Source: Carpediemonas membranifera BICM (Eukaryota > Protista > Fornicata). From it: a stretch of 64,000 nt of DNA. The stretch lies in NCBI GenBank assembly GCA_019828565.1, contig JAHDYR010000025.1, positions 62,001-126,000 on the forward strand, read 5' to 3'. The notes under the pieces are model-generated. The model saw only the letters and a program-made list of their open reading frames with translations, was not told the origin of the DNA and made no database searches. A program made the position numbers and the translations under genes. Positions 1 through 64,000 of the stretch are shown one piece after another; the stretch's first letter is position 1; each line of letters opens with the position of its first letter.

Positions 1-2
1 TC

Positions 3-281
3 AGGACGAAGGGCAAGAAGGACTACTGTCCCGCGTGCTATATTACCGGCTCTAGCAACAAGTGCCAGGCGTGCAAAAAGGGCCTAAGATCCAAGAACAC
101 GAAGAAAGCAGAAGAACAGGCTTCTACTCTTCTTTGCTGCCGAGGCTGTCACTGGTGGTACTGTGAGCATTGCTCTGAGGAAGTGCAGTACACCATTGAT
201 GGCAAGTTGTACATCGTTCCCCTCTGCAGCAAATGTAAGGTTGTCTATAAGCGAGTAGAGGGCATGAGACCGATTGTTTAG
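3..281 (+). CDS. 3' end of Cys-rich zinc-finger (PHD/FYVE-like) protein; cargo of transposon A, runs off window
   Basis: Manual translation of frame 3: ...DYCPAC..KCQAC..LCCRGCHWWYCEHC..PLCSKC..RPIV*, stop TAG 279-281. Cys spacing resembles the C-terminus of 23365-24495. Confidence 0.6.
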   Translation, partial: RTKGKKDYCPACYITGSSNKCQACKKGLRSKNTKKAEEQASTLLCCRGCHWWYCEHCSEEVQYTIDGKLYIVPLCSKCKVVYKRVEGMRPIV

Positions 282-324
282 TGTTTAGTGAGAGATGATC
301 ATAAATTGTATATATATCTGTTTA

Positions 325-1335
325 CTACACGTCTCTCTCAAGCGCACGGGTCATCATGCTTATGTATCGATCATTCATAAGTCTTCTCTGGTCGGTTCTT
401 AACGGGTCATACTCGTTGACATCAGAAACGATGTCTTGCATTTCAGGAAGAGGAATGGGCCGGGCATAGCTAGTCTCAGACATGATGACCCTGGCCTCGT
501 TGGGAAATGACAAGGAACCATTGGCTATAATCCGTCTTCCTGCTGAGCCAGGCGCGAAACGATAGCCAGAGAAGTACTTCGTCAGAAAGAAAAGAGGATT
601 GTCGAGGCATGTCACGCGGTAGAGCCAATAGGCGTCCTGGAGAACAAGCTCATGCGCCAGAACCTTCTCAGGAGTGAGGATAATGCATGTGTTCTTGTAC
701 TTGGCTGTCGAAATAGCACTGCACAGCTGAGACTCCTCAGATCTGTCGAGTCCGGAGCAGGTGGCAAAGTAAATCAGACGCACACGCGTCGATCTCACCA
801 AGGAAGGGCTCTCGAATGACCTGAGGATGAGCTGGACCAGATCATGGTGATACAGAAACTCGTTCGTAGACGTATCAATGATCATACGCGACGTTTCTGT
901 ATCAGAATGACCCGATATCACCCAGTAAGTGTCGAAGTTAGAGTACTGCGACGCCAACTCCTCAAGTACCTCGGCCAGATGGGACGTAGACTTAAAGGTG
1001 CGGGCAACGGCAGTCAGCCACTCATCATCAACGAGCTCTAGAGCCGTCTTGAGCTTGAAATGATAGCCAGATGAGTTGGCAAGACTTTCCACGCGGAAGA
1101 CGGGGTAGGGCTGAGTCGGGGTCTCGAAACCATGCAGCGGCTCGATGGTGATTAGCACCCGTCGGTTAATCAACTTCTCTGTTGTAAAAGGACACTCGTG
1201 AGAGGAAGAAGACTTGAAACCGATCCCGCGATGTCCACGCCTGAGCTGAACCTTACCACAGACACATTCAAAGACTTCTTGGTCCTTACTGATGCGTCGC
1301 GTGCCGAATTCTCCGTATTTCTCGTCCATTTGCAA
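325..1335 (-). CDS. Caspase-hemoglobinase-fold (CHAT-like) peptidase candidate; cargo of transposon A
   Basis: 336-aa ORF with WVISGHS and LIYFATCSG, resembling the His (xHFxGHG) and Cys (LVxLxAC) motifs of CHAT/caspase-like proteases. Start uncertain. Confidence 0.45.
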   Translation of the reverse strand: MQMDEKYGEFGTRRISKDQEVFECVCGKVQLRRGHRGIGFKSSSSHECPFTTEKLINRRVLITIEPLHGFETPTQPYPVFRVESLANSSGYHFKLKTALELVDDEWLTAVARTFKSTSHLAEVLEELASQYSNFDTYWVISGHSDTETSRMIIDTSTNEFLYHHDLVQLILRSFESPSLVRSTRVRLIYFATCSGLDRSEESQLCSAISTAKYKNTCIILTPEKVLAHELVLQDAYWLYRVTCLDNPLFFLTKYFSGYRFAPGSAGRRIIANGSLSFPNEARVIMSETSYARPIPLPEMQDIVSDVNEYDPLRTDQRRLMNDRYISMMTRALERDV

Positions 1336-1523
1336 TGTGCCATTTTTTTTTCATGAATGGCACATTTTGATTTGAAGCAAAGGACAAGCTTTTGATCCAA
1401 GTAAAGAGGTATACCTTCATTGCTACACTATTTATGCATGCTACTGCAGTATTGTTCGGATCTGATCAGCGATGCGCCTGTTCTTCGGATCGGGAGTTGC
1501 GAGAAAAAAAAGAGAACGAAGAT

Positions 1524-2525
1524 ATGGCGAGAAGAAAGATGCCCGCAAGGAAGCAGCAACCGGTAGGTAAGAGAAGGACTCAAAATCCACCCAACAAGAC
1601 TTTTTGAGTCATCTGCTTCTCCGCAGGATCAACGTCCTGCGGAAACGACTGTAACGGCAGCATCACCTCCTCCTCCGCCTCCCGAGTCGCCCGAGGATGG
1701 TAAGGAGCAAGATTCTCCTCCTCCTCCGCCTCCCGAGTCGCCTTCCCATTCATCCAGCTCGTCTGAAGCCGAGGAGGACTCCGTCGAGGGGTCCGTCATG
1801 CACGTCCACCCTAGGTGGACGCATGTTTACCCGGGTTCAGACCTGCAGGACGTCAAGCGGCTGATTTCGGATGAGATAAGCCTTCAGGCCATTCCTGCTC
1901 CGGCCTGGATCTCATCCGAGACCCGTTGCGACCCCCGTCTGACCCAGGAGCCCGACCATCCGGCCCTCAATCGGACGCAGAGCGTCGGCCGAGGCATGAT
2001 TGCCACTGAGGATATCTCAGCTGGCACATGTCTCGGCATATACTTCGGGAAGCTGATTCCCGATGCTGAGACGGCCAGCAACAACGGCCAGATGGTGTTT
2101 GTTTCGCATATTCCATTACCATTACACAGCATGTCATTCGCTGACAGTCAGGTCGCCGTCGATGCCATGTCGGCCGCAGCGGGTGTCCACCTGATTAACC
2201 AAGGCCTGACGATGTCAACTGTGAGTTCGTGGACGTCTTGGTGGATGGCCTGCCAGTGATATCGGTCAGGGCCACTGCCAACATCGTTCGCGGCGAGTTC
2301 TTGCGCATCGATTATGGCGAGACCTACTTTGAGGCCGATGAAGAGGAGCACCCGGTTGCTCGCTTCAAGAGTCTCGCCATAGATGACCCTCACTACCTCG
2401 CTCGAAAGGTGGAGCAGTTCAAAATACTGCAGGTCAAGCCGCAGCCCCGCAAGCGGAAGACCAAGTCCAACCCCGCCCGTAAGCGCTTCCACACTGCGCG
2501 CATGACTCAAGGCAAGAGTGAATAA
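1524..2525 (+). CDS. SET-domain lysine methyltransferase with Pro/Ser-rich N-terminus; intron 1563-1626; frameshift near 2200
   Basis: GRGMIATEDISAGTCLGIYFG, HLIN(H), ANIVRGEFLRIDYGETYF are SET motifs. A phase-0 GTAGGT...CCGCAG intron removes the in-frame TGA at 1605-1607. The mirror copy is open across the 2200 frameshift. Confidence 0.8.
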
Positions 2526-2555
2526 ACTTGAAGAGATATCAATTCAATCAATCAT

Positions 2556-3366
2556 TTATGAGCGGGTGACATCCTCCGGACGAGTAGCACGCTTCTCGGG
2601 CTCTGCGGCAGCTGCCTTGCGCTTGCGGTCCGGAAGACTGTAGACACAGGCATGACGATTCTCGATGACGATGAACTGAGTGAGCTTCATGCTCTCACAA
2701 AGACCTAAGATCTTGTCCAGCGTCGCATCCTGGATGGGCAAGAACTCTGAATCTTCCCAACCTTTGTGGACCCAGAGGCAGGTAAGGTCCTCGTCGATCT
2801 GGGTGATGATTACCGGAGTGTGACTCAGCTCTACACTGGCCTGGATGGCCTCATGGTCTGCCCAGGGGAAAGGGGAGCCAGGCATCTCAGAGAACGGGTC
2901 GCCCTCGAACCCCTTGCCCTCACAGAAGGATCGGATGTCCTCGTACAGCTGAAGCTTCTCACCAACAGTAGGCTGGGACCCAGTCCTGATGAGATGCATG
3001 GCGCTGAGAATGCATGAGCCATCCCCAGGCACCTCAGACCGCTTCAGAGAGCTTGTATCGTTCTTAAACTTCTTAGCGGTCTTCTCCATGATGGTCTGGA
3101 CGTCATCTTTGGGGTCTGCGGCCACCAAAGCCTCCCGATCCAGGTCTATGACCTCAGCCTCCTTCTTCAAGGGCACAAGCTTCTCCGTCTCGAGCTTTTC
3201 AATCTTGGCCCGGGCTCGCCAAAGCTCCCTCTTCAAATCACGGATCGCACCGTTGTGTTCCACGGCAAGATGGCGGCGCAGGAGGCGCGATGTGCCACTC
3301 AGGGTACTTCTGTGGACGGGAGAGTCCATCAGAAGCGCGTCCAGGTGCCTTATCCGGTCGAACTGC
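2556..3366 (-). pseudogene. OTU-like cysteine protease, 5'-truncated by a deletion in the left arm
   Basis: EVPGDGSCILSAM ... ENRHACVY. Identical to 11343-12153 but lacks the upstream exons. Confidence 0.65.
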
Positions 3367-3448
3367 GTATACCCGTTTACGCGAGCCTCCTGCTCTTCCA
3401 CGCAGCTAACGTCAACTCAAATGAGTAATAAATCGACTGCTTCTTCAT

Positions 3449-4449
3449 TTAATCTTCATTCTCTTCCTCATCTTCCTTCTCAGACAGCAGATGGTACCAC
3501 TCTTCCTCGAAATAGTTCTCTTTCTGGTAATCCTTACGCATCTTTGATCTCTTATCCACGATCTTTTGGACCAAATCCCTTCGGTTGCTGTCGTAAAGGG
3601 CGATGATTATCTCACGTTGCTTCTTGCGCGTCGGGTGCGGGGTAACACTCTTCCTCAGACGCTTAATGTAGCGGTTGAGCTTGTCCGAGGGCTTGGTGGG
3701 CAGGGTGGGTTGGGTGGCTTGGGTTCTCTTTGGGGGAGGCTGGACCTGGTCCACAGAAGTGAAAGCCGTACCGTAGTCGACGGACGGGGAGCCCTCCAGG
3801 ACTTCATGGCATATCCATGGCAAGCAACGAGACTCTCACCGAGCTTCGTCCACTTGTTCGGGCCGTATGTTGCCTCCATGGTCACCAGTTTCGCATCATC
3901 CAGGTACTCCATCGTGGACTTTTGCTTGGAGATGGACATCCCCATACGCTGGTAGGCTGGCACAAGAGAACTTACACACTGCAGGCGGATCCTCTGTCCG
4001 GCAGAGGCAACCGAAAGAAGAATCGTGGCGAGACCATTGCCCCTGGCATAGAATGCCGTGCGAATAACCACAACATATAAGTCCTGGCGCAGCTCGGAAG
4101 GGGTTTCATCAGTAGCTTCGGTGTTGTATGACTCCTTCGTGAGCAACAAGGCCGAAATGATGGAATCAGTCTTGCAGTCACGAATCGCAACCAATCTGGG
4201 TAAATACCTGGGCAACACTGGGTGAACAAACATGAAGAAGCGATGATCGATGTCATCAACTCCTCTCGTGGCAACGTCCTGCTTAAAAAACGTACGGACA
4301 CTGGGGATGATGTCTGACTTATCAGAAAGTCTTACGTACTGTATATAAGCCTTATGGGCTGCAAGAGTATCCTCTGTCCAAGATTCTTTCCCCGTTTGGT
4401 TCATTTTCACAAACTTTTTGTGAAACCTGCGAAATGTGAAATGTGCCAT
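3449..4449 (-). CDS. GNAT acetyltransferase, left-arm copy (1-nt frameshift near 3790)
   Basis: YVVVIRTAFYARGNGLATILL (acetyl-CoA motif A) and PAYQRMG (motif B); ORFs 3655-4449 plus 3449-3823. Confidence 0.75.
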
Positions 4450-4531
4450 TCATGAAAAAAAGTGGCACATATGAAAAATGAATGAATTTATCACGGAACC
4501 ATCTTACATCACTTTATATCACGCGGATGCC

Positions 4532-6037
4532 TCAATTCTGTCTGCTACACTCTCCACACAGGCAGCAAACTAACTCTATGCCATGGTCCGCCAGACTGCA
4601 TGACATCGTGCCCTCCTCACCCCACGTCAGCGTCGTATGCTCTTCTACAAACTCCCACACTTCATCAACAGTCTCCTGAAAGGTCTGGATCATCTCACGA
4701 GTTGGCTCGAAGGTCACGGTGGTCAGTGTGCGGACACCAAACCAATGCTTCGCATCCTTACAGCAGTCGTGAACTCGCACACACTTGAGTCGCTGGAGCT
4801 GGGGGACAGAGTAGTCCTGCCGACCAAAAGAACGCATGCCCGTCAGGAAGGAACACGCGAGAGTTGTCTGCTCGATCAAGCAAATGCCCTCAAGGACTGC
4901 CTTCCTGTGCAACTTGGCTGCTACCTCCTGGTTCTTGATGAACTCTCGCTCAAAGTACTCCTCTAGGATATAGAACAGCGGCACCTTGAGATGCTTGTGG
5001 CACAGGGGCTGCGTCGTGAGTCTGCTGATGCTGTAGAGGTTCTCAGCGCACGGTTTCTCCTTCGTCTTCGCTTCGCTGCTTGATATCAGGGATATGGAAG
5101 TCTTATCCTTGTTAGGAATGAACGCAATCGTGACGTGAATGAGGTGGGCCACTGCGGCAGCCATGAAGTGAAACGCGACAGCCGCGTCAGTCACAGGTTC
5201 GGACGAGTAGTACATGGCCTGGAGGTAGCCAATGAGCCGAATGATATCTTGAATGCACTCAGGGAGAGCAACGTAGTCCTCTTGGGTCGTGGCAGCCATC
5301 CTTACACGTGCGGACGACTGCTCGTTACAACCTACGGTCCTATCGATGCTTCGCATGGACGACATACGGCCAAGCTTGAGGTTGAGGAGCTTATTCTGGA
5401 TGATCTCCTCGCGGGACCCGCGGGTGGTGGGATGCTTCTTGAAAGAACCACAGATATGGGCAACCTGCTCGAGTAAACGGTGCGAGTCGTGCATGAATGG
5501 AGGGCATATGACGATCTTCTCAAGAGGGATGACACTACAATTCTCGAATACCATGCGTTCATTGGTGAAATCGCCATAGATTGCAAGTACATCTTGAACT
5601 CGGTTCGGGTCGTCGACTTCAGCCTGGTATGCTGTCTTATCGTCCAGGTTGTCCTTGATGGTGAGACGATGGCGGCCTGCTATCGGGTGGAGCGCCTTAC
5701 TTTTGTGGTAAATCGTGTTGCAAGGGTGTGGATAGTTGGGCCGGCCCGACTTTCTGGACAGCATGTGGCGGAGGGCGGCATGATCGCCCATGACGATGAC
5801 ATGGTCGAAGATCGTGACCTCACCAGTGTCTCTGATGGGTATCTGACTCGTGTATAGGCGCTCAATCTCCTTCTCGACGCGAGAAAGAGACTCTTCCATC
5901 AACAAATCACCCTCGCTACCCATATACTCGACTATACGGAAAGGTGGAGTAATCTTGTTGGGGAATGTGAAGCCTGTGGGGTCGTAGATGCGGAGCTTGA
6001 AGGCAGCAGAACCCCCTTTCCACCCGTCAAGCCATAG
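4532..6037 (-). CDS. RAG1/Transib/Chapaev-like DDE transposase A (catalytic core; N-terminus not identified)
   Basis: Frame is open upstream of the ATG to LWLDGWK (D1), then VMGDHAAL (D2), CPPFMH and LEEYFEREF (E). Collinear with 37090-39456. Confidence 0.65.
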   Translation of the reverse strand, partial: LWLDGWKGGSAAFKLRIYDPTGFTFPNKITPPFRIVEYMGSEGDLLMEESLSRVEKEIERLYTSQIPIRDTGEVTIFDHVIVMGDHAALRHMLSRKSGRPNYPHPCNTIYHKSKALHPIAGRHRLTIKDNLDDKTAYQAEVDDPNRVQDVLAIYGDFTNERMVFENCSVIPLEKIVICPPFMHDSHRLLEQVAHICGSFKKHPTTRGSREEIIQNKLLNLKLGRMSSMRSIDRTVGCNEQSSARVRMAATTQEDYVALPECIQDIIRLIGYLQAMYYSSEPVTDAAVAFHFMAAAVAHLIHVTIAFIPNKDKTSISLISSSEAKTKEKPCAENLYSISRLTTQPLCHKHLKVPLFYILEEYFEREFIKNQEVAAKLHRKAVLEGICLIEQTTLACSFLTGMRSFGRQDYSVPQLQRLKCVRVHDCCKDAKHWFGVRTLTTVTFEPTREMIQTFQETVDEVWEFVEEHTTLTWGEEGTMSCSLADHGIELVCCLCGECSRQN

Positions 6038-6782
6038 TCATACTGTGAAAGTCGGCAGATAATCTACGATTTTTTTCTAGATAATCTAGGGCCTAAAAAC
6101 CCTAGATTATCTATTTCTTCCGGACCGAAAATGAAGTATTCATTGAATTTAAACAATTTACGGGAAAATGAATACCTTCATTGCATACTAAAGCGCGTAT
6201 GCAGAGAGCCTGCAAGAGGTCCAGTGCGGTCTAACCACTGATTTCGACTTCTTTGCGACGCAGGTTAAGGCAAAAGGATGAAACGAGCAATATCTCAAAA
6301 TTGACACGTTGGAATCGGTACCAGAGTGATTTTGCAGACTGCTGACGGGATGTACATATGCGCAAAATCACTCTGGTACCGATTCCAACGTGTAGATTTC
6401 GAGATATGGTCGTTTTTTCGTTTTTCGACTTGATCAGAGTCAAATTCGCGAAAGAGAAGGCATATGTACATCCCGTCAGCAGTCTGCAAAATCACTCTGG
6501 TACCGATTCCAACGTGTCAATTTTGAGATATTGCTCGTTTCATCCTTTTGCCTTAACCTGCGTCGCAAAGAAGTCGAAATCAGTGGTTAGACCGCACTGG
6601 ACCTCTTGCAGGCTCTCTGCATACGCGCTTTAGTATGCAATGAAGGTATTCATTTTCCCGTAAATTGTTTAAATTCAATGAATACTTCATTTTCGGTCCG
6701 GAAGAAATAGATAATCTAGGGTTTTTAGGCCCTAGATTATCTAGAAAAAATCGTAGATTATCTGCCGACTTTCACAGTATGA

Positions 6783-8287
6783 CTATGGCTTGACGGGTGG
6801 AAAGGGGGTTCTGCTGCCTTCAAGCTCCGCATCTACGACCCCACAGGCTTCACATTCCCCAACAAGATTACTCCACCTTTCCGTATAGTCGAGTATATGG
6901 GTAGCGAGGGTGATTTGTTGATGGAAGAGTCTCTTTCTCGCGTCGAGAAGGAGATTGAGCGCCTATACACGAGTCAGATACCCATCAGAGACACTGGTGA
7001 GGTCACGATCTTCGACCATGTCATCGTCATGGGCGATCATGCCGCCCTCCGCCACATGCTGTCCAGAAAGTCGGGCCGGCCCAACTATCCACACCCTTGC
7101 AACACGATTTACCACAAAAGTAAGGCGCTCCACCCGATAGCAGGCCGCCATCGTCTCACCATCAAGGACAACCTGGACGATAAGACAGCATACCAGGCTG
7201 AAGTCGACGACCCGAACCGAGTTCAAGATGTACTTGCAATCTATGGCGATTTCACCAATGAACGCATGGTGTTCGAGAATTGTAGTGTCATCCCTCTTGA
7301 GAAGATCGTCATATGCCCTCCATTCATGCACGACTCGCACCGTTTACTCGAGCAGGTTGCCCATATCTGTGGTTCTTTCAAGAAGCATCCCACCACCCGC
7401 GGGTCCCGCGAGGAGATCATCCAGAATAAGCTCCTCAACCTCAAGCTTGGCCGTATGTCGTCCATGCGAAGCATCGATAGGACCGTAGGTTGTAACGAGC
7501 AGTCGTCCGCACGTGTAAGGATGGCTGCCACGACCAAGAGGACTACGTTGCTCTCCCTGAGTGCATTCAAGATATCATTCGGCTCATTGGCTACCTCCAG
7601 GCCATGTACTACTCGTCCGAACCTGTGACTGACGCGGCTGTCGCGTTTCACTTCATGGCTGCCGCAGTGGCCCACCTCATTCACGTCACGATTGCGTTCA
7701 TTCCTAACAAGGATAAGACTTCCATATCCCTGCTATCAAGCAGCGAAGCGAAGACGAAGGAGAAACCGTGCGCTGAGAACCTCTACAGCATCAGCAGACT
7801 CACGACGCAGCCCCTGTGCCACAAGCATCTCAAGGTGCCGCTGTTCTATATCCTAGAGGAGTACTTTGAGCGAGAGTTCATCAAGAACCAGGAGGTAGCA
7901 GCCAAGTTGCACAGGAAGGCAGTCCTTGAGGGCATTTGCTTGATCGAGCAGACAACTCTCGCGTGTTCCTTCCTGACGGGCATGCGTTCTTTTGGTCGGC
8001 AGGACTACTCTGTCCCCCAGCTCCAGCGACTCAAGTGTGTGCGAGTTCACGACTGCTGTAAGGATGCGAAGCATTGGTTTGGTGTCCGCACACTGACCAC
8101 CGTGACCTTCGAGCCAACTCGTGAGATGATCCAGACCTTTCAGGAGACTGTTGATGAAGTGTGGGAGTTTGTAGAAGAGCATACGACGCTGACGTGGGGT
8201 GAGGAGGGCACGATGTCATGCAGTCTGGCGGACCATGGCATAGAGTTAGTTTGCTGCCTGTGTGGAGAGTGTAGCAGACAGAATTGA
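6783..8287 (+). CDS. Transposase A, right-arm copy (1-nt frameshift near 7535)
   Basis: ORFs 6897-7628 plus 7604-8287 mirror 4532-5923. Confidence 0.65.
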
Positions 8288-8369
8288 GGCATCCGCGTGA
8301 TATAAAGTGATGTAAGATGGTTCCGTGATAAATTCATTCATTTTTCATATGTGCCACTTTTTTTTCATG

Positions 8370-9372
8370 AATGGCACATTTCACATTTCGCAGGTTTCAC
8401 AAAAGTTTGTGAAAATGAACCAAACGGGGAAAGAATCTTGGACAGAGGATACTCTTGCAGCCCATAAGGCTTATATACAGTACGTAAGACTTTCTGATAA
8501 GTCAGACATCATCCCCAGTGTCCGTACGTTTTTTTAAGCAGGACGTTGCCACGAGAGGAGTTGATGACATCGATCATCGCTTCTTCATGTTTGTTCACCC
8601 AGTGTTGCCCAGGTATTTACCCAGATTGGTTGCGATTCGTGACTGCAAGACTGATTCCATCATTTCGGCCTTGTTGCTCACGAAGGAGTCATACAACACC
8701 GAAGCTACTGATGAAACCCCTTCCGAGCTGCGCCAGGACTTATATGTTGTGGTTATTCGCACGGCATTCTATGCCAGGGGCAATGGTCTCGCCACGATTC
8801 TTCTTTCGGTTGCCTCTGCCGGACAGAGGATCCGCCTGCAGTGTGTAAGTTCTCTTGTGCCAGCCTACCAGCGTATGGGGATGTCCATCTCCAAGCAAAA
8901 GTCCACGATGGAGTACCTGGATGATGCGAAACTGGTGACCATGGAGGCAACATACGGCCCGAACAAGTGGACGAAGCTCGGTGAGAGTCTCGTTGCTTGC
9001 CATGGATATGCCATGAAGTCCTGGAGGGCTCCCCCGTCCGTCGACTACGGTACGGCTTTCACTTCTGTGGACCAGGTCCAGCCTCCCCCAAAGAGAACCC
9101 AAGCCACCCAACCCACCCTGCCCACCAAGCCCTCGGACAAGCTCAACCGCTACATTAAGCGTCTGAGGAAGAGTGTTACCCCGCACCCGACGCGCAAGAA
9201 GCAACGTGAGATAATCATCGCCCTTTACGACAGCAACCGAAGGGATTTGGTCCAAAAGATCGTGGATAAGAGATCAAAGATGCGTAAGGATTACCAGAAA
9301 GAGAACTATTTCGAGGAAGAGTGGTACCATCTGCTGTCTGAGAAGGAAGATGAGGAAGAGAATGAAGATTAA
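8370..9372 (+). CDS. GNAT acetyltransferase, right-arm copy (frameshift in T-run near 8530)
   Basis: Mirror of 3449-4449; RGNGLA motif. Confidence 0.75.
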
Positions 9373-9392
9373 ATGAAGAAGCAGTCGATTTA

Positions 9393-10079
9393 TTACTCAT
9401 TTGAGTTGACGTTAGCTGCGTGGAAGAGCAGGAGGCTCGCGTAAACGGGTATACGCAGAACATCACGAGCCTCTGCAGCGGCACGGGCAGCGTTCCTCTT
9501 CTCAATCACAGCGGCGAGGTCCTTGAAGGTCTTCGAGTGCTTCTTGAGGACAAGCTGCGGACGCTCGAAGATGAGCTTAGAGTCCTTGCGGCACACACTC
9601 TCCAGAAGGACCTCTCTGACCTTGTCGACAGAGATACCAAGCCTCTGGGCGACGAAGGCGTAAGCGCGGGGGCGGACCGACTGAGGGATGCCGTGGAACA
9701 GCTCGCGGTACTCACGGACAGTTGCCAAGAGAGGGCTGCCATGGTCGACCTCATCTCCTTCGGCGTCCAGGCTGATGAGGGCCCTGAAGCGCTTCTCCTT
9801 GGCCTCAGAAGACTCGCCCTTGTACTGCGCCATGATCTGCTCAATGCTATCGAGAGAACGGAACTCCGCTTCATCCCTAAGATCCTCCGGAACGAATGTG
9901 GGGAGGTCATTGGGGCGTCTGTCAACCACCTCATTGCAAATGCGGTTTCCGGTGGCGACATCGGCAGCGGAGATGCTTCCAGCAGCGTGCTCCTTCTCTA
10001 AGTAAGTAGAAATCATTTCCACAGCGTTTAGACGCTTTCTGCCCTTGCTCTTAGCAGTATTACTCCGTTTCGGAGGCAT
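9393..10079 (-). CDS. Hypothetical protein with basic NLS-like N-terminus; cargo of transposon A
   Basis: 228-aa ORF starting MPPKRSNTAKSKGRKR; no recognisable domain. Confidence 0.6.
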   Translation of the reverse strand: MPPKRSNTAKSKGRKRLNAVEMISTYLEKEHAAGSISAADVATGNRICNEVVDRRPNDLPTFVPEDLRDEAEFRSLDSIEQIMAQYKGESSEAKEKRFRALISLDAEGDEVDHGSPLLATVREYRELFHGIPQSVRPRAYAFVAQRLGISVDKVREVLLESVCRKDSKLIFERPQLVLKKHSKTFKDLAAVIEKRNAARAAAEARDVLRIPVYASLLLFHAANVNSNE

Positions 10080-10609
10080 AACGTTTCTTCAAGGTGCACT
10101 TTATGCTCGCAACGAAATTAGAAAACCAAACGAAGAAAGGAGAAGAGTATCGATCCTCAAACGCTGGCAAGCATGTGTATATCACTAAAAACAACATCAT
10201 GAGAGCTCTGTGGCCTCGAATGGCCTGTAATAGAACCTAAACAACATCAACAATTGTAACTCGTCGAGGAAGCGTTGAGATGAACTATAAACGCGGGAAT
10301 GGATCAAACAATGGATTTAAGAGTGGCATACAAGGCCAGAATACCGCAATTATCGTCCGTTGATCCACGTGACCTCCATCTTGGTCGGTATCCAGAGAAA
10401 GCCCTTCAGACGCTCGCAACACAACATTTAGAAGACTTATCGTGAATGGCTCCTTCCATGATGGACCTTCACCTGGACATGCCATCTCTGACATGTCCAA
10501 TGGTCTCCATTGAGCTCGCATTCATCCCTCTGAGCATCCGCCCCATGGTCCAATCAGATGCCCAATCAAAATTCTGCACCGAAGTGCCCCGAGGACCTCC
10601 TCTGAGTTC

Positions 10610-10775
10610 ATAAGGCTCTCAGAGCCTTATACACCAATTCGAAATCGTGTATAAGGCTCTCAGAGCCTAATGAATCTCCCGCGCGCCGTTGCCTACTGAT
10701 ACTGGTCATTTTTCCGCATGGTTTATTAGGCTCTCAGAGCCTTATGAATTTTTCATTAGGTCCTGAGAGCCTTAT
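10610..10775. promoter_or_regulatory. Four copies of a 21-bp palindrome ATAAGGCTCT-C-AGAGCCTTAT between divergent genes
   Basis: Copies at 10610-10630, 10651-10671, 10725-10745 and 10755-10775 (last one degenerate). Regulatory role is inferred. Confidence 0.55.
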
Positions 10776-10779
10776 AATC

Positions 10780-12153
10780 ATGCAATCGGTTTTCGACTTC
10801 TACATGCTCTTGAAGCGTTCGAAAACGTTTGGTAAGCAGTTCTTTATCTTCTATGACAGCGCTGAGATCAGTCAGGCCTCATCAAACGCGCAGGAGATGA
10901 TCAAGTGCTCACTTCTTCGTAAGTTCCTTCTGCCCGATGACAAGATCCTCACCGCCCTTCTTCGTGATCGTAAGTACTTTCCCCATACCTTTTTACACAG
11001 ATATTGGCTGGAAAACGCTTCGCAAGCTCTTCAGGTCGCCTCACCTTATCCTGCACCTAAGAGAAACTGCCGAGGCTCAGCTTGAGCTGATCACGACATC
11101 GGCTGAGCTGAAGAAGGTCATGGGAGATCATGCCTACGACAGCCTTGTCCAGAAGGTCCGCCGAGAAGTGTCTTCGGATCACGAGCACGACGTTGGAGGT
11201 AAGTACTCCAAATAACTCCTGCTTATTCAGTCCTTTCGCTGCTCCGTGAGCGCATAATGCGCAAGGTGAAGCCAGGAAGGTCGGGGGTCGTCCGTTCGTT
11301 CAAGAACAACGCCGAGCCTGAGCTGTCGGACCCGGTCGACGTGCAGTTCGACCGGATAAGGCACCTGGACGCGCTTCTGATGGACTCTCCCGTCCACAGA
11401 AGTACCCTGAGTGGCACATCGCGCCTCCTGCGCCGCCATCTTGCCGTGGAACACAACGGTGCGATCCGTGATTTGAAGAGGGAGCTTTGGCGAGCCCGGG
11501 CCAAGATTGAAAAGCTCGAGACGGAGAAGCTTGTGCCCTTGAAGAAGGAGGCTGAGGTCATAGACCTGGATCGGGAGGCTTTGGTGGCCGCAGACCCCAA
11601 AGATGACGTCCAGACCATCATGGAGAAGACCGCTAAGAAGTTTAAGAACGATACAAGCTCTCTGAAGCGGTCTGAGGTGCCTGGGGATGGCTCATGCATT
11701 CTCAGCGCCATGCATCTCATCAGGACTGGGTCCCAGCCTACTGTTGGTGAGAAGCTTCAGCTGTACGAGGACATCCGATCCTTCTGTGAGGGCAAGGGGT
11801 TCGAGGGCGACCCGTTCTCTGAGATGCCTGGCTCCCCTTTCCCCTGGGCAGACCATGAGGCCATCCAGGCCAGTGTAGAGCTGAGTCACACTCCGGTAAT
11901 CATCACCCAGATCGACGAGGACCTTACCTGCCTCTGGGTCCACAAAGGTTGGGAAGATTCAGAGTTCTTGCCCATCCAGGATGCGACGCTGGACAAGATC
12001 TTAGGTCTTTGTGAGAGCATGAAGCTCACTCAGTTCATCGTCATCGAGAATCGTCATGCCTGTGTCTACAGTCTTCCGGACCGCAAGCGCAAGGCAGCTG
12101 CCGCAGAGCCCGAGAAGCGTGCTACTCGTCCGGAGGATGTCACCCGCTCATAA
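10780..12153 (+). CDS. OTU-like cysteine protease, multi-exon
   Basis: Last exon (ORF 11257-12153) has VPGDGSCILSA...H. Upstream GTAAG-initiated short introns (e.g. about 10970-11000 and 11199-11230). Exon structure not fully resolved. Confidence 0.65.
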
Positions 12154-12183
12154 ATGATTGATTGAATTGATATCTCTTCAAGT

Positions 12184-13093
12184 TTATTCACTCTTGCCTT
12201 GAGTCATGCGCGCAGTGTGGAAGCGCTTACGGGCGGGGTTGGACTTGGTCTTCCGCTTGCGGGGCTGCGGCTTGACCTGCAGTATTTTGAACTGCTCCAC
12301 CTTTCGAGCGAGGTAGTGAGGGTCATCTATGGCGAGACTCTTGAAGCGAGCAACCGGGTGCTCCTCTTCATCGGCCTCAAAGTAGGTCTCGCCATAATCG
12401 ATGCGCAAGAACTCGCCGCGAACGATGTTGGCAGTGGCCCTGACCGATATCACTGGCAGGCCATCCACCAAGACGTCCACGAACTCACAGTTGACATCGT
12501 CAGGGCTGTGGTTAATCAGGTGGACACCCGCTGCGGCCGACATGGCATCGACGGCGACCTGACTGTCAGCGAATGACATGCTGTGTAATGGTAATGGAAT
12601 ATGCGAAACAAACACCATCTGGCCGTTGTTGCTGGCCGTCTCAGCATCGGGAATCAGCTTCCCGAGTATATGCCGAGACATGTGCCAGCTGAGATATCCT
12701 CAGTGGCAATCATGCCTCGGCCGACGCTCTGCGTCCGATTGAGGGCCGGATGGTCGGGCTCCTGGGTCAGACGGGGGTCGCAACGGGTCTCGGATGAGAT
12801 CCAGGCCGGAGCAGGAATGGCCTGAAGGCTTATCTCATCCGAAATCAGCCGCTTGACGTCCTGCAGGTCTGAACCCGGGTAAACATGCGTCCACCTAGGG
12901 TGGACGTGCATGACGGACCCCTCGACGGAGTCCTCCTCGGCTTCAGACGAGCTGGATGAATGGGAAGGCGACTCGGGAGGCGGAGGAGGAGGAGAATCTT
13001 GCTCCTTACCATCCTCGGGCGACTCGGGAGGCGGAGGAGGAGGTGATGCTGCCGTTACAGTCGTTTCCGCAGGACGTTGATCCTGCGGAGAAG
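12184..13093 (-). CDS. SET-domain protein, right-arm copy; exon 1 lost and fused to gypsy integrase ORF; frameshift near 12665
   Basis: HLINHS and GEFLRIDYG; mirror of 1616-2525. Confidence 0.75.
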
Positions 13094-16000
13094 ATGAGTC
13101 CTCGTCGGGGGTGAGGCCTTCCCAACGGATCAGTAGCTCCAGAGAGCCGTTCTTCTTCTTACGGTGGCCTACGACTGCCTCCACGGGTTGTTCATCTTGC
13201 TCGTAGGCGGCAATTTCCTCGAGCTCCTTCTCCGTGAGGCCGTCGGCGTGGAATGTGACGAGTCGGTCTGCGTGGACTGTGGCGACGCACTTCGACACGA
13301 GATACATCACCTTGTAGGTGTTGGGGTGATCGCCCTTCCCCTCCATGCGGAGCGGTCCGCGCAGAGGCGGGAGTAGCTTGGTCGGCGGCTTGCCCGGGTA
13401 TCTCAGCAGGACGTAGGTTTCGTTCTCCCAGGCCCGTGTGCTGTCCGAGGAGCCTGCAGCCTTGTTTACCTCGTAGGCTTTGACCTTGATCGCGGCAAGT
13501 TGTTGGAGCGACGTGACGTGGGCCTGGAAGCGGACGATGTCGTCGGCTTCGACTGAGCCCGGCTCGAGCATCTGGGTTGCGTTGGTCAGGGCGTCGGGCG
13601 CGACGCGCAGCATGGTTGACTTGCGTCCGAACAATAGTTCGAAGGGGCTGAGGCCTGTGGTGGAGTGGCGGGTGGCGTTGATAACGTGCTGGGCGATGGG
13701 CAGGTATGCGGGCCAGTTGTCGTCGCGGGCGTCCAGCAGGAGCGCTCTTAAGCGTCTCATGACGGTACCATTCAGGCGTTCGACTACGCCGTTGCTGGCC
13801 GGATGATATGCCGTACTGAACCGGTGCTTGAGGCTCAGTCGCTCGTTCATCTCCTCGACTAGGGCATTCCTGAACTGTGTACCTTGGTCAGACTGGAGCT
13901 CGGCCGGGACGCCGAAAGTCGCCCAGATCTCCAGCAATGCGGCTGCTGCCTCGGCTGCGCTCGTTGACCGTGTGGGCTTCAATATGGTGAACTTCGAGAA
14001 CACGTCCACCACCGTGATGACGTACTTGAGACCGTCTCTCTCGGGCAAAGGGCCAATGGTGTCCACCTGCACCGTCTCGAATGGGCGGATGCGCTGAGTA
14101 GAGTGCCACTTGATCGGCTCCTTGCGGGCTGGCTTTGTCTTGCGACAGATTGGACACTGGCGTAAGGTCGCGCGGACGTCATCCGACATGCCTGGCCACG
14201 TGACACCGGACTGCTTCAGATTGGCGATGGTCTGGTCTGGGCCGACGTGGCCCTGTGCACCGGCGTGCGCCCTGGTGATCTGCTCTTGGCGCGTCGTGGT
14301 GACGTGGTCGATCGAGCGGCGCACCTCGTTCTTGCGCTGAGATGATGGCCGCGACAGTGCGTCGGCTACGAGGTTCTGCGCTCCAGCTATGTGTGTGACG
14401 TTATACGGATACTCTGTCATGGTGAGTCGCCATCGTGTCAGTTTCTTAGTGCCGTCCTCGTCTGTCTTCCTGAGTAGCCATATCAGATTACGATGGTCCG
14501 TGCGAAGCTCGAACGGCTTCAGCTTGAAGAGGGGGAAAACTCTGGTCGCGTTACACAATAGACAATGGCGAAAAGCTCCTGTTCCACCGTGGACCACCGT
14601 TGCTGGGTCTCGTCGAGGGTCTTGCTGTAGAAGGCGAGTGGGACCTTCTCGTCACCCTCGCCCTGCCACAGTACACCACCGATGGCGGTCGACGATGCGT
14701 CGGTCTCGAGAGTCCACTTTGCACTCAGGTCTGGGAGCGCGAGGGCGGTGTGCTCGGCTACTAGGGTCTTCATACGGGCGAATGCTTCGTCCTCAGTGGC
14801 AGTCCAATCGAGGGGGCCGACTTCTGCGGCGATCCCTTTAGGAGGGCGTTGAGCGGGGCTGATGCGTGGGCGAGGTGTGGGATATAGTTTGACAGATAGT
14901 TGAACTTGCCTAGCGTGCGGCGCAGCTCCGTTGTCGTCGTTGGGGGTGTGAGGTCCTGGATGGCTGCGATACGTGAGGGGGAAACCGACCTGCCAGACTC
15001 GTTGACTATAAACCCACAGACTTCAACCTCCTTCATGCCAATGGCACACTTGTCGGCGCGGAGTTTGATATCGTAAGCTTCCAACTGGTCGAAGATCTGG
15101 GTGAGGGTCGACTTGAAATCCTGAATGGAGCGGGCGTACGCAAAGATATCGTCGATATAGGCTCTCGAACCGTCGATACCAGCGAGCATCTCGTCCATGG
15201 CTCGCTGGAACTTTGCTGGGGCGTTCTTCAGCCCGAATGGTGTACGTAAGAACTCGTAATGCCCGCCCGGGACGGTGAATGCGGTGAGCGGGATGCTATC
15301 GGTTGCCATGTTCTGCTGCCAGTATCCGCTGCGCAGGTCGAGCGCCGCGAACACGGAGCATCCGCTCGCCTCGTGTACAAACGATCGGATGTCCGGCGTG
15401 GGGTACAGGTCGTCGATGGTGGCGTTGTTCAAGACGTTGTAAGCGATGCAGAAGCGGTCTTCGCCGCTCTTCTTCTTTGCCATGACGTGCGGGCTAGAGT
15501 GCGGACTTTGACTCTCTCGGATCACGCCCTGGTTGAGCATCTTGTCGATCTCCGCGAGGGCTGAGTTTCCCGGGTCACCCTTCAACGGCCTGGGTCGGGC
15601 CCTGGGTGTAGGGCGGCTTGGATCGACGACGATCTCGTGTGGCGGCATCCTGCTGCCATCCGGAGGTAGAGGGCCAAACACGGCCTTGCGCTCGCGAAGG
15701 AAGTCGGTCAGCCAGGCAGCCAGCTCCGGGTTCTCTTCGGTCGGCAGCTTAACCTTGCGCCACTCTTCCTCGGGGTCGACTTCTTCTGTTGTCGAGTCGA
15801 GGTAGGGGTGCTGTCCCAGGCCGTCGTCGTCATCGATCGGGTCAGCGGACGGTATTAGTAGCCGATCGTTCAGCAGGAAGCCGAGGCGGCGGAGCAAATC
15901 GCGTCCAATGAGGACCTTCTTCCTCTGGCCCTTCGTGACCATGAGCAATGCAGTGGTGGTCACGGTCTTTCCGTCGACACTGGGGAGGGTCAGCGAGACC

Positions 16001-17793
16001 TTGGCGGCTTTGCCAGTGGAGATGATATCGTCCCCAGCGCCGAGAAGTTCGACTGAGGTCGGTATCAGGGTCACGTCGGGGATCGCTGCGAGGGCAGGGG
16101 CTGATATGACCGACGTGCAAGCGCCGATGTCGAACTTGACGTTCATGTGCTGGCCGTTGATAACAGCCGGGACCTTCACCGGGTCCTTGTCGAGTATGAT
16201 GTCCTCGATCTCGTAGACTTCGTTCTCCAACTCCGAATGAGACGCTTCATCCGCGTCAAACACCTCATCGACGCGGCGGGGGTTCTTCAGGGTAGACGAG
16301 GGGCGGAGGTCCATGCGGCCGGCCCGGCGATCCGACTGTTGGTGACTGGTGGGCGCCACAGGGCGTGCGCGGTTGCCGGGCTGCTTTTGCCGCTCTTCGG
16401 GTCTGCGTTCCTGACGCTTCTCGGTCTGTGGCTGGCGTTCTTGGGCCTTGTAAGCCTCCCGTCTGATGAGGAACCTGCAGTCCTTCGTCTCGTGGTGCGG
16501 GTTCCAGCCATGCTGTGTGCAGTATCTCGTGTGGGAAGGAGGCATGCGGAACTTGGTCTTGTCCCTGAACTGCTGGAACGGATCGCGACCATCGAGCCTG
16601 CGAGCGAGCGGCTTCCTGCCTGAAGTGCCCGACGCCTGCTCGTTGTTGTCGGCTTGTGGGCTGGCGAGTCTGAAGGCACGCCATGGGATAATGATGTTCT
16701 CGTCGTGATCAACATCCAAGTCGCGTAGTTTGTCGAGAAGTTCGCTGATCTTGTCGGAGTAGTCCTCAATCTCTTCTTCGTATACATCCTCGGCTTCTTT
16801 GGAGAAACCTCTAGTGGCGAAGTCCCGAATGATCCGCTCGAGCAGTTTTGCGGAGATGGTGGGGACGTCCTTGATGTCTGGGTTGAGGGCGCTTATGAGC
16901 TTACGTGCCTTCTCGACGGCCGTTCGGTGCCGGGGCTCCGGACCGTATAGCGTGATGTTGTCGAGCTTTGCCTTGAGGAGCTTGGCTCTTGCGCCCGGGT
17001 CCGTACTAGTCAAGAGGGTATATGCGAGGTAGGGGGCGATGGAGGTCGCCTCCTTGGCGAGGAAAGCGTAGACGTCCCCGCCATCGAAGACTGGCCAAGC
17101 CGCCGAGGAGGGGGCGGGCTTGGTCTCCTCGGGCACTGGGGGCATGTACACGAACGCCACCGAGACGTCTTCGCCGTCCGGGCCGGTCAGGTTGCCAGGC
17201 CGTGCGACTGTCTCGACGTTTGCGATGTCGTGGTCGTCGGTCAGCTGGGTGAAGAAGTCGCGGGCCTTCTTGCCGCAGTCAGTCAGTATCTGGGGATGTT
17301 GAGCTTCAAGGCACTCCCGGGTCATTGCTGTCAGGGTGGGGTCCTTGTGCTTAGCTGCACACTCGCTACAGGCGGCGAACGTGGCTTTTCTTATGGTCTT
17401 CTGTACCTCCTCTACCCAGATGGCGGTGAGGTTGTCGGTCTTCGTTGTACGGGCTCGTGCCGCAGTACTGGCAGAGCTTGTGTTCGCCGCGCGGCGAGCA
17501 TCGGAATCGGACAGAACGGTTCGTTGTAGGTCCTCGAAAGTGTCAAAAAGAGTGGTTGGGCGCCACTGGGCGCGAAGTTTTTCTGTTGTCTCGGGGGACA
17601 ATGCCCTAAAGAACGAAATTGGATTCTTCTCGTGGGGCATCGCCGAGAGGTACTCCTGGAGTGCTCTCTCGACGGCGAACGGGGTGTCAATTGTAAGATT
17701 CTTCATTTGAATCGGCAGTATCGATACTGTGCCGTGCTAGGGCCCAGAAATATGATAAAGACTGTTTTACGAATTCCGCAGGTTAAGGGCACA
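13094..17793 (-). mobile_element. Ty3/gypsy chromovirus-like LTR retrotransposon 1, 3'-truncated in the chromodomain
   Basis: Gag CTQH..H...C, protease FDIGA, RT YIDD (14770-17706), RNase H TDAS (14519-14773), integrase HHCC+DDE and chromodomain start VEAVVGHR..LLIRWEG (ORF 12654-14597). Confidence 0.93.
17728..17793 (-). repeat. Putative 66-bp 5' LTR of gypsy 1
   Basis: TGTGCC...GGCACA terminal IR; shares AACCTGC, GTAAA(A)CAGT and CTA.CA.G.CACA with the LTR at 44615-44689. Partner LTR is lost. Confidence 0.55.
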
Positions 17794-20327
17794 AAGCTCG
17801 CCCCTAGGGTGATCCTACCCCTGTTCCTGGGGGCCTTGACGTTGACTATGACCTTCTCATAGTCCCTGAGGCTCTCTGCTAGGTCGTCGCAGCCCCAGAC
17901 TCCTTGATGAGCCGTAGCCTCCTTCGAGGGCCACCACTCGTATAGCATGGCCATGGTTATGATGTCCTCCTCCCTTGCTGCCCCTAGGCCCTTCCTGACG
18001 CGTACCATGCGGAGCTGGTTAGCCGTGGCTCTTTCCATGATGGTCCATAGCGGGCTTCTCTCCAGTACACCTTCGTTGTCCATGATTGTGAGGGGGCCAG
18101 TAAGATGCCCTTCATGCCCAACAGAACCTCCCCGAACCCGAAGCCGATGCCGAAGCGGTGTCCGTTGTCCGGGACTACGAGGATCCTGTCGCCGACTTCC
18201 CTGCTGACGTCCCTTGCGTCCCCCGATCGGGTACGTGCCGAAGATCTCAAAGGTGTCCCTCCTTGTCGCGAATTCCGGGCCTCCCATGATATCCATGCCC
18301 GGCTCCGCCTTCCCGACTGCTTCCATGGTCTTGTCGAGTGCCTTACCCATGTAGTGGTAGACGTCTGGGGTGCTCATCCTCTCCTTGCATAGGGCCCTGA
18401 TCCTGGCTGTGAAGACTACTGTATCCGCCAACCCACAGTGGTAGCAACCCGCGGTGTGTCTGTGGTACGGACAGACTCCCTTGGGCTCGCTCCTGTTCTG
18501 CCATCCATTTGACCATGTTGTTACTGCTTCCAGGTAGTTGGCCTTGTCGAGGTTGTCCCTGAGGTTTTGGCCAGCCTCCTCCTTGCCGTTGTTCTCCAGG
18601 ATCTCTGGTAGCTTCTTCTCGTCCACCAGCCTAGCTTGGAAGAATTCCCTGGTTCCTTGCTCCAGTCCATTTGTGGGGTTCGTGAGGAGGAAGCTTTCCA
18701 TCTCCACCCCCTTTGCATACATTATTATCTTCCAACCCTCCGACCTTTCGATCCTTGCCAGCTGAGCCGCCAGGCGGTTGGCCCAGTCCCTGAAAGTATG
18801 TATGTGCTTCTCATACTCGATCGGCGGCCGCCCCGTCCCGACCTCCACGAAGGTGGCCGGCGGCAGCCCCGTCACTGCCCATGCCGTGTACCTCGCTTGG
18901 TCCATGCTTGCTGCCGGTATGTCCTGGTAATACAGGCCATGCCCGTGTCCAAGAATGTCCCCAGTGCTGAGGTCAAAGAGTACGATCCCGCCCTCAACCG
19001 GGATGGCAGGGATCCCTGCCTTCTTGACGCCAGGGTCTGCGCACTCGAAGTCGATGGCTCCGATCACCAGTCGTTTCTCCTTGTCCTTTCTAGGCATCCT
19101 CGGCGGCTGACTGCTGTCCTTGTTTGAGTCGACCTCCTCGTCCTGGTCGATCTTGCCTTGGTTGGCCCCGACCATGTCCTTGTTCACTTCCAGGAGGCTG
19201 TCGTCGAGGCTTCTCCTGCCGGGCATGGTGGCCTGCTGGCGTCGTTCCTCCTTGTCCTTGACATGTTGCTCCTCGTCTCCGTCGATGACCGTGCTAGCGG
19301 ACGACCTGTCCAGATCGGCATGTTCGTCCCTATTGCTGCGGACCGAGGTGGCCTTGAGCACTTCCAGCCTCACCTTCCGGAACGGCGGCTCGTTGCTAAG
19401 GGGGGTCTCCTCCCCTTCGCCCAGGATATTGGTTCTGCCCTTCAGGTAGATCCCTGACTTGTTCCATGCTGCCTGCCATATGGCCGGGGCCTCCGGTGCC
19501 TGAAGCCTGAGGATGTCCCTAGCCTCCTCCATGAAGCGGCTGATGGACCATGCTGACGTGTCGCTTAGCTCTAGGATGACCCTGTACTTGCCGTCCTCTT
19601 GCTCGTAGGCCACTCTGGTGACCGGGCCTTGGTTTGCCGGATCCCATACCTTGTCGTAAGGCACGCCTTCTACGGCCTCGTCTCCATGAGCCCCTGATAC
19701 CAGTATGAACGACCCTTCGGCCTTCTTGACGCTGTCCCTGTCTACATCCCATTCGATGGGCCCATCTTCCTTCGGCTTGAGAATCGCCGTCTCGATGTCC
19801 TTCTCAGATGGCCATCTTGCCATGCCAGTGAAGCCCGCTTTCAGCGTCTTGGGCTCCAGTGCCTGTGCCATGTCCTTTGCTTCCTCGTCTCTGGGGTTGA
19901 GCGCCTCTGTGAGCATGTAGAAAAGGTCGCGGAGGCCGTGGATGCCGCATGGGTTCCTGAGGATGATGTCCTTGTTGTCAGTGACGCCGGTTGCGAAGAG
20001 GATGCGTCTGGCGTTCATGATTACTTCCTTGCGTCCTTTGGAGTTCGCATTGAGCGACTTTCCTGTAAACTTGCCTGTTCTACGAAGAAGTAGGGTCCTT
20101 GAATCGTTCCTTTCAGCGAGGAAGCTGTCCAGTAGTTCCCTGATGTCCTCCCACTGCTTCTGCGTGGAATCCCTGATCCTTGTCGGTATTTCTACCTGCA
20201 TTGTTGAGTGCAAAATTTCTCCCCTTTTCCTAGTCCATAAACTGGGTCGGAATTTTTGGGTCCGAAAGTCGGGCCACATGTACATATCCGGGTGAGGTCT
20301 CCGTCCAGGCCTTCCAGTTTCTCCCAT
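17794..20327 (-). CDS. Large ORF with Maelstrom-like DEDDh exonuclease domain, interrupted by gypsy 1; probably retroelement-derived
   Basis: AIDFEC, IPVEGG, MYAKG and CPYH....HCGLAD match the DEDD plus E-C-H-C pattern of protist Maelstrom domains. Confidence 0.5.
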
Positions 20328-21829
20328 TATCCATGCTCCGTACTATATAGGCCATTCTTTCAAAAAGGCGCGGTCCTAAAAATGCGTCGCCCTTTTCTGA
20401 GTAGCCGGGCCTTTCTGTGTAGTGGTTGTTGCTTTGTTCGTAGTCTCCTTTTAGCCCCTATCGACGGCCCCTGTTTCCCTTTTGCGCTGCCCTTCCTTCC
20501 TTGTGGTCTTGACAAAACCATGTAGCCGCCGGTGCTAGCACTGGCCCTCGACGGTTGTTTTCCTTTTCCTTGTAAACATACGTTCCATGAAGACACTTTG
20601 ATTCCTTGGTATGGGCGTGGAGCTCCCACTCGCGCCCAGCGGTATGCCCTGATGGCAACCCTTGAATGTCCAGACAGGAGGCCAAGGCCGCTCCTTCTGA
20701 GCTCCATGGGGCACTGCCCTATCCATATAGGCCAGGCCTGTTGGTCCTTGTCCATCCATGATCGAAGTGTTTCCACTTTGCTGAAATCATTGGTGGACTG
20801 ACGTTCTAGAGCTGGATCGGCGAAAATGAGGAAAAGACGCTTGTTGAGGACAACAACGCTGTGGACGATCGCAATGGGGCAAGATTAGGTGAATAAAGAA
20901 TAAGTAGTATGCGCTGACGGCGCCTAGTTGATGTCATTCGCTGTTGAAGAGGCGAACTTGCGAAAATCGACATGAAAACCACAAAGTGGTCAGGAGGGAG
21001 GGGTTATAAGCAAAGAAGGGGCAAAGTAGCGATGTAAATGAAATGAAGAGGCAATATCGAGCATTCTGAGCATCGCTCCATCATCTTCGCTGTTCTTCCG
21101 ACATTTCGATGGTGAAATGCCACAGGACGACTCAACTGGGTCATCCAGGAAACACGGGGCAAATCGACCCTATCGGGCCCCCGGGTGTGGTGCCGCACCG
21201 CTGACCTGAGCGGCGCTTTCTATCGCCGGGTTCTATCCACCGTAATAGAGAAACGTGGGTCCGAGCATCCTATCGCTCATGAGGCCCACCAGGCGGGACA
21301 AAGCAGCTTCTAATCACACGTATACAGACATAAGACCTTCTAGGCAACTTGTCCACGTTCAAGACTGCGTTCTCATCACCGCCAACCGCACGGAGATTGC
21401 GGAAATCATTCAGCTTCAAGGTTTCGCACGGCGCCTGCTTGTATCCATCATTCATGTCGTCGCGTGGACAACGAGGACGCTCCTGACACTGGAGAATCTT
21501 GCTCGCCTCGTTCACATGATGGGAAACGCCACCCAGTTCGTTGTACGCATGCAAAGTGCGAATTCTACACGGCACATCGGGAGAGGCACTGAATAAAAGC
21601 ATTGTATACACACCAAGATCCTCTAGCGACGAAATATCACGCTTGATCTTATTGCACGGCGGAATACTGCTCTCTCTCCTGATCATTAAGAACCTAACGT
21701 TCCTGCCCCCTAATCAACTGTCCGATAGCTACAAGACAGTAATTAATTACTGTGGACGCGCAGGAGGACGAAAGGGAATGATCTGTTTACATAAACTGCA
21801 CATTGACTCCTGAGGCACCACATCCTTGC

Positions 21830-22564
21830 GCTGTTCGTGACGCGGCCCCTTGGTATAGCGATGCGCCCCAGCCCTGGCCTGATGCGTCTGTCGCAACCGT
21901 GACCTGCAGGTCTCCCTGCATGCCCCAAAGGCTCCTTAGCTCTGCGAATGGCCTGGAGGGTCGCTGCCGCAGGACCTCGTCCCAGGGTTCGAGAAGCGCC
22001 CTTAGCTCTGTTGTGACTGTGATGTAATCCGAGGGCTTCACCGCCTGAAGAGGACGAAGCCTCAGCAGGGCGGCGTGGGCTGTGGAGGAGAAGAAGGCCA
22101 GCTTGCCTAGTAGCTTGGCCCAGTCTCTCGCGCGTAGTCTGCCCTGGACCAGGGCCTCCTGAAGGTGCTGCCTGTAATGAGCGCTCTTGTCCTCTGATAG
22201 CCTCATGGAGTCTGTTGAAGTGTCTAGTACGACCCCAAGATACTCGATCGACCTTGTCGGGGTCAGCTGTGACTTCTTCAGGCTCGGGATGACTCCTAGA
22301 GACGCCATGAGCTCGATCACCCCCTGCGTCGCACGTGCTAGAACGTCCTTGGACTTGTGGGTGAGCAAGAAGTCGTCCAGGTATACCGACACTTGTACGC
22401 CGAACCGTCGGGCTATGATCTTTGCCAGTTGTACCGTCACGCTCTGAAAGAAGAACGGGGCGGCCTGCCATCCGAAGCTGAGACCTCTGTAGTAGTAAGC
22501 CTTGCCCTCTGGTGTGACGACACCCAGGAGCTTCGCGTCCTCCGGCGCGACCCCTAATTGCATG
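21830..22564 (-). pseudogene. DIRS/Ngaro-type RT C-half and RNase H start (3'-truncated)
   Basis: YYYRGLSFGWQAAPFFFQ, VSVYLDDFLL, IEYLGVVLD and VATDASGQGWGA. Confidence 0.88.
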
Positions 22565-22902
22565 CTGTCTGGAGGGGGTGTAATACAGCTACTCAAGCAA
22601 AGAAAAGTAGCAGTATACTGCCACCTTTTTCTGAGAAGGCCAAAACTTCGAGCCCTCATATTTTTGTATTGGGCTAGAGCTGTACAGCGAAATTTACTGG
22701 GCGGATGTTTGCATCCAAGGGCTACCTAAGGGACATTAAATCTCGAGATCTATATCAAATATTTACTCAATATTTACCGCAAACTTTTCTAAGATAGTTC
22801 CGACCATGGTAAGCCACGCTATGCGTTTTTATTGCGTGGCTGGGTCTGTACCAAATGATATATGCTCCAGAAGTTGCAAAAATCGCAAAAGAAGTTTGTC
22901 TG

Positions 22903-23015
22903 TTCTCGAAATTGCTGATTGCCAACGGCAAACCAGAACCACCACGTTGTAGTATAGCACGTGTACTACAGCCTGGCATGTCTGGTCTAGCGTTGGCAAT
23001 CAGCAATTTGGAGAA
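22903..23015. repeat. Long subterminal hairpin
   Basis: 19-bp perfect IR at 22909-22927 / 22991-23009, with inner stems ACCAGA/TCTGGT and TGTAGTA/TACTACA. Confidence 0.8.
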
Positions 23016-23364
23016 ATGGACGTGTCAAATTTTTGACATTCCGGAAAAAGCCGAACATGGCCAGAACTGAATATAACTCAATAGATCGCTACGGTTTACT
23101 GTGAATCACTGTACTCTTCTGAACTTGATGGCGGAATCCCGCATTTGGCCCTTTCTTGCTCTATATTGAGTAAGTCCTTCGCTCTTGCTAATCTATCCAT
23201 TCCAACACGCTCTGCTACCGCCCACAGTTCTGGATGTGCTAATATTACATCAATTGCAGCTATAACGGTTCCTATCTCTTCGTAATAGTCTCTATACCTG
23301 TAGGATTCCATTTCCAACTTAAAACTGCACTCAGTTTTTTACACCCCCACAAAAGTGGGGCAGT

Positions 23365-24495
23365 ATGGTAGAAGACCAGGAGCGGCTTTCAAGAGATACT
23401 GTGCGTGATATTGTGCACACAATCATCGCAACATGCTATCGTTGGGAAGAGAGAAGCACGAAATGCGATTGTCGCTCCATCGCGGATGCAATCCTTGCAA
23501 TCCTCCCAAAAACTGTTCTAGAGCGCATGCCGCGTAAGCAGGACTTCATGAGGTCAGTACCCAAGGCTATCGAGAACCTTGCTGGCCGCAAACTCTCTCC
23601 TAACACGAAGGGCATCTACCAAGGAATTCACGCGACAGATACAGGGCGTGCCGCATTGATAGCCGGACTCAGCCAGCTTGTAACTCTCACTGACGCTGAA
23701 ACTGATCATTTGCGAAATTCCAAGCTCGACAGCTCCCAAAGAGCCTTCCGGGTGTGCCAGCCGCGCCGCAATCCTGCCGTCCCCACCCCCCACCCCACTG
23801 TTCAGACCGCTGAGCAGCCCACTATGTCCGTTGACTCCACGCGTGCAATGCAAGCTTCGTCAGTCAACGGTGCCAACGTCGCTGAGATGATTGAGGCCGT
23901 GAACCACATGACTGAGCAGTTTAGGAACACGAAGCCAGGCGCTTCCGACGCGGAATACTTTATGGGCACCACTGCCAAGATGTGGAAGAACAGCCTCCGC
24001 AAGTGTTGCCCTTACTGCGCAGACTTACGTGGCCTCTTCTTCGTTGACGGTAGAACAGACGAAACTGTCTTAGAGTGCGACTTCTGCCACAGGTTCGTCC
24101 ACAGAATCTGTGAGGATGATAGCTTTTCGACGGTCACTCGCAAGGACAAGAACAACAATGACAAGACGTTCACCGTCTGTGAGCTCTGTTCAAACGCTGA
24201 GAAGCAGACTATATGCATGAAGGGAGGCTGTGAGACTGATATCTCCGCGAACGGTGTCAACTCTTTCATGTGCATGTACTGCCATGCATACTTCTGCAAG
24301 GACCACATCGCCTTTAATAAGTTTGAGTCTGGCCCCGACCTTATGGGTCGTCCCTCTGAGAGAGGCCCTATCTGCATTTCTTGCTATAAGTCACTGCATC
24401 AGGAAGGGGAGGTATTCGATCTCTCGCACTTCCGTGACATGATGAAGCATTTTGATACAGCTGATGCCGAGGATAACAGTGATTCGAATCAATAA
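23365..24495 (+). CDS. Multi-zinc-finger (PHD-like) protein; cargo of transposon B
   Basis: CPYC...LECDFCHRFVHRIC...VCELC (C4HC3, PHD-like), then C....C...CMYCHAYFCKDH...CISC. Confidence 0.75.
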   Translation: MVEDQERLSRDTVRDIVHTIIATCYRWEERSTKCDCRSIADAILAILPKTVLERMPRKQDFMRSVPKAIENLAGRKLSPNTKGIYQGIHATDTGRAALIAGLSQLVTLTDAETDHLRNSKLDSSQRAFRVCQPRRNPAVPTPHPTVQTAEQPTMSVDSTRAMQASSVNGANVAEMIEAVNHMTEQFRNTKPGASDAEYFMGTTAKMWKNSLRKCCPYCADLRGLFFVDGRTDETVLECDFCHRFVHRICEDDSFSTVTRKDKNNNDKTFTVCELCSNAEKQTICMKGGCETDISANGVNSFMCMYCHAYFCKDHIAFNKFESGPDLMGRPSERGPICISCYKSLHQEGEVFDLSHFRDMMKHFDTADAEDNSDSNQ

Positions 24496-25095
24496 AGGTC
24501 AATGAATGACATATTGTAAGTTTATGCCGCAGATTTGATACTGTGCGGGGGCTCATGCGAGACCTCAGAGTGGGCTTGCCGTCGCATGTCAACAACGAGA
24601 CCCAAAGACCCTTGCCGAACCTTGATCAGACCATCGCCCGTTTGGCGAGTAAGCGCTACACTACCGCTTCACCAGCCCTCCAAGGCAGCGTTTTGGACCT
24701 GCGTCATCTCCGGCGAACTGGAATGATCCAAAGTAACGGTGTAGTGTTCTTTCTGGCAGCTAATTGTGCATAAGCGAATGCTTTGTGGTCATTTATTGCT
24801 CTTTGGCGCAGCAACGCCCACAACTCTTTGGGATACTGTTCTTTTGGTGTTGATGGCACCACCATGCTTGCACCTGATGCAGACTTGTGGGGATTGACAG
24901 ATAATTTCGCTATTGTCATCGAAGGCGATCCGGCTCACGCCACGCTGTACCAGAAGAAGTGCGAGGTCGTTGAGATTGAATAAAGATTTGGATATGCCCG
25001 TGTAGCCAGCGGTTCATGACCTGCAGCAGACATTTGGACGTACAGCGGGATACCACATCAATTAGGTCACTTGCGGGCTAAGATTGTCGTTGTCG

Positions 25096-27272
25096 ATTGT
25101 CATTCACCGGAGGAGCAGGCCAGAGTCACTTGCCATCTGGCGCATCATGAGGAGATATTGGAATGTGTTGATGTGTTTATTGACTAAATGAGCTGGAATT
25201 AGGCGGGTTTGATGTTGCTTACATGTTCTGTGGCATGCCTGATGTCCAAAGATGTATTTTGGCACAGTGATGTTGTTTAGTGTGCTCATAGCTGACCGCG
25301 TAGTTATCTGACTTCAATGTGTCGTGTTGGTGCCAAGAAATCGATGGTAGCTCACACGTTTGAGGTAGTTGCTTGTTGCATCGATGCAACGCACTTTAAG
25401 GATTAAAAAGCTGTACCCCATAGCCGTTTCCTAAGGCCAAATGCGGCCCTCTCTAGCGTATATACACGCGTGTATTGGGACTAGATGCAGTGTTGTGGCA
25501 TGCCCGGTCTAGCTGAATCCACAAATGTGGATCGGCTCTGGCTGCCGTATAGGTGGCCATGCTTTGGACTTATGGCTGGAGACTGATACAATTGGCAGGT
25601 AGTTGACTGGTACGTGCTCATATGGACAACCGACGGCCATTCACTGGCAGGGCTCGCTTCGCAACAGACAGGCGCTCCCTGGGGCTTGGGGCTGTGCATG
25701 AGCTTAGACAATAATCGTGGGTCAGTCTGACACCTGTATGGACATCAACGCGGTCGTAAGCATGCTTCACCTTGTTTTGCCGCAGTTTATGGACGAAATG
25801 GATGTCTTCACAGGAAAGCACTCATCCTCTGAGCATTTGCGGTATCTCATGACAATGCTCGCCGCAGTCGATGTTCTTCGGGGATCCTCGCAATCCATAA
25901 GAGGCGAGCGCCACGGAAGGGCATACTCCAAGACTATTCACACCGAGTTCTTGCGGTCCTTCCTTTTGTTGGAGCGGGAAGTGCTCAACGAGGATCCAGA
26001 AGCGCTAGAGAAGATGGATGCATTGTATTCGGGCGATCGCGAGGAAACAATGAAGATTGTCGAAGTGCACGACGGAGAAGAGGATGAGCCACCCGTAACC
26101 AGCGCATCAAGCTCGCATAAGACAAAGAAGGCCCACAAGCGTCGGCTACTTTCGGCAAGGAAGACCCAGAAGCTAACTTTTCCGTCAGAGATTGTCCATC
26201 CCGATGATGCTGCCTTGCCGGTGGAGAGAAGTGCGTTCCTCCAGAAGTATCTCAAGACGATCAAAGCTAGATTGCCTTCACTAGAGAGGTCAGTCGAGCG
26301 TGTGAATCGGCTGGGGGACATGCAAACTTCCCTGGCGTCACTCAACCATATTGCCGACAGCCTCTCTGAAGAGAACCTCACGGTGATGCGTATTTACGTT
26401 GCGTATAACCTAACTCTGTATGACTATATAGCGAAGGATAAGTTTACTGTGGACCCGATAATTGCTCCAACAGCTGAACTGACTAAGATGGCCGAAAAAC
26501 AACGCAGCGAGTTCATCAGCCGTAACCAGAGTTACTGCACAACCCGCACTCGCAGGACTAACAAGTCAAGCTTCTATAATGATGTACAGAAACATGCCAC
26601 GAATATGGGTGTGAAGAGCATAGAACGAAGCCACATCATCATCGGCATGATGTTGCTGACATACGCCGACTTCGGCAAGTTCCTGGAGGCTGGTTTGATT
26701 CCCAGGGACACGGGTGATGCGAGAGAGTTGGCAAACATGGTCTTGGAGAGCTTCTTCATGGCATATAACAGCGAGGGAGGAACGCGTGCAGCACTCATGC
26801 AGGAACTGAAGGATGGAGTAACTGACACAGACAGGCTATCGATGATGGAGCAAATGTTTGCGCTTTCTGTGGAGACGAACTCCCTGACGTATGTCAAGCC
26901 ATCGCCCGAGACGGAATGTGAAGAGAGAAGTGGGTCTGGCAAGCGGAAAGGCAACGTGACGGAGTCAGGCGATGATGATGGGAAGCGAGCACAGTTGGAG
27001 TAAAGAAGAATCAGTCAAATTTAAAGATAAGAGTGCAGTGCGGAGGAACACTCTCATTCTCCGAATTGTTGTTCATGCGAAAGAGGATGTATTTGTGGAA
27101 CTCGGAGTCACTAATGCGATCTTCACTCAGAGCCTTGAACCATATGCTAAACTCATTCGAGAATGTCGCCAAAACATAGGCACACCATCGATCGAAGAGG
27201 GAAGCCTCGAAGTCGAAGGAAGCATGGATATAGGTTGCCAAGTCTTTCTTTCCGACTCGTAGGCCAACCTTC
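25096..27272 (+). repeat. Segmental duplication, copy 1 (copy 2 = 29128-29360 plus 33806-35749; partial copy 3 = 35767-36277)
   Basis: Near-identical sequence and identical ORF translations. Confidence 0.93.
25717..27003 (+). CDS. Hypothetical protein (428 aa); cargo of transposon B
   Basis: Long ORF with basic/acidic patches; no recognised domain. Confidence 0.65.
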   Translation: MGQSDTCMDINAVVSMLHLVLPQFMDEMDVFTGKHSSSEHLRYLMTMLAAVDVLRGSSQSIRGERHGRAYSKTIHTEFLRSFLLLEREVLNEDPEALEKMDALYSGDREETMKIVEVHDGEEDEPPVTSASSSHKTKKAHKRRLLSARKTQKLTFPSEIVHPDDAALPVERSAFLQKYLKTIKARLPSLERSVERVNRLGDMQTSLASLNHIADSLSEENLTVMRIYVAYNLTLYDYIAKDKFTVDPIIAPTAELTKMAEKQRSEFISRNQSYCTTRTRRTNKSSFYNDVQKHATNMGVKSIERSHIIIGMMLLTYADFGKFLEAGLIPRDTGDARELANMVLESFFMAYNSEGGTRAALMQELKDGVTDTDRLSMMEQMFALSVETNSLTYVKPSPETECEERSGSGKRKGNVTESGDDDGKRAQLE

Positions 27273-27574
27273 TTCCAGCGTAGCAGCTGGAGCTGACGGG
27301 AAATCTTTGATGTTGAAGAATCGATGGCATCATCGCTAATGTCTGAAAATGTCGAGTGCACAATGCCATCACTCCATGATTCCCGAAGCTCATCAGTTTT
27401 TGCGAAAAAGACCGTTCTAGCTTGATCAGTGGTGAGCCAATATGAAGCAAACGCTTCCGCGCAATTTTGACGGACTCTTTCCATTCCTTGGTTGAAAGCT
27501 TTGATCCTGTCTACATTCAACATGCACCACAGCTTGTAGTAATGCTCAAACAATTGTTTCTGATGATTGCTCAT
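27011..27574 (-). CDS. Hypothetical protein (187 aa); cargo of transposon B
   Basis: ATG-initiated ORF, convergent with the 428-aa ORF and divergent from the SET gene. Confidence 0.55.
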   Translation of the reverse strand: MSNHQKQLFEHYYKLWCMLNVDRIKAFNQGMERVRQNCAEAFASYWLTTDQARTVFFAKTDELRESWSDGIVHSTFSDISDDAIDSSTSKISRQLQLLRWKKVGLRVGKKDLATYIHASFDFEASLFDRWCAYVLATFSNEFSIWFKALSEDRISDSEFHKYILFRMNNNSENESVPPHCTLIFKFD

Positions 27575-27607
27575 TGTACGTGCAGTTTACACAGTTTGGT
27601 CGTGAGC

Positions 27608-28921
27608 ATGCCAATTGATTATACCATACCAGACGTGAGTTCAAAGGTTGAGAGTGATCGCTATTGGTCGCTGGATGTTTACAATCAGTTCATGAACCTT
27701 TCAGAGCTGAATGAAGCAGACAGGAACAGATTTCTGTCTATGAACACGTCTAAGCTGTCTTATGACTATTCTGGACTGAAACTGAATGAAATTGGTGTCA
27801 GTGTCAGCAAGAGGCTTGTTCTTACTGAGCAGCATTCGATCTGTGGTGATGCATGCGGCCTCGGGGTTGTATCCCCACATGCGATGAATGTCAACGACTT
27901 CGTCGGTATATACGCGGGAAAAGTCTGTGCTATTACCCCTGAACTTCAGATTGGGCAGCATGACTTTGAGCTTCCCCTTGGCTCCAGTGAGTTCATGGTT
28001 CGTGGCGACCCTACCAAGCACGGAATTCACATGGTGAACGATAACCCAATCGTGACAAATGTACAAGTCCGCTGCATTAAGGTGCAGGTTCAGGTCGATG
28101 ATGACACGGTGCCGCTTCCTCTTCTTGCCCTTCTATGCATCAGGAACACACGGCCTTACGAAAGAAAGAAAGAAATTTATGGTGCTTGGATTCTGACCCC
28201 GGACTGAGCTTGTTTCCCGTTGTCTTGGAGCTGAGTGCCCCGGGGTACTGCCTATTTCCCGTGGCAAACTGGTCAGCAGCGTTTGCCTTGGGCTTTCGGT
28301 GCTACTGTCTCCGCGGAAAGCCGATTCCAATCGCCCCAGAGGCCCTGCGGCCATCTCCGTGCAAATATGCTTTCCTGTCTCCCTGAAAGTCCGGCAACTA
28401 TCCGGGGAGCCTGGGGGTCTGTCCTCGGGGCATTGACAGGCAGGATCGTCCTGCAGAACCTTGACTATGACACTCCTTGCTTCCCTGCAGTCCTTGTAGA
28501 GCCGTTCAGCCACGGCACCCTCTCGTCTGTCCGGTTCCCCAATTCCATGCCCCCTCGACTCTGTTAAGAAGCCTACCCGAAGGCGGGGAAAGTGACTAAG
28601 TCCATGCTGTCTACCCCGGTTAGGTGGCGTGGGTCAGGGCATGGGTGGTGTTCCCCCAGGCACTAGGCCTGGTTGTCCTGTTACCCCTTACAACATTTCG
28701 CTTGCACTACATGTCCTTGGTTTCCCATGTCGTTAACAAGGGCGGCAGGGGCACCCACACGGCCTTACGAGTTCCTTTCTATGGCATACGCGCCTTCGTA
28801 TTGGGAAGGAGAGCATCGTCATTATCCCCTTGATGTTGCAGCATTTGAGCTGATGATTCGGGGTTCCACTATCTTCGATGTTGATCAGGCCCGTCGTTTG
28901 GCTCTCGAATACTTGGAGTAA
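27608..28921 (+). pseudogene. SET-domain protein of transposon B, disrupted by retroposon 28162-28755
   Basis: CGLGVV..FVGIYAG..HMVND..IRNTRPYE|FLSMAYAPSYWE; in frame once the insert and one TSD are removed. Confidence 0.75.
28162..28755 (-). mobile_element. 5'-truncated non-LTR retroposon/SINE with (TTTC)n tail
   Basis: 15-bp TSD CACACGGCCTTACGA at 28147-28161 and 28756-28770; (GAAA)n at the left end; homologous to 42310-42730. Confidence 0.85.
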
Positions 28922-29360
28922 AAGCATCATAGTAGATTCATGAGCTCTGTCAAGTCTCTGGCCTTTGGGGCTCTCTCAACATGCTACTCAGACTTCAGAA
29001 CCAGTTTTATTCACTCACCCTTGTTAACCACCCGAGCAACAGGCTAACAGACCACATCTACATACAACGCAAGGAAGCATGCAGGCCGGCACGTCCGACT
29101 GACTCAAGTCCACAGCCAGACTTCTGCATTGTCATTCACCGGAGGAGCAGGCCAGAGTCACTTGCCATCTGGCGCATCATGAGGAGATATTGGAATGTGT
29201 TGATGTGTTTATTGACTAAATGAGCTGGAATTAGGCGGGTTTGATGTTGCTTACATGTTCTGTGGCATGCCTGATGTCCAAAGATGTATTTTGGCACAGT
29301 GATGTTGTTTAGTGTGCTCATAGCTGACCGCGTAGTTATCTGACTTCAATGTGTCGTGTT

Positions 29361-29444
29361 TGTCGTAGACTCCTTATCATTTAATCAGTTGATGATTACG
29401 ACACCATTGTGTCGAGATTAAAATGTTTCCCACCGACAACGTCA
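29361..29444 (+). repeat. 5' LTR of gypsy 2
   Basis: Identical to 33718-33801. Confidence 0.95.
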
Positions 29445-31451
29445 TAGTGATCACTCGTAATGGTTCAGTTGGAAATCGATTATAATTTCCCGCGTATGTC
29501 GGCCAAGGAGCTCGATCCTCGCGGTGTTAAGAAATTCAAAGCCGAGGTTCGCGTGTTTCGCGCTCGGATCCCCGACTATGCTACCGGGCTCCTGCTTAGC
29601 GAGGAGTTACAGGAAGAATTAGAAGCAACCCTCGGTGTGAGCGCTGAGAGCGCCACCTCCAACCAAGTATATGAGTTCCTCGAATCCGAGGCCACACCCC
29701 GTTCCCTGCTCGAACTTAAACGCCAGCTGCGTGCTGTGCTGTGCCCGAAGCTGGGTACCGAGGGTTACCCCTCGAATCTCTCTGTCGTCCGCCAGCTGGG
29801 CGCCGATTTCGTGGAACTCGCAGATTACGCCCTTCGTTCCGCCGCGAAGGAGGGCAGCGAGAGCCTAGCAGCGCTCTTTGGCAAGGAGAAGCGAAAGATG
29901 GCCCGCCTGCTTGAAGACGGCACTGCCGAGGTGGTGGAGGAGGAGGCACTCCTCACTGCCGCCGACGTCGCAGCGAAGCGAGCAGCCGCCTTCGACAAGA
30001 CGGCAAGGAAGATCTTTCTGGAGAAGATCAAGCCGAAGTCGCTCTACGAAAGGATCGAGCTCGAGAGCCAGTTTGTCAAGCCGTCCTCCCTCAAGGACCT
30101 CATCAACATCGCACGCACCGTCGCCAAGCTCGAGGATGCGTCTAACTCCACGACCACGACCGCCTCCAGCACCTCTGCAGGCGCCTCGCAGGCCAACGAC
30201 CACCGGGAGCACCGTCAGGCGCCTCCCCCAGGCTGCTAAGACCACCACTGCCGCCCAGTCCTCGCGTAAGCAGCGTACAAGACCGTGCCGCCTTTGCGGA
30301 GGCGAGCACTGGGACTCGGATTGCCCTAAGCTCGGGGGCCGGACCCGCGAGAGCGGCCAGCTCCGCCCTAACCCCCCGAAGAAGACGCCCTTCGAGGCGC
30401 ACGCGGCAGAGGAGGGTGATGCTGAAGCTCTCCACACGGAGGCTGTCATAAATCACTCCTCCTATTCTGCTACGGTTGACACGGGAGCCGGGGTCTCATT
30501 CATTAGCAGCCGACTGCTTCACACTCTGAGAGAGCGTGACAACTCCATCAAGCCGAAGAAGTGCCAACCGTTTATCGTCTCGCTGGCGGGAGGTAGCACC
30601 GTCAAGGGTAATGAGATGGTTGAGCTCCGCGTCGAGCTCCCACACCTGACCACGAGACCCATAGTCAAGAACATCAGCTTCAGAGTACTCCCAGGTCCTG
30701 TGGAGAAGCTCCTATTGGGCGTAGATCAGCTGAGAGCCCTCGGGTTCATCAGCGACAGAGGAATCTTCCTCCCTTTCCCGTCGCCAGAAGGCCCGGAGAA
30801 GGAAGATGACATCCTCCCTTACAACCACAGCTACTTATCGGCGGAACACGCTGATAATAGGAGCATCAAGACCGAAATCGATAAGATCGAGTTCGGCGAG
30901 AACGAAAACCGGCGCAGCAGCACGAGAGATCTGCGCTGCATACGAAGAAGTGTTCGAGGAAGAGCTCCCTACAGAAGGCAGCAAGCTTGAACCGATGTCT
31001 ATTGATTTCATTTCCGACGACTGGGTGAATGAGTTCAACCAAAAACCGAGACACCTCTCGGAGGAAAAGCGAGAGAAGGTGCGCCAGGAGGTCACGCAGA
31101 TGCACCTCCAGCACATTATCCGCCACAGTCACGGGCCATATGCCTCGCCCGTAGTGGTGGTTTCGAACGGGCACAAGGGGTCGACCAAGATTCGCCTATG
31201 TGTAGACTACACCGTCATCAACCGTCACACGAAGCGGGATAGGTACCCGCTACCTGACATCAGGGCGTACCTGCGGGAAAGCCGCAGGCGCAGAGTACTA
31301 CGCCAGTCTCGACCTGAGACAAGGTTACTATCAAGTCAAGGTTAAGGAGGAGGACATCCCCAAGACCGCCTTTATCACCCCGGACGCGTACGAGGAGTTC
31401 GAGAGACTCCCGTTTGGCCTCTGCAACGCCCCATCACACTTTCAGAGATGT

Positions 31452-33725
31452 ATGGAGAAGGCCTTCGCGAAGGAGCTACACCACGGCGTGGCTATCTACA
31501 TCGACGATGTCATGATATATGGCCGCACGAAGGAGGAGTTCCTAGAACGGCTGCACAACGTCCTTGATATCTGCAAGGAACAACGCCTCCGGCTCAAAGC
31601 GCCGAAATGCAAGATTGGCGTGGAGGAGGTGGAGATGCTAGGCTTCATCTGCAATACAGAGGGCCTAAAGCTAAGCAAGGAACGCGTGGAGGGAATCCAT
31701 GCCCTGAAAACGCCAACGACGAAGAAAGGACTTCTTTCAATGTGTGGTTCGCTGAACTACGTAGCGAAATTTGTTCCTGACGCTAGTAGAGTACTATCTC
31801 CCATCAATGACTTGCGGTCGGCCACCGATGGCGCCGATTTCATTTGGTCATCGATTCATGATGAGGCACTTGACGAGTTCAAGAGACGCCTCGAGAAGTA
31901 CCTAGTACTGGTCCATCCGGACCTCAACAAGAAGTGGGTGCTCCAGACGGACGCCTCAGATATAGGATTCGGTGGCATCCTCACTCAGGAGGGGGACGAC
32001 GGACGCCAAGAGATAGTCTCGTTCTTCTCGGGATCCTTCAACAAGACTCAGACAAGGTGGAGTACCTACGAACAGGAGCTGTTCGCAATCATACACTGCC
32101 TGACCAGACCAGATCTTGGCCAGCTCTTCAGGATTCACCCAAATCTGACAATTCAGACTGATCACAAGAACCTTGTGTATCTTGATCAGAAGAAGCTTAA
32201 GAACGATAAGATCCTCCGTTGGTCGCTGTTACTATCGGATTATCAGTATACAATCGAACATATCGCCGGTCTTGATAACGAGACCGCGGACTTGATGTCC
32301 CGCATCGACGCACTAGCCGTGGAGCTTACAGATTGGAACGATGAGATTAGTTCTGCTCAAAAGAACACCTCCCAAGAGGAGAAGGATTCTTGGCGACGCG
32401 CTGGTGCCACCATCAACAACAACACCTGGGTGAAGGATGCCGTCCCCGTCCTCCCCAAAGACGCCAGAGCGCTACGACACAAGCTGATCAAAGCCGCCCA
32501 CAGCAGACATGGCGGCAGAGCTGATACGCTTCAACGGGTAGCCGAGGTCGCCTGGTGGCCCGGCCGCGCTAGAGACGTGAGCAACTTCGTCCAGCAGTGC
32601 CCCACCTGTGCCAAGACAAGGCTCAAGCAGTTCTTGTCAGCCCCAGAGGGGCGCACCATTCAAGACTCGTTCTGGAACACCATAGCCATCGACACGGTGG
32701 GACCGCTGTCGGAGGACGCGTATGGGGCCAAGTTCATCTACGTCATCACGGACCTCTACACACGCTACACAGAGCTGCATGCGGCAACCGCAAACAATGC
32801 CCAGAGCGCGGTCGACGCCCTATGGCTGGCCGTCACCCGCCACGGCATCCCAAGCTACATCAAGAGTGACAACGGAACAGAGTATGTTAATCAGGTCGTG
32901 AGCCTCCTGATTGAACAGCTCGGAGCGCACCACCAGCGGACGTTGCCATACCATCCTCAAAGTAACGGGGTGGTCGAGCGCCGGAACGCGGAAGTCGGAC
33001 GTCACCTCAGATGGCTGGCGCTGGCTATGGACGGCTATGGAGAGTGGAGCCAACTCCTCCCCTTCGTCCAACACATCTTGAACACATCAACACACACGAA
33101 GCTCGGCGTATCGCCGCACGAGGTCGTCTACGGCCGCCGAGCAGAGATCGGTTTGGTCAGAAATCAACAAGCGGCGCTAGAGAGACCCGATATCGCGCAA
33201 TATCTCGATCGACTAGCTCACATCCAGGACAATCTGGACAAGGTTATAACTCAGTGCAACAAGAGGGAGGAGAGGCTGGGCCCTGCCCCAACACGCCCAG
33301 CTATTAGGTCAGGTGACCTAGTGTTCATCAAACCAGCTGTCAAGCACAAGCTGCACGGCCTACTCGGCCCATTCAAGGTTCACGCAATCCACAGCAACAA
33401 CGCTGTTGAAGTAGCGTCCCTACTCAATGACGAGAGGCAATTCACGCATCTGGACAAGATTGCCCTCTGCCCTGACATCTCCCTGGAGTTGGCGAGACAG
33501 TATGCCGCCTCCGACGACGAGAGATACATTGTAGAACAAGTACTTGAGCACAACACTCGAGACCACACCCTACTCATTAAGTGGGAGGGCTACACCCAGA
33601 CGACATGGGAACCACTGACACGCGACAATGCCAAGGTCGGCCCAATTTCCGACTACCTCCGGCAACATAGGATTCGATGGAAGCCGTTGAACACCTCGGA
33701 GCGGGGGAGGAGCAGGATGTCGTAG
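31452..33725 (+). CDS. Gypsy 2 Pol: RT C-part, RNase H, integrase, chromodomain
   Basis: YIDD, TDASD, H..H..CPTC, IDTVGP, SDNG, NGVVER, LGPF. Confidence 0.93.
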   Translation: MEKAFAKELHHGVAIYIDDVMIYGRTKEEFLERLHNVLDICKEQRLRLKAPKCKIGVEEVEMLGFICNTEGLKLSKERVEGIHALKTPTTKKGLLSMCGSLNYVAKFVPDASRVLSPINDLRSATDGADFIWSSIHDEALDEFKRRLEKYLVLVHPDLNKKWVLQTDASDIGFGGILTQEGDDGRQEIVSFFSGSFNKTQTRWSTYEQELFAIIHCLTRPDLGQLFRIHPNLTIQTDHKNLVYLDQKKLKNDKILRWSLLLSDYQYTIEHIAGLDNETADLMSRIDALAVELTDWNDEISSAQKNTSQEEKDSWRRAGATINNNTWVKDAVPVLPKDARALRHKLIKAAHSRHGGRADTLQRVAEVAWWPGRARDVSNFVQQCPTCAKTRLKQFLSAPEGRTIQDSFWNTIAIDTVGPLSEDAYGAKFIYVITDLYTRYTELHAATANNAQSAVDALWLAVTRHGIPSYIKSDNGTEYVNQVVSLLIEQLGAHHQRTLPYHPQSNGVVERRNAEVGRHLRWLALAMDGYGEWSQLLPFVQHILNTSTHTKLGVSPHEVVYGRRAEIGLVRNQQAALERPDIAQYLDRLAHIQDNLDKVITQCNKREERLGPAPTRPAIRSGDLVFIKPAVKHKLHGLLGPFKVHAIHSNNAVEVASLLNDERQFTHLDKIALCPDISLELARQYAASDDERYIVEQVLEHNTRDHTLLIKWEGYTQTTWEPLTRDNAKVGPISDYLRQHRIRWKPLNTSERGRSRMS

Positions 33726-33801
33726 ACTCCTTATCATTTAATCAGTTGATGATTACGACACCATTGTGTCGAGATTAAAATGTTTCCCACCGACAACGTC
33801 A
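33718..33801 (+). repeat. 3' LTR of gypsy 2
   Basis: Follows the purine tract; identical to the 5' LTR. Confidence 0.95.
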
Positions 33802-34193
33802 TGTTGGTGCCAAGAAATCGATGGTAGCTCGCACGTTTGAGGTAGTTGCTTGTTGCATCGATGCAACGCACTTTAAGGATTAAAAAGCTGTACCCCATAG
33901 CCGTTTCCTAAGGCCAAATGCGGCCCTCTCTAGCGTATATACACGCGTGTATTGGGACTAGATGCAGTGTTGTGGCATGCCCGGTCTAGCTGAATCCACA
34001 AATGTGGATCGGCTCTGGCTGCCGTATAGGTGGCCATGCTTTGGACTTATGGCTGGAGACTGATACAATTGGCAGGTAGTTGACTGGTACGTGCTCATAT
34101 GGACAACCGACGGCCATTCACTGGCAGGGCTCGCTTCGCAACAGACAGGCGCTCCCTGGGGCTTGGGGCTGTGCATGAGCTTAGACAATAATC

Positions 34194-35480
34194 GTGGGTC
34201 AGTCTGACACCTGTATGGACATCAACGCGGTCGTAAGCATGCTTCACCTTGTTTTGCCGCAGTTTATGGACGAAATGGATGTCTTCACAGGAAAGCACTC
34301 ATCCTCTGAGCATTTGCGGTATCTCATGACAATGCTCGCCGCAGTCGATGTTCTTCGGGGATCCTCGCAATCCATAAGAGGCGAGCGCCACGGAAGGGCA
34401 TACTCCAAGACTATTCACACCGAGTTCTTGCGGTCCTTCCTTTTGTTGGAGCGGGAAGTGCTCAACGAGGATCCAGAAGCGCTAGAGAAGATGGATGCAT
34501 TGTATTCGGGCGATCGCGAGGAAACAATGAAGATTGTCGAAGTGCACGACGGAGAAGAGGATGAGCCACCCGTAACCAGCGCATCAAGCTCGCATAAGAC
34601 AAAGAAGGCCCACAAGCGTCGGCTACTTTCGGCAAGGAAGACCCAGAAGCTAACTTTTCCGTCAGAGATTGTCCATCCCGATGATGCTGCCTTGCCGGTG
34701 GAGAGAAGTGCGTTCCTCCAGAAGTATCTCAAGACGATCAAAGCTAGATTGCCTTCACTAGAGAGGTCAGTCGAGCGTGTGAATCGGCTGGGGGACATGC
34801 AAACTTCCCTGGCGTCACTCAACCATATTGCCGACAGCCTCTCTGAAGAGAACCTCACGGTGATGCGTATTTACGTTGCGTATAACCTAACTCTGTATGA
34901 CTATATAGCGAAGGATAAGTTTACTGTGGACCCGATAATTGCTCCAACAGCTGAACTGACTAAGATGGCCGAAAAACAACGCAGCGAGTTCATCAGCCGT
35001 AACCAGAGTTACTGCACAACCCGCACTCGCAGGACTAACAAGTCAAGCTTCTATAATGATGTACAGAAACATGCCACGAATATGGGTGTGAAGAGCATAG
35101 AACGAAGCCACATCATCATCGGCATGATGTTGCTGACATACGCCGACTTCGGCAAGTTCCTGGAGGCTGGTTTGATTCCCAGGGACACGGGTGATGCGAG
35201 AGAGTTGGCAAACATGGTCTTGGAGAGCTTCTTCATGGCATATAACAGCGAGGGAGGAACGCGTGCAGCACTCATGCAGGAACTGAAGGATGGAGTAACT
35301 GACACAGACAGGCTATCGATGATGGAGCAAATGTTTGCGCTTTCTGTGGAGACGAACTCCCTGACGTATGTCAAGCCATCGCCCGAGACGGAATGTGAAG
35401 AGAGAAGTGGGTCTGGCAAGCGGAAAGGCAACGTGACGGAGTCAGGCGATGATGATGGGAAGCGAGCACAGTTGGAGTAA
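34194..35480 (+). CDS. Hypothetical protein, duplicate of 25717-27003
   Basis: Identical translation. Confidence 0.65.
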   Translation: MGQSDTCMDINAVVSMLHLVLPQFMDEMDVFTGKHSSSEHLRYLMTMLAAVDVLRGSSQSIRGERHGRAYSKTIHTEFLRSFLLLEREVLNEDPEALEKMDALYSGDREETMKIVEVHDGEEDEPPVTSASSSHKTKKAHKRRLLSARKTQKLTFPSEIVHPDDAALPVERSAFLQKYLKTIKARLPSLERSVERVNRLGDMQTSLASLNHIADSLSEENLTVMRIYVAYNLTLYDYIAKDKFTVDPIIAPTAELTKMAEKQRSEFISRNQSYCTTRTRRTNKSSFYNDVQKHATNMGVKSIERSHIIIGMMLLTYADFGKFLEAGLIPRDTGDARELANMVLESFFMAYNSEGGTRAALMQELKDGVTDTDRLSMMEQMFALSVETNSLTYVKPSPETECEERSGSGKRKGNVTESGDDDGKRAQLE

Positions 35481-37089
35481 AGAAGAATCAGTCAAATTTA
35501 AAGATAAGAGTGCAGTGCGGAGGAACACTCTCATTCTCCGAATTGTTGTTCATGCGAAAGAGGATGTATTTGTGGAACTCGGAGTCACTAATGCGATCTT
35601 CACTCAGAGCCTTGAACCATATGCTAAACTCATTCGAGAATGTCGCCAAAACATAGGCACACCATCGATCGAAGAGGGAAGCCTCGAAGTCGAAGGAAGC
35701 ATGGATATAGGTTGCCAAGTCTTTCTTTCCGACTCGTAGGCCAACCTTCATGTGTAGACTTCTGCATTGTCATTCACCGGAGGAGCAGGCCAGAGTCACT
35801 TGCCATCTGGCGCATCATGAGGAGATATTGGAATGTGTTGATGTGTTTATTGACTAAATGAGCTGGAATTAGGCGGGTTTGATGTTGCTTACATGTTCTG
35901 TGGCATGCCTGATGTCCAAAGATGTATTTTGGCACAGTGATGTTGTTTAGTGTGCTCATAGCTGACCGCGTAGTTATCTGACTTCAATGTGTCGTGTTGG
36001 TGCCAAGAAATCGATGGTAGCTCACACGTTTGAGGTAGTTGCTTGTTGCATCGATGCAACGCACTTTAAGGATTAAAAAGCTGTACCCCATAGCCGTTTC
36101 CTAAGGCCAAATGCGGCCCTCTCTAGCGTATATACACGCGTGTATTGGGACTAGATGCAGTGTTGTGGCATGCCCGGTCTAGCTGAATCCACAAATGTGG
36201 ATCGGCTCTGGCTGCCGTATAGGTGGCCATGCTTTGGACTTATGGCTGGAGACTGATACAATTGGCAGGTAGTTGACTGCTACGTGCTATGGACAACCGA
36301 CGGTATGCCTGTCTGGGCATCAGCGCTGTCGTTCAGGCCAATCCACGTTTGTGGATCCGTGCAGTTTATGGTTTCTCGGCCTCCATGCAACAGCCCTGCC
36401 TCACCATCGGTATCGACGCGTACTGCGGCAAGAACAGCTTCACCCAGGGCGAGGATAACGTCCGCCAGGGTCAGCGCCGCTCCGTCATCGGTATGTCCGC
36501 CTGGTACGTCGAAGAGCAGGGCCACCTTGAGACCGTCAACCGTCCCGTCGAGACCATCGCCCGCTTGGCGAGTAAGCGCTACACTACCGCTTCACCAGCC
36601 CTCCAAGGCAGCGTTCTGGACCTGCGTCATCTCCGGCGAACTGGAATGATCCAAAGTAACGGTGTAGTGTTCTTTCTGGCAGCTAATTGTGCATAAGCGA
36701 ATGCTTTGTGGTCATTTATTGCTCTTTGGCGCAGCAACGCCCACAACTCTTTGGGATACTGTTCTTTTGGTGTTGATGTTGTTATTGATGTTGATTTCTC
36801 CGCTTTTCGCTGCTTTGCGTTGTAATTGCAATGTTTTCTAGTACATTCCGCGCATCAGATCATTGCTACAACCTGAACTCGCCATTTTGGCGTTGCAATG
36901 AAACTATCCCCTAAAGTGCACACTAAATGAAATCAGAACAATTTGTGGCCAGCTGCGCCAAGTGGGAAGTTTCAGTCTACTCTGTGCGTTAAAAGGTCAC
37001 CATACTACATCTTCGTGGTTCGGGATACGTGCATTTTCGTGTCAATCAAACTTTTACTTCGTTCTCACCCTCTGGACTGGATAGAAATA

Positions 37090-39830
37090 CTACATCCGTG
37101 CCCTCCGCTGCTGAAATTGGATCTCATCGTCTGAAATCAACGCGCGACGTTGATCAAGGTCGGCTTGCTGTTGGCGTGACTGCCGTGCGTCGGGCCGCAC
37201 CCCAGGATCAGATGGACGTTGGCAGATACAGACTGTACAAGTAGAGTTCTCATCATGGTGGTCTCCTACAACGCATGTGAGATAGTCACCATCAGTTATA
37301 AACGAGTCAGGGACGGCATTGTTGAGATGCTGCTGAAGACCGTCACGTAAAGCTGCTAGAGTGTCCTGAACGGAACCTTTGAAATTGTCATTCACCTCTT
37401 TGGAAGTCCCAAACATGCGGTTTCGCCAGCTGAATGCAGAACTGGCATCCCACAGACATTTGTGAAGACGAATCCGGTTGACGTGAGTCTGCAGTGGCGC
37501 AACGTCTGTGTGCTTTCGAGACGTCCGAACGCCAGTGATAAAGGCTGTCAACCGCCTGACCTGCAGCTTCTGACAGTTGTACAGCAGCGTTCTCACACGA
37601 TGCTTCTCTCTGTGAACAATTGCGTCGAGCAAAAAGTCTCGCTCGAAGTACTCCTCCAGGAGATTGAAGAGTGGAATTCGCAGCCTGTGGCACACTTCTG
37701 GCAAAACTGCAATCAGGTCGTGCATGTATAACGACCCTGCAAAATCGCCCGTGTCGTAGCGGAGGTAGGGCTTCTGCCGAACATCTCTACCGGCTTCAGG
37801 TTCCTGGGCGTCATGGTTGTTGCGGTTCCGAGGCTGCTGGGCAGTCGGTAAGACCAGGGTCGAGACATGGAAGAAGTAGAAAGTAACCATCCCCATGAAA
37901 AACAGCTTGCGAACAGTATAATCCGTCACGGGCGCCTTGGAGTAGAGCAGAGCCTGGAGATGACTGATGATCAGAATGAAGGGGCGGAGAGTTTCATCAA
38001 AGCTGTAGAGGTAATCGTTGGACAGAACGGCAAGACGGTGTCTATTCCAACTCTGTTCGTTGCATCCCGTCGTGCGGGTGAAGGCAGCATCGATATGGGT
38101 CTGCAGGTGGTTGCCGCGAACAGCTGGAGTGAATCGTTCCAGTAGAACCCACATCTGCCTCATGAGCTCGTGGCTGACGTGCATCACTGGAGGGCAGACG
38201 ATGACTTGACTCAGACTGGGAGAATTGACGTAAAATTGTCTCGTGTCGTTATCGTAGTGGCAGAATAGTGGTGTCTGGACCTGGCCATTATCCAGACTAT
38301 GAAACAGGGTCGTCTGGTGTTCACCATTGAGTAAGGTGGTTCGGCCCTGCACGGTCTGTCCCAGAGTCAGCCGGCTACAGAACGCATCGTACGGGTTTCT
38401 TGGCAGAAGGGGAAATTCAATTGCCGAGAACGGCGACCTGCTGTATCCGCCCTTGCTCACCCCGCAGATGATCTGCATGGCCTTGTGGTCTGCCAGTATC
38501 GCAGTAAGTTCCACCTTAACTGTACAGTTGGGCATCATGAAACACTTATCGTAAGAGATTGTCGTCGCCTGGCGGATGAGATTCTCGATGACGGCTGAGT
38601 GTTTGTGGAGGTCACCCTCATCTCCACTGTACTGATAAATCGTATAGGGAGGAGTGATCAGCTGCGGGAGAACTTTGCCGGAGGAGTCATAGAGTCTGAC
38701 CTTGACCGCCGTGGAGGCCTTGCGGTAACCGTCAATCCAGACAAATAGCTGGATCGTCTTCACACTCGCAGAAGAGGAATCTACCGAGTTTCGCATTGCC
38801 GTCTTCGCGACAGTGAAGCTGTTTTTGGCACGTTCGACTGAAGCGGGATTGTCGAGAGCGAATATGATCCATTTCCGAAGGTTGTATGTCAGGCTAGATG
38901 CATACTCATGGCGACTGTTATGATACCGGCGGAACACGACGTCGTTCGCTGAGAGACGCTGGCAGACTGCGTCAATTTGACCCTCGTATGGCGACAGAAT
39001 AAGGACACCTGAACCCCCTACTGAGAACTTCTCGTGGTGGAAAACATGCTCAGAGACCAAATATTCGTCAGTGCGGAAGAGGCTGAGGATGGAAGTCGTC
39101 TGCTCCTGCTGACAAGCGATTTTTATGCTGTTGTCTGACGCAACAGTCACAGGGAGACCAGAAAACGCAGCAGTATCAGGGTTGACCATAGACAAGCCGC
39201 TAAATCCGTCAAAGATAAGGCTGGCCGGTGTGTATGCTGCCATATCAGTGACCAAGGCTGGATCGCGGAGATTTCGGTTCAGTGGGCCGTAATCAAGAAG
39301 ACTCGGGCCAATATCCTTGAGGGGCTTCGCCGGTGGGAGTTGTGGAACTCGATCGGCGACGTTCATCGCCTGTGAAAGGTGATTATAAACGCGACGCAGG
39401 CGGTCATACTTGTTGGCGCCTAAGTCGACCGAAGCTATCGCAGCAAATGCCTCCAAGAACTCTGTGACTGTCGTTGACTGGAGGGAACTGGGGATGAAAG
39501 CTGCAAGAGTGAGGTCAACATTTTTGTGCTTAGAAATCTTTGGACGCCACGAAAATTTCTCGCCTCCAAAGCGGTTTCAAGAGCAGGAGTAAGAATGAAG
39601 CGCGGATTCCGAGAAACAGCCAACGAAACGTCCAAAAATCTTTGAACAGACGCCTCATCGAGACGCGGACGGCCGGAAACTGTACATTTGGTAACAATCT
39701 TCGCTTCCAGCACCGCCAAGAGAACCTTGAGCGAGCATGCGCCTGAATACATGACAATGCCATGCACTGTATTAATAATCTCCGTCTCGGAAGCCAAAGT
39801 CGCCATTTCCGGTGATCGCGTTCGTTGCAA
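37090..39830 (-). CDS. RAG1/Transib/Chapaev-like DDE transposase B (about 900 aa if the frameshift near 39535 is bridged)
   Basis: FVWIDGY (D1), ILADHKAMQIICG (D2), CPPVMH, YMHDLIAVLPE and LLEEYFERDF (E), in RAG1/Chapaev order; lies inside a TIR/TSD-bounded element. Confidence 0.72.
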
Positions 39831-41000
39831 TTAATCAACATGATTGATCGCAACAGGCCGGGCACGGAGGCAGGCCCAAGTGATCCAGGGGCTGGTCGAT
39901 CTTGCAGATCGTTTGGGAGAGGTGCTTGGACGCGAGGAGTTAAAGATCGCACAACATGTGTCAAATCCGGCAAATCGATATCGTGTAAAAAATGGACAGA
40001 GGGGAAGAAGCGACCCATAGGACATACCTGTGGACCACTTCCTCCCCTCTGTCCATTAGCATTGCAGTGTTGCAGCGTTCCGCCACCCTTTTCCGAGAAG
40101 GCCAAAACTTCGAGCCCTCATGTTTTTGTATTGGGCTAGAGCTGTTCAGTGATGGACAGCCCAGTGACTGTGTCGGCATATATAGAGATATCAGTGCAAG
40201 CCCCAATACAGCCCCTTAACTTTTTTTCTTGTAAGCTGGGATTGGGAGCATTTGCTATCTCCGTGGATAAACGATCTATACCAATTTTACTTGCAGTTCT
40301 GATGGTTTGATCAGTATTTGGATGAATTGTGTGGAAATCACCGCTATAAATGCGTTATCCTCAAAGAAAAGCGTTTGGAATCAATAATCCATTTCAGGAA
40401 CCAAGAACTTCTCATTGACGGTGCATTACTATATTAAAGACCTTATGATGTGTCTATCTCTCCCAATCATCCTCGTTTCCCGGATCTCGGTTTGGTTTCC
40501 ATTTGATTTGATCAAAAACGAAGCAACAGCCGCCAATATGAATGGGTTGAGGTGACAAAAACGGGTCTTATCCGGAAAATGAGCTCAGCAACAGCGCCTG
40601 CATCTCGCTGTGCCTTTTTTCTGCTCCCAGTGTTGATATATCCTTTCAGTGAGTACCTCCCGCGCGCGAGACAACGTGGGTCAAGGTAGGAACCATGGGA
40701 CCGAATTGTCTCCAAAGTGTAGAGACTTGCCATGCCATATCGCCGCGTAGAGTCCCAGCTGATCAGCAGAGTCGTTTCATGAGCAATATCAGCATCTTTA
40801 ATTCGCATTTGATGACGATTTGATTAATTTTTGGGCTTTACGGGACGCCAAGTAATTATCGCAGGCCAAGCACGTGCTCAAAGGTGCATCAGGAAGGGGG
40901 CTACATGGTGCCAGAGTAAGACGTTCTAAATCGGACATTTTTGACAGAGCCCCTCTGTTCCGTAGGTGTATACTGCCACCCATACACCCCCTCCAGACAG

Positions 41001-41531
41001 CATGTGGTGGTAGCCCGACCGTAGATCTATCTTTGTCATGTAAGCGTTGTGTGTGAGTGTGCTGAGGGCCCGCTTGAGGCCGAATAGTCGGAATGTGCGT
41101 GCCTCCGATGAAACAGCATTGAGCTGGCGAAGGTCGTGCACGACACGGATGTTCTCTGCGCCCTTGGCGACACAGAACAGTGGGGCGGAGTGACGCAGGT
41201 CCTGGAGCGTGCACTCCTCTAGAACTCCCTCCTGTAGCATCTCTGCGATCTTTTCGTTGATCCTCGGGTCCATAGTACGTTGTGGTTGTGGTGGCGGTGG
41301 CGGCTGAGTGACGGAGATGGGTACGCCGTGGTGCAAAAGGTCTACAACCTCCTGGCTTGCACCAAAGCGCTCCCAAAGCTCCCATTTGGCATTCATTGAT
41401 GGAAATTTTTGTCTTAATCTCTCTTGTTCTTCTTGTTCTTGCCGCCACCCTGGCCCCTCTGGTAGCTGGGCGGGCCTGGAAAAAAAGTCTCCTTCGACAT
41501 TGCTGCGAACATGATGTCGTCCACCTCGCAC
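41001..41531 (-). pseudogene. DIRS/Ngaro-type RT N-half
   Basis: SAPLFCVAK..RVVHDLRQLN..MTKIDLRSGYHHM; continues at 22560. Confidence 0.88.
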
Positions 41532-41992
41532 TCTGACTTGATGTTGCGTGCCTTCGAGCGGAATGTGGCCGCGAAGCGGTTGACAGTAGTCTTGCTGTAG
41601 TTTTCGTCCTTCATCTTCAGGATCCTGCGGCGAGCCTGAAGTTCAATCCTCTTCCTGTCCTTCTTATCCATCCTAGAAGCCTGCAGCATGGCGGAAATTC
41701 TCCGAACGAACATCGCCTCCTCTCTTAGCGGGCCCTTTGAAGGAAGATCTGCCAGTCCGTCGATGTACCGGATAGTAGCGTCAAAGTTCTCGTCCTCTTC
41801 ATCCTCAACCTCTTCGTTCTTCTTTTCCTCTGCTTCCTCGTGCTCGCTAGCAAGATCGAAGATCGGGGACTCGTTCTCCCTTTCGCTTCCTTTTGCAGCA
41901 GCCAACTGGCTGACAGTTCCAGCTAGCTTCTCAATCTGCTCTTTTAGTCCCGCGAAATCCGATGCCGTCGGCGGAGCCGAAATTTCTACCAT
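41414..41992 (-). CDS. DIRS-type gag-like ORF1
   Basis: 192-aa ORF overlapping the RT ORF start, as is typical for DIRS elements. Confidence 0.6.
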   Translation of the reverse strand: MVEISAPPTASDFAGLKEQIEKLAGTVSQLAAAKGSERENESPIFDLASEHEEAEEKKNEEVEDEEDENFDATIRYIDGLADLPSKGPLREEAMFVRRISAMLQASRMDKKDRKRIELQARRRILKMKDENYSKTTVNRFAATFRSKARNIKSECEVDDIMFAAMSKETFFPGPPSYQRGQGGGKNKKNKRD

Positions 41993-42309
41993 TCTGCCTG
42001 CTTAAAGTGCACCCGCGCAACGATTGATCGTCTCTTGCGGGTGACGTCACCCGAGGTGACAGGTGAGCTGATGTAGCCCCATGTTGGACGCCGACCTGGT
42101 GGAGGTGTCGACAGACGACGAGTACCTCTCCGTTACGGTGCCAGACGATCACGGGCCCGAGTTCCAATCTCTGGTCCGTGCTATAGTGGCAGAACGACCT
42201 CGCCTGTTCAACGCGACGCTACACCCGGAAGGAAGCGACCTGGAGCCGCATGTGATCGAACTCACGTCTTCGACGCCGATCAAGTGCAGGCCCCGCCCCC
42301 TTGTGGGGA

Positions 42310-42730
42310 AAGAAAGAAGAAAGAAGTTTATGGCTTGGTATCTGGCCCCGGACTGAGCTTTCGTCCCGTTATCTTGGAGCTGAGTGCCCCGGGGCACGGC
42401 CGCCACCCTGTCCTGAGCTAGTCAGCAGCGCTCATTTCCTGGATCAGGTGCCTACTGCGTCCGCTGATAGATGATTCCACTCGCCCCATAGGCCCTTCGG
42501 CCTTCTCCGTGCGCTTGGCGCTTTCCTGTCATCCCTGCAAGTCCGGCAACTTCCAGGGAGCCTGGGGGTCTGTCCTCAACGCTTTCGCAGGCAGGGTTGA
42601 CCTGCAAGACCTTCTCTATAGCAGTCCCTGATTCCCTGCAGTCCCTGTAGGGTCATTCAGACACAGCACCCTCTCTTCTTTCCAGTTTCCCTGTTCCGTG
42701 CCCCCTGCGGCCCTGTTACGGACCTACCCG
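42310..42730 (-). mobile_element. Second 5'-truncated (TTTC)n-tailed retroposon
   Basis: TSD GCCCCCTTGT(G/T)GGGA at 42295-42309 and 42731-42745; interrupts gypsy 3 at RPRPLVG|DPG. Confidence 0.8.
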
Positions 42731-44614
42731 GCCCCCTTGTTGGGACCCCCGGCTCGGCTGCACAAGCCGAGATCGAGAAGATGCGCCGTCTAGGCATCAT
42801 CCGGGACTCGAAATCCTCGTATGCGTCCCCCCACACCATGGCAACCAAGAAAAATGGAGACCCCCGGTTCTGTGTAGCCTACAACGCACTGAACGACGTG
42901 ACCGTTCCGGACGCATTTCCCCTCCCGGACCTTCGCGAGCTCCCACACGAGGCCAGCGGATGCTCTTATTTCGCGAGCCTTGACCTCCGCACCTCATACT
43001 GGCAACAACGGGTCGACCCCGCCTCGATCCCCCTGACCGCCTTCTCGGTCCCAGGTCACCACTATGAGTTTTTGCGCGTACCCTTTGGCCTCACTAACGC
43101 CCCCCGCGAAGTTCCAAAGGGCCATGGAGTCGCTTTTGGAGGGCATCCCCGGTGTCAGAGTCTACATAGACGACATCTTTCTCTTCGCCCGCAGTCAAGA
43201 CGACTTCCTTTCAACTCTCAGAACGACCCTCGAACACCTCGACGACTGTAACCTGCGTCTTCGCGCGGACAAGTGCGTGATCGGCGCTAACCAGGTCGAA
43301 GTATGCGGGTTCGTGATCGACGCGCGTGACCGCTCCATCGCCCAGTCCCGCGTGGACGCCATCCTTAACCTGCAGCCCCCGACGACCGTCACAGAACTCC
43401 GCCGGACCATGGGGAAGTTCAACCACCTTGCCGCCTACATCCCCACTCTCGCCGCCGCAGCTGCCGAATCCACCGGCCCGCTGAACGACCTCCTGAAAGG
43501 GTCACCCAAGGGCAGCGACAAGCTTCCTTGGACTGAGCAGCATGACAGGGCCTTCGCCCGTATGAAGGAACTGTCCACCAGCCACGAGGCCCTGGCCCTC
43601 CCGGACCTCAACGCCACATGGACCCTCGAGACGGACGCCTCCACGATCGCCTTGGGCGGCGTCCTCTGGCAGCATAAGGACGGCACCAAACGTCCTCTCG
43701 CCTTCTTCTCCAAAACCTTCACGGACACCCAACGCCGATGGGCTACTGTCGAGCAGGAGCTGTACGCAATCGTCTTCTGTGTCACCCGCCCCGAGTTCAG
43801 TAGCCTGCTCAAGCTCAAGCCATTCTCAATCTCAACAGACCACCGGAACTTGGTCTGGCTGTTGATGAAATCAGAGGAGGGCACCCGGAAGCTGACAAGG
43901 TGGCGCCTAATCCTCTCAGAATACCCGTTCGAGATCCGGCACATTCTGGGCTCGTCAAACCTCGTCGCCGACGCCCTATCAAGGCCCCCCGTCCGCGCCA
44001 GCGCGGACGAGTCAACGACGGACGACCATCTCGACACCATCGTCCAGGCGCATGCTGGGAAGTTCGAACACGTCGCGGTCGACCAGACGATCCGCAACCT
44101 CAAGGCCGCCGGCCACTCCTGGAAGTCTATGCGCGACGACGTCGCCACTTACGTGGCCACCTGCCCAGTCTGCCAGAAGCTGAAGGCCCACAAGAAGACC
44201 TCAACACCCTGGCACTCCACCCAGACCCTGTCCCCATTCGAGTCCGTGCAGATCGACACGATCGGGCCCCTGCCTAACTGCGATGGGTTCGCCCATATCG
44301 TCGTCGCCGTTCAAACGTGCCCATAACACGTCGCTCAAGGACCTTGAGACCCTGGTCGGGTTCGAACAGGACGAACAGCCTGTCGAGTCCATCGTCGGGC
44401 ATCGCGAACGCTCTGGCCGCCTCGAAATGCTTATCCATTGGCAGGGCCTCGAAGATTCTGAAGACAGTTACATCCCGTATAACGCCTACTACGACCAGCT
44501 GTCAGCCCTTGACGATTACCTCCAGACCAACCCGCACCTGCGCCCTTTGTTCGACCGCTATAAGCGCAAGTTCCGCACTCGCGGACGCCGCTAGGTCGCC
44601 CTCCGGAGGGGAAG

Positions 44615-44689
44615 TGTGATGGGTTATCCTGCACAACCTGCAGTGCACTTTATGTAAACAGTTCTCCGTTCCATCTCTAACATGTCACA
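44615..44689 (+). repeat. 75-bp 3' LTR of gypsy 3
   Basis: TGTGA...TCACA directly after the PPT GGAGGGGAAG. Confidence 0.7.
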
Positions 44690-45152
44690 CTAGGCTTGAT
44701 GAAGACTGCTGTAGGCAGCTAGTGCGATGGAACAGGCTTCACCTGTCCTCCCCCCGCCTTCAAGACTTGAGCTTGCCGCAAAAAGCCTTGGTCTGCCTGC
44801 CTCCATGGGTGAAGGGGATCTGTCACTATGCTCTGCCAGAGCGGCACAACTGTCCTTCTCAATCATTGCTGCGGAAGATAAGGTGGCAGTTCAGAGGTAC
44901 CTTAGAGGCACAGGCTTCCAGTTGCCTATCTCTCGAAAGGCGTACCCCAGGCGTCAACCTTATCTTGATGGACTCCCCCCTCCTGTGGCAAAGAGGGTGG
45001 CAATGGTGAGGCTGTCATGCCTTCCTCTTCCTGGAAGAGGCTCACCTAGCCTGCTCTGGCAACTGGGCCGCCATCTTGTAGAGAGTCGAGCTCCTCCAGT
45101 TGGAGGAGCTCGTGAAATTGTAAGGTCGAAATTGCTATCGGGCGCAAGGTAA
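44690..45152 (+). pseudogene. Possible C-terminal fragment of a non-LTR retrotransposon ORF2
   Basis: QPYL...RVAMVRLSCLPLPGR resembles the post-RT region of LINE proteins; weak. Confidence 0.3.
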
Positions 45153-45168
45153 CATTTATTGCAATCGC

Positions 45169-47247
45169 TCACTTCTTCTTGGTTGGCCGCTTGCCCTTTG
45201 CCGACCGCTCCCGTGAGTTTTCCTCGCTGACTTGGACCTCCTCATCGATGCCGTTGTTCTGACTGCCCCCGATAGTCTGCACAAAGCGAGTTATCCTTCG
45301 GCGGCAAAGCACCGATTCATTCGAATCCTTGATCTGTTTTGCCATGCCCTCGAGATTATTTCTGTATCCGTTCAAATATTCCTCGACCCCAGTGCGGATC
45401 TCGACCAGGCTGGCCTTGAGCTCATCAAATGCCTTGCGGAAATCGACCAGACAATTCGGAGTCACCAGAGTCAGCGCACCGATTGCCCTGGAGTGGGAAC
45501 ACCCGCCATCGGCGATTTCAGTGACAACCGGCTCGGTTTCACAGACGAACGGCACGCATGGCTTGCCAGCCCGAGCCCTGTAACCGCGATAGACTGCCTG
45601 GACGATCGTCGCAGCGCGGTTGAGGCGCTCCCATGCGGAGTAGACGATAGAGACCGTCTGGGTCAGATCCATCCCAGATTGAGTAGGAACGTTAAAGTCA
45701 GACATGTCTGCGATCGCCTTCGTCAGTCTCCGGGCTCTTAGGAGGCAGGAATCAATCGCCGCGAGCTCCCCCTTCGCCTCATTCCGCAGCCGATCGTTCA
45801 GCGCCCTGGTCGCAGCGTTCATCTCCTGCAGAGCCAGGTTATCCTTACGGGCCCGGGTGGCGGCAGTCATGAGGGTCCTGATCCGCAGCCGACGCTCCTT
45901 CACTTGCTGTTGTAGGCGAGAAATGTGGTCTAGCAGGCTGGACTGGAGCGCGATGAGCTCGCCGACACGCTGGCTCTTGGCACCCATCGGTCTGTTGTTG
46001 TCAAGGAGGCGCTCGAGCTTAGTAGCCTGGTCGAGAAGGATGTCGCACGTGTCAGTCAGTGTGCGAAGTTCGATTAGCTCAGTGGAGAGATCCTCCTCCC
46101 GAACGGCGCAGGCGTTGAGCATGATGGCTGCGGCGACGTCGGTGTCTCTGACAGTCGTGCGGTCGACCTCGAGTGCCTCAGGCTCCTCGGGCCAGTCTAT
46201 CGGCTCCTGGGTCGACTCAGCCGCCTTGAGGTTGCGGGCCTGCTGGGTCTGCTCGCCGTTGATCAGCTCTGCCTCAACGTCGTGGGATCTCACCTGGCCG
46301 GGTTCGATGGCAGTAGCAAGGGTCATGCCGGTGACACGCGACACATACGAAGCGCCGTCGTCTTCGTCGTCCGGGTCGTCGAGGGCGGAGTCCTCTGAGC
46401 TGACGACTACGACCTTCTTGGCAGTCTTCCTGCCACGGCCACCGCGCATGTTAGCAGCATTCGGGTCTGCAAACAGGCTCTGGGCGACCCGCTGGATCTC
46501 CTCCCACGTCCAGTCGCTGGGCTGATGTCTTGCCCCCACGACGGACAGGTACCTTGTGTGGGGGTCACCCACTGGGAGGTCCGGCACTCTCCGGTGGATT
46601 CCAGCCCTCCTGCGAGCATACAGGAGGTCGTCTGGCTTGATCTGGGCGTTCTTCCACTCCCTGCGGGCGAAGGGCGTGTGGGCTGCCAGACTGACTTCCA
46701 GCTGCGATAGCTCGTTCTGGAGGGCGAGGGCGAGGGGACGGAGGCTCGCGCCTGACGCATTCCATCTTCTCAGCAACGGTCCAAGCTGGAACCGCGTTTC
46801 TCTGAGCCTGTATGCGCGGTTCTCGGAAGCAAGAGTGTCGGCGATACGACGGGCGTCAGCGATCTCACTGTCGCCAATACCAGGGTCAACTTCATGCTGT
46901 GGTTCATTGTCTATGTCGGCACTGGCGTTACGGCGCCGTGTGGCGAAGATGAGGGCGTCGAGGAGCACGAAGCGGTGGTCAAGGAGGATATGGTACTGCT
47001 GAAGTGGAGGCAGCATCTCGCTCAGCTCAATGACGCGAGAAGTACGTACACTGACATTTGACGAGATGCTTTGGAGTTCAGAGTCCAGCTGAGTGAGTTT
47101 CTGCTTGAGGTCGTTCAATGTCTGCGTTTCAGCTCCTTCTGGGAGAAGAGGAAGGTGCATGGAGGTAGAGTATACGTCAAGATGGCGCTTGCAATCCTCT
47201 ATCTGTTCATCCAAGCCCTCTTGTTCCATGAAATTCTCGTTCGTCAA
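45169..47247 (-). CDS. Coiled-coil protein with IQ calmodulin-binding motif
   Basis: 692-aa ORF; AATIVQAVYRGYRAR. Confidence 0.8.
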   Translation of the reverse strand: MTNENFMEQEGLDEQIEDCKRHLDVYSTSMHLPLLPEGAETQTLNDLKQKLTQLDSELQSISSNVSVRTSRVIELSEMLPPLQQYHILLDHRFVLLDALIFATRRRNASADIDNEPQHEVDPGIGDSEIADARRIADTLASENRAYRLRETRFQLGPLLRRWNASGASLRPLALALQNELSQLEVSLAAHTPFARREWKNAQIKPDDLLYARRRAGIHRRVPDLPVGDPHTRYLSVVGARHQPSDWTWEEIQRVAQSLFADPNAANMRGGRGRKTAKKVVVVSSEDSALDDPDDEDDGASYVSRVTGMTLATAIEPGQVRSHDVEAELINGEQTQQARNLKAAESTQEPIDWPEEPEALEVDRTTVRDTDVAAAIMLNACAVREEDLSTELIELRTLTDTCDILLDQATKLERLLDNNRPMGAKSQRVGELIALQSSLLDHISRLQQQVKERRLRIRTLMTAATRARKDNLALQEMNAATRALNDRLRNEAKGELAAIDSCLLRARRLTKAIADMSDFNVPTQSGMDLTQTVSIVYSAWERLNRAATIVQAVYRGYRARAGKPCVPFVCETEPVVTEIADGGCSHSRAIGALTLVTPNCLVDFRKAFDELKASLVEIRTGVEEYLNGYRNNLEGMAKQIKDSNESVLCRRRITRFVQTIGGSQNNGIDEEVQVSEENSRERSAKGKRPTKKK

Positions 47248-47416
47248 ATTGTGGCCTTATCCTGCAGAGTGATCACTGGCAGGCCCGACTGCCTCGGCCA
47301 ACAAGTCCTGCCCAGTATAGTGTCTCAAGCATCCCGAAATAGCATTGCATTGTTTCCAAGGACCCAATCCGGTCTTCAGGCTCGAATGCGAACAACAGCA
47401 CAACCGTTCACATCAT

Positions 47417-47953
47417 TTAATCCACGGGGTCGAACACGTCGGAGTCCTTGAGGAAGGGGTACTTCTCCTTGAGCTCGCTGATCTCCGACGGAGACCAGTC
47501 CATGGGGATGTTGAAGAGACGGCGGACCTCCTTGGGGGTCTTGCCACGCATCATGTTGGCGACGAAGTCGATGCCAGCGTCGGTGAGGAGGTCCATCTGG
47601 AGGAAGTCGGACGCAATCATCGTGCCGAAAATCTCGGGCTGGTTGTTCGCGTTGAACATGGTCTTCTCGAAGCGGCGGAGCTCACTATCCTCACTGTTGT
47701 CGTCAGAGCGCGGCACATCGAGCCAAGACTTGATCTTCTGCCAGATAGCAGTTGTCACAGGGATTTCGTGGGGGCCCTCGGAGCCGGCGCAAGCGTCAGC
47801 GAAGAATCTGGACTCCTCAATGAGGCGGTTCTTGTCATATTCAACTCTCTCTCCATCGGAAAGCTTAATCTGGATAACGCCGGCGTCTTCAGCCATGTCG
47901 TACTCGTATGACTGCCTCGACTCCCGGACGACAATCGATCTCGACGCAGCCAT
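47417..47953 (-). CDS. SKP1: Skp1-family protein
   Basis: IKLSDG, ASDFLQMDLL..VANMMRGKTPKEVRRLFNIPMDWSPSE. Confidence 0.85.
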   Translation of the reverse strand: MAASRSIVVRESRQSYEYDMAEDAGVIQIKLSDGERVEYDKNRLIEESRFFADACAGSEGPHEIPVTTAIWQKIKSWLDVPRSDDNSEDSELRRFEKTMFNANNQPEIFGTMIASDFLQMDLLTDAGIDFVANMMRGKTPKEVRRLFNIPMDWSPSEISELKEKYPFLKDSDVFDPVD

Positions 47954-48199
47954 GACACGCTGACAAAATCTCTGAATATCGGTCCCACGCCCTACCTGTT
48001 GTCGAACCCTCTTTCAACCATCTATTATCGCACCATGCAGCGTCACACTGGACGGGTTCAAGGCATGCATGCCAGTAGTCGGCACCAAACTCGACGTCCG
48101 TGCCTCGATTACGCACGGGGGCACCAATGAGGGTCCATTGTCGCACAATGCCCTGTGCCATGCTTTATGCTTCACCGTTCCTGGACATCACCAGAACCA

Positions 48200-49003
48200 T
48201 CATATGATCGAGCTCGCCCGCCGGACCCGCATGCTCACGTTCTCAATCAGACTGGCAATCAAGCCCTCGACCTCATCGCGTTCAGCAACCTCAGTCTGGA
48301 GTGCCAGTGCGGCCCCCTGCTGGAACTCAGCCATAGCCTGCTTCATCCGGGTCTCGCGGGCCTCGTTGCGGGTCTTCAGCTCATCCACCGCAGCCCGGGC
48401 CTTCCCTATGGTCTTATCAACCTTATCCTGCATGTTCCGTGCCCACTTCTCGTCGTCAACCTTGTCCTGACGCAACCTAAGCCGCAACTCGATCACAGCC
48501 TGATTCATGTGGGCCGTGGAGTACTTATGGTCCCTCAGCCGTGCACTCCGAGTCAGCCGTTCCTCGTCGTCTGCGTCGCTCTCGTCCAGGGCCTCCAGCC
48601 GGAACTCGAGGGCTTGGTGCATGCGACGCTCCATGTCCTGCAGGTCGTCGTGCTCGCGCTGGATGATAGCATTGACGTTCGAGAGTGTGCGGACCATCTG
48701 TGCGTCGTTTTGGATGTTGCGCGAGGCGTGCGAGGCTGCCCGCATCTCATGGAGTTCCGCCTCAACTTCTGCAATGGCATGCTCCATCTTGAAGAGCGTT
48801 GGTTGCCGCTCAATGTACGTATGGTTCATCCTGTTCGTGATATCGCGGAGTTCCATCAATATTTCCTCTTCTGAGCGAGAGCGGTATGAGTTAAGCTGGG
48901 AGTCCAGTGATTGTAGCCTGTCGATGACGGAATGCATGCGCGGATTGGTGGCACCTGATGTGTACCTTGAATCATACTGTAGCGAAGGCATGAAAGTCTG
49001 CAT
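48200..49003 (-). CDS. Coiled-coil protein, possibly SF-assemblin/beta-giardin family
   Basis: 267 aa, all coiled-coil, C-terminal L..E..ER..E..I..L pattern. Family call is tentative. Confidence 0.5.
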   Translation of the reverse strand: MQTFMPSLQYDSRYTSGATNPRMHSVIDRLQSLDSQLNSYRSRSEEEILMELRDITNRMNHTYIERQPTLFKMEHAIAEVEAELHEMRAASHASRNIQNDAQMVRTLSNVNAIIQREHDDLQDMERRMHQALEFRLEALDESDADDEERLTRSARLRDHKYSTAHMNQAVIELRLRLRQDKVDDEKWARNMQDKVDKTIGKARAAVDELKTRNEARETRMKQAMAEFQQGAALALQTEVAERDEVEGLIASLIENVSMRVRRASSII

Positions 49004-49128
49004 AGGACGTTTTCGGCCCTCGTCAACGTCGCCAAATCTTCGAGATGACGCAGTTTAGCCAATGAAGTGCCGCACAGCAATCGGGACGCATTTTACAACA
49101 AGATCAGCAGGTTAGCTCGTCTTCACGG

Positions 49129-50175
49129 TCACCCCCGGTCCAGCAGGATGCTCTCCTTCTCCCGCAGACGCTGGTCCATTTGGACGAGAATGGCGGCAAG
49201 GCGGCTGAACTTGGACTCGGCCTCACCGATCCTGGCGTCCACATCAGCGGCACTGATGCCGTCGATCTTATCCGTCAGTCGCCCGACAGCAGCTTCAAGT
49301 CTCGCCAGCCGTCCCTCTACACCCTTGTCGCTGTGGCCTCGGTCTCGGGGCACCGCGGGCCGGTGCTGGGCCGCCTGTTTCGACTCCCGCGCTGGTTCAG
49401 GTTGTTGGATATGTTGCACGGTGATTGACTCAGGCGCGCGGGAAACAACCTCTTCTGCCTCAGCGCTATGCCGGAGAGAGGACTGCCGCTCCTGAGGCCG
49501 CCTGGCCTGAGCAGGCGTAACCCTCTTCGTGCTAGGCGGCGGCGTGGCCATTGTCGCGAGGCACTCACCGAAGGCGTCCCTCTGCCCGGAGTTCCTCGCC
49601 GGGGTTCGCATTGAGTCGACATAGCGAGAAGTCAGACCGTGGTGCCCGTTCTCAGGCGACCCCTTGGTGAGGATATCCCGGGTCAGATCCTCGAGGCCCC
49701 TTGTGATTGTCGCATAGACCGACGTGTCCCGAGTTAGGTCACTGGCATTCATCGGGGAGTGCTCAGCCACAATACGGGGCGGCGGAGTGACATATACTGA
49801 TGTGGGGGCACGGGCATGGCTGTTGGGCGTGTCAATCACGTTGACCTCACCGATGCGGGCGGACAGTGTGAGGAGGTCCGACATGTCGTCCGATTTCACG
49901 GGAAGTGAGAATCGTACGTTCTTGGTCGTTATGCTTGATGCAAAATCTTGGTCGTCCGCAGCGTCTTGTTCCTCCTGAGCATCGTCGCCAGCAGCATCGT
50001 AGTCGTCCATCGTTAAGTCGGCAGCAGTCATGAAACGAGGCGTTTCTTCAGAAGAATAGGAGTTAAATTCGTCATACATATCATCTTCCCGATGCGGATC
50101 GAGATATATGTCCATGGTTCGGGAAATGTCCGGGCTGCGCCTGTTGCAGTTTAAGGACCGCGCAAAAATCGTCAT
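49129..50175 (-). CDS. Hypothetical protein, disordered with C-terminal coiled coil
   Basis: 348-aa ORF; likely start at the internal MDIYLD. Confidence 0.7.
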   Translation of the reverse strand: MTIFARSLNCNRRSPDISRTMDIYLDPHREDDMYDEFNSYSSEETPRFMTAADLTMDDYDAAGDDAQEEQDAADDQDFASSITTKNVRFSLPVKSDDMSDLLTLSARIGEVNVIDTPNSHARAPTSVYVTPPPRIVAEHSPMNASDLTRDTSVYATITRGLEDLTRDILTKGSPENGHHGLTSRYVDSMRTPARNSGQRDAFGECLATMATPPPSTKRVTPAQARRPQERQSSLRHSAEAEEVVSRAPESITVQHIQQPEPARESKQAAQHRPAVPRDRGHSDKGVEGRLARLEAAVGRLTDKIDGISAADVDARIGEAESKFSRLAAILVQMDQRLREKESILLDRG

Positions 50176-50559
50176 ATTGGGAGGAGTTTACGGCCCGGCA
50201 AGGTTTCTATACCGCGCGTTGAGTGTCCCATGCTAAGAATTCCCGCCCATGCTACGGACGACCAATTCAAGGCAGCTGGGCGTATCTGTCTCACCCTGCC
50301 TCTGTGCATGCTGTCACTCATCAGTCTGGGACCATGTAGACCATCAGTTTTGAGAAGTAGTAATGAGAGTATTTTCCGGATGCGAGATAACTGGTTCACC
50401 CAGTGGGCGTGAATGGCTTCGGACACCATTTCCACAAATTCGACCCTCGTCCATAGTATCCGCGGAGAGCAACTGTCTGCCGCCTACCCGTCGGATATCG
50501 CCAGAAACGGCGGCGCTTAACCTGCACTTAAGCCTCGACGACCGAACGCCAATTTGCCA

Positions 50560-53500
50560 ATGCGATTCCCCTGGACCAAGGAAAGGGATCGTGAAATCTG
50601 TTTGTAGCATCTCCACTCTTCTTATGCAGCCATTGGCTCCAAGGCAACCCGGCGCCATTTCCCCAAAAACCAAATCCGTAATACAAAGTACCGCTGGTGG
50701 TCATTCATCCCCAAGAACCTATTCGAGCAGTACACGCGTTTCTCCAACGCCTATTTCCTCATCGTAGCCTGCCTCCAGCTGTGGAGCGCGATCACCCCCG
50801 TGAACCCCATCACCACTTGGGGGCCTCTCATCTTCGTGACGTCCGTCACAGCGGTCAAGGAGCTGGCCGATGATCTGCGCCGCTGGTGGTCCGACTATCG
50901 GGCCAACTCCCGCAAGTACGTTGTCTACCGCGATGGCCAGCAGCGCTCGATCTCGTCCTCCAAGATCTCAGTTGGCGACATCCTCAAGCTCCACGAAGAA
51001 GAGGAGGCGCCTGCTGACTGCATCATCATCAAGAGCAGCGACACAGAGAACGGCACAGCCTTCATCACGACCGCCAACCTCGACGGGGAGACCGATCTGA
51101 AGGAACGCATGGCCGCCAAGCCCACTTATACCCTTACCGACGCCGCCATTGAGTCATTCCGTGGCGTCATCACCTGCCCTCCGCCCAACGACATCGTCTG
51201 GCGCTTTGACGGCCAGCTCTCGTGCGAGATCGCCCCCAAGGACCCTGCCCTCGCACCTCCCGAGGCCGAAATGGACTCGCACGCTGAGCAGACGCCCAAC
51301 CTCTCGCCCCCGACCCCTCTGATGGCAGAAAACATGGTCCTGCAGGGCACGTCGCTCAAGAACACCGGCCACGTCTACGGCGTCGTCGTGTTCACTGGCA
51401 ATCAGACGAAGCTCGGCATGAACAAGCGCGTGCCCCCCAGCAAGGCCACCAAGGCCGACAAGGTTATTAACTGCAGCGCCGCCGCCGTGTTTGCGATGCA
51501 GTGGATGTTTGTCGCGTCGTACTCTGTGGTCGGCCTGTGGCGCGAGTACCGCGTCATGCCCGACGAGTGGTACCTCAACTTCAACACCGACCAGGCCCCC
51601 TGGTACGAGCCTATCGTCATCCCGCTGCGTTTCTTCCTCCTCATGACGTATTGCATCCCCATCTCCTTCAAGGTTACTCTCGATCTCTGCAAGACCATTT
51701 ACGCGTTTATGATTAACATGGACCGCGACATGGTGAACCAGAAGACTGGGTCGGGTGTGTCGGCCAAGAACACCGGCATCATCGAGGACCTAGGCCAGAT
51801 CCAGCACGTCTTCACCGATAAGACGGGCACCCTCACGGAGAACGTCATGGTCTTCAAGAAGGTCTCTATCAACGGCACCCAGTACGGCGAGGGTGTCGCT
51901 GCATCAGCCCTTGACGACCGCACACTCGCAGAGAAGGTCTCCGCGGGCGACCCGCATGTCCTGTGGTTCCTCCGTGTACTCGGCCTCTGCCACACCGTGG
52001 ACGTTGACGAGGCCGATAAGGCTACCATCCTCCGGGGCGAGGCGTACAAGGCGACGAGCCCCGACGAGTTTGCCCTCGTCCACGCCGCCTGCCGCATGGG
52101 CGTCGCATTCGTGGGCTCGGACCGGTTGACGACGTCGATTGCTCTCCATGCCGGCAACAACACCACGCCCAAGGTGGAGAAGTATGAGCTGCTGGAGGTG
52201 CTGGAGTTCACGTCGGACCGTAGACGGATGTCCGTTATCCTCAGGGACCCCGCAGGCCAGGTCATCCTCCTCACCAAGGGCGCAGACGACATCGTCCTCG
52301 GCCGCCTCTCTCGCAACGACGAGAAGACCAGCCGCATCCGTGGGGTTACGGACAGACACCTCGCATCCTACGGCAACACCGGCCTGCGGACGTTGACCAT
52401 CGCCATGCGCAACATCCCCGCTGAGGAGTTCGCCCAGTGGCGCAAGGACTACGACTCGGCCTCCACCCAGCTCGTCGGCCGGGATCGGCTGAGGAACGAG
52501 CTGATGGACATGATCGAGACCGACCTGACCCTCCTCGGGGTAACGGCCATCGAGGACCAGCTCCAGGAGGGCGTGCCCGACACCATCGCCTTCCTCAGAC
52601 AGGCCGGAATCCGGTTCTGGATGCTCACTGGCGACAAGCTCGAGACTGCCCGTCAGATCGCCCTCTCCTGCAAGCTGATGGCTGAGACGGCTGCCTTCAT
52701 CCTTGTGGCCGGTACCAACGAAGATGAGGTCGTATCATCCCTCGAGAAAGCCGCCGTGACCTATGACCGTGCCCGGGAGGGTGGCAGGGAGGCTATCCTC
52801 GCTGTCACGGGCCCCACCTTCAAGCACGTTGAGGAGAGCAAAACAGCCCGCGTGGCATTCCGCCGACTGGGCCTCAAATGCGACTCCGTTGTATGCTCCC
52901 GCATGGCGCCGACCCAGAAGGCCCAGGTGGTCCGTCTGATCAAGCGGACGGGCGTCATGACCCTCGCCATCGGCGACGGCGGCAACGACATCTCCATGAT
53001 CCAGGAGGCGCATGTCGGCGTGGGTCTCGAGGGCCGCGAGGGTCTCCAGGCAGCCCGGGCCGCGGACTTCAGCATGGGCGGGTTCCGGTTCCTCAAGCGG
53101 CTGCTCACCTTCCACGGCCGCTACAGCTACCTCCGGTCCGCCTGGATTGTGCAGTACTCCTTCTACAAGTCAGTCATCATTGGGGTCGGCCAGATCTCCT
53201 ACAACATCCTGGCAGCGTTCAGTGGGGCCTCCCTCATGATGTCGAACGACCTGACCCTGTACAACCTCGCGTACACGTTCCTCCCGCCTCTCGTCTACAC
53301 GCTCGACCGGGACGTCCCAGCCCTCTGCCCGATGGAGTATCCTGAGCTTTACAAGCAGAGCCAGAAGTCGAAGGACCACTCCTACCTCACCTGGTTCTTG
53401 TGGATCGCCCGCGGACTCTACCACGTCTTCGTCATCGAGGCGGTGCTCTACGTCGTCGGGTCGGCGTGGGTCCAGTCGGACGGGTCTCCCGTCGACAAGA

Positions 53501-53865
53501 GCATCATCGCGGAGACCCACATCGTGTCCCTGATGACACTGCAGCTCGTCACCCAGCTGACGGACCTCCACACATGGAACCTGGTCACCCTGCTCGTCGT
53601 CCTGCTCTCGTACGGCTCGCTCTGGGCGTTCCACGCCTTCATGTGCGTCCTCTTCCCCACGAAGGACCTCTACGGCGTTCTTCGCAGAACGTTTGTCGAC
53701 CCCCAGTTCTGGATGGCCATCGTGCTCATCGTGACGTTCGCCTACGTCCCCATCATCGCCTTCAGGACGGCGCGGCAGATCGTCCGCCCCCGCCTGTCGG
53801 ACACCCTCAGGTTCAACAACGCCGTGGCGTGGTCCGTCGGCCGGAAGAGCATCCGTGGCATGTAA
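50560..53865 (+). CDS. P4-type ATPase (phospholipid flippase); predicted 30-nt intron 50600-50629
   Basis: NLDGET, IPISF, DKTGTLT, SPDE, MLTGDK, IGDGGND. Frame extends upstream of 50800 (NTKY..FIPKNLFEQY); the intron joins ATG 50560 in frame. Confidence 0.95.
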
Positions 53866-54227
53866 TGGGCAACTGTAGTGTGATAAATGGCATTCTTACG
53901 ATGCTTGATGTTTAAAAATAGATGATGTGGTCAAATTGTATCTCACTGTAGACATGTCAGTGTAATCTCTACGAATGCGGCCATACCCAATTCAACCCAT
54001 CATTTTGCAATGTTGTGGCGAACCGAGAGGATGCATTATGCCTGCACCGAGTTCTGCGACTGTAGTGCAATTCAAAGCTGGACAGATTCCATGAATGCCA
54101 CGTGATCCGCATGTGTGCGCCAGGTTTATACAAGCCGGCGACTTCCAATCCCAAGATTGAGAAATTGATCTCGCCGAGATTTTTCTTAACCTGCACCGCC
54201 TGAAGATCGAACACTCGTGTTCTCGTC

Positions 54228-57107
54228 ATGGAAAGCGAACACGACGTCGCGCAAGAGTGTGGACTTCAGAATGAGCCCACTACGTCTCCTTCTTCACCCG
54301 AAGATCTCAAGAACAGCAACTCCAAGCACTTCGGCATTTTCGGTGTTGTTTTTAAGCCTGTTTTCACTGAGGTTTGGGCCGTCCTCGTTCAGACGGTATT
54401 TTTGGTCGTTAAGCACTTCCTGATCAGCATTAGATCATTCTCATCCACCGCGTTCCACATCTTGAATCCCATTGTTTTCGTGGCCGCCGTCTGGGCCCTG
54501 CAGCAAGCCTTGGACCAGTTTGACCTCCTCCCCGCTGGATATAACAAGGAGGATGGCTTCACCGTCGACCACACCGCCTACCAAGTCCCCACCTGCACGC
54601 CCGGCGACTCTGGCAGCTGCTACACGCTCATGGCAATCCCCAACAACTCTACGTTTGCCGGCGTCCTTACAAACTTCGCCACGTACGCAGGACTCGGCTC
54701 AGGCTCCGTTGCACCCATCAACACCGACATTATGGACGCCGACACTTTCAACAGCTACATGAGCACGGAGGACGCCCGCAACTCCACCCTGTTTGCCGTA
54801 GAGTTCACCAAGTACGACCTGGCTGGCGAGGGCGTCGAATACATCCTCCACTACGACCAGAACTTCTTCTCGTGCCCCCTCATGTCTGTGGCCGAGTGTA
54901 CGTCCCCATATGAGTGGCTGGAGCTCCCCATGCTCAACGCACTCGACTCCTACTTCGCCCAGCTCATCACCGGCCGCGACACCGTGTCGTATTCCCTCGG
55001 CGACATGCTCGTGCCGCCCCACCCCTCCCAGGCGTCGTTCCAGGTGTTCCTCATGTTCGGGCCCATGGTCCTCTTCGCCATCTTCTCGATCCACATGGTC
55101 ATCTTCAGCGCCCAGATCGTGCAGGAGAAGGAGAACCGCATCCGCGCCTACATGAAGGTTGTCGGCCTTCGGACCATCTCCTACTGGGCCTCGTTTATCA
55201 TTTACATGGGCACGATTATCTTCCTTAACATCATTGTCCTCATGGTCGCCGGCTGGATATTCAACTTCCGCATGTTCACCGACAACAACTTCCTGCTCCT
55301 CTTCATCTGCTTCGCCACGTACGGCATCTCCATCATCGGCCTCTGTATCCTCGTGTCTGCCGTCGTCAAGACCGCGCGTATCGCCTCCCTGGCCTCATTC
55401 GCCTTCCTGATCATCTCCGTCGTCATCGCGCCCCTGGCCTCGGGCATCCTCTTCGCCATCCTCGGCAGCGACGACACCGTCGCCAACGACGTCGCCATGC
55501 GTTTCCTCGAGGCGATCTCCCCCCTACTTTTCTACCAGAACGTCGACAAGCTCAACGCCATCTCGGACGGCACCACGGACGCCCTCAAGTTCAGCGACCT
55601 CGAATGGACGAACGACACCGAGGACGTCACCTTCCTCCGCGGCAACGTTCTCATGCTCGTCTACTCCTTCGTCTACTTTGTGATCGCCTTCTACCTCGAC
55701 TCGATCAGCGACGCCAACGGTGTCGGCAAGCACCCACTCTGGCCTCTCATCCCCTGGAAGGTCTTCACGTTCCTCGAGCCCCTTGTCAACCGCTACTGGA
55801 ACCGGATCCGCGGCCGCATCCACATCCCCCTGCTCTCTGAGCCCGCCTGGCCGCCCCTCGACGACGAGGACATCCACGCCGAGGTCCGCGCCGTCCACGA
55901 GGCCGGCCCCGACACGCCCCTGGTCGTCAAGGACCTCGTCAAGCGTTTCCGCAAGTTCCCTGTGGTCAGGTCCCCCAAGGACTTCGTCGCCGTCAAGGGC
56001 ATGAACATGATGGTCAAGCCCAACGAGCTGCTTTGCCTGCTCGGCCCCAACGGTGCCGGCAAGACCACCACCATCTCCATGCTGTCTGGCCTCTTCGCCC
56101 CCACCGCCGGCGACGGGCTCGTCTTTGGCCGCTCGATCTCGACCGAGATGCACGTCGTCCGTAAGATGACCGGCATGTGTCCCCAGCACGACGTCTGCAC
56201 CTTCCAGCAGCTCACCGCCGCCGAGCACATCATGCTCTTCGCCGCCATCAAGGGCCTCTCCATCCGCCAGCTCCGCTCCGAGGTCTCCCGGCGTATTGCT
56301 GACGTCAACCTCGAGGACCACTCGCGGTCCCGCGTCGCCGCCTTCTCTGGTGGCATGCGCCGCCGTCTGTCAATCGCCATCTCGCTCATCGGCTCCCCCC
56401 GACTGATCTTCCTCGACGAGCCCACCACCGGCCTCGACCCGGTCGTCCGTTCGACCGTCTGGGCCATCATCATGAAGCAGAAGGAGCACTCCGCCATCGT
56501 CCTCACCACCCACTCCATGGAGGAGGCCGACGTCCTCGGTGACCGCATCGCCATCATGGCTTTCGGCCGTAACCGCTGCATCGGCACGTCCATCCGCCTT
56601 AAGTCCCGCTTCGGGTCCGGCTACAAGATCATCATCTCCCCGAAGACCAGCGAGGAGGACACCGCTGTCGTCTGTCGCGGCCTGTTCGACCGCCTGTCCG
56701 CGTCCGTGCCCGAGATCGTCTTTGATAAGATCGACGGCCGTAACATGCGGATCAACCTTCCCAAGGAGGCGAACGGCCGCATGCCCGAGCTCATGACCGC
56801 CATCGACGGCATCCGCGACGACATCGACGACCTTTCCATCGAGCTGTCCACACTCGAGGATGTATTCATTACCGTCGCCAAGACCTCCCAGGCCGAGGAG
56901 TTCGCCAGCGACAACCATGACCTGCCCGACGCCACGATCGACCTGAGCCAGAGCCAGACGCCCTACCCCGGCGCCACCCCCATGGCCGGCCGGTCCCAGC
57001 ACCCCTCGATGGGCAACATGGTCCCCAGCCCTGCTTGGCAGAGCGACGCCAAGAGCGAGACCGACAGCGACGACCTCGAGACGATCCAGAGCTCGGATGA
57101 GGCTTAA
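54228..57107 (+). CDS. ABCA-subfamily half-size ABC transporter
   Basis: VQEKENRI, GPNGAGKTT, FSGGMRRRL, LDEPTTGLD, LTTHSMEEAD. Confidence 0.95.
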   Translation: MESEHDVAQECGLQNEPTTSPSSPEDLKNSNSKHFGIFGVVFKPVFTEVWAVLVQTVFLVVKHFLISIRSFSSTAFHILNPIVFVAAVWALQQALDQFDLLPAGYNKEDGFTVDHTAYQVPTCTPGDSGSCYTLMAIPNNSTFAGVLTNFATYAGLGSGSVAPINTDIMDADTFNSYMSTEDARNSTLFAVEFTKYDLAGEGVEYILHYDQNFFSCPLMSVAECTSPYEWLELPMLNALDSYFAQLITGRDTVSYSLGDMLVPPHPSQASFQVFLMFGPMVLFAIFSIHMVIFSAQIVQEKENRIRAYMKVVGLRTISYWASFIIYMGTIIFLNIIVLMVAGWIFNFRMFTDNNFLLLFICFATYGISIIGLCILVSAVVKTARIASLASFAFLIISVVIAPLASGILFAILGSDDTVANDVAMRFLEAISPLLFYQNVDKLNAISDGTTDALKFSDLEWTNDTEDVTFLRGNVLMLVYSFVYFVIAFYLDSISDANGVGKHPLWPLIPWKVFTFLEPLVNRYWNRIRGRIHIPLLSEPAWPPLDDEDIHAEVRAVHEAGPDTPLVVKDLVKRFRKFPVVRSPKDFVAVKGMNMMVKPNELLCLLGPNGAGKTTTISMLSGLFAPTAGDGLVFGRSISTEMHVVRKMTGMCPQHDVCTFQQLTAAEHIMLFAAIKGLSIRQLRSEVSRRIADVNLEDHSRSRVAAFSGGMRRRLSIAISLIGSPRLIFLDEPTTGLDPVVRSTVWAIIMKQKEHSAIVLTTHSMEEADVLGDRIAIMAFGRNRCIGTSIRLKSRFGSGYKIIISPKTSEEDTAVVCRGLFDRLSASVPEIVFDKIDGRNMRINLPKEANGRMPELMTAIDGIRDDIDDLSIELSTLEDVFITVAKTSQAEEFASDNHDLPDATIDLSQSQTPYPGATPMAGRSQHPSMGNMVPSPAWQSDAKSETDSDDLETIQSSDEA

Positions 57108-57631
57108 GTGAGTAAAGATAAGTTTGAAGTCGTTGTTTTATTACAGCCTGATTCCGGACTGGTTACCGGCATTAGGATGTCATGATCTGAAGGAGATCAG
57201 TTGACCGCAGGGGGAGATGACAACGATGAGCCGGCAATCAATGCTATGCCGGTATGCACAAGTGTTGATGTGAATTTAATGAAGAGCAGAGAAGATGGTG
57301 TGACGATTGGGGCCTCAGGATGAACTTGGGCACACAAAAAAATGTGATAACATGCCCAAGCGAGACACAGACGCTGGATTGAGATGAGAGGGGGGATGAA
57401 GTGTTGCAGATCCAGAATCATCATCACGTAATCACGAACTGCATTGTGCCCTGCAGGATTAGAATGATCCATTTATGAGCCAACTCACGTGAAGGGAAAG
57501 GTTAGAATTGTTGAGTCCAAAACACACAGTGATCCAAGCAGCATCAGGATCGCAGTGTGGTTCATCATACTCTATCAACCGTGCGCAGCATATCACGCGC
57601 GCTGCAGCGCGTGCTTGCTCAACTTCGCAAG

Positions 57632-58474
57632 TTAATGATAGCGAGGAAGAGCACCTCTCTGGGAGTGGAAAGGAGATTGCTCTATCTGATCTGAAGTTGC
57701 ATCGAAGGTGCACCAATGGATGTTCTCGCTGGCGCTCTTATCTCGGTGAGAGAGATTGAGAAGTATGTCTCTCTGCTCGGGATGCCGACGTAGCCGTTCA
57801 ACGCGCCATGGAGCTCCCTCGCACGCGGGATTCTGGCAGAGCATGGTGCGGTGTGTGTGCACCACACGTCTGAAGTGTGCTTTGCAGTATGGGCACACGA
57901 TGGAAGTGCGGAATTCGGAGACCATCGTGACAGTCACGACGACGTTGTGCCGGAGCATTATGCCAGGAAGTGCTCGAGCAAAGTGGCGGTACGGAGCACA
58001 GGAGGGAGTGCCGGCAGAACCGAACAGTGCAGCCCCATACGCGACTTCGAGGTGAATGGGCTCCGAGGGGCGCCCGCCGAGATCATCCAGGAGTTGACGT
58101 CCAGCCCGGGCGAAGTGCTTCTGGCGCAGACAGTGATTGGCAAAAGTCGCACGGCGGAAACACTTTCTCGTCCCCTCGTTGATGATCTGAACGATGTTCT
58201 CATGGACAAACCTAATCGACTGTTTGAGAGCCTCTAGACTTGTCGTTTTGAACGATGCTGCGCTCATATTCACGCGGAAAGAGGGGGTGGCAGTGTAGCC
58301 ACACTTAGCGAGTACGCCAGATACACTCTGCCCGTCTGGGCGGCGGATCGTGTAGCCGCCCAGCGACCGAGCACCAGGGTCGAAGCCCATGAGAGCTTGA
58401 ATGTCCGGGGCAGGAGTAGCCTCGGCGTCATCCTGACCGAGCCGAGCCCGCTTGTTATTGTTAAGCTTATCCAT
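57632..58474 (-). CDS. Fanzor/TnpB-like RuvC nuclease, N-terminally minimal (280 aa)
   Basis: GFDPG (RuvC-I), VAYGAALF, VSEFRTSIVCPYC (RuvC-II and Zn finger), LCQNPAC, HRDKSASENI (RuvC-III). Confidence 0.85.
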   Translation of the reverse strand: MDKLNNNKRARLGQDDAEATPAPDIQALMGFDPGARSLGGYTIRRPDGQSVSGVLAKCGYTATPSFRVNMSAASFKTTSLEALKQSIRFVHENIVQIINEGTRKCFRRATFANHCLRQKHFARAGRQLLDDLGGRPSEPIHLEVAYGAALFGSAGTPSCAPYRHFARALPGIMLRHNVVVTVTMVSEFRTSIVCPYCKAHFRRVVHTHRTMLCQNPACEGAPWRVERLRRHPEQRDILLNLSHRDKSASENIHWCTFDATSDQIEQSPFHSQRGALPRYH

Positions 58475-58912
58475 TTGTGCCGCGCAGGATTAGTTGTTGA
58501 GTCTAAAGGCTGAACCTGTTTAGTCCCCTGGAGTTCATCCCGGGGGGTTGACAGCCTAAGCCTTCTTCACATGAACCATCTAAATACCCATAGTGAATAC
58601 CACAGTGTATAAGAGCCGACGATGAACACCATTACCAGCATATACAAGTGTAGAAGTGAATTTAATGTGGAATAGAAGACAATGAGACGACGTGTGAGCG
58701 ATTGTGATGTTTGCTGTGCTGACGTCCACGAAGAAGACGCTTTGTGGAAGCCCTGGAGAAGACGATCTCCCTACCGACTTAAGACGTGAGTAGGAGGGAG
58801 ACAGGGCAGTGTTGCGCAGTATAAACACATTGTTTGACCCTTCAATAGCACATCCATTGTGTGGCAAAACTGCACAACAAACCAATTTTCGGCAGTACCA
58901 GACACCAAGCGC

Positions 58913-61900
58913 ATGGTAAAGGTACATGTGGGTGGCCATAAGATCAAAGTTGGACCATCCATCAAGGGGCGCCGAAATGGAGGCGGTACGGCCGATTCTC
59001 CCAATGCAGGCAGCCACCTTTCGCTCGGAGGAGCTTCCCTTCCTCCGATGCCGCCCCCAGAAGAACTTAGAGCCAAAATGGAAAACATCTTAGACCTCAT
59101 GAACATCACAGGCCCCCAGAGGCAGATCATGCACAACATGCCTGACGAGAAGAAGTGGGAGCTCATTGTCCGTCAGCAAGAGGCGCTTGCCATTGAGCAG
59201 GAGCGCCGTGAACAAGGTAACGTCAGAGATGATCCGAAGTCCTTCATCGCCATCTTGAACTCCGAGCCGACGCTCGACAACATCCAGTCCCTCCGAATCA
59301 ACCTCAATTCAAAGACCCTCGACTGGGTCAAGGAGTTCATCGAGACAGACGGCCTCACCGTGCTGTTCAGAGTCCTCCGCGAGCTTGAGATGAAGCAGGA
59401 CCGCACCACAGAGGACGACGAGTGCGTGTTCGAGTGCATCCTGTGCGTCCGGGCCGTGATGAACAACCACAGCGGCCTGCTCGCCGTCATGGACCGCCCC
59501 AACGCCATCAGGGACCTGGGCCTGAACATCGACTCCGCGAACAACAAGACGGCCGAGCGTGTCATAGAGTTGCTCTCCGTGATCAGCATGCTCCCCAACG
59601 GCCACAAGCTGGTGATGGACGCCCTGTCACACTACCAGCTCATCCGGCGGACCCGCTCCCGCTTCGAGCCGATCATCAAGGTGCTCAAGGAATCACCCGT
59701 CGAGGCCAGGGCCGCGGCGATGATGCTCATCAACTCGATCGTCAACGCGCCCGACGACCTCTACCGTCGTATCACGCTCTTCACGGAGTTCACCAACCTC
59801 GGCCTCGATGAAGTCGTCAAAATCGGGTGCTCCTCCCAGTCGAACAGCCTCCGCATGCAGTGTGAGATCTACACCGACGCCCGGGACGGCGATAGGGAGG
59901 AGGCCGAGGAGCTCGATGACCTGGACATCGACCTCTCCTCGCCAAAGGCCATCACAGAGTCCATGATGCGTCGACTCGACGGAGAGGCCGGTTACGAAAG
60001 CATGGTCGCCGTCCTCCGCGAGTTGCTCCTCACGACGAACAAGCTGCTCGGTTCCGCGTCCGACGACGCCTGGTCAATGATCCAGAACATCGTGCACGCC
60101 CTGTACCTCCGCAAGGACGAGGAGGCCCACCTCATGGACTTCGGGCAGGGCTTCGACGAGACTGGCTTCCACGACGTCACTCTCGAGCGGCACAATGCCG
60201 AGCAGAAGGCGCGCATTGCCGAGCTTGAGCAGGACATGGATGACCTGCAAGCTCTCGTGCTGCCAGGCCCGGACGGCGAGGACGTCACGGCCAAGCTCTT
60301 CGAGTTCAAGGCCCAGATCGAGCAGCTGACCAAGGCTCTGGACGACAAGGAGGCGAGCGTCGTCAAGGAACGGACTTCATTCAAGGACACCATCGAGCGC
60401 CTCAAGGGCGACAAGACCTCCTTGAACGAGACCATCGAGGACCTCAAGCTCAAGGTCGAGCAGCGCGACAGGGAAGTCGCTAGCATCAAGGAGGCCCTCC
60501 AGGCAGCCAAGGATGAGACCACCAAAGCCCGTGAGCAGGCCGCCCTCGCTCCCCCACTCCCGCCGCCCCCCGGGCCCATGGGATCGAACGCGCCACCACC
60601 TCCGCCCATGGCAGGTGCCCCCGTGGCATGCTCCTCGGCGCCCCCGCCCCCGCCGATGGCCGGGGCCCCCGTCCCAGTGTCGTTGTCCGCTCCCCCGCCG
60701 CCCCCCATGGGAGGTGCCCCGATCAAGTCCAACGCGCCCCCTCCACCCCCCAATGATGGGCGCCCCCGTTAAGTCGAATGCCCCACCGCCGCCCCCGATG
60801 ATGGGTGCTCCCGTCAAGGCTGCTGGCGGCCCCCCACCCCCACCCCCCGATGGCTGGCGCGCCCGTCAGTGGCGGACCACCTCCCCCGCCTATGCCTGGG
60901 GCCAAGGGACCCCCGCCACCGCCCATGCCTGGCATGAAGGGCCCCGGAGGCCCTCCCCCGCCTCCGATGCCCGGAATGAAGGGACCTCCGCCTCCCCCGA
61001 TGATGCCCGGGGCTCGCGGTCCCCCGCCCCCGCCTGGTATGCCCGGCAGAGGCCCGCCTCCTCCGCCTGGCATGCCGATGCCGATGGCACAGCAGGCAAA
61101 CCCTTGGGCCAAGCCGAACGAGAAGCCGCCCAAGAAGACGAAGCCGCTCCACTGGGGCAAGATCCCCGAGAGGATGATCGAGAAGACGGTGTGGAAGGAC
61201 CTCGGCAAGACCGACCTCCCCATCGAGGATGAGTTCCTCGAGAACTTCGTGTCGGCCCCGCCCAAGCCGAAGCCCGCGTCCGCCGCCGGGCCGAAGAAGG
61301 CCGCCCCCAAGGTCATCAGCCTGCTCGAGGCGAACCGCGCGAGGAACGTCGCGATCGTCATGGCCCAGCTGCGCCAGTCACACCAGGAGACGCGCCAGGC
61401 GCTGATCGAGCTCGACGGCAACGTCATCAGCGGTGACACGTGCAAGGCCTTCCTCGAGCACGCACCCACCGAGGAGGAGCTCGACACGATCCGGGACTAC
61501 GACGGCGACGTGGCGATGCTGGGCAAGCCCGAGCAATTCTTCCTCGTCATCCAGGACGTGCCGCACCTTAAACTGCGGCTGAAGACGATGGCACTCATGG
61601 CCTTCTTTGACGGCCGTGTGAGCGACGTCCGGCCGCAGGTGCAGACGCTCATCGACTGCTTCAAGGGTCTGAATGACTCGGCCAAGTTCAAGATGACGCT
61701 GCGGATCATGCTGTCGCTCGGCAACAGGATCAACGGCGGGTCGAAGAACGGTGGCGCCTGGGGCTTCGAGCTCGCGTCCCTCGGCAAGATTGCGTCGTCC
61801 CGGGGCGCTGATAAGCGCACCATGATGCACACCGTGGCCAAGATCGCCGCCCGGATGGACGACCAGAAGACGGTCGAGCCGGCTTCAGACTGGGCCTACC

Positions 61901-62796
61901 GCATCGAGCAGGAGCGGCCTCTTCTGAACCTCGTGGACGACCTCAAGGCTGTCATCGATGCGACGCGGGTGTCTGCTGAGCAGGCTGCCAAGGAGATCAC
62001 GGCGCTCGACCGCGAGGTTGCTAGCGCCGGTATGGCGATCAAGTCGTTCGAGAACTCCACGCCTGTCGAGGGCGACAAGTTCGTTGAGAAGGTGACGAAG
62101 TTCGTCAAGGACGCACAGGGAGAGATTGACATGCTTAAGAAGCTCAACGGCGACTGGGAGAAGCTCTACGACAAGTTCGTCGAGGCCTACGGCATGAACC
62201 TCAACAAGACATCGCCCGAGGAGATCATCGAGATGATGGCTACTTTCCTCAAGACCTACGAGAAGTGCATGCAGGAGAACGCCGCTGACATCGCCAAGCT
62301 GGCCGCCGAAGAGAAGAAGAAGGCCAAGCTCGAGGCCGCGCAGAAGCGCAAGGACGCGCTCAAGGCCGCGAGGGAGGCGAAGGAGGCCGCCAAGAACAAG
62401 CCGAAGGTGCCCGACGCCGTGGCGACAGTCACCGAGGTCAAGCCGAGCGACCCGATCGAGCCCGCCGCCAGACCAGCCGACGTCGTTGAGGGCGAGGAGC
62501 CTGCCGCTCCAGCGGAAGACACGCCCAAGCCTGCGCTCGACCCGATCGAGGAGTCGCCCGACCCGATCCCCGCGGGCACGATCCCACCGACCCCGGCCAG
62601 CGAAGACATGCCGCCGCCCAGCGCCTCGATCAAGCCGATGCACGCGGTCAAGCCGTCCTTCAGCGATATCGCCAACTCCGCCGCGGCAGACCAGAAGGGC
62701 CTGCTCGACGACCTCATCGGCAGCCTCAGAGACGGTGAAGCCTTCAAGACGATCCGCCCCCGCCGCAACAGGGCGCGGAAGTCGCCGATGTTCTAA
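58913..62796 (+). CDS. Diaphanous-related formin (GBD/FH3-FH1-FH2-DAD); frameshifts in FH1 C-runs at about 60750-60850 are likely errors
   Basis: PDEKKWEL, WVKEF, polyproline repeats, KPLHWGKI, LSLGNRING..AWGF, LLDDLIGSLRDGEAF. Confidence 0.93.
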
Positions 62797-63094
62797 GCCC
62801 CTTGTCAAGTGTATGTGTAAATCTTATCAGGACGGCCTGAAGCGTGCCGCGTGTCGAATACTTGGAGCAGGACGGCTGTTACAAGAATGAGGATGCTTGT
62901 GGCGAACAGGGGAATGGCGCTAGTTGCCGAAGGTTTCCGAAGGTTTAATGGGCTAAGCCCGAAGAATCCGCACTATTTACATGTTAATGAATGAAAAATC
63001 CGCTATTACGCCGGGGGAGGCAAGTCCAAGGCGGCAGGAGCTTCGTCAGGTGAGGGATGCTCCCGGAGGGACCGCGCGCGCAGTGCGGCAGCCG

Positions 63095-63760
63095 TCATCC
63101 GAGCCATCTCGTTCTGCAATGCCCTACCAGAGTAGTTGTACTTGCGGAAGCTCCTAATGGCGTTCTTGGCGCGTTCGATGAACTCGGTCTTATCATCGTC
63201 GGGCCAGGCGAAGAACCTAAAGCGCCCATGCTTATGCCCACATATACGCCCCCTGTCAATGTTAGCTCGTAGACGATGCCAGCGCCGCGCCTCGCAAGGC
63301 TGGGCGTGTGGGCTTGGAGGTCATCAGAGGAAGGAATGAGGATGTCGGAGCTGGGGTCATCCCCCATAATCTCTTCGTAAATCGCCTCACCCCTGGCCCC
63401 GAGGGCGGCAAGCTCTGCTTCACTTGTCTTGGCCCGCAGTTTGGTCCACGAGATCTTGATTCTGTCGCGGTTTTTGAATATGGGCCGAAGGCTCTCCTCC
63501 ATCTCTTCCCAATGGCCATCTAACTTCTTGTGCTTGGTAGATTCCGCATCACCGTGGATAATAGTCAGAAGTTCGACTCGCTTGAGCCCAATGAACGCAA
63601 TGAGGCAATCTTCGATGCCACCTTTCTTGAAACAAATCCTCTTGCGCCTGTTGGGCTTCTGCCTCCGCTTTCTAACCGCTTTCTTCGTCATTGCAACCTC
63701 CGATAACGCACGCCGGAGACCAATCAGACTCCCAATCACATATTTTTGTGTACCGTGCAC
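63095..63760 (-). CDS. Hypothetical protein
   Basis: 221-aa ORF with basic N-terminus; 3' end uncertain. Confidence 0.45.
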   Translation of the reverse strand: MHGTQKYVIGSLIGLRRALSEVAMTKKAVRKRRQKPNRRKRICFKKGGIEDCLIAFIGLKRVELLTIIHGDAESTKHKKLDGHWEEMEESLRPIFKNRDRIKISWTKLRAKTSEAELAALGARGEAIYEEIMGDDPSSDILIPSSDDLQAHTPSLARRGAGIVYELTLTGGVYVGISMGALGSSPGPTMIRPSSSNAPRTPLGASASTTTLVGHCRTRWLG

Positions 63761-63789
63761 CGTTTATATTAGCCGAATAATGACCGAAT

Positions 63790-64000
63790 CTACTGCTCCT
63801 TCGCCATGTACACTGTCGCCGGGTCAACCCCATTAGCCTCCAGGATCTTGCTAGCCGCCTCCCGGGCCTGCTGCCTGAGCCTCTTCCTCTCGCCCTCCTC
63901 TATGAACGCCACCTCGAACCCGTAGTCCGCGACCCTGGCGAGGTCTGCGAGAGTCAACCCGCATTGCTCGTGGACCAGCATGTACTCGTGGGTCAACGTG
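63790..64000 (-). CDS. C-terminus of adenosine deaminase-family protein (partial)
   Basis: TLTHEY...GLTLADL...AFIEEGERKRL is typical of the ADA C-terminal helices. Confidence 0.65.
   Translation of the reverse strand, partial: TLTHEYMLVHEQCGLTLADLARVADYGFEVAFIEEGERKRLRQQAREAASKILEANGVDPATVYMAKEQ

Follow-up and report, generated by a model that had tools for sequence, protein, structure and literature searches.

A probable new lineage of CMCT transposons with unusual cargo genes in Carpediemonas membranifera

DNA transposons of the CACTA-Mirage-Chapaev-Transib (CMCT) clade, taken here to include EnSpm/CACTA, Mirage, Chapaev, Transib/RAG1, Plavaka, ESTA and Lanisha, have CA..TG ends together with 2-5 bp target-site duplications (TSDs), and a C2/H2 zinc motif has been reported across all of their lineages (PMC12730594). 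Within the clade, Chapaev has CAC..GTG ends and a 3-4 bp TSD (PMC4079192). Transib, RAGL (ProtoRAG) and RAG1 combine a 5-bp TSD and RSS-heptamer-like CAC ends with an intact zinc site, and RAGL also encodes RAG2L, a protein with a six-bladed kelch and a PHD (PMC7204232). In some Transib lineages, TSD and end traits are labile (10.64898/2026.08.26.747230). PlavakaB, of fungal range, has CATCA..TGATG ends and a 2-3 bp TSD, and some of its members carry TET/JBP genes, an epigenetic enzyme proposed to help such fungal DNA transposons evade silencing (PMC12730594).

In the 64,000-nucleotide stretch of Carpediemonas membranifera DNA analysed here (the window), positions 22561-41004 (18,444 bp) constitute a complete DNA transposon with perfect terminal inverted repeats (TIRs). 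The first-pass annotation had recognised a complete TIR element holding nested inserts and internal duplications and had rightly subtracted them, although its net length of roughly 10 kb is replaced by a computed ~11.2 kb. We give a probability of about 80% to the reading that this DDE transposon moves by cut and paste and belongs to a lineage seen to date only in Carpediemonas, within or beside the CMCT clade, and equipped with long-standing cargo genes. Its features are as follows.

22559-22560, no strand: left TSD copy, TG, 2 bp
22561-22582, plus: left TIR, 22 bp, CATG start
22610-22618, plus: subterminal 9-mer GCAGTATAC (left-end position 50; right-end position 29)
23365-24495, plus: protein of 376 aa whose C-terminus bears a finger of C4HC3 PHD pattern, alongside another, variant Cys/His finger
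24850-24983, plus: 3' remnant of an OTU-like gene, intact in sister copies
25096-25636, plus: internal repeat of ~0.55 kb, copy 1, a module boundary
25738-27003, plus: unknown ORF, 421 aa, whose homologs (24-28%) adjoin SET/PHD genes of other families
27011-27574, minus: unknown ORF, 187 aa
27542-28161, plus: 5' part of the SET gene, which in copies C18a and C1b is intact at 256 aa
28162-28755, no strand: nested insert of 594 bp splitting the SET gene; retroposon-like, it has a 15-bp TSD and a short tail of simple repeats
28756-28921, plus: SET gene, 3' part
29118-29360, plus: 5' part of internal repeat copy 2, where a 2.2-kb duplicated module begins
29361-33801, plus: nested Ty3-type LTR retrotransposon, 84-bp LTRs, 4-bp TSD TGTT
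33802-35755, plus: remainder of the duplicated module, in which the 421-aa ORF recurs, identical, at 34215-35480
35756-36303, plus: internal repeat copy 3
37090-39806, minus: transposase gene, encoding 905 aa in copy C1b (D359, D440, H543, E722)
40082-40149, plus: direct repeat, 68 bp, upstream of the transposase, repeating left subterminal sequence (22620-22687)
40983-41004, minus: right TIR, 22 bp
41005-41006, no strand: right TSD copy, TG, 2 bp

The ends had been read as an 18-bp TIR with an unusual CTG start, flanked by a 4-bp TSD. The actual TIR is 22 bp and starts with CATG, which is found at 30 of 30 family ends in the genome because it belongs to the TIR; the family ends read CATG..CATG, that is, ordinary CA..TG termini. 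The TSD measures 2 bp, and its sequence varies between copies. From the 30 ends, 11 paired copies (8.6-27.8 kb long) were drawn, and the dinucleotide outside CATG is duplicated in nine of them (TT, AT, AA, TC, GA, GA, AT, CT and, in the present element, TG); on permutation the mean number of matches was 1.3, and nine were reached in 0 of 200,000 shuffles (p<5e-6). The claims of a Chapaev-like 4-bp TSD and of a CTG start therefore fall, as does the link to Chapaev built on TSD length, the ends being CAT and not CAC. Excising the element with one TG in silico restores the reverse transcriptase (RT) motif DLRSGYHQLG at the host locus, and an empty site of the 2-bp form was found as a paralog with 3 mismatches. 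Paralogous sequences yielded no empty site of the 4-bp form, and re-pairing orphan ends by TSD gave no spanning match. The element is a real and recently mobile DNA transposon. The subterminal 9-mer is a possible transposase-binding site. A repeat at the palindrome centre of the window was considered as the TIR of a sister family and rejected, as its orientation in other copies disagrees.

The transposase is present in 5 of the 11 paired copies, and the remaining 6 share the ends without it. Transposase loci in the genome number at least 54 and are 20-40% identical, and all homologs with a named source are from Carpediemonas; profile searches beyond this genus gave no result, nor did viral and metagenome locus scans. 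A complete 11.6-kb relative is present in a second assembly (L057:2171-13799), with a 36-bp TIR, a CAT start (CATA..TATG), a 2-bp TSD (GC), and genes for a transposase and for SET, PHD-like, OTU-like and caspase-like proteins. Lineages of the two assemblies interleave in the tree.

The cargo types listed by the first-pass annotation are all present, as a Cys/His-rich PHD-pattern ORF, a SET ORF and unknown ORFs, and the SET and PHD-type genes are conserved in the L057 relative and in sister families. The SET protein matches G9a/EHMT2 in a profile comparison (E 6e-9), a homolog matches Pfam SET (E 9e-4), and the presence of the SET fold motifs makes it a predicted lysine methyltransferase. The 594-bp insert in this gene had gone unnoticed earlier. 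In the 376-aa protein the C4HC3 ligand pattern is invariant across 3 diverged homologs, whereas database scores are below threshold (PHD_4 E 0.04 and 0.8 in another search, a lead only) and the AlphaFold model of the region has a pLDDT of 41; by its ligand pattern it is a candidate PHD-type finger protein. The OTU-like genes of sister copies also match below the database threshold, and GNAT and caspase-like genes are found in sister families. By inspection, a SET or PHD-like match lies within 20 kb of 48 of the 54 transposase loci, a count inflated by transposon-rich regions. The nested Ty3-type element encodes a protease, RT, RNase H, integrase and chromodomain and is no part of the transposon proper. 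One type-B cargo ORF has a tyrosine-recombinase-like appearance that found no database support. In the literature searched, we found no description of DNA transposons that carry histone- and ubiquitin-type enzyme genes as a conserved set.

The PHD-like protein had been likened to RAG2, and could be imagined to bind the transposase as a cofactor and link the enzyme with methylated histones. A PHD-pattern gene beside the transposase is indeed conserved in two assemblies and, in several families, is only ~1 kb away. However, no cargo ORF scanned matched a kelch domain and there is no RAG2 gene, whereas RAG2L joins its PHD to a kelch. Moreover, families differ in where the gene lies and which way it points with respect to the transposase (here convergent at a distance of 13 kb, in L050 adjacent and divergent), certain transposase families show SET but lack a PHD-like match nearby, and the first half of the gene survives in transposase-less copies. 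With no kelch, variable placement, and a gene that is one of several in the cargo, we reject the RAG2 analogy as homology and consider the cofactor role improbable. We regard with the same scepticism the idea that the cargo is host DNA captured passively, in the style of Pack-MULE or Pack-CACTA, with no role in the element. Cargo does vary between copies, modules are shared between families at 65-100% identity, the SET gene is broken in the present copy, and recent copies differ too little for dN/dS to be informative on selection; but open, intron-free frames at 20-35% identity persist across deeply diverged families of both assemblies, catalytic or zinc residues are retained in diverged cargo, and diverged N-terminal halves have dN below dS, though close to saturation (0.59 vs 1.70 and 0.89 vs 1.74). 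On our reading the SET, PHD-type and OTU-like genes, together with the GNAT and caspase-like genes of sister families, are long-standing genes of the element.

The transposase lies near the right end, as originally placed. In this copy its frame, as assembled, is shifted by 1 bp near 39526, where a homopolymer is one A short, leaving 758 aa open in this assembly; the shift had been overlooked, and public reads cover the locus only at 39552-39911. The 905-aa protein has no sequence match in Pfam, PHROGs or PDB, a Pfam scan of 14 members at E 1 returned no match (including PF18759, Transposase_21 and THAP), and at the sequence level nothing tied it to a described CMCT family. The RAG1/Transib-related DDE core proposed from the sequence was recovered by structure prediction (Foldseek E 1e-6, Z ~13), and the divergent protist lineage suggested along with recent mobility is likewise supported. 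With the predicted model (pLDDT 72, rmsd ~6 A), the top 41 Foldseek matches consist entirely of RAG1 and Transib structures (E 9.5e-7 to 7e-4), the best solved-structure match across DDBD-PreR-RNase H-insertion-CTD, at 10% identity to RAG1/Transib/RAGL; VIA structure comparison places residues 114-760 onto RAG1 460-1005 (Z 13.2, 443 aligned). D359, D440, H543, E719 and E722 are invariant in every row of the homolog alignment covering them, and from motif spacing we take D359/D440/E722 to be the putative counterparts of RAG1 D600/D708/E962. H543 falls after the second D and before the E in 16/16 homologs, in a PPxMH rather than a DxxH motif. Together these features support a DDE enzyme with a RAG1/Transib-like RNase H fold as modelled.

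Placement within or beside the CMCT clade would follow from this predicted fold, the CA..TG ends and the 2-bp TSD. A RAG1-like DDE core, a His after the second Asp (RAG1 H795), and the range of ends and TSDs are shared with the clade; the differences are the lack of a sequence match, a length of 11-28 kb with multi-enzyme cargo, and incomplete C(2)C and H(3-4)H motifs. For the former, the first Cys is kept in 7/15 rows and both in none (SPFS in the element's own protein); for the latter, assigned by sequence spacing, the first His is kept in 10/16 and the second in 0/16, and the full C2/H2 motif in 0/16 homologs. PlavakaB resembles the element in its CAT start, TSD range and occasional epigenetic-enzyme cargo and as a neighbour in atlas searches, but its bases 4-5 differ (CATCA against CATGC here), PF18759 is unmatched here, and its TET/JBP cargo is one DNA-modifying enzyme in fungi where here several protein-modifying or protein-reading domains (SET/PHD/OTU) occur. 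Chapaev, Transib/RAGL, CACTA (with its Transposase_21 domain and CAC ends) and P membership are each rejected on ends, TSD or domains.

The transposase could instead belong to a distinct superfamily or be related to the P element, whose ends also start CATG. The P transposase practically ties with RAG1 (Z 12.3 vs 12.5-13.2) at lower rmsd, and the CMCT zinc motifs are missing; but RAG1/Transib alignments span 410-450 residues, including the ACT-like pre-RNase H domain at 222-300, vs 334 for P (~110 fewer), the significant Foldseek matches are confined to RAG1/Transib, P has an 8-bp TSD, where the longest here is 2 bp, and an N-terminal THAP domain that Pfam does not detect here, and both atlas searches, which report feature and shape similarity only, return Transposase_21 (CACTA), Plavaka and RAG1. 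We consider this slightly less probable still than the cofactor or capture readings. Target specificity for CATG, as a 4-bp TSD beside an 18-bp TIR with Chapaev-like length and piggyBac-like specificity, would accord with CATG at every end and also leaves the host RT in frame, but is scarcely credible given the variable dinucleotide duplicated outside CATG, the sole paralogous empty site being of the 2-bp form, and the CAT ends and 2-bp TSD of the L057 relative.

For the cut-and-paste DDE transposon that we favour, the transposase would bind the 22-bp TIRs and subterminal repeats, excise the element probably via hairpins on flanking DNA, like Transib and RAG, and integrate it with a 2-bp stagger into varied targets, and transposase-less copies would be moved in trans by the transposase of other copies. 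Recombination between the ~0.55-kb internal repeats may duplicate, invert, delete and swap gene modules with other families. By analogy to the TET/JBP genes of fungal transposons, we see an even chance that the cargo writes or reads chromatin and ubiquitin marks, keeping the element active or aiding its reach to target chromatin. Bolder, and tentative, is the thought that these elements form a new superfamily-level RAG1-like branch without the structural zinc site, whose exchangeable kit of chromatin writers, readers and erasers would give the elements permissive chromatin of their own or guide their integration, within a eukaryote lacking ORC and Cdc6; we consider it unlikely, if less so than the alternatives above.

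These observations widen the range of the RAG1/Transib/CACTA clade to a free-living, deep-branching protist, in which the clade has undergone a large and recently active radiation. The element adds nothing new on the origin of RAG2. A RAG1-fold enzyme apparently without the zinc site regarded as common to its clade, and with a 2-bp stagger, should be useful for studying what determines TSD length, and the histone- and ubiquitin-type cargo would make transposon-encoded counter-silencing directly testable.

The transposon in this window interrupts the reverse transcriptase (RT) gene of a retroelement that we take, from its motifs, to be DIRS-like (RT/RNase H gene at 21787-22558 and 41007-41610). 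The first-pass annotation gave it 18-bp TIRs and a 4-bp TSD, and neither survived closer analysis. The TIRs match perfectly over 22 bp, the longest such inverted repeat, and start CATG (22561-22582 and 40983-41004); the inner 18 bp occur 30 times in the genome, directly preceded by CATG in every case. By itself, this constancy would fit a target fixed at 4 bp as well as a longer TIR, and the longer TIR was chosen because of the flanks outside CATG. The dinucleotide found there is duplicated in 9 of 11 paired copies and varies among the nine (TT, AT, AA, TC, GA, GA, AT, CT, TG), against an expectation of 1.3 matches; not one permutation out of 200,000 reached 9. When the element and one TG are taken out, the RT reads DLRSGYHQLG, versus YHHMQLG under the 4-bp reading. 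A paralogous empty site was found for the 2-bp form, and none for the 4-bp form among the paralogs; a fixed CATG target is rejected. Finally, joining the flanks of the nine TSD-matched pairs leaves more than 140 codons open on both sides in seven. The element therefore spans 22561-41004 (18,444 bp) and has a TSD of 2 bp, an end structure that is new from the present analysis.

The following features lie within this copy:
29361-33801, nested Ty3-type LTR element
37090-39806, minus strand, transposase gene

This copy also carries a 2.2-kb duplication and, in its SET gene, a 594-bp insert flanked by a TSD of 15 bp; its length is about 11.2 kb once these and the LTR element are subtracted. The 11 paired copies range from 8.6 to 27.8 kb, their ends diverging by 0-2.5%, and internal repeats of about 0.55 kb flank modules that are duplicated, inverted or absent from copy to copy. 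Five copies have the transposase; the other six carry in its stead an OTU-like gene together with a further unknown gene and long tandem arrays of a 14-bp unit, an autonomous/non-autonomous split also new here. The element has thus moved as a TIR-bounded unit with a 2-bp stagger, recently, with non-autonomous partners and into varied targets, often other retroelements.

Several further observations concern the copies and their surroundings. The arrays of the transposase-less (type-B) copies, such as L035-L038, reach about 190 units, and the same 14-bp repeat interrupts P0015, a transposase of another family. Inter-copy recombination or misassembly may explain why two pairs lack matching TSDs (C1:33083-50574 and C34:158883-169913) and why seven ends are surplus or without a partner. 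The PHD-like gene and the transposase each have an imperfect hairpin upstream (22903-23015 and 39991-40057, respectively), possibly regulatory. A small retroposon-like repeat is present twice in the window (28162-28755, the insert in the SET gene, and 42312-42730, 78% alike). More Ty3-type pol pieces lie at 12654-20327 and 43064-44326; an 874-aa ORF (17703-20327) has no Pfam match. Host genes at 50800-62796 encode a phospholipid flippase, an ABC transporter and a formin, the last read in two frames.

The transposase is 905 aa in copy C1b, and the element's protein is identical to a C. membranifera hypothetical protein. Here and in three other copies a homopolymer near 39526 has one A too few; since 13 of 14 inter-copy indels fall in homopolymers, nanopore error is suggested. 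The genome was published from nanopore and Illumina reads in a paper that does not mention transposons (PMC8516963), and our literature search found no description of these elements. The transposase had no match in Pfam, PHROGs or PDB sequences, and when 1.84 billion proteins were searched exhaustively, 17 relatives were returned. The named ones are all from C. membranifera, the others from GCA_002919055.1, one ENA metagenome and short Logan or JGI contigs; we take GCA_002919055.1 and the metagenome to be C. frisia culture. The assembly searched (24.2 Mb, 69 contigs) holds at least 54 transposase loci, and lineages of the two assemblies interleave in the tree.

The proposal that this transposase is RAG1-like was supported by its predicted structure. 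The best 41 Foldseek matches of the AlphaFold model (pLDDT 72) are RAG1 or Transib (E 9.5e-7 to 7e-4), and VIA aligned model residues 114-760 to RAG1 460-1005 (Z 13.2, 443 residues, rmsd 6.2), an ACT-like segment (222-300) occupying the position of the RAG1 pre-RNase H domain. The P-element transposase tied on Z (12.3), but with just 334 residues aligned. Atlas searches returned CACTA Transposase_21, Plavaka and RAG1. D359, D440, H543, E719 and E722 are invariant among homologs, which supplies the D/D/H/E set. The C(2)C and H(3-4)H zinc motifs, reported across all CMCT (CACTA-Mirage-Chapaev-Transib) lineages (PMC12730594), appear incomplete in every homolog when placed by motif spacing and the known RAG1 motifs rather than by superposition; this apparent absence is likewise new. 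The element works in the CMCT manner, sharing its catalytic, terminal and TSD features, but departs from it in the zinc motifs. It also lacks what defines Transib/RAGL, EnSpm, the P element and Chapaev, to which kinship had been claimed, and the domain expected of Plavaka. For these reasons we class it as a new CMCT-related lineage, outside every named superfamily. End sequence and TSD length support this placement without defining it, since both are labile within the clade (10.64898/2026.08.26.747230).

A complete relative of 11,629 bp (L057:2171-13799, in a second assembly) is lodged in the pol gene of an LTR element. Its TIR is 36 bp long and starts CATA, its TSD is GC, and when the relative is removed with one GC the RNase H frame is restored. 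Besides the transposase it has OTU-like, SET and PHD-like genes and one that is caspase-like, judging by His/Cys motifs only. Between its cargo genes a 45-56 bp motif recurs (5274-5329, 9651-9695, 11707-11762) that resembles the element's internal repeats. Other relatives have a GNAT gene; neither GNAT nor caspase-like genes were found in the 11 copies of the element's own family. A sister family from this lineage occupies window 1-13093:
325-1335, caspase-like
2556-3401, OTU-like
3655-4449, GNAT-like
4532-5923, transposase, N-truncated

It is arranged as an 11.5-kb palindrome (1616-13093), for which a single misassembly may not account because its centre motif pair recurs at C56:71914-72067.

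Among the cargo, a profile built from five SET homologs matches G9a/EHMT2 (E 6e-9), and both a DGxC motif and a late His are retained in the OTU-like genes (best PDB match OTUD3, E 0.05). In the zinc-finger protein a variant finger comes after a C4HC3 pattern, and the ligands do not vary across three diverged homologs; the protein is likely PHD-type, the qualification reflecting scores below database thresholds. Of the parallel drawn with RAG2, only the presence of this gene stands. PHD-like, SET and caspase-like genes have 99, 135 and 89 genomic matches, and by inspection a SET or PHD-like match lies within 20 kb at 48 of the 54 transposase loci, although the clustering of transposons inflates this figure. 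Since a 421-aa ORF (24-28% identity) and the unknown type-B ORF (65-97%) also adjoin other transposase families, modules move between families, a swapping that is new here as well. A 462-aa cargo ORF (L035:5068-6456) has about 90 matches genome-wide; its N-terminal half resembles by eye a degenerate tyrosine-recombinase core-binding domain, a likeness for which database searches gave no support. From the fold, excision would be of the RAG/Transib type, with hairpins on the flanks. More speculatively, the cargo may modify or read chromatin, and so keep the element active or guide its integration.
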